Shown in pieces: positions 1 to 64,000 of a DNA stretch of 64,000 bases. Position numbers and translations under genes: made by a program. Positions within the stretch are counted from its first letter, which is position 1; each line of letters begins with the position of its first letter. Location: assembly GCF_041248615.1 (NCBI RefSeq), contig NZ_CP158426.1; one strand, written 5' to 3'. The notes beneath the pieces are model-generated. The model was given only the letters and a program-made list of their open reading frames with translations, searched no databases and was not told the origin of the DNA. This DNA comes from Escherichia coli (GTDB lineage Bacteria; Pseudomonadota; Gammaproteobacteria; Enterobacterales; Enterobacteriaceae).

Positions 1-47
1 CAGGCCGGACTATGATGCCGGATGCCGACAATTAACGGCTCGCTCAT
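1..47 (-). CDS. yehM: 5' end of yehM-like CDS (partial; continues past window start)
   Basis: ATG at 47 on the minus strand, 10 nt after the yehL stop, with GGAAAG upstream. Reads MSEPLIVGIRHHSPA and stays open to the window edge. Position fits yehL-yehM synteny. Confidence 0.5.
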   Translation of the reverse strand, partial: MSEPLIVGIRHHSPA

Positions 48-57
48 GCATCTTTCC

Positions 58-1146
58 TCACGGCAGGCGGTGGCGAGCTTGATAATAAGCCTGCCAGTGA
101 GCTTCTTTATGTGTGGCGACGCGCTGTTCGAAGTAACGGCGCAGACGCGCGCGATCTTCTTCGTTATCTTTAACGATGGTTCCGGCAATACAGTCCACCA
201 GGTCGGCAGGCTCCCCCGCGCGATTCGCTAAAAACCAGGCGCGGACGCCCACTGCGTGGGCCACGTTCACGGCTTCAGCGGTGGACATAATTGCCGTCAG
301 GGTATCCATTGACGTTTTCTTTTCGCCGTTGGCACGCAGATCGCGGAAGGTGCGGACCAGTAACTCCAGTACCGCGTCAGGCACTTTATGCGGAATACCG
401 CTATGGGCCAGCAAACGCGCCGAAGCACTGGCGACCAGTTCCAGCTCCTGGGCGAAATCCATAATCGGAAAGACGGTTTCAAAATCGAAGCGACGCTTTA
501 GCGCGGCACTCATCTCATTGACGCCGCGATCGCGGGTATTGGCAGTGGCAATAATATTAAAGCCTTCCCGCGCATAGAGCTGACTGGCTTCACCGGTGAG
601 TTCCGGCACCGTCATCACCCTGTCAGAAAGCATACCTAACAGACAGTCTTGTACTTCCAGCGGTGTACGTGTTATCTCTTCAAAACGGACGATTTTGCCG
701 TCGCGCATTCCCTGGTAAAGCGGGGCAGGGACCAGTGCTTCCGTTGACGGACCATGGTTGATAAGCAGGGCGTAGTTCCAGCCGTACTTGATTTGATCTT
801 CAGTAGTAGATGCGCCGCCCTGGATGGTTAACCCGGCATCGCCGCTAATAGCGGTTGCCAGTAATTCAGACAGGAGAGATTTTGCGGTGCCAGGTTCCCC
901 CACCAACATCAAACCGCGCCCGGTGGCAAGAGTGACTAACATACGTTCGACAGCGGAGGGACTAATCACCACTTTACGGCTAATATTTTGCGCTCTATCG
1001 CCAAGGATAAAAGCACGGGCCGCAGGCAAACTTAACTGCCAACCGGGCGGGCAAGGTGCGTTATCATTTTGTTTTAATTTTGCCAGTTCATCGGCGTATA
1101 ACACAGCAGCAGGCGGACGCTGCAGATGATTATTCTGCGGTGACAT
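58..1146 (-). CDS. yehL: MoxR-like AAA+ ATPase YehL
   Basis: ORF 58..1212. The internal Met at 1146 (MSPQNNHLQRPP) gives 362 aa. Walker A GEPGTAKS and Walker B-like IVRFEEITR are present. The 22-aa upstream extension was rejected. Confidence 0.9.
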   Translation of the reverse strand: MSPQNNHLQRPPAAVLYADELAKLKQNDNAPCPPGWQLSLPAARAFILGDRAQNISRKVVISPSAVERMLVTLATGRGLMLVGEPGTAKSLLSELLATAISGDAGLTIQGGASTTEDQIKYGWNYALLINHGPSTEALVPAPLYQGMRDGKIVRFEEITRTPLEVQDCLLGMLSDRVMTVPELTGEASQLYAREGFNIIATANTRDRGVNEMSAALKRRFDFETVFPIMDFAQELELVASASARLLAHSGIPHKVPDAVLELLVRTFRDLRANGEKKTSMDTLTAIMSTAEAVNVAHAVGVRAWFLANRAGEPADLVDCIAGTIVKDNEEDRARLRRYFEQRVATHKEAHWQAYYQARHRLP

Positions 1147-1255
1147 ATATTCATCCCTGAAATGTATTAATGAAATAAACGATATTTTACGCGCAATAAA
1201 TGTTTGGCGCATTAGTTGTTTGAGCGAAAAATATCTGGAAAGCAGATCACAGTAA

Positions 1256-1338
1256 ATAAAAAAACCTGCTGGTGAGGCAGGTTCTTTTATTTACTACAGT
1301 GACGCTAACTTGCTGATTGTGCAACATTTCGTACCAAC
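1256..1338 (-). ncRNA. Candidate antitoxin-type sRNA (divergent from the small ORF mRNA); ends are predicted, not measured
   Basis: Minus-strand promoter TTGCAA (1373-1368), 17 nt, TATAAT (complement of 1345-1350). Intrinsic terminator stem 1263-1269/1277-1283 followed by U5AU3. The first 17-18 nt are complementary to 1487-1504. Confidence 0.45.
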
Positions 1339-1344
1339 GAATAA

Positions 1345-1395
1345 ATTATAACCATATCCACACTCCATTGCAATTCAGTGAATGAGATTTATAAT
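1345..1395. promoter_or_regulatory. Back-to-back divergent sigma70-like promoters sharing a palindromic -35 TTGCAA
   Basis: Plus strand: TTGCAA 1368-1373, 16-nt spacer, TATAAT 1390-1395. Minus strand: the same TTGCAA, 17-nt spacer, TATAAT (complement of 1345-1350). Confidence 0.5.
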
Positions 1396-1576
1396 CCTGC
1401 CCGTTGGGAGGTTGTGCCGGATCGGACCAATTTTAAGTCCTGGCTGCTGGACGGGTGGTGCCGCAGGCGGTGCCCTGATCCGGAGAGCAACGTTTCGTAC
1501 CAACATACGTAAACCAGTATCGACAGGCAGTGTAAGGGTAAGGTGCTGGTGTTGCGCTCCTTAATAAGGAGAGCGG

Positions 1577-1666
1577 ATGGACACGCTGACACAAAAGTTA
1601 ACCGTGCTCATTGCTGTACTGGAGCTATTAGTGGCTCTGTTACGGTTGATTGATTTGTTGAAGTAA
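1577..1666 (+). CDS. Candidate 29-aa hydrophobic/amphipathic small protein (type I toxin-like)
   Basis: ATG 1577, TAA 1664-1666, product MDTLTQKLTVLIAVLELLVALLRLIDLLK. AGGAG at 1567-1571 lies 5 nt from the ATG and pairs with CUCCU at 1557-1561. Below the 60-aa cutoff of the ORF track. Confidence 0.45.
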   Translation: MDTLTQKLTVLIAVLELLVALLRLIDLLK

Positions 1667-1687
1667 CGGGCAAATTGAAACGCATCT

Positions 1688-1713
1688 AAGGGGGAATACC
1701 GTTTCCCCCTTTA
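1688..1713 (+). terminator. GC-rich hairpin terminator after the small ORF (also abuts the yehK stop)
   Basis: AAGGGGGA (1688-1695) pairs with TCCCCCTT (1704-1711), 8-nt loop, followed by TAATAAA. The U tract is short. Confidence 0.5.
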
Positions 1714-1719
1714 ATAAAG

Positions 1720-2025
1720 CTATTTTTCTATTTGTTGGTTGAATATATTTTGTAGTTCGCGATTAAAAATTGCTATTACAGTTTCAGGTGATTCACCTCG
1801 TAATTTTCGCTCATCAATAAACTCATCTCTTATATAAATCAACGCATCATTTATTAGCGGGTCAGCATCATTAAATGTTGGACGTAGCCGGAATCGTTCC
1901 AGTCGATAGACGGAACCTGTAAATAATTCAGAGCGTTTATGGATCTCAAGCCTGAAGGAAAACGGCTCTTCAGGTACAGGGGCCTCATAATCGTAAATAG
2001 TGATCAGCTCTTTTTGCACGATCAT
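1720..2025 (-). CDS. yehK: Small protein YehK
   Basis: 101-aa ORF directly downstream of yehI on the same strand; synteny. Confidence 0.8.
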   Translation of the reverse strand: MIVQKELITIYDYEAPVPEEPFSFRLEIHKRSELFTGSVYRLERFRLRPTFNDADPLINDALIYIRDEFIDERKLRGESPETVIAIFNRELQNIFNQQIEK

Positions 2026-2085
2026 CGCTTTTCCCGGTGGCAGGTCGTGTTAATAACGAGCAGTCGCATCACTGCCCGCTGTGTT

Positions 2086-5000
2086 TTAATGGAAAATGAC
2101 GTCGGGTGCGCTTAACGCCTCACTCAAATCAAACACATCAAGTTCGGCAAAAGTGACGGATTTATTCTCACGGTATACATGAAGAGAACGGAAGCTCATT
2201 AGCGCTTTGCTATCAACATTGTAGTGGTTAAAACCGGATGAAAACTTAAGGACCAGCCGGTACTCGCCCAAGTCATAGACAAATGCGTTCTCATAGCCTG
2301 ACTCCCAGCCTTTGTATCGCAATCCCATAAGTTGCCCAACGGTAGCAGATTTACCTTCCCAGCGATTCAAACTATTACTGGCTGACTCGTCAGGCGTGAG
2401 CAGCACCGTGCGGCGCGACAATTGGCGAAAAGGCGACATAATTTCGTAATCGGCAAAAAGCTGTGCAAATTCACTGCGCATTTCTGCTGTCATTTCTAAC
2501 GGGTGGGCAATGCCAATCAGAGCATCGGCAGGCAGGTCAATTGGCTCATCTTGCTCATTGCAGAACTCCCCCTCAGCGGCCACACGAAAGGCGTTGAGTA
2601 AACAACGCGGTTCATTTGCCGGATAAACACCCCATATCAATCGCTGAGTAACCAGGCGGGTAAAGGGATGATTAATAAACAGAGAATGAAAATCTGCCAG
2701 CGACCAGCGTCGGGTGGTGCGCAGGGCAGTTTCAAGACGCGGGAGCAGGTTTTTGCTCACCTGAGTAGCATCTTTTTTTAGCCCTTTTAGTCGGGCCAGT
2801 GCCTCGGGTGCTTTCAGTTGATCGTCATCGGCGCGCAACCGGGGAACGCTTTTCTGGCGAACGTTTTGCTGATCAAAGATAACCGGGTTGAGGTTTTCAT
2901 CGAAGCGAACGGTAAATTGCCGTGGACCAAAATCAAAAATCAACGCCTGCGGATCATCAAGACCCAGTGTTGGGACTAATCTGTCCGCTAACTGTTCCTG
3001 GCTTAGCCCGCGATTTTCTGCGACCACCTGAAGAAATTCCGCCGCGTTATCACGTAAGGGGCGGGATTTCGCCCGTTGCGATATATGATGCAGCTGCATC
3101 AGCGCCATATCATTATTCATCAGGGTAAGGATGTTCAGGCCACTGACAGCACGGGCAGATTTGCCTTCTTGTGGCCAGGCGAGGATCTGTGTCGTTAGAT
3201 CCCGTGTCGTGCTTTCGTCACCAAAGAGACTTAACGCCAGAAATGCCCAGTTGTCTTTTGCGGGGGCACCAGCTTGTTGCCACGCAGTGAAGAGATCCCA
3301 GGCAAAAGCTGCCAGCGTTTGTGGCTGGCAGAACGTTTTCAGTTGTTCCAGCCCGCTATAAAAACGTCCGCCTTGGGTAAAGCGCAGCATTTCGCCGATA
3401 ATTTCCAGAGCGTCATCGGTAACAGGCTGATTATTTGTGATAAGGCGCGGCCTGGACCGCATTTGCGGCTGCCAGAAATCAGGGGCTTTTGGAATGCGTG
3501 TCGGGTAAATCTCTATTGGACTCTGTTTAAGTAATTGCTCCAGGGCAGGCCATACATCTGTACGCTGCCAGCGGTTTGCCACGGTTTGCAGTAACTCGCC
3601 ATGTCCCTGTTCGTAAAGTAAACGCAGGGCAAGTAATGCAGCTTCGCTATTATCGCTGGATTTGGTGAAGACAAGAGGGATAAGTGCAGTAGCTGTATGT
3701 TCCGGCCAATGTAAAATCCACTGGCGAGCCAGATCACGCTGCGCCGCGAAACGTCGCCAGACGCGGGCAACGGGCAGGGCCAGTTCTGTTGCGCCAAAAT
3801 TTAAAATTAACGGAAATGTTTCTTTTGGACGATGTGAAAAAGCCAACAGCAGACCTGGTAGAGCATCCAATCCGAAGATACTGAGAAAATAGTCCTCACC
3901 CGCAGACAGATGCTTTTTCTCATTGATACGTAGCCAGAAAGTCAAAGCCATCTCACGCGGCAACTGCGCCAATAAATACAGGTTCCAGATACTCTTTTCC
4001 CGACGATAGCGTGAGTAGCTGTCATTTTCCCATATGTTAATGAACACTTCTACGTGACCGTTGCGAAGCGCCTGTTCTGCTAATTGAGCTTCCGGGGAGC
4101 TCCAGCCATTCATGATCTCTTCAACCCGCCCTGGGTAGTAATGCCACTGAACAATGAGTGAATTGCGTGCAGCATCCAGTTTTCCGGGGAGTATATAATT
4201 CAAAAACAGCCATACATCATCTCCAAAACCCAGCTCCTGTAATACAACTCGTCCACTTTTTTGTTCCATGCGTTCCGCAAGAGATTCCGTGCTGAAATAA
4301 CGGGCAGACTCAGTGGCGGCAAGCCTCTCTTGTTCGCCTGGTTGCCAGTAAACTTGCGGGGTTAATTCGAGCGGTGCCAAATCAAGACGTGGAGCTGTCA
4401 TTTTTTTCTTACTACGCCACGGTGGTGAAACGAGGATTTCAGGCAGATTGCTGTTATCGGTGCCATCAATAACCGGTTTGGGCGGTGCCGATAAATAACT
4501 ATTCAGCACTGCCCGGGCTTGAGTACTTAACCACGGCATCACTTCTGCTGCCAGTTGTGGCTGCGATGCCATCAGCGTTTGTAACAGCGTACGCCAGTAT
4601 TCATCACGTGCTTTTTGCTGTGCAGGCAGCTTTTTGTCTTCGATGATTGGATAACCAGGGCGCGTAGGTGGTTCTTTTAGCGCCAGCAGTTCTGCCAGTG
4701 CGGCAAGCGTCGCATGGGGGAAATTTTTACTGTATTTAGCTACACGTTGCAGGCTGGGTTTGTTTTTATCAGCAACTAACAGCAGGGTGCGGATGACCTG
4801 CGGATGGTTAATTTGTACCAGCAGACTGCCGCAATCTTCTTTATGGGCATACATTGCCAGGCGTGGAACGGCTGCCAGTCCTTGTTCGCGCAAAAGGGCA
4901 GCGCAGGCCGCGTAGCCGAAGTGGTTTTCATGCGACATGTAGCTGGCTTCCCGATCGCTAAATATATCCTGGCTCCAGTAGCGTTCGAGTTTTCTCACCG

Positions 5001-5718
5001 CTCTGGGGTCAATAGCAACAACTTTTAACCACTCCTTAGAATGAAAATGAGTCCACGGGCATTCAAGGCTTACCAACTCATTGGCGATTTCTGGTTTTTC
5101 CGGGAGGATCAGAGCAATAAAAGGGCGGCGAACTTTGGTTATTCCTGGCAGTGCGGCAATGAGTTTGTCGGCGCAACGCTGCCAGCTGCTTTCCTCTGCC
5201 AGAGAGAGATGCTTACGCAGTCGGAGATCGAATTCGTTATAGGTTTCTGATCGATAACCATAGCCATAATCCTCGTTCTGATACTGCAATGTCACTAGCA
5301 GAGGATCACTTTCATAACATCGTGTAATAAACTGGCGTGCAATCACCACCTCAGTCGCATATTCCAGTCCCTCTTGTTGGACGATTTCGTCGAGCAACTG
5401 TTGGCTATCATTTTGCGCGATACAGGCTAGCGCCGCCATTGTCCGGGCCGGAACTGAGGGTTTGTGTTCGCCAATCAAGTTGATGGCCTGCGTAATGGCC
5501 GACTGCCACTCCAGTGAAAAATTATCATAACGCCAGACAATGTTTTTTTTCTTCTCAGCTTTTTGTAGCAATTCATCACCCAGTGTCTGGATGAGGCTTT
5601 CAGTGATAACAGGCACCGGTTCGCCCGGCCAACTGCGATGGCTGAGCGGCGTTTTGCCTTTTTTATATTTCAGTTCCACTTGGGCGTTATCCGCCAGCCA
5701 CGGTAATTCCTTGTCCAT
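2086..5718 (-). CDS. yehI: Large uncharacterised protein YehI (DUF4132-type C-terminus, paralog of MolR)
   Basis: 1210-aa ORF. Long collinear similarity to the next ORF, e.g. RLRKHLSLAEESSWQRCADK vs RLRKHLALAEETLWQRCVDK and FGPRQFTVRFDE vs FGPRQFTVSFDE. Confidence 0.9.
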   Translation of the reverse strand: MDKELPWLADNAQVELKYKKGKTPLSHRSWPGEPVPVITESLIQTLGDELLQKAEKKKNIVWRYDNFSLEWQSAITQAINLIGEHKPSVPARTMAALACIAQNDSQQLLDEIVQQEGLEYATEVVIARQFITRCYESDPLLVTLQYQNEDYGYGYRSETYNEFDLRLRKHLSLAEESSWQRCADKLIAALPGITKVRRPFIALILPEKPEIANELVSLECPWTHFHSKEWLKVVAIDPRAVRKLERYWSQDIFSDREASYMSHENHFGYAACAALLREQGLAAVPRLAMYAHKEDCGSLLVQINHPQVIRTLLLVADKNKPSLQRVAKYSKNFPHATLAALAELLALKEPPTRPGYPIIEDKKLPAQQKARDEYWRTLLQTLMASQPQLAAEVMPWLSTQARAVLNSYLSAPPKPVIDGTDNSNLPEILVSPPWRSKKKMTAPRLDLAPLELTPQVYWQPGEQERLAATESARYFSTESLAERMEQKSGRVVLQELGFGDDVWLFLNYILPGKLDAARNSLIVQWHYYPGRVEEIMNGWSSPEAQLAEQALRNGHVEVFINIWENDSYSRYRREKSIWNLYLLAQLPREMALTFWLRINEKKHLSAGEDYFLSIFGLDALPGLLLAFSHRPKETFPLILNFGATELALPVARVWRRFAAQRDLARQWILHWPEHTATALIPLVFTKSSDNSEAALLALRLLYEQGHGELLQTVANRWQRTDVWPALEQLLKQSPIEIYPTRIPKAPDFWQPQMRSRPRLITNNQPVTDDALEIIGEMLRFTQGGRFYSGLEQLKTFCQPQTLAAFAWDLFTAWQQAGAPAKDNWAFLALSLFGDESTTRDLTTQILAWPQEGKSARAVSGLNILTLMNNDMALMQLHHISQRAKSRPLRDNAAEFLQVVAENRGLSQEQLADRLVPTLGLDDPQALIFDFGPRQFTVRFDENLNPVIFDQQNVRQKSVPRLRADDDQLKAPEALARLKGLKKDATQVSKNLLPRLETALRTTRRWSLADFHSLFINHPFTRLVTQRLIWGVYPANEPRCLLNAFRVAAEGEFCNEQDEPIDLPADALIGIAHPLEMTAEMRSEFAQLFADYEIMSPFRQLSRRTVLLTPDESASNSLNRWEGKSATVGQLMGLRYKGWESGYENAFVYDLGEYRLVLKFSSGFNHYNVDSKALMSFRSLHVYRENKSVTFAELDVFDLSEALSAPDVIFH

Positions 5719-5727
5719 GCTCTTTCC

Positions 5728-8700
5728 TTATTCAAACAGGGCTTCAATATCGTTAATGAGTTCGCTGGCGGTGATGTCGTCGAGCACGGAGAACTGCGCT
5801 TCCTGAGTTGAATTACTCCCCCAGCCATAGCTTTCCGCTTTGCCTTCCCATAGCCACAGCTTGCTTAAGACCTGCTCAGCGCTAAGATCGGCTGGTGACA
5901 TACCCACCGCAAAACCTTCGTCGATTTCCATGATTAACGACCAGCGACCGAGAGGTTTGATCATCCATCCGATCCAGCCTCCATCCTGTGGTTCGCCCTT
6001 TATCCAGCCTTTATTTGCCAGCCCCATGACCCGGCCGCTCGGGCATTTTCTGCCTGCCCAGCGGGTCAGTTCGCTGGCGTTGCGCTCGGCTTCTGTCAGG
6101 GCGTAACTGTTACGTTCAAGCTGACGGAACGGTGGTAGCAGTTCGTAGTCGGCAAAAAGCTGACCAAAGGCGACAGCATCCGTCGGTGATATTTCCAGAA
6201 CGTGAGGAATGCCGATAGAGATATCGCCTTCCTGCAAGGTGAAAAGATCATCGTCAGCGGTGCTGTAGCTGTTATCTTCCGCCACCCTAAAGCACGCCTG
6301 TAGCTGGTTTTCGGCGCTATAAACGCCCCAAATCAGACGGCGGGTTAAGTGACGAACCAGCGGATGCTCAACCAGGAAGAGCTGAAAGTTTTCCGGCGAC
6401 CAGCGGCGGCGCAGGCACATGGCGGATTCCAGCCTTGCTACCTGCTGGGCGGCGACGGTACGCGCATCTTTTTTCAGCAATTTGTAGCGGTTAACAGCAT
6501 CGTTTGCCTGTGATTCATCATCGCTTTTATTGGGTTTAGGTAAGTCTTTCAGGCGGCTGCCGGAAACATCGCGCACAAACGGTTTTAAGGTTTCATCAAA
6601 GCTGACGGTGAACTGCCGTGGGCCAAAATCCAGCAGCAGCGAACCGTTATCATCCAGACCGAGATCCGGTGCTAACCGGTCTTCAAGCTCCGGCACCGTG
6701 AGTTCGCGGCTCTCGGCAATGTCGGCAATTTTCTCTTTCGCCCGCTCCTGTAAGGCTTTGAATTTCAGTTTCTGGGCGATGCCGTTAAGCTGCATCAGGG
6801 CGATATCGCTGCCGATAGCGGCGAGAATATCCAACCCAACGGTGGCACGTTTATGCTGAGATTCGCCAGGCCAGGCGCGGATTAATGGCGTCAGTTTGCG
6901 GGCGGTGTCATCGTTACCGAGAACGCCTAACGCAGTGAACGCCCAACTTTCTTTCGACGGCGCGCCAGCGGTCTGCCAGGCGGTAAACAGATCCCAGGCA
7001 AATTCAGCCAGTGAGTCGGCGGTACAGGCATCTTTCACCTGCAATAATCCCGGATACAGCGCCTCCTCCTGATGGAAGCGGAGCATTTCACCGAGGTGGA
7101 GGAGGGCGCTATCTGGCAGTGATTGGGCATTTGCTTTTAATACCGGGCGGGTCCAGATCGATGGCTGATAAAAGGCCGGAAGAGTGGGGATTTTTGTCGG
7201 GTGATTATCTAAGGGATCGAGCGCAAGCATAGCGTTCACCGCATCTGTTACTTCCGGCTGGTTATAACGCCGGGCGATTTCTTGCAGTAATGGCTGATGA
7301 TCGTTTTCGATAAGCATACGCAAGGCAGCGCGGGCGTTATCCTGGGCTTCACCGGCTTTGCCGAGCGCCGCAGGCAGTAGGCCGGTAATGGCGTGTTCCG
7401 GGTATTTCAGCAGCCAGGTGCGGGCGTCTTGTCGTAGGGTTTTGAGTTTGTTGAAGGCGCGGGCGATCAGTGGCGCTAATTCGATAGCCGCAAAATATTG
7501 TGCTACAGGCAGAGCTTCTTGTGGATAGCGTGAAAAGGAGTGAATAAAACCCTGTAACCCAGCGAGTTGCAGGTGCGTCATGACAAACTCGACACCGACG
7601 TGTGGCTCTTTACTGAGGACATTCCACGCCTGCGCTGTTTTTTCGATAGGCAGGGCGGCTAACATGTAAAGCTGCCATTCCCGTTGATAGGAGTGCCAGA
7701 AGGTTTTAAATTCGCTGATTAGCGCAGAATAATCTCCCCTCTGCCAGAGTTCTACAACAGCATCAGACGCTTTCATATACTGGCCATTATTCCAGCGATT
7801 GAAACCCAGACGTGTCAGGTAGTTCTGAATATCCTCTTTTTGGCCGATGTCTATTTGATGTGCGTGCCAGCGATGCCTTGCATGAATCTCTTTTTCTGCC
7901 GTCTCGGTCAATGTGCAGCATGACTCCAGCGGTAATGGCGTTAAATCCAATACCGGCATTACAGATTTTTTCTTTTTCGAAAGCCAGGGCGGTGAGACTA
8001 ATACGGCAGGCAGCATATCGGCGCTGGCATGGTTTGAGGGCTGTGTCAGTTGTTGCTGGCATGATTTCAGCACTGCAACTGCGGGTGTTGAGAGCCAGGG
8101 AGTGACCTGTTCTGCTAGTGCCGGTTGCGAGATAAGCATCGTCATCAGCATAATGCGCCAACTATTCTCTTCTTTTTGCGCAAGAAGTTCCGCCAGTGCA
8201 GCCAGTGCTGCGTGTGGGAACGCAGCGCAAGCCTTAGTCATTCGTTCATGGCAGCGTTTAGTTTTGCCAGACACACGTATAAGTAGCATTAATGCTTGTG
8301 GGTGATTGATCTCTTCGAGAATACTTCCACAAAGATCAGCATAAGCATAGGGGGCGAAGCGAGCGATTCCGGCAATCCCTTGCTCCTGCAAAACGGTGAC
8401 ATTCCAGATGCAACCATGGTAATAGTCATTAAAAAGGTCGTACGCGCAATAAGATTCCAGCGCTTTGAGTAAGAAAGATTCTTGAACAACAAGTTTCAGC
8501 CATTCAACAGTTTGGACATTTTTCTGCTTCAGTAACCGTCGTGCGACTTCTTCTGCAATCTCCGGGCGTTCCGGTAGCATTAGCGCTACCATCGGTTGTT
8601 GAACGGGAGGAATATCAGGTAAAGCTGTAATGAATTTATCTACACAGCGTTGCCACAAAGTTTCTTCTGCAAGAGCCAAATGCTTACGCAGTCGAACGTC

Positions 8701-9477
8701 AAAGGGGGTAACACAATGTGCATGGTTTAATAATGGCTGAAAAGTAATGTGTATGCTTGTTCTGTGATAAGTGCAATCGAACGAGATATATTGCATGGCA
8801 ATAAACATATCCACGGCAAATTCTAGTCCGTAGACATAGACAATTTCATCCATGAGTTCAGGGCATTCGCCCCAGAATTTACGTGAAACCAGAACAACCT
8901 GTACAGCCAACGCAGCAGGAGAAAGTGGACCATTAGCGAGAGCTTCATTGATATTCTGCTGCCAGTTAGCAGAACATGCACTGAAATCGTATGTTGTTAT
9001 TTTTCCTGATAGATTATGAATATCCTGACCTAAATTCATAAGGAGGCTGTCTTGTGGTTCGCTTACAGCATCCCCAGGAAAACGTCGGGAAGGTAAGGCC
9101 TCCTGAGACTTTTTCTCCGATAGATGGATAGGGGAATCATCTGTCAGCCACGGGCATGGTGTCTCAGCAGGTTCAACAACCATACTTTGGTCAAATACGA
9201 CTGTGGTTTCTGCCACGCCAGTTGTATCTACTTCGATCGTTTCTATTTTGATTGCGGGTTGGGATGGCGAAGATAATTCTTCCACATACCCCTTCTTCAC
9301 CTTCTCCGCAATCAGCTTCAGTTCCGCTTTTTCCGCCGCCGCAGCATCTGCAAAGCTTTTTACCTGACTTTGCCCGTTAGTGCCGACTTTACCCCAGTTA
9401 ATATGCAGCTCGTTTCCCTGCTGCTCCACCGCCCAGAATTTATGTGATTTTTCGTCCTGATAGATAAAGTGTTTCAT
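5728..9477 (-). CDS. molR: WGR-domain/DUF4132 protein MolR (YehH), intact
   Basis: 1249-aa uninterrupted ORF. N-terminal WGR-like motif KFWAVEQQGNELHINWGKVGTNGQ. A 9-nt gap to yehI suggests an operon. Confidence 0.85.
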   Translation of the reverse strand: MKHFIYQDEKSHKFWAVEQQGNELHINWGKVGTNGQSQVKSFADAAAAEKAELKLIAEKVKKGYVEELSSPSQPAIKIETIEVDTTGVAETTVVFDQSMVVEPAETPCPWLTDDSPIHLSEKKSQEALPSRRFPGDAVSEPQDSLLMNLGQDIHNLSGKITTYDFSACSANWQQNINEALANGPLSPAALAVQVVLVSRKFWGECPELMDEIVYVYGLEFAVDMFIAMQYISFDCTYHRTSIHITFQPLLNHAHCVTPFDVRLRKHLALAEETLWQRCVDKFITALPDIPPVQQPMVALMLPERPEIAEEVARRLLKQKNVQTVEWLKLVVQESFLLKALESYCAYDLFNDYYHGCIWNVTVLQEQGIAGIARFAPYAYADLCGSILEEINHPQALMLLIRVSGKTKRCHERMTKACAAFPHAALAALAELLAQKEENSWRIMLMTMLISQPALAEQVTPWLSTPAVAVLKSCQQQLTQPSNHASADMLPAVLVSPPWLSKKKKSVMPVLDLTPLPLESCCTLTETAEKEIHARHRWHAHQIDIGQKEDIQNYLTRLGFNRWNNGQYMKASDAVVELWQRGDYSALISEFKTFWHSYQREWQLYMLAALPIEKTAQAWNVLSKEPHVGVEFVMTHLQLAGLQGFIHSFSRYPQEALPVAQYFAAIELAPLIARAFNKLKTLRQDARTWLLKYPEHAITGLLPAALGKAGEAQDNARAALRMLIENDHQPLLQEIARRYNQPEVTDAVNAMLALDPLDNHPTKIPTLPAFYQPSIWTRPVLKANAQSLPDSALLHLGEMLRFHQEEALYPGLLQVKDACTADSLAEFAWDLFTAWQTAGAPSKESWAFTALGVLGNDDTARKLTPLIRAWPGESQHKRATVGLDILAAIGSDIALMQLNGIAQKLKFKALQERAKEKIADIAESRELTVPELEDRLAPDLGLDDNGSLLLDFGPRQFTVSFDETLKPFVRDVSGSRLKDLPKPNKSDDESQANDAVNRYKLLKKDARTVAAQQVARLESAMCLRRRWSPENFQLFLVEHPLVRHLTRRLIWGVYSAENQLQACFRVAEDNSYSTADDDLFTLQEGDISIGIPHVLEISPTDAVAFGQLFADYELLPPFRQLERNSYALTEAERNASELTRWAGRKCPSGRVMGLANKGWIKGEPQDGGWIGWMIKPLGRWSLIMEIDEGFAVGMSPADLSAEQVLSKLWLWEGKAESYGWGSNSTQEAQFSVLDDITASELINDIEALFE

Positions 9478-9577
9478 TCTGCATCCCTGTAATTTTATCC
9501 AGTTGAATGCTGATGCTACCAGTATTTATGCGGGTTAGAGAGAGACAAAATCGCAAGAAAACAAATTTAGGAATTTA

Positions 9578-9608
9578 TAAAGAAAAGGCGCTGTCGATGC
9601 AGCGCCTT
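9578..9608 (-). terminator. Intrinsic terminator of metG
   Basis: AAGGCGCTG/CAGCGCCTT stem (9585-9608) followed on the minus strand by UUUUCUUU. Confidence 0.75.
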
Positions 9609-9617
9609 GAAGGGGGA

Positions 9618-11651
9618 TTATTTCACCTGATGACCCGGTTTAGCACCGGCATCCGGGCTTAGCAGGAAAATATCTTTCCCGCCAGGACCGGCAGCCATCA
9701 CCATGCCTTCAGAGATACCGAAGCGCATTTTACGTGGTGCCAGGTTAGCCACCATAATGGTGTGACGACCAATCAGTGCCTGCGGATCCGGGTAGGCAGA
9801 ACGAATGCCGGAGAAGACATTGCGTTTTTCACCGCCGAGATCCAGCGTCAGGCGCAGCAGTTTGTCAGAACCTTCAACAAACTCTGCGTTTTCGATCAAC
9901 GCCACGCGCAGGTCAACTTTGGCGAAGTCGTCAAAGGTGATGGTTTCCTGAATCGGATCATCTGCCAGTGGGCCAGTTACTGGCGCGGCAGTGGCTTTCA
10001 CTTCTTCTTTAGAGGCTTCCACCAGTGCTTCAACCTGCTTCATGTCGATGCGGTTATACAGCGCTTTGAACGGATTCACTTTATGGCCCAACAGCGGTTG
10101 TTGGATACCATCCCAGGTCAGTTCCGTATTAAGGAATGCTTCTGCACGCTCGGTCAGTTTCGGCAGTACCGGCTTCAGGTAAGTCATCAGCACGCGGAAC
10201 AGGTTTATGCCCATCGAGCAAATTGCCTGCAGGTCGGCATCGCGGCCTTCCTGTTTTGCGACTACCCACGGAGCCTGTTCATCGACATAACGGTTAGCAA
10301 GATCAGCCAGCGCCATGATTTCGCGGATCGCTTTACCAAATTCGCGGCTTTCCCACGCTTCACCAATCACTTCAGCGGCATCAGTGAAGGTTTTGTACAG
10401 TTGCGGGTCAGCCAGTTCGCTTGCCAGCACACCGTCAAAACGCTTGTTGATAAAGCCCGCGTTACGGGAGGCCAGGTTAACCACTTTATTCACGATATCG
10501 GCATTCACACGCTGAACGAAATCTTCCAGGTTGAGATCGATATCATCAATGCGCGAAGAGAGTTTCGCAGTGTAGTAGTAACGCAGGCTGTCGGCGTCAA
10601 AATGATTCAGCCAGGTGCTGGCCTTAATAAAGGTACCGCGAGACTTAGACATCTTCGCGCCGTTCACCGTCACATAGCCATGAACAAACAGGTTAGTCGG
10701 CTTGCGGAAGTTGCTGCCTTCCAGCATTGCTGGCCAGAACAGGCTGTGGAAGTAAACAATATCTTTGCCGATGAAGTGATACAGCTCGGCGGTGGAATCT
10801 TTCTTCCAGTATTCATCGAAGCTGGTGGTGTCGCCGCGTTTGTCGCACAGATTCTTGAAGGAACCCATGTAGCCAATCGGCGCATCCAGCCAGACGTAGA
10901 AATATTTGCCCGGTGCGTTCGGAATTTCAAAACCGAAGTATGGCGCATCGCGGGAGATATCCCACTGTTGCAGGCCAGATTCAAACCACTCCTGCATTTT
11001 GTTTGCCACTTGCTCCTGCAACGCGCCGCTGCGGGTCCATGCCTGCAACATTTCGCTGAAAGAGGGCAGATCAAAGAAGAAGTGTTCAGAATCACGCATT
11101 ACCGGCGTAGCACCAGAAACCACCGATTTAGGCTCGATCAGCTCAGTCGGGCTGTAGGTCGCGCCACAAACTTCACAGTTATCGCCGTATTGATCCGGGG
11201 ATTTACATTTCGGGCAGGTGCCTTTTACAAAACGGTCCGGCAGGAACATGCCTTTTTCCGGATCGTACAGCTGAGAGATAGTGCGGTTTTTAATAAAACC
11301 GTTCTCTTTCAGGCGAGAATAAATAAGTTCTGAGAACTGGCGGTTCTCTTCGCTGTGCGTCGAGTGATAGTTGTCATAGCTGATGTTAAAGCCTGCGAAA
11401 TCAGTCTGATGCTCCTGACTCATTTCGCCAATCATCTGCTCCGGGGTGATACCAAGCTGCTGAGCTTTCAGCATGATCGGTGTGCCGTGGGCATCGTCGG
11501 CGCAAATGAAGTTGACCTCGTGGCCGCGCATTCGCTGGTAACGGACCCAGACATCAGCCTGGATGTGCTCCAGCATATGGCCGAGGTGGATTGAGCCGTT
11601 AGCGTACGGCAGTGCGCACGTCACCAGAATTTTCTTCGCGACTTGAGTCAT
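9618..11651 (-). CDS. metG: Methionyl-tRNA synthetase
   Basis: ORF 9618..11660, start taken at [25 protein letters not shown] (HIGH motif). KMSKS is present, and so are the Zn knuckle CPKC..CEVC and a C-terminal tRNA-binding domain. Confidence 0.97.
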
Positions 11652-11782
11652 AGTAGGCATTACTTCTTAATAGTGAAAAGGGGTTAGATAGTACCAAATG
11701 GGAAAATGTTAAGTAAGTACTTCTCTATATTCTTCAGGTAAACTATCAGCTGATGGTTTATCTATACAAAAAAGGAGTCGGG

Positions 11783-12892
11783 ATGAACGAACAATCCCAG
11801 GCCAAATCACCAGAAGCCTTGCGCGCAATGGTCGCCGGGACACTGGCCAATTTTCAGCACCCAACCCTGAAGCATAACCTCACCACGCTGAAAGCGTTGC
11901 ACCATGTCGCCTGGATGGACGACACGTTGCATGTGGAACTGGTTATGCCATTCGTCTGGCATAGCGCGTTCGAAGAGTTAAAAGAGCAATGTAGCGCCGA
12001 ACTGCTGCGCATCACCGGGGCGAAAGCTATCGACTGGAAACTGTCGCACAATATCGCCACCTTAAAACGCGTGAAGAATCAGCCGGGAATTAACGGCGTG
12101 AAGAACATCATTGCGGTCAGCTCCGGTAAAGGCGGCGTGGGTAAATCTTCCACGGCGGTAAACCTGGCGTTGGCACTCGCGGCGGAAGGGGCGAAAGTCG
12201 GCATTCTGGACGCCGATATCTACGGCCCATCAATCCCCACCATGCTGGGCGCAGAAAATCAGCGTCCAACTTCGCCGGACGGTACCCATATGGCACCGAT
12301 TATGTCTCATGGACTGGCAACCAATTCAATTGGTTATCTGGTCACTGACGACAATGCGATGGTGTGGCGTGGTCCGATGGCGAGCAAGGCGTTAATGCAG
12401 ATGTTGCAGGAAACCTTGTGGCCGGATCTCGACTATCTGGTGCTTGATATGCCGCCAGGCACCGGTGACATTCAATTGACACTGGCACAAAACATTCCAG
12501 TAACTGGCGCGGTAGTGGTCACCACCCCGCAGGACATTGCGTTGATCGATGCGAAAAAAGGCATTGTGATGTTCGAGAAAGTCGAGGTTCCGGTGCTCGG
12601 TATTGTCGAGAACATGAGTGTGCATATTTGCAGTAACTGTGGTCACCATGAACCGATTTTCGGTACCGGTGGTGCTGAGAAACTGGCTGAAAAATACCAC
12701 ACACAGCTGCTGGGGCAGATGCCGTTACACATCTCCTTACGTGAGGATCTCGATAAAGGCACGCCAACGGTTATCAGCCGTCCGGAGAGCGAATTTACCG
12801 CTATCTACCGCCAGCTGGCTGACCGCGTTGCAGCTCAGCTCTACTGGCAGGGTGAAGTCATTCCAGGCGAGATTTCCTTCCGCGCGGTCTAA
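11783..12892 (+). CDS. mrp: Fe-S cluster carrier ATPase Mrp/ApbC
   Basis: ORF 11753..12892, start taken at MNEQSQAK (369 aa). P-loop SGKGGVGKS and CxxC (CSNCGH) are present. Confidence 0.93.
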   Translation: MNEQSQAKSPEALRAMVAGTLANFQHPTLKHNLTTLKALHHVAWMDDTLHVELVMPFVWHSAFEELKEQCSAELLRITGAKAIDWKLSHNIATLKRVKNQPGINGVKNIIAVSSGKGGVGKSSTAVNLALALAAEGAKVGILDADIYGPSIPTMLGAENQRPTSPDGTHMAPIMSHGLATNSIGYLVTDDNAMVWRGPMASKALMQMLQETLWPDLDYLVLDMPPGTGDIQLTLAQNIPVTGAVVVTTPQDIALIDAKKGIVMFEKVEVPVLGIVENMSVHICSNCGHHEPIFGTGGAEKLAEKYHTQLLGQMPLHISLREDLDKGTPTVISRPESEFTAIYRQLADRVAAQLYWQGEVIPGEISFRAV

Positions 12893-12920
12893 CGCCTATT
12901 AACCATTCTGGTTATTCTTC

Positions 12921-12963
12921 ATACACCGCAGAGATGTTACATTGATGCGGTGTATTTGTTTTT
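12921..12963 (+). terminator. Intrinsic terminator after mrp
   Basis: 10-bp stem ATACACCGCA/TGCGGTGTAT followed by TTGTTTTT. Confidence 0.75.
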
Positions 12964-13154
12964 GCCGCATTAATGAACACTTATTTAATACTGCGAATAT
13001 TCTGCGGACCTTCGTCCGAAACTCTACAAAGTCGATTGATCGTACAGGCAATGCTTCATTATCATCCTTCGTGGCTGTGTAGTGGATGTACAGCTATAGT
13101 TTGTTATGCACTCATTCTATCCAGGCATAACCTTTACTACAGGGATAACGTTCA

Positions 13155-13436
13155 ATGAATAAGTATTGGCTGTCAGGAATTATTTTTCTTGCCTATGGAT
13201 TGGCTTCTCCCGCATTCTCTTCAGAGACTGCCACATTAGCGATTAATGGCAGGATCAGTCCCCCAACATGCAGTATGGCTATGGTTAATGGTCAACCTCA
13301 ACAGCATTGTGGTCAGTTAACGTATGATGTTGATACCCGTCATCAGGTTTCTTCGCCAGTCAAAGGTGTAACGACAGAAGTGGTTGTTGCAGGTAGCGAT
13401 AGCAAACGTCGAATCGTGTTAAATCGCTACGATTAA
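13155..13436 (+). CDS. yehE: Secreted small protein YehE
   Basis: 93-aa ORF with an N-terminal signal-like segment (WLSGIIFLAYGLASPAFS). Lies upstream of the yeh fimbrial operon. Confidence 0.8.
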   Translation: MNKYWLSGIIFLAYGLASPAFSSETATLAINGRISPPTCSMAMVNGQPQQHCGQLTYDVDTRHQVSSPVKGVTTEVVVAGSDSKRRIVLNRYD

Positions 13437-13468
13437 TTTGCCACCCTGGTTTTTTAATCGAATTTAGA

Positions 13469-13508
13469 AAGCTGAAATCATCCGTGTGAATGATTTCAGC
13501 TTTTTTAT
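13469..13508 (+). terminator. Intrinsic terminator after yehE
   Basis: 12-bp stem AGCTGAAATCAT/ATGATTTCAGCT followed by TTTTTTATT. Confidence 0.8.
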
Positions 13509-13730
13509 TGATATCAATAATACCATTTACAAAAATCTGCATTAATTAATAGATGTGATAAATATTTAATATGCTTAAGTATTTGTTGTATTTATATTGC
13601 AATAGTTAATTTGTTTTAAATCAATAAAACAATATGTTTACATTGCTGCAACTTTTTTGATGTGAGAAATTTGTTTCCAAGAGATACAGACTCTTAACAA
13701 CCAAAAATAAATTTTATTAAGGAACATATT

Positions 13731-14273
13731 ATGAAACGTTCAATTATTGCTGCCGCTGTCTTTTCTTCTTTTTTTATGAGCGCTGGGGTATTTGCCGCAG
13801 ACGTTGATACCGGAACATTAACCATTAAAGGGAATATTGCAGAATCTCCGTGTAAATTCGAAGCGGGTGGCGATTCAGTAAGTATTAATATGCCAACTGT
13901 ACCAACCACTGTCTTTGAAGGTAAAGCTAAATACTCGACCTATGATGATGCAGTCGGTGTAACCAGCAGCATGTTAAAAATTAGCTGTCCGAAAGAAGTT
14001 GCTGGTGTAAAACTCTCGTTGATTACCAACGATAAAATAACCGGAAACGATAAGGCGATAGCCAGTAGCAACGATACCGTGGGGTACTATCTCTATTTAG
14101 GTGATAACAGCGATGTCCTGGATGTTTCTGCACCTTTTAACATTGAGAGTTATAAGACAGCGGAAGGTCAATATGCTATTCCGTTTAAAGCAAAATACCT
14201 GAAGCTGACAGATAATTCAGTGCAATCAGGTGATGTGTTATCTTCTCTGGTTATGCGTGTGGCGCAGGATTAA
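13731..14273 (+). CDS. yehD: Fimbrial major subunit YehD
   Basis: 180 aa with signal peptide, fimbrillin-like length, and a Cys pair. First gene of a chaperone-usher operon. Confidence 0.9.
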   Translation: MKRSIIAAAVFSSFFMSAGVFAADVDTGTLTIKGNIAESPCKFEAGGDSVSINMPTVPTTVFEGKAKYSTYDDAVGVTSSMLKISCPKEVAGVKLSLITNDKITGNDKAIASSNDTVGYYLYLGDNSDVLDVSAPFNIESYKTAEGQYAIPFKAKYLKLTDNSVQSGDVLSSLVMRVAQD

Positions 14274-14309
14274 TAAATAAAATTTCAAGTTTCTCCAGGT
14301 AATAAACAT

Positions 14310-14336
14310 GGCCGCTATCCCCATGGCGGCCTTTTA
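14310..14336 (+). terminator. Hairpin/attenuator between the fimbrial subunit and chaperone genes
   Basis: GGCCGC/GCGGCC stem followed by TTTT. This position is typical in chaperone-usher operons. Confidence 0.5.
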
Positions 14337-14353
14337 ATTTAAGAGGCATTAAG

Positions 14354-15028
14354 ATGAAAGGATTATTTGCTTTACTCATTTCTTCTATGGTCCTTCCTGC
14401 ACATGCCGGTATTGTTATCTACGGGACGCGCATTATTTACCCGGCAGAAAATAAAGAAGTGATGGTGCAGTTGATGAATCAGGGAAACCGTTCTTCGCTG
14501 CTGCAGGCGTGGATTGATGATGGCGATACGTCGTTACCACCAGAAAAAATTCAGGTTCCTTTCATGTTAACGCCACCAGTGGCAAAAATAGGGGCAAATT
14601 CCGGGCAGCAAGTAAAAATCAAAATTATGCCGAATAAACTGCCCACTAATAAAGAGAGCATTTTTTATCTGAATGTTCTGGATATTCCACCAAATAGTCC
14701 AGAGCAAGAGGGCAAGAATGCACTGAAATTTGCAATGCAAAACAGAATCAAATTGTTTTACCGGCCTGCGGGTATTGCACCGGTAAATAAAGCGACATTT
14801 AAAAAGTTACTGGTAAATCGCAGTGGCAATGGATTGGTGATAAAAAATGACTCAGCAAATTGGGTGACGATTTCGGATGTCAAAGCTAATAATGTCAAAG
14901 TCAATTATGAAACTATTATGATTGCCCCCTTAGAAAGTCAGAGTATTAATGTCAAAAGTAATAATGCGAATAACTGGCATCTGACCATTATCGATGACCA
15001 TGGCAACTATATTAGTGACAAAATTTAA
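14354..15028 (+). CDS. yehC: Periplasmic fimbrial chaperone YehC
   Basis: 224 aa with signal peptide. PapD-like motifs (GTRIIYP, NxGN, FYLNVLDIPP). Confidence 0.9.
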   Translation: MKGLFALLISSMVLPAHAGIVIYGTRIIYPAENKEVMVQLMNQGNRSSLLQAWIDDGDTSLPPEKIQVPFMLTPPVAKIGANSGQQVKIKIMPNKLPTNKESIFYLNVLDIPPNSPEQEGKNALKFAMQNRIKLFYRPAGIAPVNKATFKKLLVNRSGNGLVIKNDSANWVTISDVKANNVKVNYETIMIAPLESQSINVKSNNANNWHLTIIDDHGNYISDKI

Positions 15029-15043
15029 TTGCAGGAGCTGCCT

Positions 15044-17524
15044 ATGTTGAGAATGACCCCACTTGCATCAGCAATCGTAGCGTTATTGCTCGGCATTGAA
15101 GCTTATGCAGCTGAAGAAACCTTTGATACCCATTTTATGATAGGTGGAATGAAAGACCAGCAGGTTGCAAATATTCGTCTTGATGATAATCAACCCTTGC
15201 CGGGGCAGTATGACATCGATATTTATGTCAATAAGCAATGGCGCGGGAAATATGAGATTATTGTTAAAGAAAACCCGCAAGAAACATGTTTATCAAGGGA
15301 AATTATCAAGCGGTTAGGCATTAATACCGATAACTTTTCCAGCGGTAAGCAATGTTTAACATTTAAGCAACTTATTCAGGGCGGGAGCTATACCTGGGAT
15401 ATCGGAGTTTTTCGTCTCGATTTCAGTGTCCCGCAAGCCTGGGTGGAAGAACTGGAAAGTGGCTATGTACCACCTGAAAACTGGGAGCGGGGTATTAATG
15501 CGTTTTATACCTCTTATTATATGAGTCAGTATTACAGCGATTATAAAGCGTCCGGTAATAGCAAGAGTACATATGTACGTTTTAACAGCGGGTTAAACTT
15601 ACTGGGGTGGCAACTGCATTCTGATGCCAGTTTCAGTAAAACAAATAACAATCCAGGGGTGTGGAAAAGCAATACCCTGTATCTGGAACGTGGATTTGCC
15701 CAACTTCTCGGCACGCTTCGCGTGGGTGATATGTACACATCAAGCGATATTTTTGATTCTGTTCGCTTCAGCGGTGTGCGGTTGTTTCGTGATATGCAGA
15801 TGTTGCCTAACTCGAAACAGAATTTTACTCCACGGGTGCAGGGGATTGCTCAGAGTAACGCGCTGGTAACTATTGAACAGAACGGCTTTGTGGTTTATCA
15901 GAAAGAGGTTCCTCCTGGCCCGTTTGCGATTACAGATTTGCAGTTGGCCGGTGGTGGAGCAGATCTTGATGTCAGCGTGAAAGAGGCGGACGGTTCGGTA
16001 ACCACCTATCTGGTGCCTTATGCAGCGGTGCCGAATATGCTGCAACCTGGCGTGTCGAAATATGATTTTGCGGCGGGTCGTAGCCATATTGAAGGGGCGA
16101 GCAAACAAAGTGATTTTGTCCAGGCGGGTTATCAGTATGGTTTTAATAACTTATTGACGCTGTATGGCGGATCGATGGTCGCGAATAATTATTACGCGTT
16201 CACTTTGGGGACTAGCTGGAATACACGCATTGGTGCCATTTCCGTCGATGCCACGAAGTCGCATAGTAAACAAGACAACGGCGATGTGTTTGACGGGCAA
16301 AGTTATCAAATTGCCTACAACAAATTTGTGAGCCAAACGTCGACGCGTTTTGGTCTGGCGGCCTGGCGTTATTCGTCGCGTGATTACCGGACATTTAACG
16401 ATCACGTTTGGGCAAACAATAAAGATAATTATCGCCGTGATGAAAACGATATCTATGACATTGCCGATTATTACCAGAACGATTTTGGCCGTAAAAATAG
16501 CTTTTCTGCCAATATGAGCCAGTCATTGCCAGAAGGCTGGGGTTCTGTGTCCTTAAGTACGTTATGGCGAGATTACTGGGGGCGTAGCGGCAGCAGTAAG
16601 GATTATCAGTTGAGTTATTCCAACAACCTGCGACGGATAAGCTATACCCTCGCGGCAAGCCAGGCTTATGACGAGAATCATCATGAAGAGAAACGTTTTA
16701 ATATTTTTATATCGATTCCCTTTGATTGGGGTGATGACGTTACGACGCCTCGTCGGCAAATATATATGTCTAACTCAACGACGTTTGATGATCAGGGTTT
16801 TGCCTCAAATAATACGGGATTATCGGGAACCGTTGGAAACCGGGATCAATTTAACTATGGGGTCAACCTGAGTCATCAGCATCAGGGAAATGAAACAACA
16901 GCTGGAGCGAATTTAACCTGGAACGCGCCGGTGGCAACGGTGAATGGCAGTTATAGTCAGTCGAGTACTTATCGACAGGCTGGAGCCAGTGTTTCAGGGG
17001 GCATTGTCGCCTGGTCGGGTGGCGTTAATCTGGCGAACCGTCTTTCCGAAACGTTTGCAGTGATGAATGCGCCAGGAATTAAAGATGCTTATGTCAATGG
17101 GCAAAAATATCGCACAACAAACCGTAATGGAGTGGTGGTATACGACGGAATGACACCTTATCGGGAAAATCACCTGATGCTGGATGTGTCGCAAAGCGAT
17201 AGCGAAGCAGAATTGCGCGGTAACCGGAAAATTGCCGCACCTTATCGCGGCGCGGTTGTACTGGTTAATTTTGATACCGATCAGCGCAAGCCCTGGTTTA
17301 TAAAAGCGTTAAGAACGGATGGGCAACCATTAACGTTTGGTTATGAAGTCAATGATATCCATGGTCATAATATTGGCGTTGTCGGCCAGGGAAGCCAGTT
17401 ATTTATTCGCACCAATGAAGTTCCGCCATCGGTTAATGTAGCAATTGATAAGCAACAAGGACTTTCATGCACAATCACCTTCGGTAAAGAGATTGATGAA
17501 AGTAGAAATTATATTTGCCAGTAA
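15044..17524 (+). CDS. yehB: Outer-membrane fimbrial usher YehB
   Basis: ORF 15029..17524; the ATG at 15044 (MLRMTPLASA) gives 826 aa. Usher-family size, with C-terminal Cys residues. Confidence 0.92.
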   Translation: MLRMTPLASAIVALLLGIEAYAAEETFDTHFMIGGMKDQQVANIRLDDNQPLPGQYDIDIYVNKQWRGKYEIIVKENPQETCLSREIIKRLGINTDNFSSGKQCLTFKQLIQGGSYTWDIGVFRLDFSVPQAWVEELESGYVPPENWERGINAFYTSYYMSQYYSDYKASGNSKSTYVRFNSGLNLLGWQLHSDASFSKTNNNPGVWKSNTLYLERGFAQLLGTLRVGDMYTSSDIFDSVRFSGVRLFRDMQMLPNSKQNFTPRVQGIAQSNALVTIEQNGFVVYQKEVPPGPFAITDLQLAGGGADLDVSVKEADGSVTTYLVPYAAVPNMLQPGVSKYDFAAGRSHIEGASKQSDFVQAGYQYGFNNLLTLYGGSMVANNYYAFTLGTSWNTRIGAISVDATKSHSKQDNGDVFDGQSYQIAYNKFVSQTSTRFGLAAWRYSSRDYRTFNDHVWANNKDNYRRDENDIYDIADYYQNDFGRKNSFSANMSQSLPEGWGSVSLSTLWRDYWGRSGSSKDYQLSYSNNLRRISYTLAASQAYDENHHEEKRFNIFISIPFDWGDDVTTPRRQIYMSNSTTFDDQGFASNNTGLSGTVGNRDQFNYGVNLSHQHQGNETTAGANLTWNAPVATVNGSYSQSSTYRQAGASVSGGIVAWSGGVNLANRLSETFAVMNAPGIKDAYVNGQKYRTTNRNGVVVYDGMTPYRENHLMLDVSQSDSEAELRGNRKIAAPYRGAVVLVNFDTDQRKPWFIKALRTDGQPLTFGYEVNDIHGHNIGVVGQGSQLFIRTNEVPPSVNVAIDKQQGLSCTITFGKEIDESRNYICQ

Positions 17525-17539
17525 TAGTCAGGTGGTTCT

Positions 17540-18574
17540 ATGAAAATTCGCATAATGCTATTTATATTAATGATGATGGTTATGCCAGTGAGCTATGCAG
17601 CATGTTATAGTGAGTTATCTGTTCAGCACAATTTGGTTGTTCAGGGGGATTTTGCACTTATTCAAACACAAATAGCGACATATGAGCATAATTTTAATGA
17701 TTCGTCATGCGTGAGTACAAATACTATCACCCCTATGAGCCCGTCGGATATTATTGTTGGACTTTATAACGATACCATTAAATTAAATTTACATTTTGAA
17801 TGGACCAATAAAAACAACATCACGTTGTCAAATAATCAGACCAGTTTCACCAGTGGTTATTCGGTAACGGTGACACCTGCGGCCAGTAATGCAAAAGTGA
17901 ATGTTTCTGCGGGGGGCGGCGGTTCAGTAATGATTAATGGTGTTGCAACATTATCCAGTGCTTCATCATCGACACGCGGGAGTGCTGCAGTACAATTTTT
18001 ACTGTGTTTATTCGGTGGCAAGTCATGGGATGCATGTGTAAATAGCTACAGAAATGCATTGGCACAAAATGCAGGTGTCTATTCCTTTAATCTGACATTG
18101 TCATACAACCCGATAACCACAACCTGCAAACCGGACGATTTATTAATTACTTTAGAGAGTATTCCCGTTTCACAATTACCAGCCAAAGGTAACAAAGCAA
18201 CAATAAATAGTAACAAAGGGGATATTGTTCTGCGTTGTAAAAACTTATTAGGTCAACAAAATCAAACATCACGGAAAATGCAGGTGTATTTATCAAGTTC
18301 TGACTTGTGGGGCAGTAGTAACACGATCCTGAAAGGTGCGGAAGATAATGGCGTAGGATTTATTCTTGAAAGTAATGGTTCGCCAGTCACACTTTTAAAT
18401 ATCACTAACAGCAGTAAAGGATATACAAATTTAAAGGAAGTTGCTGCGAAGTCAAAACTTACAGATACAACGGTTTCAATTCCGATAACTGCCAGTTACT
18501 ACGTCTACGATACAAACAAAGTTAAATCTGGCGCACTGGAGGCAACCGCATTAATCAACGTGAAATACGACTAA
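17540..18574 (+). CDS. yehA: Fimbrial adhesin-like protein YehA
   Basis: 344 aa with signal peptide. Last gene of the yehDCBA operon. Confidence 0.88.
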   Translation: MKIRIMLFILMMMVMPVSYAACYSELSVQHNLVVQGDFALIQTQIATYEHNFNDSSCVSTNTITPMSPSDIIVGLYNDTIKLNLHFEWTNKNNITLSNNQTSFTSGYSVTVTPAASNAKVNVSAGGGGSVMINGVATLSSASSSTRGSAAVQFLLCLFGGKSWDACVNSYRNALAQNAGVYSFNLTLSYNPITTTCKPDDLLITLESIPVSQLPAKGNKATINSNKGDIVLRCKNLLGQQNQTSRKMQVYLSSSDLWGSSNTILKGAEDNGVGFILESNGSPVTLLNITNSSKGYTNLKEVAAKSKLTDTTVSIPITASYYVYDTNKVKSGALEATALINVKYD

Positions 18575-18629
18575 TAACAAGCAAGACGAGCAAGTGGCTA
18601 ATAATAAAAATAATAAGGTGTCTGCATTT

Positions 18630-18657
18630 CCCCCTCTCTTCGAGGGGGCTTTTTTTC
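18630..18657 (+). terminator. Intrinsic terminator after yehA
   Basis: CCCCCTC/GAGGGGG stem followed by CTTTTTTT. Overlaps the convergent rcnB stop codon. Confidence 0.8.
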
Positions 18658-18994
18658 AGCGATGATAAAAAATCTCACCGTCGTAGGCTTTAATGATTTT
18701 ACCGTCGGTGTCGTTGATCAACACGTACGCGCCACCCATATAGGTCCAGTGTGTCCCGGCATCAGGCGCGGGCAGGTTACGTAACTGCCACTGCTTAATG
18801 TTGTACTCATCGGTGCGGTACATCTCTGGGACGGTATCGCCTGGTTTGAAATGCTTAAAGTCAGCAATGAAACTGCTTAACTCATACTTAGAAATTCCCG
18901 AGGTATTGGTCGAACCCGCGGTGGCTGGTGCGGCCCAGGCGGCACTGGTAACCAGCAAAAGCACACCCAGCAACATCTTATTTTTAATGGTCAT
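18656..18994 (-). CDS. rcnB: Periplasmic Ni/Co homeostasis protein RcnB (YohN)
   Basis: ORF 18656..19174. The internal Met MTIKNKMLLGVLLLVTSAAWA starts a signal peptide and gives 112 aa. The upstream 60-aa extension was rejected. Confidence 0.88.
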   Translation of the reverse strand: MTIKNKMLLGVLLLVTSAAWAAPATAGSTNTSGISKYELSSFIADFKHFKPGDTVPEMYRTDEYNIKQWQLRNLPAPDAGTHWTYMGGAYVLINDTDGKIIKAYDGEIFYHR

Positions 18995-19212
18995 AAACTC
19001 TCCACTTTGGGGATCTGTAATATCAGTCGCATATCTTTCCTGCCATACAATATAACTGACAAGCGATATTTTGTTAGTGATCCCATGATTTCGTAAAAAG
19101 TGTAAATGAAAGGATGCCCTAAAAGCATCCTTAGCGAGCAGAGAGTCAGCGGAAATAGCTGATTTAAGAATCATCCTGGGCTGAAGATAACATGCAAGCC
19201 TAAAGGATTGAG

Positions 19213-20037
19213 TTATCGCATTATGCCCATGAAGCCATGTACGCCCATATACACACCAACTAAGCCAATCAACAGACTGGAAAAATAGGGGGCGCGTTTA
19301 GCGAGAGTGTTAAATCCGCTCCAGCGTTTTGCGACCTGCTGAACGCTGATTGCTGCGCCAACGCCTACGGTGACCAGCGTTAACGCCAGGCCAATGCTGA
19401 AACTGACGACCAGTGTTGCGCCCAGTGTCAGGGCTTTCAACTGAATGCAAATCAACAGCACGGTAATTGCTGCCGGGCAGGGGATAAGGCCACCGGTTAA
19501 GCCAAATAACAAAATTTGCCAGTTGGTGACCTCTCTACCATCAAAGCGTCGTTTAATGTCATTGGCATGGGCTCGTGCATGGGCATCCTGATACTCGCCA
19601 TGTTCGTGATGGTGATGATGTCCATGGTCGTGGTGATCTTCGTGATCGTGGTGATGATGCTCATGATCATGCTCGTGCATATTCTCCAGCCAGTTTCGTT
19701 CGCCGCGCCAGGTACGCCAGAACATCCAGAACGCGGTGCCAATAATGATCACTGCGGAAATCAACTGGAGCCACGGTTCTGCTGATTGAGCAGTAAAGCG
19801 CTTGCTGATCACCATCCCGCCAAAGGCAATCAACCAGACCACTGCGGTATGCGAAATGGTTGCTGCCAGTCCGAGCATCACCGCCTGTTTAATGGTGCCT
19901 TTGATGGCGATGATAAACGCCGCCATCATCGTTTTTGAGTGCCCTGGTTCCAGGCCATGAAGCGCACCAAGTAAGATGGCGCTGGGGATGAAGAACCAGG
20001 CGTTTCCTTGCTGAAGAAGAGTTGTAAATTCGGTCAT
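19213..20037 (-). CDS. rcnA: Ni/Co efflux protein RcnA
   Basis: 274 aa, multi-TM, with a His-rich loop (HEHDHEHHHHDHEDHHDHGHHHHHEHGE). Confidence 0.95.
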   Translation of the reverse strand: MTEFTTLLQQGNAWFFIPSAILLGALHGLEPGHSKTMMAAFIIAIKGTIKQAVMLGLAATISHTAVVWLIAFGGMVISKRFTAQSAEPWLQLISAVIIIGTAFWMFWRTWRGERNWLENMHEHDHEHHHHDHEDHHDHGHHHHHEHGEYQDAHARAHANDIKRRFDGREVTNWQILLFGLTGGLIPCPAAITVLLICIQLKALTLGATLVVSFSIGLALTLVTVGVGAAISVQQVAKRWSGFNTLAKRAPYFSSLLIGLVGVYMGVHGFMGIMR

Positions 20038-20074
20038 GATAATAATTCTTAGTATTAATTCGGCAATCTGATTC

Positions 20075-20109
20075 TACTCCCCCCCAGTACCTGATACTAC
20101 CCCCCAGTA
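20075..20109. promoter_or_regulatory. Two RcnR operator sites (TACT-G/C run-N-AGTA) in the rcnA-rcnR divergent region
   Basis: TACTCCCCCCCAGTA at 20075-20089 and TACTACCCCCCAGTA at 20095-20109. They match the known TACT-G6-N-AGTA RcnR operator type. Confidence 0.8.
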
Positions 20110-20157
20110 GATTAATAGTGCTATGATTTTTCATATTCTTATTAACCAGGTGTTGCC

Positions 20158-20430
20158 ATGTCTCATACCATCCGTGATAAACAGAAACTGAAAGCGCGTG
20201 CCAGTAAGATTCAGGGCCAGGTCGTGGCGCTCAAGAAAATGCTCGACGAGCCGCACGAATGCGCTGCAGTTTTACAACAGATTGCTGCTATCCGTGGCGC
20301 GGTAAACGGTCTGATGCGGGAAGTGATTAAAGGTCATCTGACGGAACACATCGTTCACCAGGGGGATGAGCTAAAACGTGAAGAAGATCTGGATGTCGTT
20401 CTGAAGGTGCTGGATTCTTATATCAAATAA
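20158..20430 (+). CDS. rcnR: Ni/Co-responsive repressor RcnR (CsoR/RcnR family)
   Basis: 90 aa, [22 protein letters not shown]..., divergent from rcnA. Confidence 0.95.
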
Positions 20431-20519
20431 TTTATTAACGCTATTGTAAAACTGCCGTTTTTCCTCGTTTACAACGCGTGCGCTGGACATTACCATCCTC
20501 CTCTGCGATTTATCATCGC

Positions 20520-20599
20520 AACCAAACGACTCGGGGTGCCCTTCTGCGTGAAGGCTGAGAAATACCCGTATCACCTGATCTGGATAATGCCAGCGTAGG
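20520..20599 (+). repeat. attL: 80-bp direct repeat, a copy of the thiM TPP aptamer/thi-box lacking the 3' P1 strand and expression platform
   Basis: Base-for-base identical to 33185-33264. Flanking bases differ on both sides. Preceded by native rcnR-thiM intergenic sequence. Confidence 0.9.
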
Positions 20600-20684
20600 T
20601 TGCCAACATTCTGATTAGTATTCATGTGGTTACATTTCTTTTTGTCCGTGTGTAATGCACCTAATGTACAAAAAGAGCGTAAAC

Positions 20685-21986
20685 ATGAGGTACAAAACTC
20701 TTCCATACACGTTTCAAAGAAACGGTAATTACTATCTACAGATTCGGCTTTCGAATGGTCGGATGTATAAAAAATCACTTCTCACTGACAGCTATCGTGA
20801 AGTCTCTGCTTTGATGATTGGTGTTGCTCCGTACATTCCTTTTGTTAAATCATTAGCCATCACAATCCCGATGTTTGATGCCTTTGTTTCAAACCTGATT
20901 ATGTCAAAACTTAGGGCTGTAAAAGTTCCGCTGCTATCACATCAGTCGGTAATTACCCCTGCTACATTCGAGGAACCAGCGACACAAGCCGAACCGCAAA
21001 ACATGCTAACTCTTTCTGATGCGTGGGCTATGTATAAAGCGGAAAAGGGTAAAACATGGACAAAGTCGATCTCAAGGGCGAATGAGCGTTACATGGAAGT
21101 CTTGATGGTTGTCTTGGGAGAGACAACTGACGTAGTTGCGATTTCTAAGCAGGACATCAAGCAGGTGATGGAAGTTGTTGAGAATTTGCCTAAGCGTGTT
21201 GTCCAACCGTATCGCTCAATGAACATCCAGCAACTGATTGAATGTGATGATGTATCACCGAATGAGTTAGTAGGAGTGGAAGCCATTCATAAGCATCTCA
21301 AAATCTACAAATCGCTTTTCAAGACTTTTCTAACAGAAAACAAAGATATTTTGATTAAATCCCCAACTGATGGGGTAGTAGCAGCACCATCTAAAGCAAG
21401 GTTTGGAGCATACAGTTCGGCGGAGATGAAGAAGTTTGTAGAGTGGGCACTTAAGCAGCCAGATGGCTGGCAGAAGTGGATAACATTGTTGTTGGCATAC
21501 ACAGGAGCCAGAAGGGGAGAAATTGCCAAACTGGAAAAATCACAAATAAAATATGATGAGGATAGCCATCGGTATTATTTCCTGATTGCAGAAGGAGGGC
21601 AGGGGAAAACCGAAAATGCTACCCGACAAGTAGTGATACACCCTAAGTTGATCGAATGGGGTTTCATGGAATACGTTGATCGCCAGTGGAAAGAACGGAT
21701 TTTTTCAGAAGTGGCTGGTACAAACATGACGAAGATCGGTAAAGAATTTGCTGATGTGCGTGACCAGCTTGACATTCCGTACTTAGACGATTTTGGACAG
21801 CGGAGGCTTTTGCATAGCATTCGTCATTCTGTTTGCTCTACTGCGATGGCTGGATGGGTAAAGAACATCTTGCATCTGCAACAAACAGTAGGCCATGAGA
21901 AAAGTGGAGGGATCACTAAACGCTACTTACATACGTTCCCACTATCATCAATTTGTTATGTTATTGATGGGATTAGTTGGGTCTGA
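20685..21986 (+). CDS. int: Tyrosine site-specific integrase
   Basis: ORF 20655..21986, likely start MRYKT at 20685. Catalytic signature ARRGEIAKL (Arg), GKTENATR (Lys), HSIRHS (His-x-x-Arg), GHEKSGGITKRYLH (Tyr). Confidence 0.85.
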   Translation: MRYKTLPYTFQRNGNYYLQIRLSNGRMYKKSLLTDSYREVSALMIGVAPYIPFVKSLAITIPMFDAFVSNLIMSKLRAVKVPLLSHQSVITPATFEEPATQAEPQNMLTLSDAWAMYKAEKGKTWTKSISRANERYMEVLMVVLGETTDVVAISKQDIKQVMEVVENLPKRVVQPYRSMNIQQLIECDDVSPNELVGVEAIHKHLKIYKSLFKTFLTENKDILIKSPTDGVVAAPSKARFGAYSSAEMKKFVEWALKQPDGWQKWITLLLAYTGARRGEIAKLEKSQIKYDEDSHRYYFLIAEGGQGKTENATRQVVIHPKLIEWGFMEYVDRQWKERIFSEVAGTNMTKIGKEFADVRDQLDIPYLDDFGQRRLLHSIRHSVCSTAMAGWVKNILHLQQTVGHEKSGGITKRYLHTFPLSSICYVIDGISWV

Positions 21987-22203
21987 AACTGCTAAGAATG
22001 ATAGGAAAAGCTACTTAATGATCCTTAGTTTTGGATGAAATTGAAGATTACAAAGATCTTGAGCGAATAAGAGCGTTTTTTAATCAAAAAAGCCATAAAA
22101 ACTTTTCTTGACTGTATATTAACACAGTGCTTCTACTATGTAGAAGAAATCGACATGAAAAATTTGATATGGTAAATTTTATCCATGATAACAAAAAGGT
22201 ATT

Positions 22204-23106
22204 GTGGATATGTTACTACCAATACGAGTTCATAAACGATTTCTAACTTTATTTAAGACTTTGCAAATTGACGATTGCCCACCGCAATCAACTTTAAATA
22301 TTCATGTACTTAATATCGAAAGCAATGAATTTATATACTGTAAATTAGTTGAAGAATTACGTGACATAATAATTACTTATGTACATTCGAATAGAAGGCT
22401 TGAGGAGTTTAAGGAAAGTTATCCTTCGTATAGCCCTAAACCTTTTTTCGAAGCAATACAAAAATTTCGCAATTATACGTCAAACGAAGGTGAGTTAGGT
22501 GAACTGCTTTTATACGCTTTTCTTGAAACAGGACTAAATGCTCCGAAATTACTTTCCAAAATGCAATTGAAAACAGATTCTAATGATTACATTAAGGGTT
22601 CTGATGGTGTACATCTGTTAGAATTAGATGATGGTTATCAATTAATATTTGGAGAATCAAAGCTCTATGCCGATCTTTTAGAAGGTGCTCGAGAAGCGTT
22701 TGATTCTATTTTAGATTTTAAAAGTAATGGAATGGCATTTGAAAGAGGGCTGATAGATACACACGTTATAAATGAAATGGTTTCAGAAGAAGGTTATGAG
22801 AAAATAAAATCAATTCTTCTTCCTTCTTCTGGCGATGATGGGCCAGATCTTGATTTATCCTTTGGTATATTTCTTGGTTTTGAATTGAAAATAGATAGCT
22901 CACAGTTATCATTGAAAAACAAAGAGTTTAGAGATTGGGTTAATGAGTCCGTGAAACAACATGCTACTCGCGTGGTCAGTACGATACGAAGGAAAATTAT
23001 TAATCATAAATTATATGGTCACGAATTCCACATATATATAGTTCCTTTTACCGATATTGATGTTACACGAAAAAAATTAATTCATGAAATGCTAACAATT
23101 AAGTGA
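22204..23106 (+). CDS. hamA: HamA-like protein (DUF1837-type PD-(D/E)xK nuclease fold) of a Hachiman-type system
   Basis: 300 aa (GTG 22204 or ATG 22210). Motifs EGELGELLLYAFLE (~aa 95-108), GSDGVH (aa 132-137), GESK (aa 150-153). Overlaps the next gene by 4 nt. Confidence 0.7.
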   Translation: MDMLLPIRVHKRFLTLFKTLQIDDCPPQSTLNIHVLNIESNEFIYCKLVEELRDIIITYVHSNRRLEEFKESYPSYSPKPFFEAIQKFRNYTSNEGELGELLLYAFLETGLNAPKLLSKMQLKTDSNDYIKGSDGVHLLELDDGYQLIFGESKLYADLLEGAREAFDSILDFKSNGMAFERGLIDTHVINEMVSEEGYEKIKSILLPSSGDDGPDLDLSFGIFLGFELKIDSSQLSLKNKEFRDWVNESVKQHATRVVSTIRRKIINHKLYGHEFHIYIVPFTDIDVTRKKLIHEMLTIK

Positions 23107-25691
23107 ACACTATGAATGAATTAAATTCAAGTAAAAACATTCATTTGGCAGCTCGTCTTGCAGATGATGCTTTTGAAAGTGCTTATTTTAAAGAAATCAA
23201 TAAGTTTATAAGTGGTTTATACAATTACAGTTTATTTAACTGCGATTCAGATGTTAGTCTCTCCGAGAGTGATAACAATAAAATAGCACACGCTTTGCGT
23301 TTTGCAGATATATTTTCACATTCTTCAAAAGAAAATCATAGATCATGTGCATTTGAAATTATAAGTAGAATAGCCTTATTAAAAAAACATGATCCTTATT
23401 TTAAATTTATAGGTACTGCTGTTATTAATCGGCTTGGGGTTTATGCAGCAGAAAAACTCATATCAAAAGGGGTAAAATTACCCTTAGATAGAGAAGTTGA
23501 TTCTATTATTAAAAAATCAGTTCAGAAAACAGATGAAGATGGAGTATATTTCACTGATAAACAACATGAGTTATACAAACTTTTAAAAAGTAGCAAAACA
23601 ATTAGTTTTGCTGGTCCCACTTCGATGGGAAAGTCATTTGTTATTAATGCATACATTAAGGAAATAACTCTTAAAAAAGAGCTTAAAAATATAGCTTTAA
23701 TTGTTCCTACACGGGCTTTAATAAGCCAAAATGCACTTAAGTTAAAAATTGATATTGCATTGTATAAGAATGAAAGCCCTTATAAAGTTGTTACGACATC
23801 CTACATTATTAATGGTGATGAAAGTAAAAATAAAGGCTATATTTTTATTCTCACCCCAGAAAGGCTGGTTAGTCTCATAAGCACTATTCCTGGACTAATG
23901 ATTGATTATGTTTTTGTAGATGAAGCTCAAAAGTTAACAACAAAAAATGATTCGAGGAGTCTTGTTACTTATTCAGCTATAGAGCAAACAATTAGTAAAA
24001 ATCCTGAGGCAAGATTATTCTTCTCTTCACCTAATTTATCTAATCCTGAAATATTTAATATTTTGTTTGATAGAAAAGACGCTTCGGTATATAGAAATAC
24101 AGAAGGTGCAACTACTCAGAATATGTATTTTATTGATCTTTTAAATAGCAGCTTTAGCTATGTTAATACCGAGAAAAGGACGCTTGAAAAAATAGATGAG
24201 ATCTCTAATACTTACACGAATACAAATGATGTTATCTATAAATTAAATAATGGTAAAAGTAAAATAATTTATTGTGGGGGGATAGAAAGCACGCTTGAGA
24301 GAACACGTAGCTTTATCAATTATCTCAAAATTAATAAGAAAAAAAGAAAGCATTTAAATTTAGAAATATCTTCTGAGATAAGAAACTTTGTTCATGATAA
24401 CTATGAACTTGCAGAAGCCATCAACTATGGTGTTGCTTTCCACTTTGGAAACTTGCCTCAATCGATTCGAGATTTAATTGAGCATCATTTCAAAATAGGA
24501 AATATTGACTATCTATTCTGTACATCAACCCTACTTGAGGGAGTCAATTTACCTGCAAGATCCGTATTTATTCTTACGCATAAAAAAGGCCCCAGTCCAT
24601 TAGAGTCGGTTGATTTTTGGAATCTGGCTGGGAGAGCTGGGCGATTATCTATGGAATTGTCAGGGGATATTTTTTGTATTAGGGATGATAATAAGCTTTG
24701 GAATAAAAAAGCTGTTGATAATATCCTTCTGTCTGACAAAAATAACATTTCATTAAAGCCAAGCTTCTATATTGAAGACGAAAAAAGATTGAACGATTTA
24801 CACCATATAATTACGACTGGTAAAACAGGGAATATTAAAAATGCTGAGTTCCTTAGAACTTTAGGAGATATGATAAGAATAGACACTCTGAGGGATTCTA
24901 AAGAACTTCCTCTTATTAGTTATTTCCAAAGCAGTGGAAAATCAGAAATTTTGTTAAGTGCAGAAAAAAGCACTGAAAATATTACCATGCCAATGAATAT
25001 CCTTTTGGCAAATAGTCATATTGCGATTGATTCGCAGTATCATGCTTTTAAAAAAATAAAAAGCCTTACAGTTAAGGAACTGAAATTATCATGGCAGCCT
25101 ACATACGAAGAAATTAAAGAAAAATTGAATTTGATATTCGATATTTACCAAGTTGAAAAGTTTGCAACAGGTAGAGAACGTCTTTATTTAAATTCAATTC
25201 CATATTATGCAGTATTACTGTTTCAATGGATTCGTGGAAATAGTCTACAGGAAATTATCTCGGGGGCAATTGCTTATAGAAAGAACAAAAGTATATATAT
25301 TAAAAATACACCTGTTCTTTTTGACAGCGAAAACCCAGCTCATTTAACTGCATTAGTTAATGAAACTATAAAAGACATTGAGTTGCGTGTAGGTTACCAG
25401 TTACAAAATTATTTTTCACATTACTGTCAGCTTCTGAATTATGTGTTACAAGGAAATCCAGGGGCAAACTGGTCTCAGTTCATTGAGTTTGGCTCTAATG
25501 AGCCAATAGTATGGCACCTACAAATGATGGGCTTTTCAAGGGATAGTGCAGTTTTTCTCAAGAAGAATTTTTCAAAACATCTTAAACTTGATAATGAAAT
25601 GAATAAACTCATCATAATGGATAAGGAACTGATCAAGCGTTCTTTCAAAAAAGATGGACTACATTACTTAGAAATCCAATCGTTATTATAA
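23103..25691 (+). CDS. hamB: HamB-like SF2 helicase of a Hachiman-type system
   Basis: 862 aa (GTG 23103 overlapping the hamA TGA, or ATG 23112). Walker A GPTSMGKS (nt 23613-23636), motif II DEAQ (nt 23919-23930), motif VI-like AGRAGR. Confidence 0.75.
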   Translation: MNTMNELNSSKNIHLAARLADDAFESAYFKEINKFISGLYNYSLFNCDSDVSLSESDNNKIAHALRFADIFSHSSKENHRSCAFEIISRIALLKKHDPYFKFIGTAVINRLGVYAAEKLISKGVKLPLDREVDSIIKKSVQKTDEDGVYFTDKQHELYKLLKSSKTISFAGPTSMGKSFVINAYIKEITLKKELKNIALIVPTRALISQNALKLKIDIALYKNESPYKVVTTSYIINGDESKNKGYIFILTPERLVSLISTIPGLMIDYVFVDEAQKLTTKNDSRSLVTYSAIEQTISKNPEARLFFSSPNLSNPEIFNILFDRKDASVYRNTEGATTQNMYFIDLLNSSFSYVNTEKRTLEKIDEISNTYTNTNDVIYKLNNGKSKIIYCGGIESTLERTRSFINYLKINKKKRKHLNLEISSEIRNFVHDNYELAEAINYGVAFHFGNLPQSIRDLIEHHFKIGNIDYLFCTSTLLEGVNLPARSVFILTHKKGPSPLESVDFWNLAGRAGRLSMELSGDIFCIRDDNKLWNKKAVDNILLSDKNNISLKPSFYIEDEKRLNDLHHIITTGKTGNIKNAEFLRTLGDMIRIDTLRDSKELPLISYFQSSGKSEILLSAEKSTENITMPMNILLANSHIAIDSQYHAFKKIKSLTVKELKLSWQPTYEEIKEKLNLIFDIYQVEKFATGRERLYLNSIPYYAVLLFQWIRGNSLQEIISGAIAYRKNKSIYIKNTPVLFDSENPAHLTALVNETIKDIELRVGYQLQNYFSHYCQLLNYVLQGNPGANWSQFIEFGSNEPIVWHLQMMGFSRDSAVFLKKNFSKHLKLDNEMNKLIIMDKELIKRSFKKDGLHYLEIQSLL

Positions 25692-25771
25692 AACTGCCGA
25701 ATCAGAGTCTTTTATTGATTCTGATTCGCACTTATATAGTTAAATCAAAAGGAGCATTAAAATTTTTCAGT

Positions 25772-25795
25772 AGCGATTTAGTATGCTAAATCGCT
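25772..25795. terminator. Strong hairpin between the convergent hamB and recombinase genes
   Basis: 10-bp perfect stem AGCGATTTAG/CTAAATCGCT with a TATG loop. There is no clean U tract, so its function as a terminator is uncertain. Confidence 0.35.
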
Positions 25796-25999
25796 GCATA
25801 ACGAATCTGCTTCTAAATCTTGATTAAGTGTTTCGAACTGCCTTGATTGTTTATTGCTACACTTTATAATTAATCGCAACACACAAAACAATACAATGTA
25901 GGCAGTTGCACAGAATTAATTACAGGCACATTATGGATATCGAGAGGATTCGAACAGTTTTAAACTGCAAGCCCTTTGACTTTATCCCCTCCTACTATA

Positions 26000-26575
26000 T
26001 CAGCGTTTGATGCCGCTAATACTGGCAAGCATTTCTTTCTTCACACGAAAAACTGTAGCCCTGCCGCAATCACATAACTTTGCTATCTCGTCTGGTGTAT
26101 TCTTCCCGGCCTGTAACATATCGATAATCTTGTTATGTAGCTCTTTGTTCTTTTGCTTGCCCTTGTACTTCTTAGCCTCTTTAGCAAGAGCAATCCCCTC
26201 ATTGCGACGAGATGCGATCATACCCCGCTCAAATTCTGCAGCGGCTCCCATCATGGTTAGGATAAGGCGTGATTGTGGGGAATTATCAAAACTCATAGAG
26301 TTTGCAAGGAATTGAACAGTGATTCCACGAGCCACGAGGTTATCAATCATTTCCAGCAAATCGCGGGTATTACGTGCAAGGCGATCAATCGAGTGAGTAA
26401 CGAGCGTGTCACCTTCGCGGAGGTGTGAAAGCAGGTTCAACAATTCAGGTCTTTCGCTGGTGGACTTACCTGATTCTTTCTCTGCCACAATTTTGTCACA
26501 AACAGGTTCCAGCACTGCCAACTGACGCTCAAGATTTTGATCCTTTGTTGAGACTCTCGCGTAACCAAAAATCAT
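26000..26575 (-). CDS. Serine recombinase (resolvase/invertase family)
   Basis: 191 aa. N-terminal MIFGYARVSTKDQNLERQ (catalytic Ser) and a C-terminal HTH (TPDEIAKLCDCGRATVFRV). Confidence 0.88.
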   Translation of the reverse strand: MIFGYARVSTKDQNLERQLAVLEPVCDKIVAEKESGKSTSERPELLNLLSHLREGDTLVTHSIDRLARNTRDLLEMIDNLVARGITVQFLANSMSFDNSPQSRLILTMMGAAAEFERGMIASRRNEGIALAKEAKKYKGKQKNKELHNKIIDMLQAGKNTPDEIAKLCDCGRATVFRVKKEMLASISGIKR

Positions 26576-26600
26576 TTTCCTGCCCTCACTTACGTGAAAA

Positions 26601-26664
26601 GTATCATTTGAATTTACTTAATGATACAGTATCATTTAAATGCATTCAACATCTAAATGATACT
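26601..26664. promoter_or_regulatory. res-like recombinase binding sites upstream of the serine recombinase gene
   Basis: Inverted GTATCATT (26601-08)/AATGATAC (26620-27) and AGTATCATTTAAAT (26628-41)/ATCTAAATGATACT (26651-64). That is four copies of one half-site. Confidence 0.55.
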
Positions 26665-27082
26665 AAACGAGACGAGAAAAGCGAGTATCGTTAGGGAGTA
26701 CCCAAAAGAGATTTTTGATCGTGCGTTTTTTAGTCAATGTAGGGTTAGTGAAAAGTTCAGTACCGAGATCTGAGTTCACGGCATTTTGTCGACGGGGTTG
26801 AACCTGATTAGGCGAACGAGATTTTAAATCAGGCGGAATAAAACAAGTTGTACTTTTATCTGAGTAAAAGATCCCTTTAACTTTTTAGTCAGAAATCGTG
26901 ATACTAGGGGTTTGGTTATTTTGTGTCCTTAAGGCCAGTACTTTTAGCGAGGACGAAAAAACGGCCTACATGAGAACGCTTACAGTAACTTAAGTATATT
27001 ATCCAAAAAGTCACTTAACTTAAATCAATTTGGATGCAAAATCGCCACACTTTGCAAGTGAACACATACCGGGCAACAAGCA

Positions 27083-27109
27083 AATAAAAAAGGCCACTTT
27101 CGCGACCTT
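27083..27109 (-). terminator. Intrinsic terminator of the membrane/periplasmic two-gene operon
   Basis: Minus strand AAGGUCGCGAAAGUGGCCUU followed by UUUUAUUU, 17 nt after the stop at 27126. Confidence 0.7.
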
Positions 27110-27125
27110 GTACCAGTACAAACAC

Positions 27126-27485
27126 TCATTCAGAACGATCAAGTACCATATATGCTGGCTGACACATGCTGCCCCGCTCCTGTAGCCAGTAGTAATCAAG
27201 ATCGGCAACACGCACGTCCAATCCAGAATCTACACGGTTGATCTGTAACCGTAGCCCTACAGTATCCTTGTACGATAAACCAGATTTAACATTGTATTTG
27301 TACTTAACACCGTTTTCCTGTTCAAACTGTTTAAGGAAAGGCGTCATTTGTTTCTGAATTTCTTTCAAACAAATAACCTCATTATCAATAGCAAAGGGGG
27401 GTTCTGTTTTTCCATCAGGTACAGCAGCCTGTAAATGAAAGGAAGTACTCAACAATAACAGCATTGCAACAGAAGTCTTTTTCAT
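27126..27485 (-). CDS. Small exported protein of unknown function
   Basis: 119 aa. Sec signal peptide MKKTSVAMLLLLSTSFHLQA|AVP. Lies 43 nt downstream of the preceding gene on the same strand. Confidence 0.7.
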   Translation of the reverse strand: MKKTSVAMLLLLSTSFHLQAAVPDGKTEPPFAIDNEVICLKEIQKQMTPFLKQFEQENGVKYKYNVKSGLSYKDTVGLRLQINRVDSGLDVRVADLDYYWLQERGSMCQPAYMVLDRSE

Positions 27486-27528
27486 TTTAATTCCTTATTA
27501 AAGAACAGTACATTATATTTCAATGGAC

Positions 27529-28569
27529 TTAATAACAATATTTTATATTTCCTTCGGGTTTTCTCATGCATTTAATTCCTTCAGGAATATAATCAGTTAC
27601 GGGAGCAGGTCTGGCATCAGGTCTTGAAAGACGATTGGATATAGAAGACAACAGACTGAAAACACACTCATTAAATGATTTTTGATATTTATTTTTTTCA
27701 TAAAAGTACTGCATGGTGATTTTATCTCTTTCGTATTGCAATTCTTTGCCAAGCTGAATCCTATCCATATCAATTCCATTTCTCATAGCATTAAATCTTT
27801 CGTTCAATAAATTAAATTGAGATTTATTCCATTCATTTAAAGGAAATAAAGAATTGTTAAGCCTTTGCCTACAATTAGATTGCTCGATAGCTGACATGTA
27901 TTCTTTCATACTAACGCCAATATCTAAGTATGTGAGTTGTCCAGCAGTTCTATCAACTGAGTTATTAGGGTAAGATTTAATTTCAGTAAGTATTGACTCT
28001 GTTAATACTGCATTTTCTTCTAAATCTTTGCTAATAGTTATTTGAGCTTGTTCTCTTTTATCCTTATCAAATATTGAAATGTATTTCTTTACTATATCCT
28101 GATTAGCTTTCTCGGCTGCTACTAACGCATCTTGAACCTTCTTTTCCGCCGCTTTAACTCGTTGTTCTTCTACAAATTTCGCGTAGTCATCAGTATTTGT
28201 AATGTGATTTTCACGAGCGATAGAAAACTCTTTACTATCTTTAAAACCAAGTTTTTGTGCTCTGGCTCCATCGCTTGAAGATCGGGCAGAACTTGCCACG
28301 AAAGCGAGCACAATGATCAGTACAGGAACCGTATAATTATTAACGAGTTTATAGGGTAAGAACTTCGCTTTAAGCGTACCATAACCCAAAACAGCCCAGC
28401 CTATCGCGGCAGTACTTGCCAGTAGCTGGCACAATCCAGCGACGGAAAGCATGATTACCGACCAGAAGCCTGTACCGACTGCGAAAAGATCACCAAATTT
28501 CTCCATTGACGCAAGGAATAAAAACACTCCCCAAATGCCATAAAATCCTATTTTCAAATATTTACTCAC
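27529..28569 (-). CDS. Inner-membrane protein (about 3 N-terminal TM helices plus ~240-aa soluble/coiled-coil-like domain), unknown function
   Basis: 346 aa, GTG start with AAAGGA upstream. Hydrophobic segments IGFYGIWGVFLFLASM, FWSVIMLSVAGLCQLLASTAAIGWAVLGYG and VPVLIIVLAFVASSA. Confidence 0.7.
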   Translation of the reverse strand: MSKYLKIGFYGIWGVFLFLASMEKFGDLFAVGTGFWSVIMLSVAGLCQLLASTAAIGWAVLGYGTLKAKFLPYKLVNNYTVPVLIIVLAFVASSARSSSDGARAQKLGFKDSKEFSIARENHITNTDDYAKFVEEQRVKAAEKKVQDALVAAEKANQDIVKKYISIFDKDKREQAQITISKDLEENAVLTESILTEIKSYPNNSVDRTAGQLTYLDIGVSMKEYMSAIEQSNCRQRLNNSLFPLNEWNKSQFNLLNERFNAMRNGIDMDRIQLGKELQYERDKITMQYFYEKNKYQKSFNECVFSLLSSISNRLSRPDARPAPVTDYIPEGIKCMRKPEGNIKYCY

Positions 28570-28789
28570 CGCAATTATCCTTTAATAATTTTCCAAATCG
28601 ATGGTTCGTTCTATTTGTATTATCGACAATAATTCGTTTGCCTTTAGGTAGATCCCTTAAAAAGGAATCCCCCCAAAATTTATAGATTAGCAGTTGTACC
28701 ACTCTCACTGTTTTGTCACTCCCATTATCTTCTCTCAGGTCAAAAGTACGGACTTAAAGCCGTCCGTGTTCAGGTGCTCAAGAGTAGCA

Positions 28790-28900
28790 CGCATATCAAT
28801 AAATGATCGATAAAAACGATCAATTAATGGCTTATTGATCGCTATAACCTATCAATGACTATTAATTCAATACAAATCAATAGGTAAAATCGATCAAGAG
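28790..28900. repeat. Iteron-like cluster of (G)ATCAAT/GATCGA motifs with several GATC sites
   Basis: ATCAAT at 28795, 28851 and 28876; CGATCAAT at 28817; TTGATCG at 28835; GATCGA at 28805; CGATCAAG at 28891. All lie within an ORF-free tract. Confidence 0.45.
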
Positions 28901-29552
28901 GATTCGTCATCCATGAAAGGGGTTATGTATCTGATTTCAATACAGGGAGTATTAGCGATACCATCACGCAAACGCTCTTAAAGCGTAGCTACGGCGTTTT
29001 GTAGGGTTTTTGGTCATTCATGTGTGTCAGTAATGAACATCGCATTCAGGGGCTTCCTGTGCGTTTTGTCCGAAACACCATCATGAAGGGGGACAGATCG
29101 GATCGGGGTCGCTTCGCTCTGGTCAGTACTGGATAGTTCTTTTCCAGTAACTGAAACCGCAGATACCCCACTAAGTACACAAAGGAATTATTTGTAGAAT
29201 AAGTAATGAAATAACAGTCAGTTATGTACTTACTGACAGAACTAAAAACGCGATTAGGTTCGCTCTGTCAGTGACCGAAGGGAACGCAACAGTAGAATCT
29301 AATCCAGCGAACAGTACACGCAAGCGGGTGCTGTTTAATTGTTTTATCTATGTAAACAATGGGATAGCTATCAAGTACTCACTGCGTGAGCACTCTCACT
29401 AACTACCCGAAACAGTTCGCTTGCTTCGCCGCTCCTACTTTCAGGTAGTTAATTCGCTTTCGCTCGTTGTGATGTCCGAAATTTATTACCTATAGTATTA
29501 TAAGGTATTATTTTCCGGACATTTATGTATTTTTATGATGGTGTTCTGGACA

Positions 29553-31028
29553 TCATTTTTTGCTTTTTTGTACTTCCTTTTCGTATTTGTTCCACATAGC
29601 CTTTTGCTCTTCGGGACTGAGTGCTGTATTACCACTGGCAAGAAACACCTTGAACGCTTCTAACTCAAGCCCTGGGTTGCGGCTTTTCCAGCGGCGAAAA
29701 CGCTTAGCGTGATTATCATCAAGAGTGAAACGCTTTTGCTTATTCTTTGAACCTTGCGGCCTGCCTCTCGACCTCTGCTCATCATCAATACCGATATCTA
29801 TATACTCAATATTATCTGTAAGAGATCTGGCTTGCCATTCATCAAAAACATAAACAGTCTGTGTTTCAGTACTGTCAAAATCCCTTGAAATTCCTCGTAG
29901 TACGAACTGGTGTAAACTTTCGTACTCCCTCGCAACATGTATCGCCTCGCCGTCAATCTCAAAGAACAATTCGCACTGTTTAGCCTCTGTTTCAGAGGGA
30001 CGCATACAAGCGAGCCAGACGCACGTGAGCAAGTGTTGGTACTGGTTAAACCCTCTGGCATCCGGGCTTATCTCTGTGCCGTTTTTGAGGCTCTGAGAAT
30101 CGCTTTTGTTCTTCGTCCAGTAGAAATCCTGTCCCTCAAGTTTTTTATCAATAAATGAGTATATTTTTTGTACTTTATCAGGGTTATTAGTCTTCCATGT
30201 CTTCGATAGTTTTTGATTTTTTGAGAAGTAATAAACCTTTAATCTGTCTTTGAGAGCTGTTTTTCGTGTCAGTAATCCTCCAAGTTCAGTACTTTCAAAG
30301 AGTTCTTTATTGCCTTTATAGATCAATGAATTTTCGAAATTAGCTCCGAGAAAGGTGATTGATACGTCTTTGTACTTACTGAGATCTTTCCATGCGGTAA
30401 TATTAAGCTGTTCCTTTTTCGCATCGGTAAAGTACTCATTATTCATGATGAACATATCATTTTCGTTAATTGCTGGTAGCTGGTTCAAAATATTCTTCAG
30501 TACTTCCCCTTGTATTTCTGGTTTTCTTTCTGCCGCAATATACATATTTTTATCATCTAATGTCAGTACATTGTGTATTAATGAATTAAGAATTGTATTT
30601 TTTATATTAGTATCACCCTCATTAATATTCTGAAAAGAGTGAAAATTAGTAACGTCGTCAATATAAATATTACAGTCAGATAACAATTCAGGAGGAATTT
30701 TGAAAAACGTTTTATCTGTTATGAGTAATGTTTTATTACTTCCAGATGAAAGAAAGTTAATAACTGAATTAATAACACTTTCATCTTTTGGTACTGTATC
30801 TGTAATTATATACTCGCAATTATTGATTTGCTTTGCTGTCTGCTTAATAAGTTCTTGAGTGTTCTGTACTAAAATATATTTTTCAGTACTGTTATTGATT
30901 ATATTGCATATAGCAGTAGTTTTACCTGAACCACAAGGGGCGGAGACATACTTAAATTTATTATAAATAGGTGTGGGATTAATCATTTGTACACGCTCCA
31001 TATTGATTAATGTAGAAAGGTCAGCCAT
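29553..31028 (-). CDS. SF2-helicase-like P-loop NTPase with a C-terminal AT-hook/basic tail
   Basis: 491 aa. Walker A APCGSGKTT, Walker B-like NIYIDDV, motif VI-like HQFVLRGISR, and an AT-hook core SRGRPQGSKNK near the C-terminus. Confidence 0.7.
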   Translation of the reverse strand: MADLSTLINMERVQMINPTPIYNKFKYVSAPCGSGKTTAICNIINNSTEKYILVQNTQELIKQTAKQINNCEYIITDTVPKDESVINSVINFLSSGSNKTLLITDKTFFKIPPELLSDCNIYIDDVTNFHSFQNINEGDTNIKNTILNSLIHNVLTLDDKNMYIAAERKPEIQGEVLKNILNQLPAINENDMFIMNNEYFTDAKKEQLNITAWKDLSKYKDVSITFLGANFENSLIYKGNKELFESTELGGLLTRKTALKDRLKVYYFSKNQKLSKTWKTNNPDKVQKIYSFIDKKLEGQDFYWTKNKSDSQSLKNGTEISPDARGFNQYQHLLTCVWLACMRPSETEAKQCELFFEIDGEAIHVAREYESLHQFVLRGISRDFDSTETQTVYVFDEWQARSLTDNIEYIDIGIDDEQRSRGRPQGSKNKQKRFTLDDNHAKRFRRWKSRNPGLELEAFKVFLASGNTALSPEEQKAMWNKYEKEVQKSKK

Positions 31029-31370
31029 TCCAGTGTCTGGCCTTTCGTTGTTTTAGTTATTAGTCTTTTTGAGTTGCGACAACTGCAAGAGAATGTTTAT
31101 AAACAAGTGAAATAAGCAGTTTTACCGCCTCAAAAGCTACAGTCAGTTTCGTAATTATTTTCGAAAGCATCGTAAATTTCACTTCGCTATCTTCTATGCA
31201 AAAATTAGCAGCCTGAGGTATTTAATGATTGAGATGTGGCCTGTTGATAAGAGGGTTTGTATTGCTTGTTCTGCTCTTTGTTAATTTGTGACTTATTCCT
31301 TTCACAATGATCGGCTATGTTTGATAACTCTGTTAGGAAATCACCTATGGCTACCATATTGGATTTGCCC

Positions 31371-32276
31371 CTATATTTCCAGACACCTGTTATCACTTAA
31401 CCCATTACTGGCCTGCTGCCGCAGATATTCCCGTGGCGAGCGATAACCCAGTGCACTATGCGGATGCCATTCGTTATAATGCTCGAACGCCTCTGCAAGG
31501 TTCTTTGCTGCCGTTAACCCGTCTGGTTTAGGCATGATACTGATGTAGTCACGCTTTATCGTTTTCACGAAGCTCTCTGCTATGCCGTTACTCTCCGGAC
31601 TCCGCACCGCCGTGTTCTTCGGTTCAAGCCCCAATATCCGGGCAAACTGCCGTGTTTCATTAGCCCGGTAGCATGAACCATTATCCGTCAGCCACTCTAC
31701 TGGAGACGCCGGAAGCTCGTTGCCGAAGCGGCGTTCCACCGCTCCCAGCATGACGTCCTGTACTGTTTCACTGTCGAAGCCGCCCGTAGTGACTGCCCAG
31801 TGCAGTGCCTCACGGTCACAGCAGTCCAGCGCGAACGTGACTCGCAGTTTTTCTCCGTTATCACAGCGGAACTCGAACCCGTCAGAGCACCATCGTTGAT
31901 TGCTTTCTTTCACGGCCACTTTGCCAGTATGTGCCCGTTTCGATGGCGGTACAGCGGTTTTTCGCTCAAGCAACAGCGCATTCTGGCGCATGATCCGGTA
32001 AACACGTTTGGCATTGATCGCAGGCGTACCATCAAGTTCGGCCTGTCTGCGAAGCAGCGCCCATACCCGACGATAACCATACGTGGGCAGCTCTCCGATA
32101 ACATGGTGTATACGGAGAAGCACATCCGTATCATCTGAGTGACGGCTGCGGCGACCATCTTTCCAGTCATCGGTTCGTCTGAGAATTACGTGCAACTGCG
32201 CACGCGACACCCGGAGACAACGGCTGACTAAGCTTACTCCCCATCCCCGGGCAATAAGGGCGCGTGCGCTATCCAC
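31371..32276 (-). CDS. insD: IS2 transposase OrfB (InsD, DDE domain)
   Basis: 301-aa ORF overlapping orfA in the -1 frame, as in IS3-family elements. Confidence 0.92.
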
Positions 32277-32599
32277 TTTTTTGCACGCCCGTATTCAACG
32301 GCTTCTTTAAGGAGTTCATTTTCCATCGTTTTTTTGCCGAGCAGGCGCTGGAGTTCTTTAATCTGCTTCATGGCAGCAGCAAGTTCAGAGGCAGGAACGA
32401 CCTGCTCTCCTGCGGCCACAGCAGTAAGACTTCCCTCCTGGTATTGCTTGCGCCAGAGAAATAACTGGCTGGCTGCCACACCGTGTTGCCGGGCAACAAG
32501 GGAGACCTTCATTCCCGGTTCAAAACTCTGCTGAACAATAGCGATCTTTTCCTGTGTAGTACGCCGTCTGCGTTTCTCCGGTCCTAAGACATCAATCAT
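32234..32599 (-). CDS. insC: IS2 OrfA (InsC, HTH)
   Basis: Start at [22 protein letters not shown] (ATG 32599), 121 aa. Confidence 0.9.
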
Positions 32600-33184
32600 C
32601 TGCTCTCCAATGACTAGTCTAAAAACTAGTATTAAGACTATCACTTATTTAAGTGATATTGGTTGTCTGGAGATTCATGGGGCCAGTCTACATATAATCA
32701 TGTTCATCTTCTAATTCTTTAAATTTTAATAGAGAAATCTCTTCATAATATTCTTTCATTTTCATATAAATCACCTTTTATTTTTTTGTTGTTAACACAG
32801 GTTTTTTTCTGCACTACACATTATAGCACATAGAATTAATTCGTTTCATTTTCTGTCAATGAAATAGAGTAAAGATAAATGCTTTTATAAAGCACTTATC
32901 ACATCCGTTGCCTTGCTATATATAAAAAGTTCTCCAAACTATACTGGTGTATATTTTCCCCATCAGATACAGTTGTTTTTAAACATTACAATGTTGGATT
33001 CTTGGTTCCAAATAAATCGAGCAACTATTAGTGTTTCAAAATGAAGTTGGGAGCTATTCCTTAATTCGTATGAGGTACAAAATGGGGTACTCGGTGGGGT
33101 ACAGCGTGTATAAGTGACGTCACCACGGGTAAACTTGCATCGGCGAGCAACTTAACCTAAGCTGACAAAAATTAAGAGAAATGT

Positions 33185-33264
33185 AACCAAACGACTCGGG
33201 GTGCCCTTCTGCGTGAAGGCTGAGAAATACCCGTATCACCTGATCTGGATAATGCCAGCGTAGG
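33185..33264 (+). repeat. attR: 80-bp direct repeat (thi-box aptamer copy contiguous with the native thiM expression platform)
   Basis: Identical to 20520-20599. Confidence 0.9.
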
Positions 33265-33317
33265 GAAGTCACGGACCACCAGGTCATTGCTTCTTCACGT
33301 TATGGCAGGAGCAAACT
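33185..33317 (+). promoter_or_regulatory. thiM TPP riboswitch (aptamer plus SD-sequestering expression platform)
   Basis: Contains the thi-box CTGAGAAATACCCGTATCACCTGATCTGGATAATGCCAGCGTAGGGAAGTC. GGCAGGAGCAAACT then precedes the ATG of thiM. Confidence 0.88.
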
Positions 33318-34106
33318 ATGCAAGTCGACCTGCTGAGTTCCGCGCAATCTGCGCACGCGTTACACCTTTTTCACCAACATTCCCCTCTTGTGCACTGCAT
33401 GACCAACGATGTGGTGCAAACCTTTACTGCCAATACCTTGCTGGCGCTCGGTGCATCGCCAGCGATGGTTATCGAAACCGAAGAGGCCAGTCAGTTTGCG
33501 GCTATCGCCAGTGCGTTGCTGATTAACGTTGGCACGCTGACGCAGCCACGCGCACAGGCGATGCGTGCCGCCGTTGAACAGGCAAAACGCTCTCAAACAC
33601 CCTGGATGCTTGATCCAGTAGCGGTGGGTGCACTCGATTATCGCCGCCGTTTTTGTCTGGAACTTCTGTCTCATAAGCCAACCGCCATACGTGGTAATGC
33701 TTCGGAAATCATGGCATTAGCTGGCGTTGCTAATGGTGGACGGGGAGTGGATACCACTGACGCCGCAGCTAACGCGATACCCGCTGCACAAACACTGGCA
33801 CGGGAAACTGGCGCAATCGTCGTGGTCACTGGCGAGATGGATTATGTTACCGATGGACATCGTATCATTGGTATTCACGGTGGCGATCCGTTAATGACCA
33901 AAGTGGTAGGAACTGGCTGTGCATTATCGGCGGTTGTCGCTGCCTGTTGTGCGTTACCAGGCGATACGCTGGAAAATGTCGCATCTGCCTGTCACTGGAT
34001 GAAACAAGCCGGAGAACGCGCAGTCGCCAGTAGCGAGGGGCCAGGCAGTTTTGTTCCACATTTCCTTGATGCGCTCTGGCAATTGACGCCGGAGGTGCAG
34101 GCATGA
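33318..34106 (+). CDS. thiM: Hydroxyethylthiazole kinase
   Basis: 262 aa, [33 protein letters not shown]... Confidence 0.96.
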
Positions 34107-34903
34107 AACGAATTAACGCTCTGACGATTGCCGGTACTGATCCGAGTGGTGGTGCGGGGATTCAGGCCGATCTTAAAACCTTCTCGGCACTTGGCGCTTA
34201 TGGTTGCTCAGTGATTACTGCACTGGTGGCGCAAAATACCCGTGGCGTACAGTCGGTGTATCGCATTGAGCCTGATTTTGTCGCCGCCCAGCTCGATTCG
34301 GTGTTCAGCGATGTGCGAATCGATACCACTAAAATCGGTATGTTGGCGGAAACCGATATTGTTGAAGCGGTGGCAGAACGGTTGCAACGTTATCAGATCC
34401 AAAACGTGGTACTCGACACCGTTATGCTGGCAAAAAGCGGCGACCCGCTGCTTTCACCTTCGGCGGTTGCTACGCTGCGCAGTCGATTATTGCCACAGGT
34501 TTCATTAATAACGCCAAACTTGCCCGAAGCTGCTGCCTTGCTCGACGCGCCACACGCGCGCACCGAACAGGAAATGCTGGAACAAGGGCGATCGCTGTTG
34601 GCGATGGGCTGTGGCGCAGTGCTAATGAAAGGTGGTCATCTGGATGATGAGCAAAGCCCGGACTGGCTGTTTACTCGCGAGGGAGAACAACGGTTTACCG
34701 CACCGCGCATTATGACCAAAAACACCCACGGCACTGGTTGTACGCTCTCTGCGGCGTTGGCTGCACTACGCCCGCGCCATACAAACTGGGCTGACACCGT
34801 ACAGGAGGCAAAAAGCTGGCTTTCATCGGCGTTAGCCCAGGCCGACACGCTGGAAGTTGGTCACGGTATTGGTCCGGTTCACCACTTCCACGCCTGGTGG
34901 TGA
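34103..34903 (+). CDS. thiD: Hydroxymethylpyrimidine/phosphomethylpyrimidine kinase
   Basis: 266 aa, [27 protein letters not shown].... 4-nt overlap with thiM. Confidence 0.96.
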
Positions 34904-34958
34904 GCACCGTACTATAGCTGCTTTGGTTATTGTCAGCCTTTGGCACTGACATTCAGGG

Positions 34959-35786
34959 ATGAAACCAATGCAGCTAAGAATCACCAGTCGAAAAAAACTC
35001 ACCGCTTTATTATGCGCTCTTGGGCTAATTTCCATCGTTGCGATTCATCCGCGTCAGACGGTGAATTTTTTCTATTCGACAGCAATTCAGATTAAAGACT
35101 ACATCCACTTCTACGGTTATCGCCCGGTTAAATCTTTCGCTATTCGCATTCCTGCCAGTTACACCATTCACGGAATAGATGTTTCGCGCTGGCAGGAGCG
35201 AATCGACTGGCAGCGGGTGGCAAAAATGCGCGATAACGGTATTCGCTTGCAATTTGCCTTTATCAAGGCGACGGAAGGCGAAAAGCTGGTGGACCCCTAT
35301 TTTTCGCGTAACTGGCAACTAAGCCGCGAAAATGGCCTGCTGCGCGGGGCGTATCATTATTTTTCCCCGTCGGTATCCGCTTCAGTTCAGGCGAGATTAT
35401 TTCTGCAAACGGTGGATTTCTCACAAGGCGATTTCCCTGCCGTGCTGGACGTAGAAGAACGGGGAAAATTATCGGCAAAAGAATTACGCAAGCGGGTAAG
35501 TCAGTGGCTAAAAATGGTCGAAAAAAGTACGGGGAAAAAGCCGATTATTTACTCAGGAGCCGTTTTTTATCACACGAATCTGGCGGGCTATTTCAATGAA
35601 TATCCGTGGTGGGTGGCTCATTACTATCAACGTCGTCCGGACAATGACGGCATGGCCTGGCGCTTCTGGCAGCATTCCGACCGTGGACAGGTAGATGGCA
35701 TTAATGGTCCGGTGGATTTTAATGTGTTTAATGGCACGGTGGAGGAGTTGCAGGTATTCGTTGATGGGATTAAAGAAACGCCTTAA
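34959..35786 (+). CDS. yegX: GH25 lysozyme-family protein YegX
   Basis: 275-aa ORF (alternative start MQLRIT at 34968). GH25-like motifs GIDVSRWQ and FAFIKATEG. Confidence 0.88.
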   Translation: MKPMQLRITSRKKLTALLCALGLISIVAIHPRQTVNFFYSTAIQIKDYIHFYGYRPVKSFAIRIPASYTIHGIDVSRWQERIDWQRVAKMRDNGIRLQFAFIKATEGEKLVDPYFSRNWQLSRENGLLRGAYHYFSPSVSASVQARLFLQTVDFSQGDFPAVLDVEERGKLSAKELRKRVSQWLKMVEKSTGKKPIIYSGAVFYHTNLAGYFNEYPWWVAHYYQRRPDNDGMAWRFWQHSDRGQVDGINGPVDFNVFNGTVEELQVFVDGIKETP

Positions 35787-35837
35787 ATAAGAAGCAGTGA
35801 TATACTCCCACCAGACTCCCTGGCAGGAAAAAGACAA

Positions 35838-36584
35838 ATGGAACAAGCGCATACCCAGCTGATTGCCCAACTGAACGAACGTATTTTAGCGGCGGATAAC
35901 ACGCCGCTTTATATTAAGTTTGCCGAAACGGTAAAAAATGCCGTGCGCAGCGGGGTGCTGGAGCATGGCAATATTTTGCCCGGTGAGCGTGATTTAAGTC
36001 AGTTAACCGGCGTTTCGCGCATTACGGTGCGCAAGGCGATGCAGGCGCTGGAAGAAGAGGGCGTGGTGACGCGTTCGCGTGGTTACGGTACGCAGATCAA
36101 CAACATCTTCGAATACTCGTTGAAAGAAGCGCGAGGTTTTTCTCAGCAGGTGGTATTGCGCGGGAAAAAGCCCGATACACTATGGGTTAACAAGCGTGTC
36201 GTGAAATGTCCCGAAGAAGTCGCGCAGCAGCTAGCGGTCGAAGCAGGAAGTAATGTCTTTTTGCTTAAGCGTATTCGCTATGTCGATGAAGAAGCGGTAT
36301 CAATTGAGGAATCGTGGGTTCCGGCGCATTTAATTCATGATGTTGATGCCATCGGAATTTCTCTTTATGACTACTTCCGCAGCCAGCACATTTACCCACA
36401 ACGTACGCGTTCCCGCGTTAGCGCCCGGATGCCGGATGCCGAGTTTCAGTCACATATTCAGTTAGATAGCAAAATACCGGTGCTGGTGATCAAGCAAGTG
36501 GCGCTTGACCAACAGCAACGGCCTATTGAGTACAGCATTAGCCACTGTCGCAGCGATCTATACGTTTTTGTGTGCGAGGAGTAG
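35838..36584 (+). CDS. yegW: GntR-family transcriptional regulator YegW
   Basis: 248 aa. wHTH LPGERDLSQLTGVSRITVRKAMQALEEEGVV and a UTRA-like C-terminus. Confidence 0.9.
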   Translation: MEQAHTQLIAQLNERILAADNTPLYIKFAETVKNAVRSGVLEHGNILPGERDLSQLTGVSRITVRKAMQALEEEGVVTRSRGYGTQINNIFEYSLKEARGFSQQVVLRGKKPDTLWVNKRVVKCPEEVAQQLAVEAGSNVFLLKRIRYVDEEAVSIEESWVPAHLIHDVDAIGISLYDYFRSQHIYPQRTRSRVSARMPDAEFQSHIQLDSKIPVLVIKQVALDQQQRPIEYSISHCRSDLYVFVCEE

Positions 36585-37523
36585 TTCCTCGCGCGTTGGC
36601 GCACAATCACCGCCCCGATGCCCGACAACCCATGACGCCACTGCATTGCCCAGTAATACAGCATCCGCCAGTGGCAGACCAGAGGCCAGCCCGGCAAGTA
36701 CGCCGCCGGCATGACTGTCGCCCGCCCCAATGGTGTCTACAACTTGAGTTGGAAATGCCGGAATGCAGCCAGAAGCGTCGTTGCTGAAATACCATGCGCC
36801 CTCTTTATCGAGACGAATGATCAACGGCGCGGCAAATTTCTCCTGCCATTGCTTGCCAAGTGTTGTTATCTCTGCGGATAAAGCAAAACGTTCGGCGGCA
36901 ATCTCAGCCTCCTGACGATTGAGTGACACTAAAGGTCGACAGGCCATGATCCGCGCCAGTAATGCATCCGGGATATCGCCAATACGTGGGCCAAAATCGA
37001 TAAACGGCGTCACGTCTTGCAGCTTTTCCAGCCATTCCACTAATAATTCGCCGCAGGGCGAGGCCAGTTGATAACCGGAAAAATAGAGCAGGCTGCCAGG
37101 CGCAACGGTTAATCGCGCCAGCCACTGGCGATTCCACTGATTTTCCACACCGCTGAATGACATAAAAGTGCGTTCGCCATCCGGCTCAACCAGCGCCAGA
37201 CACCAGCCGTTATCGCCTTCGGCGTTATCGATCAGGCTGATTAACCCCTCTTTCGCCATCCGGTTGCGAATAATCTCCGCCCACACGCCCTGACCGAGCG
37301 GCAAGGCATTACCCGCTTCGATGCCGAGGCGCTTTAACGCCACGGCAATATTCAGTGCGCAGCCGCCAACGTTAACGCTCTGCTGTTTCAGTTCGATATC
37401 GCACCCACGCCAGGGGAGGGCATAAGCGTCGGCGATCACATCAATGACCGCCGCGCCGACGACCATCACCGGCTGACGCGTGGCTAATTCAGGCAGCAGC
37501 GTGTGTAATCGAGCGCCGCTCAT
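36558..37523 (-). CDS. yegV: PfkB-family sugar/nucleoside kinase YegV
   Basis: 321 aa with the C-terminal PfkB signature DTIGAGDSHAGG. Confidence 0.9.
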   Translation of the reverse strand: MSGARLHTLLPELATRQPVMVVGAAVIDVIADAYALPWRGCDIELKQQSVNVGGCALNIAVALKRLGIEAGNALPLGQGVWAEIIRNRMAKEGLISLIDNAEGDNGWCLALVEPDGERTFMSFSGVENQWNRQWLARLTVAPGSLLYFSGYQLASPCGELLVEWLEKLQDVTPFIDFGPRIGDIPDALLARIMACRPLVSLNRQEAEIAAERFALSAEITTLGKQWQEKFAAPLIIRLDKEGAWYFSNDASGCIPAFPTQVVDTIGAGDSHAGGVLAGLASGLPLADAVLLGNAVASWVVGHRGGDCAPTREELLLAHKNV

Positions 37524-38524
37524 ATCGCCTCCCGTTGTTGGCGATACTTCGCCAGCGCCGTGGCATAGCGGTTGAAATCAAGCTGATTTACCGCATCCAG
37601 TTCCGTCTTTAACGCAGGATCGATTGCGTTAACGCCATGCAACGCGCCACAAATTGCCGTCGCCATAGCACCGATGGTGTCTGTGTCGCCGCCAAGGTTA
37701 GCGCACAGGACGGCGCAACGGTTCGGGTCGGTTTGTGCCAGTTCAACCAGCGCAATGGCGCACGGAACGGACTCAATAGTGCTGGTACCTGCGCCAACGA
37801 CCTGGTAAAGCTGTTCGCTGGCGGATTCGGTGCCGTCGGCATTGCGCACAATTTTCAGCGCAATCTCCAGACGTGCTGCCAGTGAGGCGCTGAAGGTAGT
37901 GATGCGTTTTTGTTGAGCATGTCGCGCAATTGAAGGCAGTGAATCAACAATTGCTGACCAGCTTTCTCCGTCAATGGCACGAGAAATCGCCCATGCGATG
38001 ACTACCGCCCCCGCAACCGCCAGATCGGATTTATGTGTCGGGCTGGAGGCCAGCGCCACATCATCAATAAAGGAATCAACATCACGCGCCGGAAGCAAAC
38101 AACCTAATGGCGAGACGCGCATCGCTGCGCCGTTGGTCACGCCGTTATTTTCCAGTTCAGCAACGGGTTTACCGTCGCGAATGGCGTTAAGCGCAATCTT
38201 CGAGGTCGGACCTAGTACGTTTTTGTTAAAGGCGTCGAAACGCAGCGCCCAGTCGAGAATATTACGCCCAATCAGATCTGGATCGATCTTGCCTTCACGT
38301 TCCAGTAACGCATCCGCCAGACACAGCGCCATCGAGGTATCGTCGGTGAATTCGGCGCGGTTAAAATAACAGGCTGCGTTATTCTCCTTTGGTCCAGGCA
38401 GAAAACGATCAATCCAGCCAAAGTGTGCTTTAACGCGGCTGCGTGGCCAAAGCTCGGAGGGCATCCCCATCGCATCCCCTAACGCCTGCCCATAAAGAGC
38501 ACCGAGAATACGTTCTGTTTTCAT
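37520..38524 (-). CDS. yegU: ADP-ribosylglycohydrolase-family protein YegU
   Basis: 334 aa. N-terminal GALYGQALGDAMGMP and C-terminal GGDTDTIGAM motifs. 4-nt overlaps with both neighbours. Confidence 0.9.
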   Translation of the reverse strand: MKTERILGALYGQALGDAMGMPSELWPRSRVKAHFGWIDRFLPGPKENNAACYFNRAEFTDDTSMALCLADALLEREGKIDPDLIGRNILDWALRFDAFNKNVLGPTSKIALNAIRDGKPVAELENNGVTNGAAMRVSPLGCLLPARDVDSFIDDVALASSPTHKSDLAVAGAVVIAWAISRAIDGESWSAIVDSLPSIARHAQQKRITTFSASLAARLEIALKIVRNADGTESASEQLYQVVGAGTSTIESVPCAIALVELAQTDPNRCAVLCANLGGDTDTIGAMATAICGALHGVNAIDPALKTELDAVNQLDFNRYATALAKYRQQREAI

Positions 38525-39798
38525 TTAACTTCCCCTTGTGTCAACGCAATATCGCGATCATCGACCTTGATAGCCGTAATTTCGTTGTCGGATTCGCGGA
38601 AAAAAATCATGAACAGCACGGCGATAATGGCAATCATCACCGCGCCAAAAGTCCACATCCCGGACCAGTTGAAAGTCAGTCCGTTTACCGGTTCCTGATA
38701 AGCGAACATCTTTTCCATCATCACACCGCCAAGACGATAGCCGAGCAAACTGCCGAAGCCCTGGCAGCAGAGCGTGATCAGCCCCTGCGCAGCGGTACGC
38801 ATATGCACGGGGGCTTTTTTATCGACATAGATGTAAGCGGTAACGTAGTAAAAATCGTAACTTACTCCATGCAGCAAAATGCCGAGGAACAGTAACGCGT
38901 AGGTGAAATATTCATCCGCACTACCGTAAATAAAGAAGCCATAGCGGATCGCAGCGGTGACCAGACCAAGTAATAATACCTTTTTGATACCAAAGCGTTT
39001 GGTGAAAAACGGCAATGCCAGCATAAAGAAGATTTCAGAGAACTGGCCGAGCGTCATCCAGCCAGTGGCGTTTTTCATACCGACTTCGGTCAGATAACCG
39101 TTGGCAAAGATGTAATAGAACGCCAGTGGCATCGCAAACAGGAATGAACAGAAGAAAAAGACGAGGAAGTTTTTATCGCGCAGCAGGATCAGCGCATCCA
39201 GGCCGAGCATGACTTTAATGTCCATTTTGCCGGTGCTTTTTGGCGGCGTGTCGGGCAGGAAAAACGCAAACACACCGAGCAGAGCAGAACTTCCGGCGGT
39301 AATCAGCAGCGGGATGTTAGTCGGAGAGATATCGGCATAACCCAGCATTTGCGGCAAAAATCCACATGCCAGACCAGAGGCAATCCAGCCGATAGTGCCC
39401 ATCACACGAATGCGTGGGAAATCACGCTCCACATCCGGCACGTTGGCAAAAGCGATACTGTTAGTCAGCGCAATGGTCGGCATATAGGTTAGCGAGTAGG
39501 CCAGCAGTAACGGGAAGAACCCGGCAAAAGTGGTCTGTTGCGCAGCGAAATACATCAGCGCCGCACCAGCGAACATCAATACCGCCAGCACTTTCTGCGC
39601 CGAGAAAAAGCGGTCAGTGATGGAGCCAACCAGAATTGGCGACAGGATCGCCGCAATGGCGGTACAGGCATACGACCAGCCAATTTCTCCGGCACTAAAA
39701 CCGCTTTTACTTAACCACAACCACAATGGCACAAACCACGCGCCCCAGATAAACCATTCAACAAACATCATGAACGACAGCTTTGCTGTTGTTTTCAT
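38521..39798 (-). CDS. yegT: NupG/XapB-like MFS nucleoside transporter YegT
   Basis: 425 aa, about 12 hydrophobic segments. First gene of yegTUV. Confidence 0.9.
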   Translation of the reverse strand: MKTTAKLSFMMFVEWFIWGAWFVPLWLWLSKSGFSAGEIGWSYACTAIAAILSPILVGSITDRFFSAQKVLAVLMFAGAALMYFAAQQTTFAGFFPLLLAYSLTYMPTIALTNSIAFANVPDVERDFPRIRVMGTIGWIASGLACGFLPQMLGYADISPTNIPLLITAGSSALLGVFAFFLPDTPPKSTGKMDIKVMLGLDALILLRDKNFLVFFFCSFLFAMPLAFYYIFANGYLTEVGMKNATGWMTLGQFSEIFFMLALPFFTKRFGIKKVLLLGLVTAAIRYGFFIYGSADEYFTYALLFLGILLHGVSYDFYYVTAYIYVDKKAPVHMRTAAQGLITLCCQGFGSLLGYRLGGVMMEKMFAYQEPVNGLTFNWSGMWTFGAVMIAIIAVLFMIFFRESDNEITAIKVDDRDIALTQGEVK

Positions 39799-40054
39799 CT
39801 TTTAATTCCTTCATGACAGGTAATGTAAGGTACGCGATGACAACACCATTTAATAATACCTTTTAAATACCTTTGCGGTGAAAACTTGACCGCGGTAACA
39901 TTTTTTCTGATGAATCGAGCCAACAGAAAACGCTGAAAAAACATCCAAAAGATGGAAAAACTCGCCTGTAACGACCAGGATTATGATTGCCCGCAAAAGG
40001 CGGGCCAGGACAATCCATAGCCGATATCCAATCGGAATTTACGGGAGCATAGTA

Positions 40055-41107
40055 ATGACAGATATTGCGCAGTTGCTTGGCAAAGACGCCGACAACCTTT
40101 TACAGCACCGTTGTATGACTATTCCTTCTGACCAGCTTTATCTCCCCGGACATGACTACGTAGACCGCGTGATGATTGACAATAATCGCCCGCCAGCGGT
40201 GTTACGTAATATGCAGACGTTGTACAACACTGGGCGTCTGGCTGGCACAGGATATCTTTCTATTCTGCCCGTTGACCAGGGCGTTGAGCACTCTGCCGGA
40301 GCTTCATTTGCCGCTAACCCGCTCTACTTTGACCCGAAAAACATTGTTGAACTGGCGATCGAAGCGGGCTGTAACTGTGTGGCGTCAACTTACGGCGTGC
40401 TGGCGTCGGTATCGCGGCGTTACGCGCATCGCATTCCATTCCTCGTCAAACTTAATCACAACGAGACGCTAAGTTACCCGAATACCTACGATCAAACGCT
40501 GTATGCCAGCGTGGAGCAGGCGTTCAACATGGGCGCGGTGGCGGTTGGTGCGACTATCTATTTTGGCTCGGAAGAGTCACGTCGCCAGATTGAAGAAATT
40601 TCTGCGGCTTTTGAACGTGCGCACGAGCTGGGCATGGTGACTGTGCTGTGGGCCTATTTGCGTAACTCCGCCTTTAAGAAAGATGGCGTTGATTACCATG
40701 TTTCCGCCGACCTGACTGGTCAGGCGAACCATCTTGCGGCAACCATAGGTGCAGATATCGTCAAACAAAAAATGGCGGAAAATAACGGCGGCTATAAAGC
40801 AATTAATTACGGTTATACCGACGATCGCGTGTACAGCAAGTTAACCAGCGAAAACCCGATTGATCTGGTGCGTTATCAGTTAGCTAACTGCTATATGGGC
40901 CGGGCTGGGTTGATAAACTCCGGCGGTGCTGCAGGCGGTGAAACTGACCTCAGCGATGCAGTGCGTACTGCGGTTATCAACAAACGCGCTGGCGGAATGG
41001 GGCTGATTCTTGGACGTAAGGCGTTCAAGAAATCGATGGCTGACGGCGTGAAACTGATTAACGCCGTGCAGGACGTTTATCTCGATAGCAAAATTACTAT
41101 CGCCTGA
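40055..41107 (+). CDS. fbaB: Class I fructose-bisphosphate aldolase
   Basis: ORF 39983..41107, start taken at [20 protein letters not shown] (350 aa). Confidence 0.93.
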
Positions 41108-41191
41108 TACGCCTTATACGAACAGCACTACCCCGTATGACGGAAAAGGCGTTTACGTCGCATCCGGCATAAAAACACGCGCACTTTGCTA

Positions 41192-41220
41192 CGGCTTCCC
41201 TATCGGGAGGCCGTTTTTTT
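41192..41220 (+). terminator. Intrinsic terminator after fbaB
   Basis: GGCTTCCC/GGGAGGCC stem (one G-U pair) followed by GTTTTTTT. Confidence 0.8.
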
Positions 41221-41280
41221 GCCTGTCATTCTGATTAATTTTCGAATTGTCGTTTTTGTGATCGTTATCTCGAGATTTAA

Positions 41281-43480
<2,200 letters not shown>

Positions 43481-43489
43481 GGACGGTAT

Positions 43490-43942
43490 ATGACTAACCT
43501 GTTTGTTCGTAGCGGAATTTCTTTTGTCGATCGTAGCGAAGTTTTAACCCATATCGGTACTGAGATGCTCGCGAAAGGTGTGGTTCATGATACCTGGCCA
43601 CAGGCATTAATTGCCAGAGAAGCAGAATTCCCTACCGGGATAATGCTTGAGCAGCACGCCATTGCAATACCGCATTGTGAGGCGATTCATGCTAAGTCGT
43701 CAGCCATTTATCTGTTAAGGCCAGCAAATAAAGTTCATTTTCAGCAAGCGGATGATGATAATGACGTGGCGGTATCGTTGGTTATTGCGTTGATTGTGGA
43801 AAATCCGCAGCAGCAATTGAAACTTTTACGCTGTTTATTTGGCAAGTTACAACAGCCCGATATCGTCGAGACACTAATCACTCTTCATGAAACCCAGTTA
43901 AAGGAATACTTCACAAAGTATGTTTTAGATTCAGACGAATAA
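43490..43942 (+). CDS. gatA: Galactitol PTS EIIA
   Basis: 150 aa with the active-site His context AIPHCE. Confidence 0.93.
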   Translation: MTNLFVRSGISFVDRSEVLTHIGTEMLAKGVVHDTWPQALIAREAEFPTGIMLEQHAIAIPHCEAIHAKSSAIYLLRPANKVHFQQADDDNDVAVSLVIALIVENPQQQLKLLRCLFGKLQQPDIVETLITLHETQLKEYFTKYVLDSDE

Positions 43943-43972
43943 ATCCCTCTGTAACAATAAAAAGGACTATTT

Positions 43973-44257
43973 ATGAAACGCAAGATTATTGTCGCTTGCG
44001 GAGGCGCGGTTGCGACCTCTACGATGGCGGCGGAAGAAATTAAAGAGTTGTGTCAGAGTCATAATATTCCTGTTGAATTAATCCAGTGTCGGGTTAATGA
44101 AATAGAGACCTATATGGATGGTGTGCATTTGATATGTACTACCGCCAAAGTTGACCGTAGTTTTGGCGATATTCCGTTAGTTCACGGCATGCCTTTTGTT
44201 TCTGGTGTCGGTATCGAAGCATTACAAAATAAAATTCTGACTATCTTACAGGGGTGA
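43973..44257 (+). CDS. gatB: Galactitol PTS EIIB
   Basis: 94 aa, [16 protein letters not shown] (active-site Cys). Confidence 0.93.
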
Positions 44258-44260
44258 CCT

Positions 44261-45616
44261 ATGTTTTCAGAAGTCATGCGTTATATTCTCGACCTCGGCC
44301 CTACGGTGATGCTGCCGATTGTCATCATTATTTTTTCTAAAATATTAGGCATGAAGGCAGGCGATTGCTTTAAAGCGGGTCTGCATATCGGGATTGGCTT
44401 TGTTGGCATTGGCCTTGTGATTGGCTTAATGCTGGATTCCATTGGTCCGGCGGCGAAAGCGATGGCGGAAAATTTCGACCTGAATCTGCATGTGGTCGAT
44501 GTCGGCTGGCCGGGCTCTTCACCAATGACCTGGGCGTCGCAAATTGCGCTGGTGGCGATTCCGATTGCGATTCTGGTTAACGTGGCGATGCTACTGACCC
44601 GTATGACGCGGGTGGTAAATGTTGATATCTGGAATATCTGGCATATGACCTTCACCGGCGCATTGCTGCATCTGGCAACCGGTTCATGGATGATAGGGAT
44701 GGCGGGTGTGGTAATTCACGCGGCGTTTGTTTATAAGCTCGGCGACTGGTTTGCCCGCGATACCCGAAATTTCTTTGAGCTGGAAGGCATTGCTATTCCG
44801 CACGGTACGTCGGCGTATCTGGGGCCAATTGCGGTGCTGGTGGATGCTATCATCGAGAAAATCCCAGGCGTTAACCGTATTAAATTTAGCGCCGACGATA
44901 TTCAGCGCAAATTTGGTCCGTTTGGCGAGCCTGTCACCGTGGGTTTTGTGATGGGGCTGATTATCGGCATCCTCGCGGGTTACGATGTCAAAGGTGTATT
45001 GCAGCTGGCGGTAAAAACGGCGGCAGTTATGCTGTTGATGCCACGGGTGATTAAACCCATCATGGATGGTTTAACGCCTATCGCTAAGCAGGCCCGTAGT
45101 CGTTTACAGGCGAAGTTCGGCGGTCAGGAGTTCCTGATTGGCCTTGATCCGGCGTTGCTGCTGGGGCATACGGCGGTGGTATCGGCAAGCCTGATTTTTA
45201 TCCCGCTCACCATTTTAATTGCTGTTTGTGTTCCGGGTAATCAGGTACTGCCGTTTGGCGACCTTGCCACCATCGGTTTCTTTGTGGCGATGGCGGTCGC
45301 CGTGCATCGTGGAAATCTGTTCCGCACCTTAATCTCGGGTGTCATCATTATGAGCATCACCCTGTGGATCGCGACGCAAACTATTGGTTTGCACACCCAA
45401 CTGGCGGCTAACGCTGGGGCGTTAAAAGCCGGAGGCATGGTGGCATCAATGGATCAGGGCGGTTCTCCCATTACCTGGTTACTGATTCAGGTTTTCTCCC
45501 CGCAAAATATTCCCGGTTTCATTATTATCGGTGCCATTTATCTTACCGGTATTTTCATGACCTGGCGTAGAGCGCGCGGCTTTATTAAACAAGAGAAAGC
45601 CGTTCTCGCAGAATAA
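44261..45616 (+). CDS. gatC: Galactitol PTS EIIC
   Basis: 451 aa polytopic membrane protein. Confidence 0.95.
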   Translation: MFSEVMRYILDLGPTVMLPIVIIIFSKILGMKAGDCFKAGLHIGIGFVGIGLVIGLMLDSIGPAAKAMAENFDLNLHVVDVGWPGSSPMTWASQIALVAIPIAILVNVAMLLTRMTRVVNVDIWNIWHMTFTGALLHLATGSWMIGMAGVVIHAAFVYKLGDWFARDTRNFFELEGIAIPHGTSAYLGPIAVLVDAIIEKIPGVNRIKFSADDIQRKFGPFGEPVTVGFVMGLIIGILAGYDVKGVLQLAVKTAAVMLLMPRVIKPIMDGLTPIAKQARSRLQAKFGGQEFLIGLDPALLLGHTAVVSASLIFIPLTILIAVCVPGNQVLPFGDLATIGFFVAMAVAVHRGNLFRTLISGVIIMSITLWIATQTIGLHTQLAANAGALKAGGMVASMDQGGSPITWLLIQVFSPQNIPGFIIIGAIYLTGIFMTWRRARGFIKQEKAVLAE

Positions 45617-45663
45617 TTTTTACCTGAGGGGGAGTTTATCCCCCTTAATAATCAGGAGTTTTT

Positions 45664-46704
45664 ATGAAATCAGTGGTGAATGATACTGATGGTATCGTGC
45701 GCGTTGCCCAACGAGTCATTCCTGAAATTAAACATCAGGATGAGGTGCGGGTAAAAATTGCCAGCTCGGGATTATGTGGTTCCGATTTACCCAGAATATT
45801 TAAAAATGGTGCACATTATTATCCAATAACGTTAGGTCATGAATTTAGCGGCTATATTGATGCGGTGGGATCCGGTGTTGATGATTTACATCCTGGCGAT
45901 GCGGTTGCCTGTGTGCCGTTATTACCCTGTTTTACTTGTCCAGAGTGTTTGAAAGGGTTTTATTCCCAGTGCGCAAAATATGATTTTATTGGCTCGCGGC
46001 GTGATGGTGGATTTGCTGAGTATATTGTCGTTAACCGAAAAAATGTCTTTGCTCTACCCACGGATATGCCTATTGAGGATGGGGCTTTTATTGAACCGAT
46101 TACCGTTGGCCTGCATGCTTTCCATTTAGCGCAAGGTTGTGAGAATAAAAACGTTATTATTATTGGTGCCGGAACCATTGGCCTGCTGGCAATTCAGTGC
46201 GCTGTCGCGCTGGGAGCAAAGAGTGTGACGGCTATCGACATTAGCTCAGAAAAACTGGCACTGGCAAAATCTTTCGGTGCGATGCAAACATTTAACAGCC
46301 TTGAAATGAGCGCGCCGCAAATGCAGGGCGTTTTACGCGAGCTGCGCTTTAATCAGCTTATCCTCGAGACGGCTGGCGTCCCGCAAACCGTCGAACTGGC
46401 GGTAGAGATTGCCGGGCCTCATGCCCAGCTGGCGCTGGTGGGTACGTTGCATCAAGATTTGCATTTAACATCGGCAACGTTTGGCAAAATATTACGTAAA
46501 GAGCTGACGGTTATCGGCAGTTGGATGAACTACTCCAGCCCTTGGCCGGGGCAGGAGTGGGAAACGGCGAGCCGGTTGCTGACAGAACGTAAGTTAAGCC
46601 TGGAGCCATTAATCGCTCACCGTGGAAGCTTTGAAAGCTTCGCCCAGGCGGTGCGTGACATCGCTCGTAATGCTATGCCGGGCAAAGTGTTGCTTATTCC
46701 CTGA
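45664..46704 (+). CDS. gatD: Galactitol-1-phosphate 5-dehydrogenase (Zn-ADH family)
   Basis: 346 aa with GLCGSDLP, GHEFSG and GAGTIGL motifs. Confidence 0.95.
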   Translation: MKSVVNDTDGIVRVAQRVIPEIKHQDEVRVKIASSGLCGSDLPRIFKNGAHYYPITLGHEFSGYIDAVGSGVDDLHPGDAVACVPLLPCFTCPECLKGFYSQCAKYDFIGSRRDGGFAEYIVVNRKNVFALPTDMPIEDGAFIEPITVGLHAFHLAQGCENKNVIIIGAGTIGLLAIQCAVALGAKSVTAIDISSEKLALAKSFGAMQTFNSLEMSAPQMQGVLRELRFNQLILETAGVPQTVELAVEIAGPHAQLALVGTLHQDLHLTSATFGKILRKELTVIGSWMNYSSPWPGQEWETASRLLTERKLSLEPLIAHRGSFESFAQAVRDIARNAMPGKVLLIP

Positions 46705-46709
46705 AACCG

Positions 46710-46740
46710 CGGGCCAGCGTGATGCTGGCCCGGTATTGTG
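46710..46740 (+). terminator. Hairpin after gatD
   Basis: 9-bp stem CGGGCCAGC/GCTGGCCCG with a GTGAT loop and a weak U tract. Confidence 0.5.
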
Positions 46741-46803
46741 CAAAACAGATCATTCACCAATGGTCCCCCTTCGTTTACACTAGCCACAATTGAATATGGG
46801 TAA

Positions 46804-47583
46804 ATGACGATGAATTCATTCGAGCGAAGGAATAAGATCATCCAATTAGTGAATGAACAGGGAACCGTGCTTGTTCAGGATCTGGCGGGAGTATTTGCTG
46901 CCTCGGAAGCGACAATCCGTGCCGATTTGCGCTTTCTCGAACAAAAAGGCGTGGTTACGCGCTTTCATGGCGGTGCGGCGAAAATAATGTCCGGTAATAG
47001 TGAAACCGAGACCCAGGAAGTTGGGTTTAAAGAGCGATTTCAGCTCGCCAGCGCGCCAAAAAACAGAATAGCGCAGGCGGCAGTCAAAATGATCCACGAA
47101 GGGATGACCGTTATTCTCGACAGCGGAAGTACGACAATGCTTATCGCCGAAGGATTAATGACCGCCAAAAATATCACGGTGATTACCAACAGTCTCCCGG
47201 CAGCATTTGCCCTTTCCGAAAATAAAGACATTACTCTGGTCGTCTGTGGTGGGACCGTCCGCCATAAAACACGCTCGATGCATGGTTCCATTGCCGAGCG
47301 TTCATTGCAGGATATTAATGCCGATTTAATGTTTGTCGGTGCTGATGGTATTGATGCGGTTAATGGTATTACGACCTTTAATGAAGGTTATTCGATTAGC
47401 GGGGCGATGGTTACAGCCGCAAATAAAGTGATTGCCGTTCTCGATTCATCGAAATTTAATCGTCGCGGTTTTAATCAGGTACTGCCAATCGAAAAAATTG
47501 ACATTATTATTACCGATGATGCCGTGTCAGAGGTGGATAAACTGGCATTGCAGAAGACACGGGTGAAATTAATTACGGTGTAG
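46804..47583 (+). CDS. gatR: DeoR-family galactitol repressor GatR (uninterrupted)
   Basis: 259-aa continuous ORF with an N-terminal HTH (RRNKIIQLVNEQGTVLVQDLAGVFAASEATIRADL). Confidence 0.9.
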   Translation: MTMNSFERRNKIIQLVNEQGTVLVQDLAGVFAASEATIRADLRFLEQKGVVTRFHGGAAKIMSGNSETETQEVGFKERFQLASAPKNRIAQAAVKMIHEGMTVILDSGSTTMLIAEGLMTAKNITVITNSLPAAFALSENKDITLVVCGGTVRHKTRSMHGSIAERSLQDINADLMFVGADGIDAVNGITTFNEGYSISGAMVTAANKVIAVLDSSKFNRRGFNQVLPIEKIDIIITDDAVSEVDKLALQKTRVKLITV

Positions 47584-47594
47584 TATTGCTCTGT

Positions 47595-47628
47595 ATGCCG
47601 GATAAAGTTTTTACACCGCATCCGGCAT
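47595..47628. repeat. REP-like palindrome between the convergent gatR and yegS genes
   Basis: ATGCCGGAT...ATCCGGCAT 9-bp inverted repeat, typical REP sequence. Confidence 0.7.
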
Positions 47629-47664
47629 TACGGATTCTCCCTGGTTCAAGAGAGAATAGTGTGA

Positions 47665-48564
47665 TTAACGCAACAATGGGCAATCTGGTGGTAATCGACA
47701 ACGCAACGCCGCCGGAAGTATTTCAATATGAAAGTTTTGTCCGCTCAACGGTTCGCCATCAAGATTAAAAGTGATTTCGTGTGGGGCTTGTATATCAAAC
47801 CACGACGAAGCGCCTTCGATAATATTCGGGTTATCTTCGTCAGATTTTAATGTTGATACGAGAGCCGGAAGAATTTCATCGCCGGTAAAAATGCGCAGTT
47901 GCAGCAAGCCATCGTTAATTAACGCGTTCGGGCACAATTGCTGACCGCCACCGGCCTGACGCCCGTTACCAATACCAATGACCAGGGCGTCACCTTGCCA
48001 GTGAAAGTTTTCACCGCGGATCTCACAACGGTCCGGTTGCAGAGTATCCATGCGCATTAAGCCATGAATGATGTAAGAGACGCCACCCAGCGCGGCTTTT
48101 AATTTTTCCGGCGTTTCTGTGGTAATACGCGTCCCAAATCCGCCTGTCGCCATATTAATAAAACAGGTTTGTTTGTTGACCTGCGCCATATCTATCGCAA
48201 TGGCGTCACCGGCAATTGCCAGTTTCAGCGCCTTATCCAGTGCCTCAGGAATCCTTACACTGGTGGCAAAATCATTGGCGGTTCCTAATGGCAAAATTCC
48301 TAGCGCGGGTATGTCATCCCCCTCACACTGAATCAACGCCGTAGAAACTTCATTAATGGTGCCATCGCCACCACCGGCAATCACCGTTGCGACGCCCAAC
48401 TTCCGGGCCTCCTCTACATATCGTGCGGCATCGCCTTTCTCCCAGGTGACCCGCACATGGATCGTCATTCCTTCCTCACGCAACAGCATAATTGCTTCGC
48501 GCAAGGGTAGATTGTCAGTGCTTTTGCCATTAAGAATCAGTAAGCTGGCGGGAATTTCTGCCAT
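47665..48564 (-). CDS. yegS: Lipid kinase YegS (DAGK catalytic-domain family)
   Basis: 299 aa with GGDGT motif ([12 protein letters not shown]). Confidence 0.93.
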
Positions 48565-48978
48565 GATCGTATGTGCCTTTATGATTGGTCTGTAGATAGT
48601 GTAGAGCAGAAAAGAAAAGGTGGAGTCAGAACAGGATGAAAGTCGGAGGATAAAAAGTCAGTTCAAGTATGGGGGATTCAGTGGTTACCACCAGGAGCTT
48701 GCAATGGGGACAGCGAATACTAACGGCAGCCACCGATAAATTTCAAAAAAGAGCATATACCTAATATTCAACTAAACAGTGGCATCTTCAATATACTATT
48801 AAAAATATATTAACCCCCCCATGGGGTTACCCGGAAGGGCATCCGTGTATGTAATTCCTACTTATGTAGGAAATGTTGTACAGAACATTTATTATAATCC
48901 TATTCAATTATAATAATCATGCCATTATTATATTTAAACACCAGAGCGTGTCGTTGGTATTTAATGGGGGAAGGTGAG

Positions 48979-49296
48979 ATGAAAAAGATAGCTGCTATAT
49001 CATTAATTAGTATTTTTCTTATGTCTGGTTGTGCTGTGCATAATGATGAGACAAGTATCGGTAAATTTGGTCTTGCATATAAAAGTAATATTCAGCGTAA
49101 ACTCGATAACCAATACTACACCGAAGCCGAAGCTTCTTTAGCCAGGGGCAGAATATCTGGTGCAGAAAATATAGTAAAAAATGATGCAGCTCATTTCTGT
49201 GTTACTCAGGGCAAAAAAATGCAGATAGTTGACCTGAAGACAGAAGGTGCAGGATTACATGGCGTCGCTCGTCTGACATTCAAATGTGGAGAGTGA
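48979..49296 (+). CDS. yegR: Small lipoprotein YegR
   Basis: ORF 48919..49296, start taken at MKKIAAISLISIFLMSGC (lipobox LMSGC), 105 aa, GGTGAG SD upstream. Confidence 0.8.
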   Translation: MKKIAAISLISIFLMSGCAVHNDETSIGKFGLAYKSNIQRKLDNQYYTEAEASLARGRISGAENIVKNDAAHFCVTQGKKMQIVDLKTEGAGLHGVARLTFKCGE

Positions 49297-49453
49297 GAAT
49301 ATTTTTGGTAAGCGTCAAACATGCGCGTTCTGGTTGTGCTTAGCCGGAACCTGTGCGAGCACGATGCCGTTACGTGAAAGGCATCGTGCTATGAAGAGAG
49401 ATTCTATCGATGTGGTCAATGGAAGACGGTGACCAGGGATAGGGCTTATGCAT

Positions 49454-49540
49454 AAAAAATAAGCCCGTGTAAGGGAGATTACACAGGCTAAGGAGGTGGT
49501 TCCTGGTACAGCTAGCATTTTATGGGTTATGTTTTTCAGC
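49454..49540 (-). ncRNA. cyaR: CyaR (RyeE) Hfq-dependent sRNA
   Basis: The complement reads GCTGAAAAACATAACCCATAAAATGCTAGCTGTACCAGGAACCACCTCCTTAGCCTGTGTAATCTCCCTTACACGGGCTTATTTTTT. This matches my recollection of CyaR, including the terminator. Confidence 0.88.
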
Positions 49541-49574
49541 GAAACGGATGATAACCTTAATAAATGCAGCTGTA

Positions 49575-49590
49575 TGTGATCGGTTTCTAA
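49575..49590 (-). promoter_or_regulatory. Probable class II CRP site of the cyaR promoter
   Basis: TGTGA-TCGGTT-TCTAA centred about 42 nt upstream of the cyaR 5' end. -10 TATCAT lies on the complement of 49548-53. Confidence 0.55.
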
Positions 49591-49624
49591 GAATTTTCCA
49601 TCCGGGAAAAATAATCGAAATTAA

Positions 49625-50986
49625 TCACTTACCGTGGGGGTTACGCGTGGTTTCCCCGGAGAAATTACGCATCAGCAGCGCGTAATTTAGCTCAAGATCC
49701 TGCGGCACCGGGATCCACACAGTATAACCATCGCCCGGTGCGACCGGCATTGCTTCGCCTTTGGCGTTTTCCATGTGCTCAAGGGTAAAGTTAATGTTCC
49801 CTTGCGGCGTCATCAGCTCAAGGCTGTCGCCAACGGAGAATTTATTTTTCACCGCTACCGCCGCGAGGTCGCCCTTGCGCTCACTGGTAAACTCACCAAC
49901 AAACTGCTGGCGGTCAGAAACTGAATAACCGTATTCGTAGTTCTGATAATCGTCGTGAGTATGACGACGCAGGAAACCTTCGGTATAGCCACGATGCGCC
50001 AGACCTTCCAGGGTTTCCAGCAGGCTGGTATCGAATGGTTTTCCCGCAGCTGCGTCATCGATAGCTTTACGGTAAACCTGCGCGGTGCGTGCGCAATAGT
50101 AGAAAGATTTGGTACGGCCTTCGATTTTCAGCGAATGCACGCCCATTTTGGTCAGGCGTTCAACATGGGCGATGGCGCGCAGATCTTTCGAGTTCATGAT
50201 GTAAGTGCCGTGCTCATCTTCAAACGCGGTCATATACTCGCCCGGACGCTGGGCTTCTTCGATCATAAACACTTTGTCGGTTGGTGCGCCGATCCCCAGC
50301 GTCGGTTCAACGTTTTGCACCGGAATCGGTTCGTACTTGTGTACGATGTTGCCGACGTCATCTTCTTTCCCTTCCTGGACGTTATACTCCCAGCGGCAGG
50401 CGTTGGTGCAGGTGCCCTGGTTCGGGTCGCGCTTGTTGATATAGCCAGAGAGCAGGCAGCGACCGGAGTAGGCCATGCACAGCGCGCCGTGAACGAAGAT
50501 TTCGATCTCCATATCTGGCACCTGATTGCGGATCTCTTCAATCTCTTCCAGTGACAGTTCGCGAGAGAGGATCACGCGGGTCAGACCCATTTGCTGCCAG
50601 AATTTCACCGTCGCCCAGTTCACGGCGTTAGCCTGTACTGAGAGATGGATCGGCATTTCAGGGAAGTGCTCGCGCACCAGCATAATCAGCCCTGGATCAG
50701 ACATAATCAGCGCATCCGGCCCCATTTCCACCACCGGTTTCAGGTCACGGATAAAGGTTTTCAGCTTGGCGTTGTGCGGTGCAATGTTGACCACGACATA
50801 AAACTTTTTCCCCAGCGCGTGGGCTTCATTGATGCCGAGCTGAAGATTTTCGTGGTTAAATTCGTTGTTGCGCACACGCAGGGAGTAACGCGGCTGGCCC
50901 GCATAAACAGCATCTGCGCCATAAGCGAAAGCGTAACGCATATTTTTCAGCGTTCCCGCCGGGGAAAGGAGTTCCGGTTTAAACAT
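49625..50986 (-). CDS. yegQ: U32-family peptidase-like protein YegQ (TrhP)
   Basis: 453 aa, MFKPELLSPAGTLKNMRYAFAYGADAVYAG (U32 family N-terminus). Confidence 0.93.
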   Translation of the reverse strand: MFKPELLSPAGTLKNMRYAFAYGADAVYAGQPRYSLRVRNNEFNHENLQLGINEAHALGKKFYVVVNIAPHNAKLKTFIRDLKPVVEMGPDALIMSDPGLIMLVREHFPEMPIHLSVQANAVNWATVKFWQQMGLTRVILSRELSLEEIEEIRNQVPDMEIEIFVHGALCMAYSGRCLLSGYINKRDPNQGTCTNACRWEYNVQEGKEDDVGNIVHKYEPIPVQNVEPTLGIGAPTDKVFMIEEAQRPGEYMTAFEDEHGTYIMNSKDLRAIAHVERLTKMGVHSLKIEGRTKSFYYCARTAQVYRKAIDDAAAGKPFDTSLLETLEGLAHRGYTEGFLRRHTHDDYQNYEYGYSVSDRQQFVGEFTSERKGDLAAVAVKNKFSVGDSLELMTPQGNINFTLEHMENAKGEAMPVAPGDGYTVWIPVPQDLELNYALLMRNFSGETTRNPHGK

Positions 50987-51133
50987 AATTCTCTCGTTCT
51001 GATGACAGGTCAGATCCGCTTCACCTGATGAAGCGGCCAGGGGAGTGCCCCCACTTTAAGGGCGGGCATTGTAGCGCTGTAGGGGGGAGCTGGTAAAGCG
51101 CCGGACGCCAACAACCCACGCCCGGCATCGTAA

Positions 51134-51466
51134 TTACGTATTGTCTTTCACCGTCTGGCTTGTGCCATTGGCTTTAACGGAGGCAATTCCGGTTTCACGA
51201 GATTGCGCGGTGGCGTACATCTGGCTGGAGCCGATAATTTGATGATTAGCGGCTTTCAGATTGAAATAGAATTTGCCGTTGCTTGCCGTTTTTTTCTCAT
51301 AGCGTTCTTCTTGCGGGCTGTTGCTACGCACCGACGCGATGCCCTTTTCCGCAGAGGCTTTTGAGGTATACAGCTCGCTGGTAAGGATAGTCTCACCATT
51401 GCCCGCTTTTAGCACAAACCGAAATTGATTATCACTGCTTTTACTGAGTTCAAACCAACCAGCCAT
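51134..51466 (-). CDS. yegP: DUF1508 tandem-repeat protein YegP
   Basis: ORF 51134..51505, start at MAGWFELSKSSDNQFRF (110 aa). Two internal repeats (FRFVLKAGNGE / FYFNLKAANHQ). Confidence 0.88.
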   Translation of the reverse strand: MAGWFELSKSSDNQFRFVLKAGNGETILTSELYTSKASAEKGIASVRSNSPQEERYEKKTASNGKFYFNLKAANHQIIGSSQMYATAQSRETGIASVKANGTSQTVKDNT

Positions 51467-51645
51467 AATGACTCCTTGATTGAAATTGCGTATCGAAAAC
51501 AGCATCTAAAAGGACTGTTTACCGATTAAAGTATGAGCGATTTTCTGGTGCCTGCCAGGGCGGAGAGATAATGTCAGTTTGCTGACCATGCGTGGGATTA
51601 TGTTGCCGGATGCGGCGTGAATGCCTTCTCCGGCAGGTAAAAATG

Positions 51646-52368
51646 TTAAACGATGCGGCAGGCGTCGGCTTCCCAGCGGTAACCGACGCCGTAAACGGCA
51701 CGGATAAAGGACTGTTCGGCGTCGAGAGATTCCAGCTTGCGACGCAGGTTTTTAATGTGGCTGTCGATGGTGCGGTCGGTTACTACGCGGTAGTCGTCAT
51801 AAAGATGATTGAGCAATTGCTCGCGGGAGAACACTTTTCCTGGTTCATGAGAGAGCGTTTTCAGCAGACGAAATTCCGCAGGCGTCAGGTCAAGCATTTT
51901 ACCGCGCCATGAAGCCTGAAAACGACCTTCGTCGATAATCAACGGGCTTTCAGCATCCTGTTGCTGCAACTCACGCTGCGGTTTGCAACGGCGCAAAATG
52001 GTTTTGACGCGCGCTACCACTTCCCGTGGGCTGTACGGCTTGCAGATGTAGTCATCTGCACCAATCTCCAGCCCCAGCAGGCGGTCGATCTCTTCGATTT
52101 TTGCTGTCACCATCACGATCGGAATGTCAGAAAAACGACGAATTTCCCGGCACAGCGTCAGGCCATCGGTGCCAGGAAGCATAAGATCCAGCAGGATCAG
52201 ATCCGGTGGTGTCTGGCGCACATACGGCAGTACCTGATCGCCGTGGCTGATAAGCGTCGGCGCATAGCTCGCAGCACGCAGATAATCAATGAGCAACTGC
52301 CCCAGCTTCGGTTCATCTTCCACGATCAAAATACGCGGTGTGTTTTCGTCGATTGGTAACTCGGTCAT
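51646..52368 (-). CDS. baeR: Envelope-stress response regulator BaeR (OmpR family)
   Basis: 240 aa with receiver domain ([14 protein letters not shown]) and a winged-helix C-terminus. Confidence 0.96.
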
Positions 52369-53768
52369 ACTTCTCTCTGTAAATCCCGTTCCAGCGGTAA
52401 CTCTACTGTAATGCTTACCCCGCCAAAAGGCGAATGGGCGGCAATAATGCGGCCATTATGTGCTTCAACAATGTTCAGGCAAATCGCCAGCCCCAGCCCG
52501 GAACCGCCGCTGGCTCGGTTGCGGGAACCTTCGGTGCGATAAAAACGTTCAAACAATTTTTGTAGCTGATCGTCACTGACGCCCGGCGCGCTGTCGGCAA
52601 AGGTCAGTCGCACCGTTTTGTCGTGCTGCTCGGCAGAGATTTTCAGGCTACCGCCGCTGTCAGTGTAGCGCAGGCTGTTTTCCAGTAAGTTATTGAATAA
52701 CTGCATTAAACGGTCGCGATCGCCAAATACGGTAATACTGTCTGGCAGGGAAAATTGCAGTTTCAGGCCACGGCTGGCGAATCTTTCGCGAAATGCGCCG
52801 CCCGCCACTTCCAGCAGTGGGATCAAATCTACCGGTGCTTTTTGATAGGCGAGAGCGCCTTCATCAGACATCGACAACTGATGGAGATCGTCAACCAGTT
52901 TGGTCAGTGTACCGACCTCCGCCTGTAAAGACGCCACCGTCTCCGGCGTGAATTTACGCACGCCATCCTGAATGGCTTCCAGTTCACCGCGCAGCACCGC
53001 TAATGGCGTACGCAGTTCGTGAGAAATATCGGCCATAAAATCGCGCCGCATTTGCTGGTTTTTCTCCAGCGTGCTGGCAAGCTGGTTGAAGTCTTGCGCC
53101 AGTTTGCCCAGTTCATCTTCACTGGTGGGTGTCACGCGGGTAGTGAAATCGCCCGCCGCCAGTTTGTGCGTGCCGTCCACCAGCCGTTTGACCGGGGCCA
53201 ACAGACCACGCGCCAGCAGAAAGGTGGCGAGTGCCGCGAGTAACGTAGCCAGGGCGACAATCAGCCAGCTGGTTTGCCGCTGTTGTTTATCGAAATTGAT
53301 ATCAGTATTGCGGGTCAGTCGCTCAATAGGGGAGGCAATCACCGCACCCACTTCCGCACCGTTGACCAGAATGGGTCGCCGTGTACCGTCAGGTGGAATC
53401 GGCGCTCGCGGACCAACCAGCACTTTGTTGTTTTGATCGACCACCCAGAACTGAGTACGCCAGCCGTGCGGCGGCATACCCGGGCCGGGTTTATCTTCCG
53501 AATTATCGTGTTCAAATGAACGCAGGATCTGAAAGACAAAGCGATCGTTGTTGCGCAGGAAGCGCCAGTTACCATGCTGCGCATACTGCTCGCCAAGCGC
53601 ATCACTTAACAGCTGTAATCGCTGTTCATTGCCGTGTTTGATGTAATCAATAAAGCCACGCTCAAAACTGATACGCACCGCCCAGTGCATACTGATCAGC
53701 AAGACAATGCAGGTGGCGAAAATCGCCAGAAACAGTTTGCCGGTAATACCGGGTCGCCAGAACTTCAT
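52365..53768 (-). CDS. baeS: Sensor histidine kinase BaeS
   Basis: 467 aa, 2 TM, HAMP, H-box [10 protein letters not shown]-box GGSGLGLAI. 4-nt overlap with baeR. Confidence 0.96.
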
Positions 53769-55180
53769 TGCGCGCTCCTTTTTCGCCGCGAAATAGCTAC
53801 ATTTTGATGCGTATCGTTCGGCACTCTGGCAAAGATGAACGCCGGAAGGGCGATGATAAACGCCATGCTAAGCCAGGTGTACATAAAGACGGTTTGTGTG
53901 GTGCCGCTGTCGATGCTGACATGCTGCGAACCAAAAAGCCCCAGCAACAGCCCGGCGATGGTGACGCCGATACTCATCGACAATTGCATAATCATCGACA
54001 GCAGACTGTTGCCGCTGCTCGCCAGATTGTCCGGGAGATCTTTCAGCGTCAGGGTGTTCATGGAGGAGAAACGGGTCGAGTTGACCATCCCTTGTAAAAA
54101 CAGGACGAACGGCAAAACGTAGTACCAGCCCAGCAGAGCGGTAGTCATAAACAATAGGGTGACCAGCGACAGACCCAGCGTGGTCGCCACCAGCACCCGA
54201 CGGTAGCCAAAGCGATTCACTACCTGTACCACAATTCGCTTCATTCCCATGCTGCCGAGTACCATCGGGATCATCATCAGTCCGGCATGAAACGGCGAGA
54301 AACCGAGGCCAATTTGCAGGAAAACCGGTGTCATAAAGGGCAACATGCCACTGCCAATACGTCCGGCAAAGCTCCCCGCCAGGCCCAGCGAAAAGGTACG
54401 AGTGCGGAACAGTTTCAGACTGAACAGGGCGCGGTTGTTATTTCTGGCGTGCAGCAGATAAAGCACCAGTGCCACCACGCCAACTGCGACCAGGCCAGCA
54501 ATCGCCAGCGGCGATAAACCTGTACCTTTACTGCCGTCCAGCGCCAGGGTTAATACCGCCATGCCAATCGCCAGCAATAAAAAGCCGGAGAGATCGAAGC
54601 GCCGCGTCTGCATGGTGTAGTTCGGCATTAACATCAGTGTGGCGATCGCGCCGATAATTCCCACCGGAATGTTGATCAAAAAGATCCAGTGCCACGACGC
54701 GTACTCCACCAGCAGGCCGCCGAGCGCCGGACCGAGCAGCGGCCCGACCTGACCGGGTAACGTGACAAAGGTCATCGCCGCCATATATTGCTCGCGCGGT
54801 ACGATTTTCATCACCGTCAACCTGCCGACCGGCACCATCATCGCACCGCCAACGCCCTGTAACGCGCGTGCCAGCAACAGTTCGTTCAGCGTGCCGGAAA
54901 GCGCGCAAAACAGTGAACCGAGAGTAAACAGCACGATGGCGGTAAAGAAAATATTGCGCACGCCGACTTTGTCCGCCAGCCAGCCGCTGGCGGGCAGCAT
55001 CACCGCCACGGTCAGTACATAAGAGACAATGACCATGTGCATATGCAACGGACTTTCCCCGAGGCTTTGCGCCATTGAGGGAAGCGCGGTGTTGACGATG
55101 GTGGTGTCCAGCGACTGCATAAAGAAGCCGAAAGCCACAATCCACAATTGCCAGCGGGTGCTGTCGGGAAGATCTGTCAT
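53765..55180 (-). CDS. mdtD: MFS transporter MdtD
   Basis: 471 aa, 14-TM-type MFS. 4-nt overlap with baeS. Confidence 0.95.
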
Positions 55181-58100
55181 TTACTCGGTTACCGTTTGTT
55201 TAGGTTTACGCGAAAAACGCAGCCGCAGACGGTCGAAAAAGAGATACACCACCGGCGTGGTATACAGCGTCAGAAGCTGGCTCATTACCAGACCGCCGAC
55301 AATGGTGATCCCCAGGGGTTGGCGCAGCTCCGAGCCGTCACCGCCCGACAACACCAGCGGCAGCGCGCCAAACAGCGCCGCCAGGGTAGTCATCATAATC
55401 GGGCGAAAACGCAGCAGACAGGCCTGGAAAATAGCTTCCTGCGGCGTCAGGTTACCGTGCCGTTGGGCTTCAAGCGCAAAATCGACCATCATGATGGCGT
55501 TTTTCTTTACGATGCCGATTAATAGCATGATCCCTATCAGGGCGATTAGGCTGAACGGGGCATTGAACAGCTCCAGCGCCAGCAGCGCTCCAACGCCCGC
55601 CGAGGGCAGAGTGGAGAGAATCGTCAGCGGATGTACGTAACTCTCGTAAAGGATACCCAGCACGATATACACCGTGGCGATGGCGGCGATAATCAGGATC
55701 ACCTGCGAGTTCATCGTCTCCTGGAACACCTGCGCCGTGCCGGCAAAACTACCGCGCACCGTCGAAGGCACACCAAGCTGGGTCATTGCGCGATCGATCG
55801 CCGCACTGGCGTCCGAGAGCGATTTCCCGGTCGGCAGGTTGAACGAGATGGTCGAGGCTGCCGATAATCCCTGATGATTCACCGATAGTGGGGCATTCGC
55901 CGGTTGCCATTTAGCGAAATACGACAGCGGGATCGCTTTTCCTTCGTTATTGATAACGAACATTTTTTCCAGCGCGCTGATGTCCTGGGTATAACGCGGA
56001 TCCACTTCCATCACCACTTTGTACTGGTTCATTGGCTGATAAATGGTCGAGATTTGCCGCTGACCGAAGGCGTTATTTAACAGGCTGTTGGCGGCCTGTA
56101 CGTCGATTCCCAGCCGTGCCATGGTGTCGCGATCGTAAACCAGATTCATCTCCGCGCCGTTATCCTGCTGATCGGAGTTCACGTCCGCCAGTTCCGGCAA
56201 CGTCGCCAGTTTTTTGCGGATTTTCGGCTCCCATTCGCGCAGTGCCGCCAGGTCGTCGGATAACAACGTGTACTGGTAGCTGGCGTTCGACTGACGCCCA
56301 CCAACGCGAATATCCTGTACCGCCATCAGGAACAGATTCGCCCCCGGTTCTTTCGCCAGTTTTACGCGCAGACGGTCGATAATTTGCTGCGCCGTTTCGC
56401 TGCGTTCGTCGCGTGGCTTGAGGGTGATAAACATCATCCCACTGTTCACCCGCGAACCGCCGGTAAAGCCGGTGACATTATCCACCGCCGGATCGTCACG
56501 GATAATTTTCATAAAATCCTGCAACTTACCGCGCATCGCCTGAAACGAAATACTCTGATCCGCCTGTATCCCGCCCATCAACACGCCGGTGTCCTGCTCC
56601 GGGAAGAAGGTTTTCGGGATCGAGATATATAGCCAGATATTCAGCGCAATGGTGCCAAGCAGCACCACGCCCACCAGACGGGTATGATTGAGCACCCATT
56701 TCAGCGACTTGCCATAGCCTTGTTGCAGGGCTACCAACATGCGACCAAAACCACGCAGTCGCTTTTGCTCGCGCGGCTTGCTGGCTTTCAGCATCCAGCC
56801 ACACATCATCGGCGTTAGCGTCAGGGAAACCAGCAACGAAATACCAATGGCGACAGAAAGCGTCACGGCAAACTCGCGTAACAGTCGGCCCGGCAATCCG
56901 CCCATCAACAGCAGCGGCAGGAACACCGCCACCAGTGACAGACTCATCGACAGCACCGTAAAACCGACTTCGCGAGTACCTTGCAGTGCGGCTTGCAACG
57001 GTTTCATTCCCGCTTCCAGATGACGTGCAATGTTTTCCAGCACCACGATGGCGTCATCCACCACGAAACCAGTAGCAATGGTGAGCGCCATTAACGAAAG
57101 ATTATTGAGACTGAAACCGCACAGGTACATCGCCGCAAACGTACCAATCAGCGAAACCGGCACCGCAACGGCGGGAATAATAGTGGCGCGACCCGAGCGC
57201 AGGAATAAAAAGACCACCAGAATGACCAGCGCCACCGAGATAATCAGCGTTTGCTCGACTTCCTCCAGCGAGGCGCGAATAGTGGGGGAGCGATCCTGGG
57301 CAATTTGCAGATCAATCGCCGCCGGAATGGTCTCCTGCAACTCCGGTAATTTTGCCCGGATGCTGTCAACCGTCTGGATTATATTGGCTTCCGGCAGCTT
57401 GCGGATCATCAGCAAAATAGCCGGTTTGGCGTTGGTCATCCCGGCGTTACGTACATCTTGTACAGAGTCGGTCACCGTCGCCACATCGCCCAGACGAACC
57501 GCGCCGCCGTTGTTGTAATGAATAATCAACGGCTGATATTCAGCGGCGGTTTTCAGTTCATCGTTAGTCTGGATCTGCCAGCGGTGAGTATCATCTTCCA
57601 GCGCCCCCTGCGGTTTACGCACGTTGGCATTGCTGATGGCGGTGCGCACATCGTCCAGCGACACGCCCTGATTAAACAGCGCCTGCGGATTCAGCCCGAC
57701 GCGTACGGCGGGCAGTGAGCTGCCGCCGACATCGACATCACCAACACCGTCGATTTGCGAAATCGTCGGAGCCAGCTGCGTCGAGGCGAAATCGTACAGT
57801 TCACCCTGCGAATAAGTATCGGATGTCAGCGTGAGGATCATTATTGGCGCATCCGACGGGTTCGCTTTGCGATAGGTCGGACGGCTTGGCATCCCGCTGG
57901 GCAGCAAACTTTGCGCGGCGTTGATCGCCGCTTGCACATCGCGCGCTGCGCCGTTGATATCGCGGTCAAAATCAAACTGCAAAATAATGCGCGTGCTGCC
58001 GAGCGAACTGCTGGAGGTCATTTCACTGACCCCGGCAATGCGCCCAAGTGAGCGCTCCAGCGGCGTGGCAACGGAAGACGCCATTGTTTCTGGTGACGCA

Positions 58101-58258
58101 CCGGGCAGCGAGGCGCTGACCATAATCACCGGAAAATCGACCTGCGGCAGCGGGGCGACCGGCAGCATACGGAAGCCCAGTATGCCGCACAGGGTAATGG
58201 CGACCGACAGTAAAATCGTCGCCACCGGGCGGTAAATGAAGAGGGCAAAAAACTTCAT
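55181..58258 (-). CDS. mdtC: RND efflux pump subunit MdtC
   Basis: 1025 aa, RND family. Confidence 0.97.
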
Positions 58259-61200
58259 TTACGCCTCCTCTTCATGACGGGCAAAGCGGCTTTTGGTCCA
58301 CAATGCCAGGCGGTCGAATAGCAGATAAATCACTGGCGTGGTAAACAGCGTCAGCACCTGGCTGACAATCAGACCGCCGACCATGCCGATACCTAACGGA
58401 CGACGCAGTTCCGCGCCGACCCCGGTACTCAACATCAGCGGCAGCGCGCCAAGCAGAGCCGCCAGAGTGGTCATCAGGATCGGACGAAAACGCAACAGAC
58501 AAGCCTGGTAGATGGCATCGCGCGGCGACATGCCTTGCTCGCGCTCAGCAGCCAGCGCGAAGTCGATCATCATGATGGCGTTCTTCTTCACGATACCGAT
58601 CAGCAAAATAATGCCGATAATGGCAATCACATCCAGTTCGCTACCGGCAATCATTAACGCCAGCAGTGCGCCGACCCCTGCGGTGGGTAGCGTCGAGAGA
58701 ATGGTGATCGGGTGAATAAAGCTCTCGTACAGAATGCCGAGCACGATATACATCGCCACCACCGCCGCGACAATCAGCCAGACAGTGCTGCCCAACGCCG
58801 ACTGGAAGGCGAGGGTGCTGCCCTGGAACTGCGTGGTGATATCCACCGGCAGATTCAGCGTCTTTTCGGTGTCCATAATCGCCTGCACCGCATCGCCCAG
58901 CGAATAGTTATCCGGCACGTTAAAGGAGATGGTCGTTACCGGGAACTGATCCAGATGGTTGATGGAAAGCGGCGCAAAACGCTGCTCAATTTTGGCAATT
59001 GAGCTTAACGGCACCACTCCACCGTCGCTGCTGGTCAGGCGAATGGTATCCAGCGCCGCGAGGCCTGGGGTATTTTCGGTGTTGTGTTCCAGCACCACGC
59101 GATACTGGTTAGCCTGAGTATAAATAGTGGAAATCAGCCGCTGACCAAACGCGTTGTACAGGGCGTTATCGACATCCGCCATGCTGATCCCCAGACGGCT
59201 GGCGCTGTCGCGATCAACATTGACATACGCCACCAGCCCTTTGTCCTGCCAGTCGCTGGAGACATCAGATAGCTGTGGCAGCTGCTGGAGTTTTTCCATC
59301 AACTGTGGCACCCAGGTACTGAGCGCATCCAGTGACGTGGCCTGCAAGGTAAACTGGTACTGGGTGCGGCTGACCTGAGTATCGATGGTCAGGTCCTGCG
59401 TTGGTTGCAGGAAGAGATCGACGCCCGGCACTTTATCCACCGCCGTTTGCAGACGGGCGATGACTTTTTGCACCCGATCATCACGTTCATCCAACGGTTT
59501 GAGGTTGATCTGCAAACGCGCACTGTTCAGCGACGGGTTAGTGCCATCAACGCCAACAAACGAGGTCAGGCTTTGCACTGCCGGATCCTGCAAAATCACA
59601 TCCGCGACCTGGCGTTGCCGCTGGGCCATATTGGCAAAGGAGCTGGATTGCGGTGCCTGCAAAGTGCCCTGAATAATGCCGTTGTCCTGTACCGGGAAGA
59701 AACCTTTCGGAATGAACACCCACAACAGCACGCTAAGCAGCAGCGTGCTGAGCGCCACGCTTAAGGTCAGCCACGGATGATTCAGCACTTTCGCCAGTCC
59801 ACGACCATAGGCGGTGATTATCCTGTCGAACATTTTCTCCAAGGCTCGGGAGAAGCGGTTCTGTTTACGCAGCGACTCCTGGCTGAGCATCCGCGCGCAC
59901 ATCATCGGTGTCAGGGTCAGCGACACCACTGCTGAGATCAAAATCGCGACGGCCAGAGTAATAGCAAATTCGCGGAACAGTCGCCCGACGATATCGCCCA
60001 TAAACAGCAGTGGGATCAACACCGCAATCAGTGAGAAGGTCAGCGAGATAATGGTAAAGCCGATTTCACCTGCGCCTTTGAGCGCCGCCGCCAGCGGTTT
60101 TTCGCCTTTTTCGATATAGCGCGAAATGTTCTCGATCACCACGATGGCGTCATCGACCACGAATCCGGTGGCGATAGTTAACGCCATCAGCGTCAGGTTA
60201 TTGATCGAAAAATCGAGAAACACCATAACCGCGAAAGTGCCGATTAACGACAGCGGTACAGCAACACCGGGAATGATGGTCGCCGGAATATTGCGCAAAA
60301 ACAGGTAGATAATCATGACTACCAGCGCGATAGCCATCATCAATTCAAACTGGGTATCGTTGACCGATGCGCGGATGTTGGTGGTGCGGTCAGAAAGCAC
60401 TGTCACCTTCACCGATTTCGGCAAACTCTCGGTGAGCTGTGGCAGCATCTGCCGGATGCTGTCGGCGGTGGAGATAATGTTAGCACCGGGCTGGCGCTGA
60501 ACATTCATCACAATGGCCTGTTCTTTGTTCGCCCACGCGCCGAGCCAGCTGTTTTCTGCTCCTTGCTCTACGGTTGCGACATCGCCCAGACGAATCGGCG
60601 CGCCGTTCTGGTAGGCAATAATTAGCTGGCGATACTCTTCGGCGGATTGCATCTGGTCGTTCGCGGAAAGGGTGACCGCGCGGGAAGGGCCGTCGAGGCT
60701 ACCTTTTGCCGAGTTAACGTTAGCGCCGGTAATAGCGGTGCGCACGGTTTCGCTGGTCAGGCCGAGGGCGGCAATCGCCTGAGCGTTAAGTTTGACACGA
60801 ACAGCCGGACGCTGGCCGCTGGAAAGCGTCACCAGGCCGACACCGGAAATCTGCGAGATTTTCTGCGCGACGCGGGTTTCCACCATATCTTCCACTTGCG
60901 TCATTGGCATGGCGGTTGAGGTGACGGCGAGCGTCATGATTGGTGGATCTGCCGGGTTCACTTTGCTGTAAACCGGCGGGTTAGGCAGATCGCTCGGCAA
61001 CAAGTTGGTCGCAGCGTTAATCGCGGCCTGCACTTCCTGCTCGGCGACATCCAGCGGTAATGTTAGCTGGAACTGCAAAGTGATAACTGACGCACCGCCG
61101 GAACTTTGCGACGACATCTGTTTCAGGCCAGACATCTGCCCAAACTGGCGTTCAAGCGGCGCGGTAACGGCAGAGGTCATGACATCCGGGCTCGCACCTG

Positions 61201-61381
61201 GGTAGAGCGTGACTACCTGAATGGTCGGATAGTCCACTTCCGGCAGCGCCGAAACGGGCAGGGCTCGATAACCGATAATCCCGGCGAGTAAGATCGCCAC
61301 CATCAGCAGCGTGGTGGCGACAGGACGCATAATAAACAGGCGCGACGGGCCGCCTGTGCTGCTCGGGGGTAACACCTGCAT
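58259..61381 (-). CDS. mdtB: RND efflux pump subunit MdtB
   Basis: 1040 aa, RND family. Its ATG shares one base with the mdtA TGA (TGATG). Confidence 0.97.
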
Positions 61382-62628
61382 CAGGAGCGTGCTCCTTTTT
61401 TCGCGTATTCGCGGCTGGTGGCTTTCTCTTCCGGAGTGGTGGCGCTCTGGGCTTCCACTACTTCCACTTTCGCCCCTTCGGTCAGGCGATCAATGCCGTC
61501 TGTCACTACGCGGTCGCCCGCAGAAATACCTGCGCGGATCACCACTTTCTGACTGTCCTGAATGCCCGGCGTCACCAGATGTTTGCTGACCTTGTTTTCG
61601 CTATTCAGCACCCAGACAAAATGGCCTTCGTTGCCCATTTGCAGAGCGGCGGTGGGGATCACTACGGCGTTTTGTTCGGTGTCGACTAACATACGCGCGT
61701 TAACAAACTGATTGGGAAACAGCGCATCATCCTGATTATTAAAGCGTGCTTTCACTTTAATCGTACCGGTAGTGGCATCGATTTGGTTATCGAGACTTAA
61801 CAGCGTGCCTTCACTTAATTTCTTCGAGTTGGTGCGATCCCAGGCTTCAACAACCAGCGGTTTTCCGGCTTTTTGCGCCTGTACTACGGTAGCGATATCG
61901 CTTTCCGGCAGGGTAAAGAGCAAATCGATAGGATGCGTCTGGGTGATCACCACAATCCCGGTGGTATCACCACTGGAGATTTGGTTACCAACATCAACCT
62001 GCTTGAGACCAACGCGACCATCGATTGGTGCGGTGATGCGGCTCCAGTCGAGCTGCAGCTGCGCGCTGGCGACGCTTGCTTCATCAGCCTTAATGGTGCC
62101 TTCGGTTTCACTGACCAGCGCCTGTTGGGCATCCAGCTCCTGGCGGGAGACAAGATTGGTTTTTGCCAGTTGTTGATAACGCGCCAGGTCACGGCGGGCG
62201 TTGGCAAGCGTGGCTTTATCTTTTGCCAGTTGGCCCTGGGCTTGTGCTAATGCAACTTTGAACTGGCTTGGGTCAATTTCTGCCAGTAAATCGCCTGCTT
62301 TGACCTGCTGGCCTTCCTGGAAATGTAACGCCATCAGTTGACCGTCCACGCGGCTGCGCACCGTAACGGTATTAGCGGCGGTAATGGTGCCAAGCCCGGT
62401 GAGATAACGTGGCACAGCTTGTTCTACGGCAGTCGCCGCCTGAACCGGGGCTAATGGGCCGGCACGCATACCACGGCGACCACCCGCTGGCGATTGCTGC
62501 GCTTGTTTCGTCGCCCCTGGGGCTGCACTCTGGGAGTCATTGCGGCCTTGCCAGAACCAGAATGCGGCGATGGCGGCGATAACCAACACGATTACGATTA
62601 CCCAACGGGATTTATAACTGCCTTTCAT
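61381..62628 (-). CDS. mdtA: Membrane fusion protein MdtA
   Basis: ORF 61381..62775, start taken at [25 protein letters not shown] (ATG 62628, 415 aa). Confidence 0.93.
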
Positions 62629-62679
62629 CGTTAAGAGTTTCTCTTCCTGAAACGTTTCACGGAATGATACTAGTGTAGC

Positions 62680-62699
62680 CAGCCAATAAGGGAGAAAAA
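62680..62699 (-). promoter_or_regulatory. Probable BaeR box upstream of mdtA
   Basis: The complement reads TTTTTCTCCCTTATTGGCTG. It resembles the published BaeR consensus as I remember it (TTTTTCTCCATDATTGAAAG), 16 of 20 positions. Confidence 0.4.
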
Positions 62700-62859
62700 T
62701 GGAGGAATTATGAAACACTGTCGGGAATCGTCTGAATGACGGGCACATTTGCGAGCACGCATCCAGTAATAACACATGAAACTATTTTATCTGCAAGTTA
62801 GCGATAGACTGCTTGCATGGCGAAAGGAGGTAAGCCGCCGTTTTCAGCGGGACGCTGAA

Positions 62860-62999
62860 ACGGGAAAGCCCCTCCCGAGGAAGGGGCCTTAAATAAGGAA
62901 AGGGTCATGATGAAGCTACTCATCATCGTGGTGCTCTTAGTGATTAGCTACCCAGCATACTAAGACTACCAGGGCGGGGGAAACCCCGCTCTACCCTCA
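62860..62999 (-). ncRNA. sibB: Sib antitoxin sRNA, unit 1 (ends approximate)
   Basis: Minus-strand promoter TTGACA (63034-29), 17 nt, TACTTT (63011-06). Terminator GCCCCUUCCUCGGGAGGGGC plus a U-rich tail. Fully antisense to ibs. Confidence 0.65.
62907..62963 (+). CDS. ibsB: Type I toxin Ibs (18 aa, MMKLLIIVVLLVISYPAY)
   Basis: ATGATG start with AAGGAAAGGG upstream and a TAA stop. Matches the IbsB sequence as I remember it. Confidence 0.8.
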   Translation: MMKLLIIVVLLVISYPAY

Positions 63000-63187
63000 C
63001 TCCTGAAAGTATGCCTTCACGATAAGATTGTCAATCTGCAGGCTTTGCAGTCTGCGATCCTGCCAGCAAATATTCTTTGCGAGACGTTACGCAATAATCA
63101 CACTGGAAACTATTTTATCCGCAAGTCAGCGATAGACTGCATACAGGGCGAAAGGAGGTAAGCCGACGATTTCAGCGGGACGCTGAA

Positions 63188-63327
63188 ACGGGAAAGCCCC
63201 TCCCGAGGAAGGGGCCTTAAATAAGGAAAGGGTCATGATGAAGATACTCATCATCGTGGTGCTCTTAGTGATTAGCTACCCAGCATACTAAGACTACCAG
63301 GGCGGGGGAAACCCCGCTCTACCCTCA
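63188..63327 (-). ncRNA. Sib antitoxin sRNA, unit 2 (ends approximate)
   Basis: Same promoter and terminator elements as unit 1, shifted by 328 bp. Confidence 0.6.
63235..63291 (+). CDS. ibsB: Type I toxin Ibs (18 aa, MMKILIIVVLLVISYPAY)
   Basis: Second repeat unit. Differs from unit 1 by a single L4I change. Confidence 0.78.
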   Translation: MMKILIIVVLLVISYPAY

Positions 63328-63515
63328 CTCCTGAAAGTATGCCTTCACGATAAGATTGTCAATCCGCAGGCTTTGCAGTCTGCGATCCTGCCAGCAAATA
63401 TTCTTTGCGAGTCGTTACGCAATAATCACAGAGGAAACTATTTTGGTCACGCGTTAGCGATAGACTGCATTCAGGGCGAAAGGAGGTAAGCCGACGATTT
63501 CAGCGGGACGCTGAA

Positions 63516-63662
63516 ACGGGAAACCCTCTCCCGGAGAAGAGGGCTTTTAATAAGGAAAGGGTTATGATGAAGCACGTCATCATACTGGAGATACTCTTAG
63601 TGATTAGCTTCCAGGCTTACTAAGAACACCAGGGGGAGGGAGAAACCTCTCCCTAACCCTCA
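63516..63662 (-). ncRNA. sibA: Sib antitoxin sRNA, unit 3 (ends approximate)
   Basis: Promoter TTGACA (63697-92), 17 nt, TAATTT (63674-69). Terminator CCCUCUUCUCCGGGAGAGGG plus a U-rich tail. Confidence 0.6.
63564..63623 (+). CDS. ibsA: Type I toxin IbsA-like (19 aa, MMKHVIILEILLVISFQAY)
   Basis: Third repeat unit. Carries a Glu codon GAG at 63588-90 within the hydrophobic core. Confidence 0.7.
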   Translation: MMKHVIILEILLVISFQAY

Positions 63663-63843
63663 CTCCTGAAATTATGTCACTCCGCCCTTAGTGTCAATCG
63701 ACGGCTCTCCGTTCTTGCGAGGCGAATAGCAAAATTTTCTGCGCCGCCGGGCCTAATTCTGAAAGTTTCTTCGTTTGCTCTTATTTCATTATTGCAATCG
63801 GTATGATACCGGGCCTCAATAATTCTCTAAGAAAGGATTTCTT

Positions 63844-64000
63844 ATGAGCGAACAAATCACGTTTGCCACCAGCGATTTTGCCAGTAACCCGGAACCACGT
63901 TGCCCCTGCATTTTGCTGCTGGATGTTTCTGGTTCTATGAACGGTAGACCTATTAATGAACTTAACGCCGGATTGGTTACCTTTCGCGATGAGCTGCTTG
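63844..64000 (+). CDS. yegL: VWA-domain protein YegL (5' part; runs off window)
   Basis: [41 protein letters not shown], with the MIDAS motif DVSGS. Confidence 0.85.

Follow-up and report, generated by a model that had tools for sequence, protein, structure and literature searches.

The zor-orz loci are type I toxin-antitoxin modules of Escherichia coli that were described by Fozo et al. 2010 (PMC2887945) as z3289/z3290, located between yehI and yehL in E. coli O157:H7 EDL933. Wen et al. 2014 (PMC3919570) gave them the new names zorO-orzO and zorP-orzP and demonstrated toxicity and rescue. ZorO is an inner-membrane helix by which the membrane is depolarised, its mRNA has a 5' UTR of 174 nt (Wen et al. 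2017, PMC5397157), and published Northern blots show the sRNAs at about 85 nt. The first 18 nt of OrzO are enough for repression and specificity is set by the V1 triplet at +9 to +11, which is GAA in OrzO and ACG in OrzP (PMC3919570). Structure probing placed the RBS in a stem in both forms of the mRNA, and the EAP (+73 to +102) was found to be protected in the full-length RNA and exposed once the first 28 nt were gone (PMC5397157). OrzO binds the 3' part of the EAP, with a translation block and RNase III-dependent decay as consequences, and the published in vitro translation and probing agree with blocking of a standby site (PMC5397157).

We analysed a 64,000-nt stretch of E. coli DNA (contig NZ_CP158426.1), referred to below as the window, in which a spacer of 573 nt lies between homologues of yehL and yehK and contains all the zor-orz elements reported here. 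The reading we favour, to which we assign a probability of about 0.97, is that this spacer is one intact unit of the published zorO-orzO toxin-antitoxin locus and that the mechanism worked out in EDL933 carries over to it. While EDL933 is described as having zorP-orzP and zorO-orzO in tandem in a 1.2-kb spacer, the window has a single O-type unit with yehL and yehK as its immediate neighbours, the one feature that sets it apart. The EDL933 locus (z3289/sRNA-1) and the window have in common the ZorO peptide, the promoter boxes, the 174-nt UTR, the RBS hairpin, the EAP, the 18-nt OrzO seed (V1 = GAA) and the chromosomal site. Our analysis established the sequence elements, the identity of the peptide and of the sRNA family, the predicted structures and the covariation of the pairing partners. 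Nothing in the sequence speaks against the zorO-orzO identity, and every sequence criterion examined assigns the locus to the zor-orz family. Its features are as follows.

58-1146, minus strand: yehL homologue, at the start of the window
1254-1338, minus strand: orzO sRNA gene, about 85 nt (Rfam match, fold, published Northern bands of about 85 nt)
1263-1283, minus strand: orzO intrinsic terminator hairpin (stem and U5AU3, the complement of 1254-1262)
1321-1338, minus strand: OrzO 5' pairing region (seed), GUUGGUACGAAAUGUUGC, 18 nt (sequence)
1345-1350, minus strand: orzO -10 box TATAAT (read on the complement strand; 17-nt spacer)
1368-1373, both promoters: shared palindromic -35 box TTGCAA (promoter scan)
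1390-1395, plus strand: zorO -10 box TATAAT (16-nt spacer)
1403-1424, plus strand: 5' segment of the zorO mRNA predicted to pair in cis with the EAP (minimum-free-energy fold)
1403-1576, plus strand: zorO 5' UTR, 174 nt (inferred start to the ATG at 1577)
1475-1504, plus strand: EAP, a putative ribosome standby region, +73 to +102 (repeat finder, fold, published data)
1481-1486, plus strand: Shine-Dalgarno-like GGAGAG in the EAP (sequence)
1487-1504, plus strand: OrzO target GCAACGUUUCGUACCAAC, within the EAP, +85 to +102
1557-1571, plus strand: RBS hairpin (CUCCUU pairs with AAGGAG, 3-nt loop)
1577-1666, plus strand: zorO ORF, 29 codons and TAA (peptide identical to published ZorO)
1688-1711, plus strand: probable zorO 3' terminator hairpin, AAGGGGGAA/UUCCCCCUU, with the weak U tract UUUAAUAAA (fold)
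1720-2025, minus strand: yehK homologue, 88% identical to K-12 YehK
2086-5718, minus strand: yehI, beyond yehK

Genes and promoters of the yehL-yehK spacer

The zorO ORF translates to MDTLTQKLTVLIAVLELLVALLRLIDLLK, which matches letter for letter the ZorO string given in PMC6669753. Scans of the 29-amino-acid peptide against Pfam and NCBIfam returned no family even at E <= 10, a result that is uninformative on function, a peptide of this size being too short for such libraries. On the opposite strand the Rfam OrzO-P covariance model (RF02083) matches nucleotides 1258-1331 with 88.8 bits (gathering score 60; E = 6e-15); the match spans model positions 1-76 of 76 and is the only one of its kind in the window. 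The V1 triplet of this RNA is GAA, and the sRNA is therefore of the O type. Its 5' end was placed at 1338 on the basis of the promoter and of the published primer extension in EDL933. The resulting 85-nt RNA folds with -24.7 kcal/mol (z = -3.5) and terminates at the stem AACCTGC/GCAGGTT (1263-1269/1277-1283), which is followed by TTTTTATTT on the minus strand; the inverted repeat I1 found at this terminator has 19-nt arms that are 95% complementary.

A promoter scan identified exactly the two promoters listed, each conforming to consensus at 10/12 positions. Divergent genes with a common TTGCAA as -35 and a TATAAT -10 each are characteristic of the zor-orz family, and according to a published survey the -35 TTGCAA is kept in 99.4% of the loci, the orzO -10 in 99.8% and the zorO -10 in 100%. 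A search for the LexA box CTGT-N8-ACAG, allowing up to one mismatch, found none in the promoter region 1340-1400; the nearest match, and the sole one nearby, lies inside the orzO body at 1284-1299. The hairpin at 1688-1711, as modelled in the fold, is the probable terminator of the zorO mRNA; it was not called by the terminator scan because its T run is short.

The position of the locus on the chromosome, from yehI/yehK to yehL, is that of the zor-orz family. The yehK allele of the window codes for 101 amino acids and has a 5-residue deletion, K-12 YehK having 105 amino acids; its product has no Pfam match, and its counterpart in E. coli ST2747 carries the RefSeq label "hypothetical protein".

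Examination of 30 sampled genome matches to nucleotides 1213-1719 showed that RefSeq/PGAP has no feature under the match in 29 of them, and the sole feature listed is an ORF at the yehK position that overlaps the end of the match. At the corresponding place in ST2747 (6001-6507 in its extracted locus) the locus tags jump from RS14540 to RS14550, with one number missing. The locus is known already from the literature and from Rfam, and it is only from the RefSeq gene tables that zorO-orzO is absent. The initial annotation of this DNA, which was made from the sequence alone, knew of no annotated gene here because zorO and orzO are unannotated in RefSeq; its presentation of the locus as hidden does not stand, nor is the locus new.

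Structure and pairing of the two RNAs

The fold of nucleotides 1403-1713 has a free energy of -113.3 kcal/mol (z = -2.6). In the minimum-free-energy structure nucleotides +1 to +22 pair with +74 to +102, which corresponds to the published EAP region, and CCGGATC (1417-1423) and GATCCGG (1477-1483) are part of this first helix. The 5' segment 1403-1424 falls inside the 28 nt (1403-1430) that are absent from the published translationally active form. When these 28 nt were removed in silico the mean unpaired probability of the EAP rose from 0.31 to 0.41, a modest change whose direction agrees with the probing data. The EAP sequence CCGGAGAGC is a near-copy of the true RBS AAGGAGAGC (direct repeat D3) and corresponds to the conserved GGAG(T/A)G motif, which a 2024 survey reported to be required for full toxicity. 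At the RBS itself +155 to +160 pair with +164 to +169, leaving the Shine-Dalgarno sequence with an unpaired probability of 0.01.

The pairing region of OrzO and its target form an 18-nt direct repeat (1321-1338 and 1487-1504) that was the top family returned by the repeat finder. The two copies differ by one A/G, which is why the duplex contains one G-U, and including this G-U the first 18 nt of OrzO form 18/18 pairs with zorO mRNA +85 to +102. The O unit of a two-copy strain has this G-U as well, at pairing position 13, and it is therefore not a defect. The target ends 72 nt before the zorO ATG and lies 62 nt upstream of the Shine-Dalgarno sequence; the published criterion is a complementarity of no fewer than 15 continuous or 17 discontinuous nt located 72-92 nt upstream of the ATG. 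When three mismatches at most were allowed, the 18-mer did not occur anywhere else in the 64-kb window. A duplex of the first 30 nt of OrzO with the leader has -34.0 kcal/mol, compared to -18.8 +/- 2.7 for shuffled sequences (best shuffle -30.7), while RNAduplex applied to the full-length RNAs produced an over-extended and uninformative duplex (-61 versus -44 +/- 4 kcal/mol for shuffles). The Rfam match, the confinement of the 18-mer to these two sites and the energy of the 30-nt duplex place the locus far outside chance expectation.

This architecture had been read correctly by the initial annotation, all six of whose elements are present where it had placed them. It had pointed to the 29-codon ORF, to the pairing of AGGAG (1567-1571) with CTCCT (1557-1561) that sequesters the Shine-Dalgarno sequence, and to a TTGCAA-16 nt-TATAAT promoter (1368-1395) with a foldable leader of about 175 nt, found here to be 174 nt, in which CCGGATC pairs with GATCCGG. 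It had also proposed that the palindromic TTGCAA acts as the -35 of a divergent promoter, that this promoter directs an sRNA of about 83 nt ending at the terminator with its hairpin and U5AU3, here about 85 nt and matched by Rfam, and that the 18-nt repeat brings the 5' end of the sRNA to the leader 72 nt upstream of the ATG. Its inference of a trans-pairing type I toxin-antitoxin module is supported and coincides with the experimentally established zorO-orzO architecture, and RNA folding and duplex prediction returned the cis helix, the RBS hairpin and the OrzO-leader duplex.

Toxicity of overproduced Zor and its rescue by the cognate Orz were demonstrated in EDL933 with a peptide and a seed identical to those of the window. 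Taken together with this and the other EDL933 work, from which the processing, the expression and the involvement of RNase III are likewise carried over by analogy, these elements suggest the following mechanism. Two sigma-70 promoters would diverge from the one palindromic -35 box between them. The plus-strand product would be a zorO mRNA of about 310 nt with a 174-nt leader that holds translation low by two brakes: the Shine-Dalgarno sequence would be enclosed in its local hairpin, and the first 22 nt or so of the mRNA would be paired with the upstream EAP/standby region (+73 to +102). Loss of the first 28 nt would free the standby region, and more of ZorO, an inner-membrane toxin of 29 residues, would then be translated. 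The minus-strand product would be OrzO, an sRNA of about 85 nt whose first 18 nt, upon binding +85 to +102, would block the standby site and ribosome loading and lead to RNase III-dependent decay.

Distribution and covariation of zor-orz units

E. coli ST2747 (NZ_CP007394.1) has an identical spacer (100%). Of 5426 complete E. coli genomes, 3393 contain 80% or more of the spacer, and 273 match its full length at an identity of 99% or above. Among the matches listed, the lower-ranked ones extend over no more than the first 221-224 nt of the query, which comprise orz and the promoter region, in agreement with a published survey in which about 30% of the genomes are "orz-only". Of the assemblies in that survey, 25% had a single full copy and 42% had two.

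For comparison we assembled 16 units from 11 records in addition to the window. As the two-copy comparator we used a cattle isolate, strain 131, which has the P-O arrangement of EDL933; for EDL933 itself published descriptions were used. The O unit of the cattle isolate is identical to that of the window in the sRNA body and in the pair of 18-mers, and differs from it at one position between the zorO -35 and -10 and at one UTR position, by two synonymous substitutions in the ORF, and in the flanks. A further strain carries P, O and Q units, in that order. The zorP-orzP and zorQ-orzQ units share the architecture of the O unit and are about 90% identical to it in DNA, and their peptides are the same or almost so, whereas the core of their 18-mers is unlike that of the O type, with matching changes on both partners that make the pairs orthogonal. 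Cognate 18-mers form 18/18 pairs in the O type and 17/18 in the P and Q types; all six non-cognate combinations reach 14-15/18 pairs in runs of up to 8, which falls short of the published requirement (15 continuous or 17 discontinuous pairs). The ORF has 29 codons in 14/14 complete units, which differ mostly by synonymous changes, of which there are several; the amino-acid variants are T3S and Q6R. The initial annotation had named covariation of the two 18-mers, presence or absence of the spacer across E. coli and interruption of the ORF in homologues as informative comparisons: the covariation is seen over the three types, presence varies among the complete genomes as given above, and no complete unit has an interrupted ORF.

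The yehK-yehL spacer of K-12 MG1655 (12291-12596 in the extracted locus) contains an orphan gene of the orzP type with both promoters kept, a zor leader that is truncated soon after its start, and no toxin ORF. This orphan has been published and is expressed as OrzPmg (PMC11264685). An exact 28-mer over the RBS and ATG was found, among species-representative genomes, only in Shigella flexneri, Escherichia whittamii and two further Escherichia species; an exact 28-mer is blind to diverged relatives, and therefore this result does not limit the taxonomic range. A search of the S. flexneri locus by regular expression did not find an intact orz side. E. whittamii, which is outside E. coli proper, has a two-copy locus including a P-type unit with the Zor Q6R variant (MDTLTRKL...).

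Other parts of the window also contain small RNAs and mobile DNA. Three tandem Sib antitoxin RNAs, each scoring 141-146 bits with Rfam SIB_RNA, are located at 62892-63697 on the minus strand and point to a set of three ibs-sib units of type I; the counterpart locus of K-12 has two, sibA and sibB. An ordinary CyaR/RyeE sRNA is found at 49457-49542 on the minus strand (100.7 bits). An island of about 12.7 kb (20520-33264) is inserted in the thiM TPP riboswitch. The direct repeat at its borders (20520-20599 and 33185-33264) is exact over 80 nt and comprises most of the riboswitch aptamer, both aptamer copies reaching the Rfam TPP gathering score with 58 and 71 bits. Next to the left copy are a tyrosine integrase (20655-21986) and then a Hachiman defence pair consisting of HamA (22204-23106, Pfam E = 1e-62) and a DEAD/ResIII helicase (23103-25691), and the right copy is upstream of ORFs of the sizes of thiM and thiD (33318-34903). 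Among 5426 complete E. coli genomes, no more than 55 have the integrase junction. The riboswitch may be an integration site that is rebuilt by the inserted element.

Alternative readings and promoter symmetry

The initial annotation had described the locus as tisB/istR-like, a description that stands for the mechanism and fails for the family. Both systems code for a 29-amino-acid membrane toxin and have a divergent sRNA whose 5' end acts on a standby region far upstream (about 70-100 nt before the RBS) rather than on the RBS, which is structured, and in both the mRNA is activated through 5' processing; the original authors likewise compared zor-orz to tisB-istR and to shoB-ohsC, and we regard this as a likeness of mechanism, not of descent. 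On these grounds the locus could have been a member of the tisB/istR-1 family and hence an SOS-induced persistence module. However, BLASTP of ZorO against a TisB sequence entered by hand gave no alignment even at E <= 100, the zorO promoter region 1340-1400 is devoid of a LexA box, and the sRNA belongs to Rfam OrzO-P and not to IstR. In addition, no tisA-like leader ORF has been noted for zorO, and the full-length zorO mRNA is still weakly translatable. Membership in the tisB-istR-1 family is refuted by these data, and we give the SOS-module reading practically no credence. The shoB-ohsC system is also a divergent type I pair with a limited 5' complementarity of 18-21 nt, which zorO-orzO resembles in how it works, but its toxin and its sRNA family are different, zorO-orzO is not a member of it, and OhsC represses zorO only when it is given the OrzO seed.

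Two other readings accept the descent of the locus and question its function. One is that the window carries a silent relic, zorO-orzO by descent, of which the single copy is unexpressed or no longer functional as a pair. The loss of zor with retention of orz alone in about a third of E. coli genomes tells us that the toxin is dispensable, and PMC9860968 reports no aminoglycoside phenotype for a single chromosomal zor copy, for which no phenotype is known to be published. Against this, the promoters, RBS, ORF, pairing region and both terminators of the window are intact and match the functional features of EDL933, and in the published survey more than 99% of full loci keep their expression signals and pairing potential, which makes a relic very improbable. 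It is also conceivable that OrzO serves mainly another purpose, for example the regulation of other mRNAs, and that repression of zorO is secondary. The retention of orphan orz genes, their promoters intact, by about 30% of E. coli, the expression of OrzPmg in MG1655 (PMC11264685) and the orzP-like orphan that we confirmed in the K-12 spacer would fit such a role. The orphans of the published survey, however, are nearly all of the P type and not of the O type, no second target is known, and in each of the O, P and Q types the seed has changed together with its cognate zor target, which shows selection on toxin-antitoxin pairing; we consider a different main role of OrzO unlikely, if less so than a relic.

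The promoter arms of the locus (1305-1436) are similar as mirror images, with an alignment score of 5 compared to -9.4 +/- 4.2 for shuffled sequences, a score reached by 2 of 2000 shuffles. The orzO and zorO transcripts both open with GUUGG followed by ..UUG.GC, and both pair with the conserved EAP flanks GCAAC ... CCAAC. The variable core of the target faces an internal loop in the cis helix and is fully paired in the trans duplex. Tentatively, OrzO and the cis 5' "lock" of the zorO mRNA could be paralogues that arose from an old inverted duplication around the -35 box; part of the arm similarity comes from the common TATAAT and GTTGG, and for that reason paralogy is only a modest possibility. 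A search of the zor-orz literature, which was not exhaustive, did not find this relationship stated. If it were true, the cis lock would be independent of type and the trans lock would be type-specific (O, P or Q).

As a discovery the locus carries little weight, its existence, mechanism and population distribution all being in print. The absence of zorO and orzO from the RefSeq/PGAP gene tables leads to their repeated "rediscovery" by users of those tables. That the letters alone sufficed to reconstruct a type I module already validated by experiment, including UTR length, sRNA length and pairing site, can be taken as a useful positive control. With its single O-type unit, the window is an example of the less common arrangement of these loci.

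Follow-up and report, generated by a model that had tools for sequence, protein, structure and literature searches.

What transcribes the integrase gene of an island that has landed inside a host riboswitch, and does the riboswitch fragment stranded upstream of that gene make it responsive to thiamine? These questions are raised by the rcnR-thiM region of the 64-kb stretch of Escherichia coli DNA analysed here (the window), which holds a 12.6-kb integrase-borne island with a Hachiman defence system, sited in the thiM TPP riboswitch. A first-pass annotation had proposed that the native thiM promoter reads into the island's integrase gene, int, and ties its expression to thiamine status. We weighed this proposal against the anatomy of the locus, the wider integrase family and elements in which a host promoter is known to serve an integrase gene.

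An island within the thiM riboswitch

The island is flanked by a perfect 80-nt direct repeat (20520-20599 and 33185-33264, at a spacing of 12,665 nt). Its left copy ends ...CAGCGTAGG and is followed by TTGCCAAC..., and its right copy continues into GAAGTCACGG... and then the thiM SD and ATG at 33318, bearing out the earlier reading that 20520-20599 is an 80-bp thi-box copy and that island sequence replaces the 3' strand of P1 and the expression platform, both of which are kept at attR. Joining 20158-20599 to 33265-34106 gives a product colinear with K-12 rcnR-thiM over 1,284 bp, gap-free and at 97.3% identity. The sequence left of 20520 is therefore the native rcnR-thiM intergenic region, contiguous with the rcnR side as the annotation had described it, and by the same comparison the insertion into the riboswitch is precise. 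The marks of a tyrosine-integrase island are all present: a tyrosine recombinase gene at one end, direct repeats on both flanks and relatives in which the site is precisely empty. This comparison identifies 20431-20700 as the attL junction of an integrative defence island that inserts site-specifically. thiMD now lies 12.7 kb away from its native promoter.

Two in-frame starts for int, at 20655 and 20685, lie on the same strand 56 and 86 nt past the repeat, close downstream as first described, so the anatomy drawn by the first-pass annotation (attL, native thiM promoter, P1-less aptamer and co-oriented int) agrees with the sequence. The upstream ATG would yield 443 aa; the start at 20685 is favoured by RefSeq annotation and by the family alignment, in which this column is ATG or TTG in all family A members. 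The translation contains the HxxR and C-terminal Tyr motifs. Absent from the annotation were the role of the gap before int as a P' arm, a hairpin predicted to occlude the int RBS, and the promoter and 5' half-aptamer that the island would give to thiMD.

Table 1. Coordinates of the island, its junctions and neighbouring host genes in the window.
Feature	Position	Strand	Evidence or detail
rcnR, last host gene left of the island	20158-20430	+	ORF list; RefSeq annotation of the identical KE55 locus
Native thiM promoter	20468-20503	+	-35 TTTACA (20468-20473), 17-nt spacer, -10 TACCAT (20491-20496)
attL copy of the 80-bp repeat, 3'-truncated TPP aptamer	20520-20599	+	Repeat; Rfam; RefSeq label 'TPP riboswitch'
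Minimal att core, matching the aptamer P4/P5 hairpin	20573-20599	+	Identity blocks of 26-27 bp in L025 and L011
P' arm of the element, equal to the int 5' leader (85 nt)	20600-20684	+	Family alignments; PWM scan
Conserved stem-loop (predicted)	20618-20693	+	Pairs 20622-20645 with 20668-20688; would bury SD-like AAGAG and AUG 20685
Two direct arm-type repeats	20663-20699	+	AATGTACAAAAAG (20663-20675), GAGGTACAAAAC (20687-20698)
int, tyrosine recombinase, 433 aa	20685-21986	+	Pfam Phage_integrase E = 3.4e-7; RefSeq start
Hachiman system: HamA (22204-23106), HamB helicase (23103-25691)	22204-25691	+	Pfam HamA E = 1.2e-62; DEAD, Helicase_C, ResIII
Serine recombinase (resolvase family)	26000-26575	-	Pfam Resolvase E = 2.5e-36; tblastn map
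IS3-family insertion	31360-32687	-	Alignment of the window with L001; Pfam rve, HTH_Tnp_1
P arm, three direct arm-type repeats	33072-33104	+	GAGGTACAA, GGGGTACTC, GGGGTACAG
Candidate island promoter TTGCAT-17-TAAGCT	33135-33163	+	Best PWM match in the region, 6.5 bits (background median 5.1)
attR, complete TPP riboswitch aptamer, then native expression platform	33185-33283	+	Rfam 71.2 bits
thiMD: thiM (33318-34106), thiD (34103-34903)	33318-34903	+	

Comparison of family members indicates that the 80-bp repeat is wider than the crossover itself: across those with an intact island, the 26-27 bp block ACCTGATCTGGATAATGCCAGCGTAG(G) (20573-20599 in the window) is the sole one common to attL and attR. 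In one locus, L004, an E. coli-type 5' half lies at attL and a foreign 5' half at attR, an arrangement that places the crossover to the right of P3, and we infer that it falls within the common P4/P5 block. Repeats of putative arm type occur on both arms, two at attL and three at attR, and are conserved across genera in the alignments; the attL repeat GAGGTACAAAAC (20687-20698) overlaps the int start codon, and the motif GRGGTACAR has just three occurrences in the 64 kb, all at the island ends. A core-type dyad is clear in subfamily B (GGATAATGCCAG-CGTAGTC-CTGGCGATTATCC), and a search for one in subfamily A, to which the window's island belongs, found none that could be defined. An IHF site was considered and rejected: 12 of the 13 positions of WATCAANNNNTTR are matched by TATCATGAGATTG in the majority subtype, and 11 of 13 by the window's version, which lacks the usual A/T-rich flank.

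The integrase family was found in 221 of 5,426 complete E. coli genomes and the attL junction in 191, with a further 32 loci spread over more than 15 other Enterobacterales genera. Every one of these further loci with an intact int 5' end has a co-oriented TPP core some 90 nt upstream, and all those whose far end falls in range show the order TPP-thiM-thiD; as read from this distribution, a dedicated tyrosine-integrase family targets the thiM TPP riboswitch. Tandem arrays contain right-end/core/left-end joints. Plasmid and phage records yielded no copy of the element, and relatives there never exceeded 42% amino-acid identity. The target itself is already catalogued: the TIGER/Islander catalogue lists 'Eco824.15.TPP_RNA' and 'Kox2.11.TPP_RNA' (Mageeney et al. 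2020, PMC7192596), and Hochhauser et al. 2023 catalogue an 'rcnR-thiM' location, classed as not associated with mobile elements (PMC10121019). Matched by name, and with their identity assumed, these entries point to the same kind of island and target. Our search of the literature on integration at thiM or a TPP riboswitch found nothing beyond such catalogue lists, and none of the sources found analyses the junction, the integrase family, promoter exchange or a chimeric riboswitch.

Could the junction be a relic, the island being fixed and immobile here and int expression without consequence? We consider this improbable. The IS3-family element, which we take to be IS2-like, breaks a 74-aa ORF beside the right end, at a position that holds HTH_73 genes in sister islands, and with a putative accessory gene near attR broken in this way the element may no longer excise here. 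No excisionase was identified in the island, and decayed copies are present elsewhere (L020, L037-L039 and BL21). Against a relic, however, int has its full length, the two 80-bp repeats do not differ, and the KE55 island, otherwise identical, is free of the IS. int and its leader (20600-21990) also recur at 99% or higher nucleotide identity in nine genomes of varied source (human, quail and chicken-meat among those listed), and the attL junction is present in a Notomys isolate as well. The cargo, too, has turned over on a conserved backbone: the serine recombinase gene is kept in most islands of the family, and the Hachiman slot is occupied in other islands by GmrSD, TIR+NACHT or TIR genes, which points to a family that has recently been active.

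Possible read-through from the thiM promoter into int

The thiM promoter at attL is identical to that of the K-12 empty site. It scores 9 of 12 in a consensus scan and 10.2 bits by PWM, above the 95th percentile of background, and the numbering of Bastet et al. 2017 (AUG at 151-153, CUGC initiator) puts the thiM +1 at about 20503 (PMC5499598). The stranded promoter (20468-20496) is co-oriented with int, 188 nt upstream of its ATG, and integration would have left it facing int together with the first ~97 nt of its transcript, the aptamer without the 3' strand of P1. A terminator scan predicted none between rcnR and the thiM promoter, and no intrinsic terminator was predicted on the + strand from 20000 to 22300. 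Consensus and PWM scans of the window and ten variants likewise revealed no sigma-70-like promoter above background between the att core and int; the highest-scoring PWM match there, at a position that is not conserved, reached 5.8 bits, with the background median at 5.1. Because neither a terminator nor a promoter-like sequence is predicted to intervene, and because a host promoter has been shown experimentally to drive int in ICEKp1, ICEclc and ICEEc1 (Liu et al., NAR 2026, PMC13023037), read-through of thiM-promoter transcription into int is plausible, and to this extent the first-pass proposal is retained. Transcripts extending into int in this way would provide a low, constitutive and TPP-blind supply of int mRNA for as long as the island is integrated.

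Two candidate terminators were discarded along the way. The T5 run in the P' arm, invariant in the family alignments (20639-20643), is preceded by hairpins worth just 0 to -2.5 kcal/mol, and the stable GGCCGAAAUUCGGCC hairpin, a feature of the majority subtype that the window's subtype lacks, is not followed by a U tail. Rho-dependent termination may occur in the 180-nt untranslated leader.

Alternatively, a promoter within the P' arm, weak or regulated, could be the sole source of int transcription, as for KplE1 intS and P4 int. The thiM promoter would then add nothing, either because Rho or bound Int and accessory proteins stop its transcription or because the RNA decays, and the juxtaposition would carry no regulatory meaning. 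The int promoters of tRNA-associated islands often overlap attL and are autoregulated (PMC2951348), and the downstream arm-type sites could serve here as operators or roadblocks. A weak match, TTGACT-17-TAATGC, stands at a conserved position in the P' arm of most family A leaders, and an activator-dependent or alternative-sigma promoter in this arm may be compatible with the missing sigma-70 match. However, the TTGACT candidate reaches at most 4.6 bits, under the background median, and its -10 is not kept in L002, L011 and L013; the window's higher-scoring internal match is the one at a non-conserved position; and in ICEKp1, ICEclc and ICEEc1 the int-proximal flank is weak, with upstream host or 3'-end promoters dominant (PMC13023037). 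We therefore regard transcription solely from an internal promoter as possible but doubtful.

Output from read-through transcripts would further depend on the leader over the int start, where the predicted stem-loop has a folding energy of -22.7 kcal/mol (z = -3.3) and pairing probabilities of about 1.0, in agreement with the RNAalifold consensus. Counted on the same sequences from which the structure was derived, 94% of cells across the family are paired, compared with 45-68% in slid controls, and five pairs show double changes, a number equalled by 2 of 500 shuffles. At the DNA level, the 5' arm of the hairpin (20636-20648) repeats the arm-type sequence in inverted orientation; helix 2 is nearly invariant and doubles as this inverted repeat, so its conservation could reflect protein-DNA binding rather than RNA structure. 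The full 218-nt leader (20503-20720) folds no better than shuffles (z = -1.3), its MFE structure mis-pairing the aptamer, and within it solely the local hairpin at 20618-20693 stands out. In transcripts from the thiM promoter, the hairpin would keep translation of int mRNA low, and binding of Int to its own arm sites would probably repress int translation too.

The stranded aptamer and thiamine

The remaining part of the first-pass proposal, a link between int and thiamine status, is not supported. In its full form, the stranded aptamer would sense TPP and tune read-through into, or translation of, int, so that Int and excision follow thiamine, a scheme that we find quite improbable. The ligand-sensing arms are complete in 20520-20599 (P2/P3 with the CUGAGA junction, and P4/P5); the attL aptamer keeps these, the 5' strand of P1 and the conserved junction nucleotides identical to the attR copy, and, provided that the thiM promoter is active, it would be transcribed from its native start. 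Its Rfam RF00059 score, 58.0 bits, lies above the gathering score of 54.3 by a small margin, compared with 71.2 bits for attR, where P1 is formed. At attL, however, island sequence, UUGCCA, stands in place of the 3' strand GAAGUC, which makes three of the five P1 model pairs non-canonical. This replacement is not complementary to the 5' strand, is not conserved and differs between subtypes, and none of the aligned family variants restores P1. An AGUC located 8 nt further on was considered as a rebuilt P1 and attributed to chance, as it occurs in L002 and L005 alone and in no other subtype.

Control of thiM by TPP operates through SD sequestration and through Rho-dependent termination in thiM codons 20-34 (PMC5499598). 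Both of these known outputs are located at attR, with the SD-sequestering platform and the Rho site, and the attL fragment has neither the 3' strand of P1 nor an expression platform. Enforcing the aptamer arms left the predicted accessibility of the int SD/AUG unaffected (mean unpaired probability 0.09 versus 0.11). The family's int leader does not vary with the 5' half-aptamer upstream of it, and attL aptamers decay freely in older islands (L018, L020 and L039). The thiM promoter itself is not known to respond to thiamine. With P1 broken, the outputs at attR and the int start predicted to be indifferent to the aptamer arms, thiamine sensing by the stranded aptamer is unlikely. That the fragment binds TPP and acts through the int leader hairpin, or through access of Rho or RNase, to make Int and excision thiamine-responsive seems to us very improbable; if true, it would mean that a mobile element has co-opted half a host riboswitch as its own sensor.

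Proposed promoter exchange at the island ends

At the right end, the candidate island promoter points towards the aptamer and thiMD and, when the island is an excised circle, towards int. Its hexamers (TTGnnn-17-TAnnnT) are conserved in the family alignment, its spacer is variable, and its PWM match is weak at 6.5 bits. The same end carries a 5' half-aptamer of its own, rebuilding a full and at times chimeric riboswitch before thiMD, in which the island contributes the 5' strand of P1, P2 and P3 and the host contributes P4/P5, the 3' strand of P1 and the platform. Island-derived 5' halves show compensatory changes in P3, and the attR chimera of L004 scores 73.6 bits; such chimeric TPP riboswitches are natural, ready-made domain-swap experiments.

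Across the surveyed genomes, the native promoter segment was found in 5,010 and the riboswitch in 5,424. In BL21(DE3), an IS1 deletion took int, attL, rcnRAB and the native promoter, leaving the island end alone upstream of thiMD, and this strain appears to rely on the island-end promoter for thiMD. The same promoter would appear to explain thiMD expression in other B strains without the native promoter. B1-requiring mutants of E. coli B were ascribed by their authors to probable deletions reaching into thiM (PMC5487053).

We propose that, once the island is integrated, thiMD is transcribed from a promoter at the right end, which in the excised circle would drive int, and that the net result is a reciprocal promoter exchange of the ICEKp1 kind. 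Taken together, an attL junction, read-through, hairpin-limited translation and promoter exchange form the best overall explanation of the locus, in which we place moderate confidence. As in ICEKp1, ICEclc and ICEEc1, int lies at the element end, co-oriented with a neighbouring host promoter and with no terminator between them (predicted here); the int-proximal flank has little promoter activity, here by sequence prediction only; a promoter at the opposite end, here a candidate, faces int once the ends are joined; and a structured int 5' UTR, here predicted, limits output. Unlike those elements, whose host partner is a tRNA gene, the island meets a riboswitch-controlled mRNA leader, and insertion into this 5' UTR strips the host operon of its promoter, so that the element's own must serve and the exchange becomes reciprocal. 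The leader hairpin, moreover, resembles an RBS occluder rather than a terminator, and the element is a small, non-conjugative defence island.

KplE1 intS, an attL-overlapping and negatively autoregulated integrase gene (Panis et al. 2010, PMC2951348), offers a second comparison: in both, the att core is separated from int by a recombination arm, with recombinase-binding repeats (putative here) over the int initiation region, but the arm studied here has no convincing int promoter, and autoregulation is suggested solely by the positions of the sites. dusA-specific integrases insert in the 5' end of dusA (PMC4482086). They and tRNA/tmRNA islands resemble the present family in targeting a highly conserved, dyad-symmetric segment, RNA-encoding or at the 5' end of a gene, and in carrying a surrogate copy that keeps the target working while a truncated copy remains at the other junction; the surrogate here differs in being the 5' half of a riboswitch aptamer plus a promoter, which makes chimeras possible. 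If read-through is true, the rule that a host promoter drives int would reach beyond tRNA-targeting conjugative elements to small defence islands and a riboswitch target, and would gain a reciprocal form in which the host operon runs on an element-supplied promoter and half-aptamer.

In most of the carrier genomes examined, RefSeq labels the dead attL fragment 'TPP riboswitch', a label that will mislead riboswitch censuses.

The att junctions and the probable crossover site

In the E. coli window, the island is bounded by a perfect 80-nt direct repeat, whose left copy continues as TTGCCAAC... and whose right copy continues as GAAGTCACGG..., which leads into the native expression platform and then the ATG of thiM. 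In silico removal of the island with one repeat copy yielded a 1,284-bp rcnR–thiM segment colinear with K-12 without a gap. The Rfam TPP model scored the right copy (attR) at 71.2 bits with P1 formed, and the left copy (attL) at 58.0 bits (gathering score 54.3) with three of five P1 pairs broken. On the same strand, the int reading frame begins at either of two ATGs and encodes a tyrosine recombinase. The sequence statements of the first-pass annotation were all correct.

Coordinates of features at the island and its flanks (window positions)
Feature	Position	Strand	Remark
rcnB/rcnA		-	first genes in order, before rcnR
rcnR	20158-20430	+
Insertion			12.6 kb, between rcnR and thiM
thiM promoter	TTTACA 20468-20473, TACCAT 20491-20496		17-nt spacer
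thiM +1	20503		CTGC = 20503-20506
Repeat, left copy	20520-20599
PGAP 'TPP riboswitch' at attL	20522-20617
Shared block	20573-20599		P4/P5 hairpin
Leader stem-loop (RNA)	20618-20693		CAUG 20623-20626 with CAUG 20684-20687
T5 run	20639-20643
int ATG	20655 or 20685		443 or 433 aa
Leader direct repeats	20663-20675; 20687-20698
Serine recombinase	26000-26575		resolvase family
IS3-family insertion	31360-32687		1,328 bp
GRGGTACAR	20687; 33072; 33096		near-exact copy at 33084
Palindrome	33133-33150
Candidate island promoter	33135-33163		TTGCAT-17-TAAGCT
Repeat, right copy	33185-33264
thiM	33318-34106		then thiD

Because the truncated attL fragment still passes the Rfam threshold (58-60 bits versus 54.3), RefSeq (PGAP) labels it as a TPP riboswitch in the window and in L001 (strain KE55; 15092-15187), L002 (19900-19995), L004 (17886-17980), L005 (17900-17995) and L006 (17886-17981), so that carrier genomes seem to hold two thiM riboswitches, one directly ahead of an integrase. 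Other Rfam matches in the window, namely OrzO-P, CyaR and three tandem Sib antitoxin RNAs (1258-1331, 49457-49542, 62892-63697), are unrelated to the island.

Comparison across loci indicates that the 80-bp repeat is not the crossover itself. In the E. coli loci L004 and L006, the 5′ half of the attR riboswitch is foreign, with leader TTCAATCTTCATGACTC and a compensated P3 helix in which CCCCATCAATGATGGGG replaces CCCTTCTGCGTGAAGGG, while attL carries the E. coli version; attR left of GGCTGAGA is therefore island-owned, and the exchange point lies rightward. Among intact islands at loci with both ends, the smallest blocks shared by attL and attR are 27 bp (L011) and 26 bp (L025), and the shared block ACCTGATCTGGATAATGCCAGCGTAG(G) is the P4/P5 hairpin. 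The integrases fall into subfamilies A (at least 78% amino-acid identity to that of the window) and B (about 65%), whose leaders differ; in B, the shared block adjoins a clear dyad, GGATAATGCCAG-CGTAGTC-CTGGCGATTATCC, which points to the core-type sites and overlap region. The 80-bp identity in the window arises because the island-borne surrogate of the displaced half-aptamer has the same sequence as its E. coli counterpart. In L004, the chimeric riboswitch scored 73.6 bits (native, 71.2) with a perfect 5-bp P1, which argues that the surrogate is under selection to work.

Such natural chimeras lie ahead of thiM in L004 (31543-31639) and L006 (28853-28950), and comparable ones occur in L009, L012 and L018; the island contributes the P1 5′ strand, P2 and P3 (compensated, for example CCCCATCAATGATGGGG), and the host contributes P4/P5, the P1 3′ strand and the platform.

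Possible transcription into int, and the P′ arm

The thiM promoter is the sole consensus promoter match in the intergenic region and scored 10.2 bits by position weight matrix (PWM), a value exceeding the 95th percentile of top scores for 140-nt stretches of the window. Bastet et al. (2017) numbered the thiM AUG 151-153 and the RBS G 142, and began in vitro transcription with CUGC (PMC5499598), which places +1 7 nt past the −10. Both the promoter and the first 17 transcript nucleotides thus lie left of the repeat and are retained at attL. No intrinsic terminator was predicted on the + strand from rcnR to the end of int, and hairpins ahead of the T5 run were negligible (0 to −2.5 kcal/mol). A stable GGCCGAAAUUCGGCC hairpin found in the majority subtype was rejected as a terminator; it has no U tail and is absent from the window's subtype. 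Between rcnR and the thiM promoter (20431-20467), no terminator was predicted either, and Ni/Co-induced rcnR transcription could run toward the aptamer and, in carrier strains, int.

No sigma-70-like promoter between core and int scored above background by PWM (best 5.8 bits versus a background median of 5.1), and scores in ten other variants (4.5-6.8 bits) fell at non-conserved positions. An int promoter within the P′ arm, regulated or non-sigma-70, may serve instead of read-through, and attL-overlapping autoregulated int promoters are common (PMC2951348). Precedent exists in ICEKp1, whose int is driven by the adjacent host tRNA-Asn promoter when integrated and by a 3′-end promoter when excised, with a weak promoter in the int-proximal flank and 5′ UTR stem-loops that attenuate output; ICEclc and ICEEc1 act alike (PMC13023037). 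Predicted read-through from the thiM promoter, which the first-pass annotation had proposed, is a plausible and reasonably probable source of int transcripts.

The coupling of int to thiamine status drawn in the same annotation found no support. TPP controls thiM through Shine–Dalgarno (SD) sequestration and Rho-dependent termination in thiM codons 20-34 (PMC5499598). The sequestering element and the termination region both lie at attR; the attL aptamer lacks the P1 3′ strand, which is rebuilt in none of the aligned subtypes; enforcing the aptamer arms left predicted int SD/AUG pairing unchanged; and attL aptamer copies have decayed in old islands. The thiM promoter itself is not known to be regulated by thiamine. 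For these reasons, we consider a link between int and thiamine highly improbable.

Alignment of 19-20 subfamily A leaders revealed an SD-like AAGRG and two direct repeats, (A/G)GGTACAAAA, the second of which overlies the int start codon. All 19 subfamily A leaders have the T5 run unchanged (alignment A1, columns 45-49). In the 64-kb window, exact GRGGTACAR is confined to three copies, all at island ends, alongside a fourth, near-exact copy, and the family's islands keep three repeats of this type at their right ends. From position and conservation, the repeats are putative arm-type Int sites, and 20600-20700 would be the P′ arm. The subfamily B P′ arm differs from that of A and has a strong dyad ~130-90 nt upstream of int (L021-L024, L029, L034 and others).

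The leader RNA is predicted to form a long stem-loop (−22.7 kcal/mol, z = −3.3), in which U5 of the T5 run pairs with A5 of the first repeat and an upstream CAUG pairs with the start-codon CAUG, both with probability near 1. Divergent variants are predicted to adopt the same fold, among them L013, whose apical sequence differs. With a structure derived from the same sequences, 94% of alignment cells were paired (45-68% with slid partners), and five pairs had double changes, a number that 2 of 500 shuffles reached. Almost no variation is seen in the central helix, which doubles as an inverted arm-type repeat in DNA; T5 conservation may reflect either constraint, RNA hairpin pairing or the DNA repeat.

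A candidate island promoter for thiMD

In the integrated state, thiMD lies 12.7 kb from its native promoter, and the nearest island gene is in the opposite orientation. The last ~60 nt of the island hold a candidate promoter ending 21 nt ahead of the repeat, a geometry similar to that of the native promoter, whose −10 ends 23 nt ahead; its hexamers (TTGnnn/TAnnnT) are kept across the family with a variable spacer, and it is weak by PWM (6.5 bits). BL21(DE3) (L041, NC_012971.2 2083131-2087659) offers a natural test. Of such an island it retains just the right part: an IS1-associated deletion, with IS1A adjoining a truncated yehE-like gene, took out int, attL and the native thiM promoter together with rcnRAB and yehA-D, leaving thiMD preceded by the island right end and chimeric riboswitch only. 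E. coli B needs no vitamin B1. B1-requiring B mutants are ascribed, in the supplement of PMC5487053, to probable deletions reaching into thiM. The native 89-bp promoter segment was detected in 5,010 genomes versus 5,424 for the riboswitch. Given the BL21(DE3) arrangement, the B phenotypes and these counts, thiMD is probably driven from the right end of the island. Once the island is excised as a circle, the candidate promoter would face the half-aptamer, P′ arm and int.

A palindrome, GCTTGC-N4-GCAAGC, overlaps the candidate −35 in the window and at the right ends of L002, L004, L006 and L010; most sister islands have it in perfect form and the window in a degenerate one (CTTGCATCGGCGAGCAAC), and it could act as operator of the small HTH gene that is transcribed divergently.

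The integrase family and its islands

Directly after int, the window island encodes a Hachiman system (HamA, Pfam E = 1.2e-62, and a DEAD/Helicase_C protein), followed by a serine recombinase, hypothetical genes and another helicase. The integrase family occurs in 221 of 5,426 complete E. coli genomes (nucleotide identity 74-100%), 191 of which have the attL junction. Six E. coli loci examined share a constant layout: rcnR, thiM promoter, truncated TPP, int, variable defence cargo (GmrSD, TIR+NACHT, TIR or HNH/AIPR), serine recombinase, small minus-strand gene, full TPP and thiM. Scanning one genome per species outside E. coli added 32 loci, in Leclercia, Enterobacter, Dryocola, Buttiauxella, Serratia, Silvania, Lelliottia, Atlantibacter, Pantoea, Erwinia, Klebsiella, Winslowiella, Franconibacter, Citrobacter, Trabulsiella and Mangrovibacter. 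A TPP core lies ~90 nt upstream of int on the same strand in every locus with an intact int 5′ end, and TPP-thiM-thiD forms the far end wherever this was within range; no close integrase relatives were found on plasmid or phage records. We infer a dedicated riboswitch-targeting integrase family carried by small defence islands.

The integration target is previously catalogued, only in lists. The supplement of PMC7192596 includes TIGER islands 'Eco824.15.TPP_RNA' and 'Kox2.11.TPP_RNA', matched to the family by name only, and that of Hochhauser et al. (PMC10121019) has 'rcnR-thiM' among its defence locations without assigning a mobile element, matched by location only; Fomenkov et al. describe the B-strain island adjoining thiM. 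We found no analysis of the junction, integrase family or promoter logic in the open-access literature. The int arrangement is a variant of ICE promoter switching, and the island a variant of target-restoring integration (tRNA, tmRNA, dusA); new are the riboswitch aptamer as target, the reciprocity of the proposed promoter exchange and the rebuilt riboswitches that are sometimes natural chimeras.

The serine recombinase is kept in most islands just past the variable defence slot (equivalents in L002-L009, L013, L014, L026, L033 and L035), which suggests a second recombination system that may take part in cargo exchange. The IS3-family insertion, missing from the otherwise identical KE55 island, has a 9-bp overlap of its flanks and breaks a 74-aa ORF (KE55 25772-25996) whose position is occupied by an HTH_73 gene in sister islands; if this ORF encodes a directionality factor, the window copy might not excise. 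Tandem islands or nested remnants at one site were seen in L012 and L023 (one Enterobacter nematophilus contig, ints 13.5 kb apart), L026 (6079-6486) and L036 (7317-7622); here the right end of one island precedes the 'attL' of a second, frequently with the two belonging to different subfamilies, and the joints mimic attP.

Follow-up and report, generated by a model that had tools for sequence, protein, structure and literature searches.

Positions 20520-33264 of the window (the whole stretch of 64,000 nucleotides analysed, from Escherichia coli contig NZ_CP158426.1) very probably represent a site-specific integrative element of 12,665 bp, one terminal repeat counted, whose tyrosine integrase catalyses recombination between an attP on the element and the aptamer of the TPP (thiamine-sensing) riboswitch of thiM. 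We found no published description of a riboswitch as att site, and the island extends the RNA-gene-targeting islands to a cis-regulatory riboswitch target.

Boundaries of the island

A repeat search of the window returned a single family of 80-nt direct repeats, with copies of 100% identity at 20520-20599 (attL, plus strand) and 33185-33264 (attR, plus strand) and a start-to-start spacing of 12,665 nt. The flanking bases of the two copies differ, as the original prediction had stated, both on the left (C before AACC versus T before AACC) and on the right (GTAGG followed by TTGCC versus GTAGG followed by GAAGT). No tRNA or tmRNA genes were found at either boundary. The AT-rich interior was also reproduced: its GC content is 0.29-0.43 against about 0.44-0.55 in the flanks, with the exception of the IS2 segment (about 0.55). 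The island is flanked on the left by rcnR (20158-20430, plus strand, PF02583), which is the chromosomal neighbour in E. coli and lies outside the target, and on the right by thiM (33318-34106, plus strand, TIGR00694 334 bits, RefSeq annotation), which encodes hydroxyethylthiazole kinase, is the host gene under the riboswitch and is followed by thiD. The adjacency of rcnR and thiM in K-12, stated in the original prediction, was found in K-12 derivatives, and the 80-mer is single-copy in MG1655.

Riboswitch identity and crossover point

Both copies score above the gathering score (54.3 bits) of the Rfam TPP family RF00059, in agreement with the proposal that the repeat is the thi-box aptamer of the thiM leader. 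The right copy (33187-33283, plus strand, also a RefSeq riboswitch feature) matches at 71.2 bits over the full length including P1 (model positions 1-105 of 105). Here the host 3' part completes an intact aptamer that serves thiM, with the host expression platform extending from it to the thiM start, so that the riboswitch is indeed exploited as an att site and regenerated. The left copy (20522-20617) matches at 58.0 bits; its 3' P1 strand is substituted by island sequence, the P1 pairs are flagged as non-canonical in the Rfam match, and attL accordingly has neither this strand nor the expression platform. The 5' part of attR is probably element-derived.

The crossover can be placed by comparison with related elements. 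In L009, a class B element, attR carries element SNPs located 5' of a 26-nt common core (ACCTGATCTGGATAATGCCAGCGTAG, 20573-20598, plus strand) that are missing from attL; this core forms the P4/P5 stem-loop of the aptamer. The attL sequences of L002 and L009 diverge immediately past GCGTAG, and a hybrid att in L050 has only 40 nt in common, the core included. At the level of sequence comparison, the SNPs in L009, L002 and L043 together with the L050 hybrid confine the crossover to a segment of no more than 26 nt at the end of the repeat, with the exact overlap region probably lying within the core. The remaining 54 nt are brought by the element and take the place of the 5' aptamer; a crossover in the core combined with this carried copy accounts for the long identity block. 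The 80-bp block, which the original prediction called long for an integrase core, is as a whole not that core. Part of the 80-nt identity could also stem from gene conversion of one copy by the other and not from selection for a working riboswitch.

Distribution in E. coli and linkage to thi-boxes

An empty site, with rcnR, a single-copy riboswitch and thiM contiguous, occurs in 4,723 of 5,426 complete E. coli genomes; the unoccupied attB that the original prediction proposed to look for is therefore the majority allele. In about 700 of the 5,426, the interval between rcnR and thiM varies and has very different contents. Extra copies of the 80-mer are rare (about 250 across 5,424 genomes), and wherever a second copy was inspected, it delimits an inserted element that has an integrase or the remnant of one, which argues against a pre-existing duplication. 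An attL together with a related int was found in 177 E. coli genomes. The island of the window itself is present in 8 genomes, in 7 of which, KE55, C325, A37 and Q5 among them, IS2 is missing. Its divergence is 0.07-0.17% as compared to 2.3-2.9% in both 6-kb flanks, a shift of about 20-fold at the repeat boundaries, and it occurs in at least three backgrounds; these sequence differences show independent acquisition in different backgrounds. A survey of other cargo between rcnR and thiM revealed a sister element with the same backbone and right end but TIR and NACHT cargo, at least two other element types with related integrases that use the thiM riboswitch site, and minimal elements of 3.4-3.8 kb. 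Also seen at the thi-box site are tandem arrays and remnants left by decay, the latter including an IS3-truncated int (L005) and a one-ended remnant in O157:H7.

Related integrases were surveyed across Enterobacterales in 36 species-level genomes (42-86% identity). On the question whether they always sit at thi-boxes, the 26-nt aptamer core was found 85-111 nt upstream of the family integrase in 34 of the 36, TPP matches at the gathering score were obtained upstream of int at 22 of the 36 loci, and int is always co-oriented with the 5' aptamer. A Klebsiella element (L046) has the same architecture with a Usp gene as left neighbour and thiM still on the right. The nearest out-group integrase found (42% identity) is located just downstream of rnpB, the 3' end of which recurs about 7.6 kb further on. 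These genome comparisons show the linkage of integrase to thi-box and indicate that the family targets the thiM riboswitch across many enterobacterial genera.

Integrase and int leader

The tyrosine integrase expected beside the left repeat is a RefSeq CDS of 433 amino acids (20685-21986, plus strand) starting 85 nt to the right of that repeat, with matches to PF00589 (30.7 bits) and the phrog_1 integrase family (2e-25), and belongs to the thi-box-specific family. The candidate catalytic residues R276/R277, K308, H377, R380, H404 and Y414 are invariant in the integrase family comparison. The structural model was of too low quality to confirm an arm-binding domain. No excisionase was recognised among the island proteins in PHROGs and Pfam searches.

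The int leader, or P' arm (20600-20684, plus strand), contains an inverted-repeat arm (TGGTTACATTTCTTTT, 20627-20642) and a conserved hairpin that pairs the int start codon (92% of cells paired versus 37-56% in slid controls); GGTACA forms int codons 2-3. The start-codon helix is almost invariant, with nearly no covariation and some C-G to U-G changes, which makes RNA and DNA roles inseparable.

Right end and proposed promoter exchange

The right end carries three direct G(A/G)GGTAC(A/T) repeats with 12-nt spacing (33072-33103, plus strand), candidate arm-type sites of the P arm that are probably bound by the integrase, judging from their sequence. The triplet is also present in L008 and in the Klebsiella element L046, class B elements have GGGACACA/TGTCACA repeats at the equivalent position, and the arm-type repeats co-vary with integrase class. 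The second inverted-repeat arm (AAGAGAAATGTAACCA, 33174-33189, plus strand) is complementary to 20627-20642, and in the predicted attP the two arms would bracket the thi-box; the pair is altered on both arms in L008 and L046.

Insertion would swap the promoters: element DNA now precedes thiMD, and the native candidate faces int. This candidate, TTTACA-17-TACCAT (20468-20496, plus strand), is the only sigma-70-like site called in 20380-20760 and probably was the native thiM promoter; it now faces the truncated aptamer and int instead of thiMD. A diverged copy, TTTACA-17-TACTAT, lies upstream of attR in the class B element L009. A block TTGCAT-17-TAAGCT (33135-33163, plus strand) is a candidate element-borne replacement promoter for thiMD; it is conserved, with its spacing unchanged, in L008, L046 and the O157:H7 remnant as well as in the window. 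Since it is a weak consensus match (6 of 12) that was not called by the promoter consensus scan, we propose the replacement role only as a hypothesis. In O157:H7 the entire native intergenic region is lost and the thi-box is preceded solely by element-derived DNA.

Cargo and backbone genes

The defence, recombinase and IS genes first noticed in the interior could be identified. The cargo is a Hachiman (HamAB) anti-phage system with both components: hamA (DUF1837; 22210-23106, plus strand; PF08878 1e-62, PADLOC HamA1 2e-120, full length) and the helicase gene hamB (23112-25691, plus strand; PADLOC HamB1 8e-296, full length, DEAD/Helicase_C). The backbone follows with a small serine recombinase of the resolvase/invertase type (191 amino acids, 26000-26575, minus strand; PF00239 2.5e-36, phrog_125 DNA invertase 5e-58), which is conserved in L002, L003, L004 and L046. 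Just upstream of its gene, res-like inverted and direct repeats (AGTATCATTT..., 26597-26664) probably form a recombination site. Two further minus-strand genes encode, according to their translations, a 119-aa protein with an N-terminal signal peptide (27126-27485), identical in L002 and L003, and a 346-aa protein with N-terminal hydrophobic segments resembling transmembrane helices (27529-28569); both are probably envelope proteins, and neither gave a Pfam, PHROG or PADLOC match.

Next comes a conserved stretch of about 1 kb that lacks a long ORF (28570-29552). It contains GATC-rich iteron-like repeats (28804-28897) and has no Rfam family, and its identity to L004, about 85%, continues without a break into the helicase gene; its sequence suggests an origin or regulatory region. 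The adjoining gene (29553-30986, minus strand) encodes a 477-aa SF2 helicase with an XPD/Rad3/DinG-like fold and a basic C-terminal tail, and is the most conserved of the backbone. Near attR, a 74-aa ORF (C-terminal part 31205-31359, minus strand; N-terminal part about 32696-32766) is interrupted by IS2 (31360-32690, minus strand, 1,331 bp; NCBIfam IS2 TnpB 700.8 bits, TnpA 272.9 bits), which is bordered by a 5-bp target duplication, CATAT (31355-31359 and 32691-32695). The ORF is intact in seven IS-free copies (e.g. L007, 12103-12327), has no PHROG, PADLOC or Pfam family match and bears no relation to the HTH_73 protein that occupies the corresponding position in L008.

The backbone is shared by elements with other cargo, in which Hachiman is replaced by TIR and NACHT, SIR2 or other genes, and by elements with other integrases (large serine recombinases) at other loci. 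It is a modular vehicle, and the island belongs to a modular family rather than standing alone. The backbone probably has replication and resolution functions; no relaxase, packaging or other transfer function could be detected in the proteins that were scanned.

Alternative explanations

A pre-existing thi-box duplication, or a recombination hotspot that accumulates unrelated DNA with no integrase acting on the riboswitch, is largely refuted and now very improbable. The variable interval with its very different contents is what a generic hotspot would give, but a single copy is the norm, divergence changes about 20-fold at the repeat boundaries, the architecture is attP-like with repeats co-varying with integrase class, and one integrase family (or its IS-truncated remnant) lies at a fixed distance of 85-111 nt and in fixed orientation in 34 species-level genomes with differing neighbours. 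A real possibility, which we rate somewhat below even, is that the element is genuine but its NRZ14408 copy is a fixed, non-excising remnant: if IS2 disrupts a backbone gene needed for excision or regulation, this copy would behave as ordinary chromosome. IS2 with its intact 5-bp duplication splits an ORF that is uninterrupted in seven other copies, decay is common at the site (L005, O157:H7) and no excisionase was recognised. Yet, compared with the IS-free copies, int, the two att sites and the remaining backbone genes are intact and almost unchanged, and loss of the 74-aa ORF may not matter for excision.

Two further proposals concern what the element does. Instead of a passive island, the backbone might be a helper-dependent phage satellite or other hitch-hiker, replicating once excised and relying on a helper for packaging or mobilisation. 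The iteron-like GATC-rich region by the helicase gene, with the serine recombinase and res-like repeats, resembles a replication and multimer-resolution module, a size of about 11 kb and modularity with swapped integrases are satellite-like, and a related integrase is found on a 13-kb element annotated with a capsid protein. We consider this unlikely, as PHROGs and Pfam show no AlpA, primase/Rep, terminase, capsid-redirecting or other satellite hallmark, the XPD/DinG-like SF2 helicase is not a known satellite or plasmid initiator, the integrase family is missing from 50,697 phage records with one locus in an IMG/VR scan, and the capsid match in L009 falls below the Pfam cutoff. The thi-box fragment before int could also be regulatory, with int expression answering to TPP or to the integrated or excised state via alternative leader pairings. 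The constant orientation and distance of int relative to the aptamer and the conserved start-codon hairpin fit such a role, and in the attP transcript of the window the right-end arm is predicted to free the start codon (unpaired probability from 0.10 to 0.57). However, L002 shows only a weak release of this kind (0.09 to 0.24) and neither L008 nor L046 reproduces it, the helix is nearly without covariation, the inverted repeats are readable as DNA binding sites, the attL aptamer has no P1, and a TPP-dependent alternative structure was not identified, which leaves a regulatory leader improbable.

Proposed mechanism

For the integrative element that we favour, strand exchange would take place in a segment of at most 26 nt at the end of the repeat, the P4/P5 stem-loop, whose dyad symmetry may act as anticodon and T stem-loops do for tRNA-targeting integrases. 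Because int lies on the downstream side of the core, insertion severs thiMD from its own promoter and the 5' aptamer half. The element would compensate by bringing the 5' 54 nt of the aptamer as an exact copy, and its DNA upstream of them would have to supply transcription. At attR this would yield a complete riboswitch before thiMD, with native sequence from AACC onward, and at attL the native promoter candidate and an aptamer without the 3' P1 strand, reading into int. The element would thus have to replace the promoter side of its target, unlike the 3' end in tRNA islands. The window copy, with IS2 inside the 74-aa ORF, may be impaired.

Comparison with known systems

Tyrosine integrases that target tRNA and tmRNA genes were reportedly sorted into sublocation classes by Williams in 2002. 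Like P4-type islands in such genes, the thi-box island has a tyrosine integrase at one end reading away from att, a crossover inside a stem-loop of a conserved structured RNA, and a carried partial target copy that regenerates the target and leaves flanking direct repeats; tandem arrays and decay remnants are found at both kinds of site. The target differs, being a cis-regulatory aptamer in an mRNA leader and not a stable RNA gene. In tRNA islands it is the 3' end of the target that is replaced, and the intact gene lies beside int. The regenerated thi-box copy, in contrast, is distal to int; as the functional unit of this target lies downstream of the core, both its 5' portion and the promoter have to be replaced by the element.

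In regulated gene integrity, or active lysogeny, insertion or excision of an element controls a host gene. Similarly, the thi-box island separates a host operon from its control region and changes the way in which the operon is driven. The host unit, however, is neither split nor inactivated; its regulatory RNA is rebuilt, and the exchange affects the promoter only. The sequence analysis gave no sign of regulated excision.

The E. coli defence-island hotspots of Hochhauser et al. 2023 (PMC10121019) are likewise occupied by small integrase-bearing islands with swappable anti-phage systems between core genes. The backbone of the thi-box island also occupies yggS/yggR, their hotspot 6. The supplementary table of that study contains rcnR-thiM, not as a numbered hotspot; thiM, rcnR and riboswitch are unmentioned in its main text, and an analysis of the rcnR-thiM att site or integrase was not found there. 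The cargo matches both components of Hachiman type I (HamA DUF1837 and the HamB helicase) at full length, and nothing unusual was detected in the system itself.

Other structured RNAs besides tRNAs serve as attB. According to PMC12540744, phiEf11 integrates in ffs, the gene of 4.5S RNA, and pneumococcal prophages use csRNA; the sister integrase next to rnpB is a similar case. The attB classes given in PMC12540744 are protein genes, tRNA/tmRNA, csRNA and intergenic sites, riboswitches not being among them. The ffs, csRNA and rnpB targets are all trans-acting RNA genes, unlike the thi-box.

Riboswitch copies at the island ends

The region contains a single long direct repeat, of 80 nt and 100% identity, at positions 20520-20599 (attL) and 33185-33264 (attR). 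The two copies lie 12,665 nt apart, and the bases bordering them are unlike on the left and on the right. Both were recognized by the Rfam covariance model of the TPP riboswitch (RF00059, curated gathering score 54.3 bits). The right copy (33187-33283, 71.2 bits) is of full length and closed by P1; an expression platform and, at 33318, the start of thiM come after it. With 58.0 bits the left copy (20522-20617) likewise exceeds the gathering score; here island sequence has taken the place of the P1 3' strand and of the conserved GGGAA junction, three P1 positions are non-canonical and the tyrosine integrase gene int comes next. Because of the non-canonical P1 and the downstream int, the left copy is classified as truncated and not as a functional riboswitch as defined. 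TPP was the only Rfam family at the island ends, and ARAGORN found no tRNA or tmRNA at either end (18000-36000). The left neighbour is rcnR (20158-20430), and thiM and thiD are located on the right side. The GC content is 0.29-0.43 inside the island, with the exception of the IS2 segment, as compared to ca. 0.44-0.55 outside.

The direct repeats, TPP copies, rcnR/thiM flanks, integrase and AT-rich interior of the original prediction were thus all confirmed, and its interpretation is supported. The RefSeq annotation of NRZ14408 (NZ_LT599825.1), which is identical to the window, lists two 'TPP riboswitch' features at this locus, and the island provides the explanation for this double annotation.

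Empty site and independent insertion

A synthetic empty-site query, in which one repeat joins the left flank to the right flank, was matched without interruption in 4,723 of the 5,426 complete E. coli genomes, K-12 derivatives included, so a single-copy allele of the site exists and is common. If the two copies were a duplication older than the island, both should also occur in genomes without it; the 80-mer was found 5,671 times in 5,424 genomes, and therefore an extra copy is present in only about 250 genomes. Neither of the two observations named in advance as refuting the original prediction was thus made. The island itself was found in eight genomes. Compared with three of the carriers, it diverges by 0.07-0.17%, and both 6-kb flanks by 2.3-2.9%; between carriers A37 and C325 the flanks are 2.7-2.9% divergent and the island 0.11%. 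The shift falls at the repeats, a divergence signature which argues that the same element came into the same site independently. The proposal that the island is an integrative element at the thiM riboswitch is thereby supported by the repeats, the attB allele, the divergence step and the linked integrases described below. Roughly 4-5% of the complete E. coli genomes have the site occupied, to which fixed remnants such as that of O157:H7 must be added; anti-phage defence systems of Enterobacterales have here a precise point of insertion that is widespread.

A decayed island of the window type is found in E. coli O8:H8 16F5M1D1 (L005 5086-7190), where an IS3 element truncates int and the interval from int to the helicase gene is deleted; both thi-box repeats are nonetheless intact.

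Island genes and cargo

The integrase (20685-21986) matches PF00589 with 30.7 bits (cutoff 27.1) over residues 258-427 and the phrog_1 integrase family at 2e-25. Residues R276/R277, K308, H377, R380, H404 and Y414 are invariant in alignments of 14 and 18 sequences, their catalytic roles being given by motif position rather than by structure. The AlphaFold model is poor (pLDDT 45) and places, at low confidence, three strands and a helix at the N-terminus. The cargo of the island is a type I Hachiman system, consisting of adjacent HamA (DUF1837; 22210-23106, PADLOC HamA1 2e-120, covering 1-297 of 298) and HamB (SF2 helicase; 23112-25691, PADLOC HamB1 8e-296, covering 2-845 of 845), with a gap of 5 nt between the genes. 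In carrier A37 (L053 8510-11088) hamB is found as two ORFs, annotated as a DEAD/DEAH helicase and a 'helicase-related protein', and because of this split Hachiman is probably inactivated there.

The remaining genes are encoded on the minus strand: a resolvase/invertase-type serine recombinase of 191 aa (26000-26575) with res-like repeats directly upstream, a protein of 119 aa that has a signal peptide (27126-27485), a membrane-anchored protein of 346 aa (27529-28569) and a 477-aa XPD/DinG-like SF2 helicase (29553-30986). The gap of about 1 kb at 28570-29552 is without a long ORF, contains GATC-rich iteron-like repeats (28804-28897), is ca. 85% identical to the distant sister element L004 and has no Rfam match; it may serve as an origin or in regulation, or encode an undescribed RNA. 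An IS2 copy of 1,331 bp (31360-32690; NCBIfam TnpA 272.9 bits, TnpB 700.8 bits), flanked by the 5-bp target duplication CATAT, breaks an ORF of 74 aa, and all seven other island copies have this ORF intact. The 119-aa, 346-aa and 74-aa proteins gave no significant match in Pfam, PHROGs, PADLOC or PDB. The HTH_73 protein of the thi-box element L008 occupies a place equivalent to that of the 74-aa ORF, and on comparison the two are unrelated.

Among the island proteins scanned no excisionase-like protein was recognized, and Pfam and NCBIfam gave no match to a relaxase, type IV secretion or coupling protein, the marks of integrative conjugative or mobilisable elements; an oriT may be present. Phage-satellite hallmarks (AlpA-type regulator, primase/Rep, packaging and capsid-redirecting genes) were not found in the island ORFs with Pfam, PHROGs or NCBIfam. 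By these hallmark genes the island does not fall among the P4-like, PICI/cfPICI, PLE or PICMI satellites; its helicase is XPD/DinG-like.

A backbone shared with other integration sites

The block of serine recombinase, 119-aa protein, 346-aa protein and helicase (25937-31068) recurs with 85-97% identity, accompanied by the conserved non-coding region, at ppdD (L003, E. coli 94-3024) and at yggR/yggS (L004, E. coli TK3887). At both loci a large serine recombinase of 520-598 aa stands in place of the tyrosine integrase, and the cargo is different (a STAND ATPase and unknowns). This arrangement looks like the swapping of integration modules on a shared vehicle for defence cargo. The yggS/yggR locus corresponds to hotspot 6 of Hochhauser et al. 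(PMC10121019), where 'rcnR-thiM' is listed in a supplementary table only, outside the hotspots; thiM, rcnR and a riboswitch go unmentioned in the main text.

IS3-family elements have broken up the nearby yeh fimbrial operon (15029-18574 in the window, and the yehA region of L001 and L002) both in O157:H7 (L001) and in the pig isolate that carries a sister element (L002); these interruptions are unrelated to the thi-box island.

An integrase family tied to the thi-box

It had been asked whether related integrases sit beside thi-boxes elsewhere, and a survey at the species level bears this out. In a collection with one genome per species, 36 loci with integrase relatives of 42-85% identity were found. 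When up to 5 mismatches are tolerated, 34 of these loci have a 26-nt core, ACCTGATCTGGATAATGCCAGCGTAG (20573-20598 in the left repeat), whose end lies 85-111 nt upstream of the start of int, and 28 of the 34 show no mismatch; in the two loci without the core the integrase matches are N-terminally truncated. A TPP aptamer at gathering score lies directly upstream of int in 22 of the 36 loci (Rfam). Integrase homologues with 81-86% identity occur in Klebsiella, Enterobacter, Citrobacter, Leclercia, Pantoea, Erwinia, Serratia and others, and since the core is identical in 28 of 34 loci one integrase family can carry cargo across many genera. In Klebsiella pneumoniae a Usp gene is found on the left in place of rcnR and thiM is still the right neighbour, which indicates that the target is the thiM leader rather than the intergenic context. 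The family was absent from the phage and plasmid collections searched.

Within E. coli, a query of attL plus int matched 177 genomes at a coverage of at least 80%, most with ca. 75% nucleotide identity, and all 177 matches overlap both 'riboswitch' and 'integrase' annotations. At least three kinds of elements with related integrases occupy the thiM site: elements with the window-type backbone, of which that of the pig isolate has TIR and NACHT genes instead of Hachiman; a 9-kb HNH/HTH/serine-recombinase island, of which a one-ended remnant is kept in O157:H7; and a 13-kb element with a capsid protein annotation. Minimal thi-box elements of 3.4-3.8 kb consist of int and one cargo gene.

In an IMG/VR record (UViG 2531839180_000003; L050 9875-9914) an upstream phage-like element abuts a class B integrase at a hybrid att junction, which indicates that the thi-box site is occupied in tandem. 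The upstream element ends in just 40 nt of thi-box, after two GTGTGGTCAGTT repeats, and alone would not rebuild the whole riboswitch.

The nearest out-group integrase found, with 42% identity, is encoded in E. coli H240, where its gene directly follows rnpB (RNase P RNA, 320 bits; L051 2900-3276). The rnpB 3' end (L052 493-539) recurs twice ca. 7.6 kb downstream (8119-8177 and 8232-8290), which suggests an island integrated into rnpB. Because the out-group integrase adjoins rnpB, the thi-box clade seems nested in a lineage that targets structured RNA genes. The H240 record (NZ_OL790696.1) is a 4.8-Mb chromosome deposited as a plasmid.

Crossover region and attP architecture

The original prediction considered 80 bp long for the core of a tyrosine integrase, and the repeat block as a whole is indeed not the core, exchange taking place within the 26-nt segment. 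Four patterns combined confine strand exchange to this segment: attR of L009, a class B element with a sub-cutoff capsid match, has the element-specific SNPs TTCTTTGTG and GTATTACC, which its attL does not have; in attL of L009 and L002 the divergence from host sequence starts right after GCGTAG; in L043 (class B) the P3 loop differs between the two copies; and at the tandem junction of L050 only 40 nt of the aptamer are shared. The core forms the P4/P5 stem-loop (CUGG-AUAAUG-CCAG flanked by P4), and by analogy with the sublocations used in tRNA genes the overlap region is likely the loop flanked by stem arms. The other 54 nt of the repeat would be the element's copy of the 5' aptamer, comprising the P1 5' strand, P2 and P3. 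In class B elements host identity begins at, or a few bases from, the P1 5' strand (GACUC), and the 5' aptamer copies match the P3 sequence of the host lineage's own riboswitch, suggesting that selection, and probably also gene conversion, preserves the function of the rebuilt riboswitch.

The attP architecture was reconstructed in silico for class A (window, L002, L008 and the Klebsiella element L046) and class B (L009, L025, L043 and L045), the two integrase classes of thi-box elements. The right arm of class A contains three G(A/G)GGTAC(A/T) repeats with 12-nt spacing (33072-33103), a palindrome, a conserved TTGCAT-17-TAAGCT block (33135-33163) and a segment (33174-33189) complementary to 20627-20642 in the int leader; GGTACA occurs again at the int start. 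Class B has GGGACACA/TGTCACA repeats at equivalent places, and its int opens with ATGGGACACA. Such covariation of the repeats with integrase class, seen on both arms, gives them the look of arm-type sites, and they are putative sites of integrase binding. The motif GGGGTACA is not enriched across the window (27 matches vs 29 expected); what counts is the local triplet with 12-nt spacing alone, together with its conservation among sister elements. In class B the core is directly followed by a clear inverted copy of the P5 stem-loop; the spacing is different in L002, in L008 and in the window, which gives no confident placement of C and C' core-type sites. Directly after the core, most class A elements, the window not among them, have a perfect 15-bp palindrome GGCCGAAATTCGGCC, in which one position shows double changes from G-C to A-U (alignment A3 columns 3-17, for example in L012 and L046). 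This palindrome may act as a core-type or accessory site for binding, or as a hairpin of the leader.

The int leader contains a conserved hairpin that pairs the start codon. This helix is almost invariant, its pairs being highly conserved with little covariation, and for that reason covariation cannot distinguish RNA structure from DNA binding sites. In the attP transcript of the window element the right-end arm is predicted to free the int start codon (unpaired probability 0.10 to 0.57); the predicted release is weak in L002 and absent in L008 and in Klebsiella L046. A leader that senses the integration state was accordingly rejected as a general mechanism, the prediction holding for the window element only.

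Transcription of thiMD

A candidate for the native thiM promoter, TTTACA-17-TACCAT (20468-20496), now lies 12.7 kb from thiMD and faces int. Because the backbone genes near attR are all on the minus strand, transcription of thiMD must start in the last ca. 100 nt of the island. In class B this position carries a diverged but still recognizable copy of a thiM promoter and leader hairpin (TTTACA-17-TACTAT in L009). For class A we hypothesize that the TTGCAT-17-TAAGCT block is the replacement promoter of thiMD, on the basis of its conservation and the arrangement in O157:H7; the block was not called by a consensus promoter scan. O157:H7 strain 2149 has a 2.3-kb one-ended remnant of the L008 type (L001 17729-20003), which includes an HTH_73-like gene and has neither the left repeat nor the integrase. 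The native interval between rcnR and thiM is lost, homology to the native left flank reaching no further than the stop codon of rcnR, and the thi-box is preceded by element-derived sequence alone, with 84% identity to the right end of L008. With the native left flank missing, thiMD can be driven only by element DNA. ThiD is required for de novo thiamine synthesis, and for this reason we infer that the element DNA in O157:H7 contains a working promoter. The identity of the thiMD promoter thus differs among strains.

Taken jointly, the data allow a tentative reading, to which we give somewhat less than even chances. Insertion would be a reciprocal promoter swap, in which the element drives thiMD with TPP control kept and int comes to lie behind the host thiM promoter and a thi-box without P1, so that maintenance of the element would be wired to thiamine metabolism. 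In lineages that lack the native promoter region, O157:H7 among them, thiMD would be permanently dependent on domesticated element DNA, and the thi-box and rnpB-adjacent integrases would form a recombinase lineage directed at structured RNAs other than tRNA.

Comparison with known integrative elements

No earlier description of a riboswitch aptamer as attB was found in the searchable literature, which does not cover most subscription journals. The thi-box island demonstrates the use of a cis-regulatory RNA as attB, and offers a candidate integrase/attB pair for genome engineering, the site being present in E. coli K-12. Integrative elements target tRNA, tmRNA and a few small-RNA genes, and also protein genes. 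As its target is a riboswitch, the island does not share the attB of tRNA- and tmRNA-targeting islands and falls outside the tRNA-island class. It works like the tRNA-type islands, with the difference that the opposite side is regenerated, the element supplying the 5' aptamer and a promoter. A tolerable insertion into a riboswitch requires these two element-borne parts, the 5' half of the aptamer and the promoter, and thereby mirrors the tRNA solution.

Follow-up and report, generated by a model that had tools for sequence, protein, structure and literature searches.

A probable type I-A Hachiman anti-phage system with a predicted LexA operator on a mobile module of Escherichia coli

Results

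We found that two adjacent genes in the 64-kb stretch of Escherichia coli DNA analysed here (the window) very probably form an intact type I (subtype I-A) Hachiman anti-phage system, which travels on a mobile module, whose mode of action is proposed by homology, and whose promoter carries a predicted LexA operator. The locus is unremarkable as a member of Hachiman, one that PADLOC or DefenseFinder would call. The subfamily to which it belongs, on the other hand, is remote from the characterised ECOR31 system. The predicted operator bears on a question that PMC12278908 leaves open, namely how a Hachiman system that senses DNA damage and destroys DNA is restrained, and how it interfaces with DNA-repair pathways.

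Identity and architecture of the operon

The earlier note had assigned the pair to the Hachiman HamA/HamB family, and full-length Pfam and PADLOC matches for both genes indicate that this assignment was right. The first gene, hamA (22204..23106, plus strand), encodes a DUF1837 PD-(D/E)xK nuclease. Its comparison with DUF1837/HamA profiles, the result on which the family call had been made to depend, gave full-length matches both to Pfam PF08878 (HamA/DUF1837; E 1.2e-62, 212 bits against a cutoff of 25, profile positions 2-230 of 230) and to PADLOC HamA1 PDLC00156 (E 2.4e-120, profile positions 1-297 of 298, covering HamA residues 3-297). In these profile searches neither a further Pfam domain nor an extra N-terminal effector domain was found. 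RefSeq already labels the protein as HamA. The 300-aa reading frame from GTG 22204 described before does exist, but its start is ambiguous, as ATG stands at the position of this GTG in Serratia and PGAP chooses ATG 22210, which shortens the protein by 2 aa to 298 aa.

The motifs quoted for HamA are all in place, with EGELGELLLYAFLE at residues 95-108, GSDGVH at 132-137 and GESK at 150-153 in GTG numbering, and the PD-(D/E)xK fold proposed for the gene is upheld by conservation and by structure. All 48 homologs compared, at identities down to 39%, share E95, E98, D132, E149 and K151 (ATG numbering), of which the last three are the catalytic residues. When the AlphaFold model (pLDDT 88, pTM 0.89) was compared with the PDB by Foldseek, the best three matches were the solved HamA chains 8ZUE_A, 8VX9_A and 8VXY_A (probability 1.00, TM 0.48-0.57), followed in the ranking by FokI-type nucleases. 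The residues named in the earlier note, E151 and K153 of HamA and K177 of HamB, follow GTG numbering and become E149, K151 and K174 in ATG numbering.

The product of the second gene, hamB (23112..25691, plus strand), is an SF2 Ski2/Hel308-like helicase, 859 aa long when read from the ATG. An open reading frame of 862 aa from GTG 23103 (23103-25691), as first reported, is present, but the conserved start is ATG 23112, which is invariant in all five of the loci compared and is also the hamB start given by PGAP. The GTGA overlap at 23103-23106 that had been taken for translational coupling is physically there, but its GTG 23103 is not conserved, with GGATAAATTTTATG found at that place in Serratia. 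With hamB starting at ATG 23112, the two genes are therefore 5 nt apart and do not overlap; tight hamA-hamB coupling is nevertheless plausible despite this gap. HamB matches PADLOC HamB1 PDLC00176 (E 8.3e-296, profile positions 2-845 of 845) as well as the Pfam domains DEAD, Helicase_C and ResIII. The motifs quoted for it, GPTSMGKS (171-178), DEAQ (273-276) and AGRAGR (509-514), were found in GTG numbering, which places the Walker A GPTSMGKS at 168-175 and DEAQ at 270-273 in ATG numbering. All 68 cognate HamBs share helicase motifs I, Ia, Ib, II, III, V and VI, with DEAQ as a natural variant in 19 of them.

The two genes share a strand, with 5 nt between the stop of hamA and the start of hamB; HamC, the mark of type II, is absent, and the gene after hamB is a convergent serine recombinase. 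This layout of hamA, 5 nt and hamB is conserved, and of the homolog loci retrieved and scanned, 67 have a HamB reading frame 3' of hamA. The presence of DUF1837 with its catalytic residues kept, the lack of an N-terminal effector domain and the intact SF2 motifs of HamB place the system in subtype I-A. The AT-richness remarked on for both genes is also evident, with a GC content of 32% and 31% against 50-52% in the flanks.

Comparison with known Hachiman systems

The mechanism that we propose derives from the ECOR31 HamAB system (PDB 8VX9/8VXA/8VXC/8VXY; Tuck et al. 2024, PMC12278908). That system is likewise a two-gene hamA-hamB operon, with a DUF1837 PD-(D/E)xK HamA whose D...ExK site has E138/K140 where E149/K151 stand here, and with an SF2 Ski2-like HamB. 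The fold of its HamA matches our model with a Foldseek probability of 1.00 and TM of 0.51-0.57, and a 48-sequence profile of the HamA studied here detected no sequence similarity to it. Because ECOR31 HamAs are undetectable by sequence, even with a profile, the mechanism is transferred by fold and motif only. The ECOR31 HamA is also shorter (~259 aa against 298 aa), and the position of HamB motif II, D431 there but D270 in our locus, indicates a very different N-terminal region.

The closest solved HamB is that of the Trypsin-HamAB-MBL variant (PDB 9WH1/9WHK/9WHU; bioRxiv 10.1101/2025.09.03.673762), with 9WH1_B matching at E 3e-120 and residues 20-860 aligned, and the DUF1837 of this variant aligns with our HamA at E 5e-30 by profile. 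In contrast to the system described here, its HamA is extended at the N-terminus and reaches 528 aa, the catalytic residues are missing from its DUF1837 (GFHGAH in place of GSDGVH, and IHSAAF in place of IFGESK), and it carries a trypsin-MBL effector module that is absent from our locus. A HamB nearest to a protease-linked variant, yet accompanied by a nuclease that appears catalytically intact, would make this subfamily useful for examining the disputed activation mechanism.

The type I-A Hachiman of DEC14B (Cui et al. 2025, PMC11914072) falls under the same subtype definition, with a DUF1837-only HamA and an intact (D/E)xK. There, the E150A/K152A change, in the ExK residues corresponding to E149/K151 here, kills both defence and nuclease activity, and DNA is cleaved non-specifically by the HamAB complex only (PMC11914072). 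The Walker A of its HamB, compared by residue position, lies at 272-274 (GKT) against 173-175 (GKS) here, which therefore points to a different HamB lineage. The K-12 AbpAB/YfjLK system (type I-B; PDB 8ZUE; PMC10732053, PMC11914072) likewise pairs a DUF1837 protein with an SF2 helicase and resides on an integrated element; its chain 8ZUE_A ranks first among the fold matches of HamA, and 8ZUE_B gives a sequence match at E 4e-23. AbpA, however, joins an N-terminal Cap4 nuclease to a catalytically dead DUF1837, whereas our HamA consists of DUF1837 only and is intact. In the Pez-Ham system of S. thermophilus (type III-B; PMC13064477), the essential HamA residues D90, E93, D127, E147 and K149 correspond to E95, E98, D132, E149 and K151 here, with identical 3- and 34-residue spacings.

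A predicted LexA operator over the putative distal promoter

Upstream of hamA we identified a predicted LexA (SOS) operator, GACTGTATATTAACACAGTG, of the form CTGT-N8-ACAG (22110..22129, plus strand), overlapping the -35 element and the 18-nt spacer of a putative promoter P1 with a TATACT-type -10. The putative -35, TTGACT (22108..22113, plus strand), is invariant in the 10 orthologous promoters, and it is at this element that homology between unrelated hamAB islands starts. The putative -10, assigned by consensus reasoning, is TCTACT in E. coli (22132..22137, plus strand), which is weak, most orthologs having TATACT or TATAAT. Further downstream, a second promoter-like block with TCGACA, 17 nt and the extended -10 TGgTAAATT (22150..22178, plus strand) was matched in a scan and is near-invariant in the 10 promoters. 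This block is possibly a LexA-independent basal promoter, P2, and could render LexA control partial.

The LexA matrix, compiled from known SOS boxes, gives known operators a heterology index (HI) of 1.4-12.2 when they are left out one at a time. The box upstream of hamA has an HI of 5.8, the best in the window, with the already known molR SOS box, a positive control, in second place. Across 774 kb of control DNA, the only sites with HI <= 7 were four copies of that molR box, and 0 of 300 shuffles reached this level. Across ten hamAB promoters with at least six unrelated flanks the site scores HI 3.8-6.6, with ACTGT and ACAGT invariant and the spacer present in four variants; these values are comparable to those of the recA and lexA operators. 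The box was not found in sibling islands bearing other cargo. The likely operator of the operon is thus the LexA box, and SOS control is predicted.

A doubtful but possible alternative is that the Hachiman system is genuine and the LexA-like site non-regulatory, kept by shared ancestry or for another factor, with transcription coming mainly from the downstream block. The ten enterobacterial promoters stem from one module, so their conservation alone is weak evidence, and other blocks in them are equally invariant. Pseudomonas and other gamma-proteobacterial relatives with identities of <= 47% lack the box, and in a survey the expression of defence systems was negatively correlated with recA transcription overall (bioRxiv 10.64898/2025.12.14.694197). 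However, a site that overlaps the -35, equals the recA and lexA operators in HI, has no chance occurrence in the control DNA and keeps its half-sites while the spacer drifts argues for LexA binding. Clostridial relatives, moreover, bear the Gram-positive type of LexA box, GAACAAATGTTC, which lies upstream of hamA in three of them, these being only 3 of ~7 lineages in one clostridial subclade.

The earlier note had instead seen a candidate operator in the palindrome CTTCTAC-TAT-GTAGAAG (22130..22146), which adjoins the LexA box and overlaps the -10/start region. The palindrome itself is real, but it is neither above chance nor conserved, and we consider it highly improbable that it serves as the operator of some dimeric regulator. 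Its perfect 7-3-7 symmetry over the -10/start region, preserved in Cronobacter by a paired change (CTTATAC-TAT-GTATAAG), would suit such a role. Against it, the window holds eight perfect 7-3-7 palindromes, and 115 with spacers of 0-10; among the 10 orthologous promoters only those of E. coli and Cronobacter have it intact, with the palindrome broken in Pectobacterium, Erwinia and the loci L095 and L097 and shifted in Serratia-type promoters; and no regulator gene travels with the hamAB module.

Proposed mechanism and coupling to the SOS response

By homology to the ECOR31, DEC14B and S. thermophilus systems, HamA and HamB would form a heterodimer in which HamA is silenced by HamB while intact dsDNA is surveyed. 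Aberrant DNA, such as 3' ssDNA ends and phage-induced damage or replication intermediates, would be bound by HamB, and the ATP-driven helicase would then license indiscriminate DNA degradation by HamA, with the infected cell dying and the infection being aborted (PMC12278908, PMC11914072). The models disagree on one step, with HamA being active either after release or activation by HamB (PMC12278908) or only inside the HamAB complex (PMC11914072, PMC13064477).

To this scheme we add a predicted high-affinity LexA operator that overlaps the putative distal promoter of the operon. In undamaged cells, LexA would probably keep hamAB transcription low and thereby limit autoimmunity, whereas a build-up of ssDNA would lead to RecA-mediated cleavage of LexA and to increased hamAB transcription; the downstream promoter-like block may provide basal expression. 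We regard as evenly balanced the broader proposal that a Hachiman lineage has been wired into SOS, comprising a two-tier checkpoint, a clostridial parallel and riboswitch-aptamer islands with a swappable slot. If it is true, a single class of signal (aberrant or single-stranded DNA) would act at two levels, first boosting the quantity of the sensor-effector complex and then triggering its enzymatic activity, in the manner of a two-tier genome-integrity checkpoint. Together with the Gram-positive boxes of Clostridia, SOS coupling would then be a repeatedly selected answer to the autoimmunity of Hachiman.

Self-harming genes repressed by LexA in E. coli include the colicin operons, tisB, symE, hokE and dinQ, which have CTGT-N8-ACAG over the promoter. 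These are toxins or bacteriocins, whereas hamAB encodes a nuclease-helicase immune sensor for which LexA binding is predicted. In Pez-Ham, Hachiman expression is held down transcriptionally to balance its fitness cost (PMC13064477), the repressor there being the co-encoded PezAT toxin-antitoxin, as opposed to the global LexA of the host as the candidate repressor here. DNA-damaging agents activate K-12 AbpAB, and with mitomycin C this requires neither LexA nor RecA (PMC10732053), a finding on activation of the protein and not on transcription; the region upstream of K-12 abpAB has no LexA box (best HI 17.3). For ECOR31, PMC12278908 uses the term 'SOS' 0 times and reports no SOS or LexA link, and no LexA/SOS site seems to have been reported in the Hachiman literature.

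The operon as exchangeable cargo of a riboswitch-integrated island

The integrase-bounded island of the earlier note is substantiated by perfect 80-bp direct repeats, which delimit a 12.7-kb insertion in the thiM TPP-riboswitch aptamer. The attL core (20520..20599, plus strand) is the 5' part of the aptamer, and the Rfam TPP match around it (20522-20617, 58 bits) is a hybrid of native and island sequence, while the attR core (33185..33264, plus strand) lies inside the intact thiM TPP riboswitch (33187-33283). The K-12 empty site equals the left flank of attL, the core and the right flank of attR. A tyrosine integrase (20655..21986, plus strand; PGAP start 20685; Pfam Phage_integrase E 3e-7, phrog_1 integrase E 1e-25) stands at one end of the island, and this terminal recombinase, the direct repeats at both ends and the empty site elsewhere characterise a site-specific integrative island.

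The cargo cassette with hamAB and its promoter spans 21989..25760 (plus strand), as homology to the sibling island L002 ends at 21988 and restarts at 25761. Directly after the slot, the small serine recombinase (resolvase/invertase; 26000..26575, minus strand; Pfam Resolvase E 2.5e-36, phrog_125 DNA invertase) belongs to the island backbone and is also present in sibling islands. The module of promoter, hamA and hamB (22098-25691) moves as a single unit between unrelated islands. We found no description in the searched literature of islands that use the thiM TPP riboswitch aptamer as attachment site with swappable cargo. Such islands offer a compact natural place for seeking new defence genes, and they raise the question of whether the integrase is under thiamine-status control.

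It is very unlikely that hamAB is an SOS-induced, Hel308/HelQ-like DNA repair or maintenance module of the mobile element and not primarily anti-phage. LexA regulons consist mostly of repair genes, and HamB is classed as Hel308/Ski2-like by NCBIfam, its PDB matches including Hel308 and Pol theta helicase. Both proteins are nevertheless full-length members of families in which all tested members defend via abortive DNA degradation; the same slot holds a TIR-domain protein, an AAA ATPase pair or an ImmA-type module in sibling islands; and the horizontal spread is patchy, with only 8 of 5,426 complete E. coli genomes carrying the operon. We give hardly any credence to hamAB as a decaying, non-functional remnant, which the annotation of hamB in two pieces in strain A37 (one of the eight E. 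coli genomes) and the decay of the Pectobacterium island around hamAB might recall, since both reading frames are intact with every catalytic and helicase motif kept, the operon is 99.8-100% identical across the eight genomes, and hamAB itself is intact in Pectobacterium, which suggests selection for the cargo.

Finally, two strong hairpins right after the hamB stop (25686..25797, plus strand; ViennaRNA fold -36.6 kcal/mol) may possibly mark the end of the transcript, though they lack a U-tract.

Identity and integrity of the hamAB operon

We found that the operon, which the earlier note had read as a Hachiman HamA/HamB pair, matches the PADLOC profiles of both proteins end to end (HamA1 PDLC00156, E = 2.4e-120; HamB1 PDLC00176, E = 8.3e-296), and that HamA is recognised by Pfam as a DUF1837 protein (PF08878, E = 1.2e-62, 212 bits against a cutoff of 25). 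HamB also matches the Pfam families DEAD, Helicase_C and ResIII, and among PDB sequences its leading match is 9WH1_B over the full length (E = 3e-120), followed by 8ZUE_B and then by Ski2, Hel308 and Pol-theta helicases. In NCBIfam no HamA model was matched, and HamB gave sub-threshold Hel308 matches only, while the RefSeq labels are 'HamA C-terminal domain-containing protein' and 'DEAD/DEAH box helicase'.

Since some DUF1837 domains are scaffolds without catalysis (PMC11914072), the integrity of the active site was checked. In an alignment of 48 homologs reaching down to 39% identity, E95, E98, D132, E149 and K151 of HamA (numbered from the ATG) are invariant, and they map onto the essential residues D90, E93, D127, E147 and K149 of S. 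thermophilus HamA (PMC13064477) with identical 3- and 34-residue spacings. In a fold comparison of the AlphaFold model of HamA (pLDDT 88, pTM 0.89) with the PDB, 8ZUE_A, 8VX9_A and 8VXY_A rank first to third, each with probability 1.00, and FokI-type nucleases come next. All 68 cognate HamB ORFs share invariant helicase motifs I, Ia, Ib, II, III, V and VI, the DEAQ of motif II being a natural minority form (Q in 19 of 68, H in 49). By every criterion that can be examined computationally, the locus is a type I, subtype I-A Hachiman system, and we regard its Hachiman identity as practically certain. Hachiman is a known kind of system, of which this operon is a new member from a subfamily so far known from sequence.

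Both reading frames described previously are present, at 22204-23106 (300 aa from GTG) and 23103-25691 (862 aa from GTG), every motif quoted for them lies where it had been placed, and their strong AT-richness is borne out by GC contents of 32% and 31%, where the chromosome on either side has 50-52%. The GTGA overlap, from which hamB had been taken to start, did not hold: GTG 23103 is not conserved, Serratia having GGATAAATTTTATG there, and it was dropped for ATG 23112, the start chosen by PGAP, which shows no variation across five loci. With this start hamA and hamB are separated by 5 nt, a gap across which coupled translation is plausible. For hamA, the start is either GTG 22204 (ATG at that position in Serratia) or ATG 22210 (PGAP), two residues apart. 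The window is E. coli chromosome, 100% identical to NZ_LT599825.1 (isolate NRZ14408), and among 5,426 complete genomes of the species only 8 carry the operon. One of these eight, E. coli A37 (H7, NZ_CP029327.1, 3097473-3101239), has its helicase annotated in two pieces, 'DEAD/DEAH box helicase' and 'helicase-related protein', which suggests a frameshift in hamB.

Relation to characterised Hachiman systems and host range

The sole significant match of the 48-sequence HamA profile among PDB sequences is 9WH1_A. ECOR31 HamA (8VX9) was not reached there at E ≤ 1, so the link to it is made by fold alone. The source of 9WH1, the closest HamB match, is the trypsin-HamAB-MBL variant; when its HamA is aligned to the present one, the D, E and K kept intact here are replaced by H, A and F. 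The HamB proteins of ECOR31 and DEC14B both have a far longer N-terminal region, with the motif II aspartate at D431 in ECOR31 compared to D270 here, and Walker A at 272-274 in DEC14B compared to 168-175 here. Judged by sequence, the subfamily is remote from the best-studied ECOR31 one, and it appears to have no close relative among the tested Hachiman systems.

HamA identity is 98% in Cronobacter, 95% in Pectobacterium, 82% in Erwinia and 74-77% in Serratia, and about 47% or less in Pseudomonas, the archaeon Methanococcoides, Leptospira, Bacteroidota and Firmicutes. The lineage is absent from sequenced phage and plasmid collections, in which the best identities were 31% and 37%, respectively. 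The hamAB lineage is dispersed by horizontal transfer.

A predicted LexA operator in the hamAB promoter

What makes the locus interesting is a predicted SOS operator and a carrier island that appears to target a riboswitch, two features missed in the earlier note. The palindrome at 22130-22146, which had been proposed as a possible operator, is real as a sequence, but we reject that role on its chance frequency and non-conservation: the window contains eight perfect 7-3-7 palindromes by chance, and among ten orthologous promoters this one is intact only in E. coli and Cronobacter. Directly 5' of it, the block CTTGACTGTATATTAAcACAGT is kept in 10/10 of these promoters and contains both a putative -35 hexamer, TTGACT (22108-22113), and a LexA box core of the gamma-proteobacterial type, CTGT-N8-ACAG, at 22112-22127. 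A second invariant promoter-like block lies downstream at 22150-22178 (TCGACA, 17 nt, TGgTAAATT) and could act as a LexA-independent basal promoter.

LexA sites were scored by a heterology index (HI). A published SOS-box table was sought in the literature to ground its matrix; HI values were found there without sequences, and the matrix was therefore built on 31 classic E. coli SOS boxes that do not come from a database, reportedly those listed by Lewis in 1994 and Fernandez de Henestrosa in 2000. The predicted site at 22110-22129 (HI 5.8) has the top score of the 64-kb window. The second-best site, and the only other strong one, lies at 9485-9504 (HI 6.2) in front of a DUF4132 (molR/yehH-like) gene; its sequence, CCCTGTAATTTTATCCAGTT, is the known molR SOS (LexA) box in reverse complement, an internal positive control that is nevertheless part of the HI training set. 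A scan of 774 kb of control DNA found no site with HI ≤ 7 besides four more copies of the molR box, and none of 300 shuffles of the island reached HI 5.8.

We observe that ten hamAB promoters, from at least six unrelated upstream contexts, carry a LexA site of HI 3.8-6.6 that is the best of each locus. ACTGT and ACAGT are invariant among them, the 8-nt spacer occurs in four variants, and the homology between islands begins exactly at the -35. The box was not found in four sibling islands with other cargo, nor upstream of K-12 abpAB (best HI 17.3), and no gamma-type box was found upstream of hamA among the more distant relatives within the gamma-proteobacteria (Pseudomonas, Alteromonadaceae, Gynuella, Neptunomonas). 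The alpha-proteobacterial type, GTTC-N7-GTTC, had no match upstream of hamA in any locus, and the literature searched yielded no paper linking a Hachiman operon to a LexA box. We lean towards the prediction that LexA functionally controls hamAB.

A single CTGT-N8-ACAG match in Bacteroidota (locus L063) was dismissed because this is not, to our knowledge, the Bacteroidota LexA motif. A weak LexA-like site, CAATGAATTTATATACTGTA, lies within the hamA coding sequence at 22323-22342 (HI 11.8), 213 nt downstream of the main box, and has an equivalent of HI 10.8 in Pectobacterium; it probably reflects mere coding-sequence conservation.

Among clostridial relatives, GAACAAATGTTC, the core of the Gram-positive LexA box, occurs in the intergenic region upstream of hamA in three loci, from C. 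asparagiforme, a Lachnospiraceae bacterium and a Blautia (L053 3789-3800; L058 3756-3767; L060 3776-3787). These sites lie 146-167 nt 5' of hamA and abut promoter-like hexamers within diverged surrounding sequence, each being the sole such motif of its 8.8-kb locus. The motif is present in only 3 of about 7 lineages of the clostridial subclade, the other members being without it.

The carrier island and its attachment site

The integrase-bounded island described previously is confirmed and spans 20520-33264, with 80-bp perfect direct repeats at its ends (20520-20599 and 33185-33264). Each repeat corresponds to the 5' portion of the aptamer of the thiM TPP riboswitch, which Rfam detects at both ends (hybrid attL 58 bits, attR 71 bits), and the empty site in K-12 corresponds cleanly to the attL left flank, the core and the attR right flank. 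The thiM TPP-riboswitch aptamer is the attachment site of the island; the literature searched had nothing relevant on attachment at the thiM riboswitch or on a defence hotspot at rcnR/thiM.

Integration severs thiMD from its native promoter. This promoter and the hybrid TPP aptamer, which is above the Rfam threshold, lie 38-68 nt 5' of the integrase start (ATG 20655 or 20685), and across five islands, that of the window (20522-20685) and four siblings, the spacing to the PGAP start stays at 68-69 nt. Given this placement, integrase expression might be thiamine-responsive. Repeats of GAGGTACAAAA / GGGGTAC(A) near the ends (about 20686-20696 and 33070-33105), with one copy inside attL and three before attR, look like arm-type binding sites of the integrase, and the 115 bp at the right end are 87-88% conserved between sibling islands.

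Related integrases (75-84% nucleotide identity) turn up in another ten or eleven complete E. coli genomes, and 4/4 inspected islands are inserted at the thiM site with differing cargo right after the integrase: an AAA ATPase and a hypothetical protein in TB06052, an 871-aa TIR-domain protein in ETEC1732, ImmA/IrrE and a 'beta family' protein in EC21Z-063, and an element with a capsid gene in TC24. Measured against TB06052, the exchanged segment is exactly 21989-25760. The TC24 element (L005 15606-28625) has genes for a 'major capsid protein' and numerous small hypothetical proteins, which suggests that this integrase family includes at least some phage-satellite-like elements.

In Cronobacter, the same island carries hamAB at the thiM site. 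In Pectobacterium carotovorum (L008 8772-13935) it is decayed, with the integrase 5'-truncated and the backbone after hamB deleted, whereas hamAB and its LexA-box promoter are intact and abut the thiM riboswitch, consistent with selection for the cargo once the element was immobilised. Serratia-type contigs have the same promoter-hamAB module in another island, where its neighbours are arsC and a large serine recombinase. Almost every enterobacterial locus has a small serine recombinase (resolvase/invertase; 26000-26575, minus strand, in the window) 0.3-2.4 kb 3' of hamAB, and one is also found after the cargo slot in siblings with other cargo (window, L002-L004, L006, L010, L092, L093 and L095, unrelated islands included); it may have a role in cargo exchange.

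Proposed mechanism

By homology, HamAB would form a heterodimer in which HamB surveys DNA and keeps HamA in check. HamB would bind 3' ssDNA ends or damaged DNA arising in infection, and its ATP-dependent helicase activity would license HamA for indiscriminate DNA degradation, aborting the infection. This mechanism has been shown for ECOR31 (PMC12278908), DEC14B (PMC11914072) and S. thermophilus (PMC13064477), and it is likely to carry over to the present operon. As an added layer, we predict that repression by LexA would leave healthy cells with little of the toxic complex, and that ssDNA build-up would induce the SOS response and thereby yield more HamAB. PezAT-mediated repression of the S. 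thermophilus Hachiman system is a precedent for such transcriptional damping.

Other genes in the island and the window

The remainder of the island encodes, all on the minus strand, a 119-aa secreted protein (27126-27485) and a 346-aa membrane protein (27529-28569), both without family matches, a 491-aa protein (29553-31028) with a Pfam P-loop/ResIII-like N-terminus and a match to phrog_2467 (unknown function), and an IS3-family insertion near the right end (31371-32644). None of these genes has a significant match to a PADLOC defence model, and neither does the integrase. A homolog of the 491-aa protein adjoins attR in EC21Z-063. Elsewhere in the window, Rfam detects three SIB antitoxin RNAs in tandem (ibs/sib loci, type I toxin-antitoxin), the CyaR sRNA and the OrzO-P antitoxin RNA (62892-63697, 49457-49542 and 1258-1331, respectively), which belong to the ordinary E. 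coli chromosome and have no connection with the operon.
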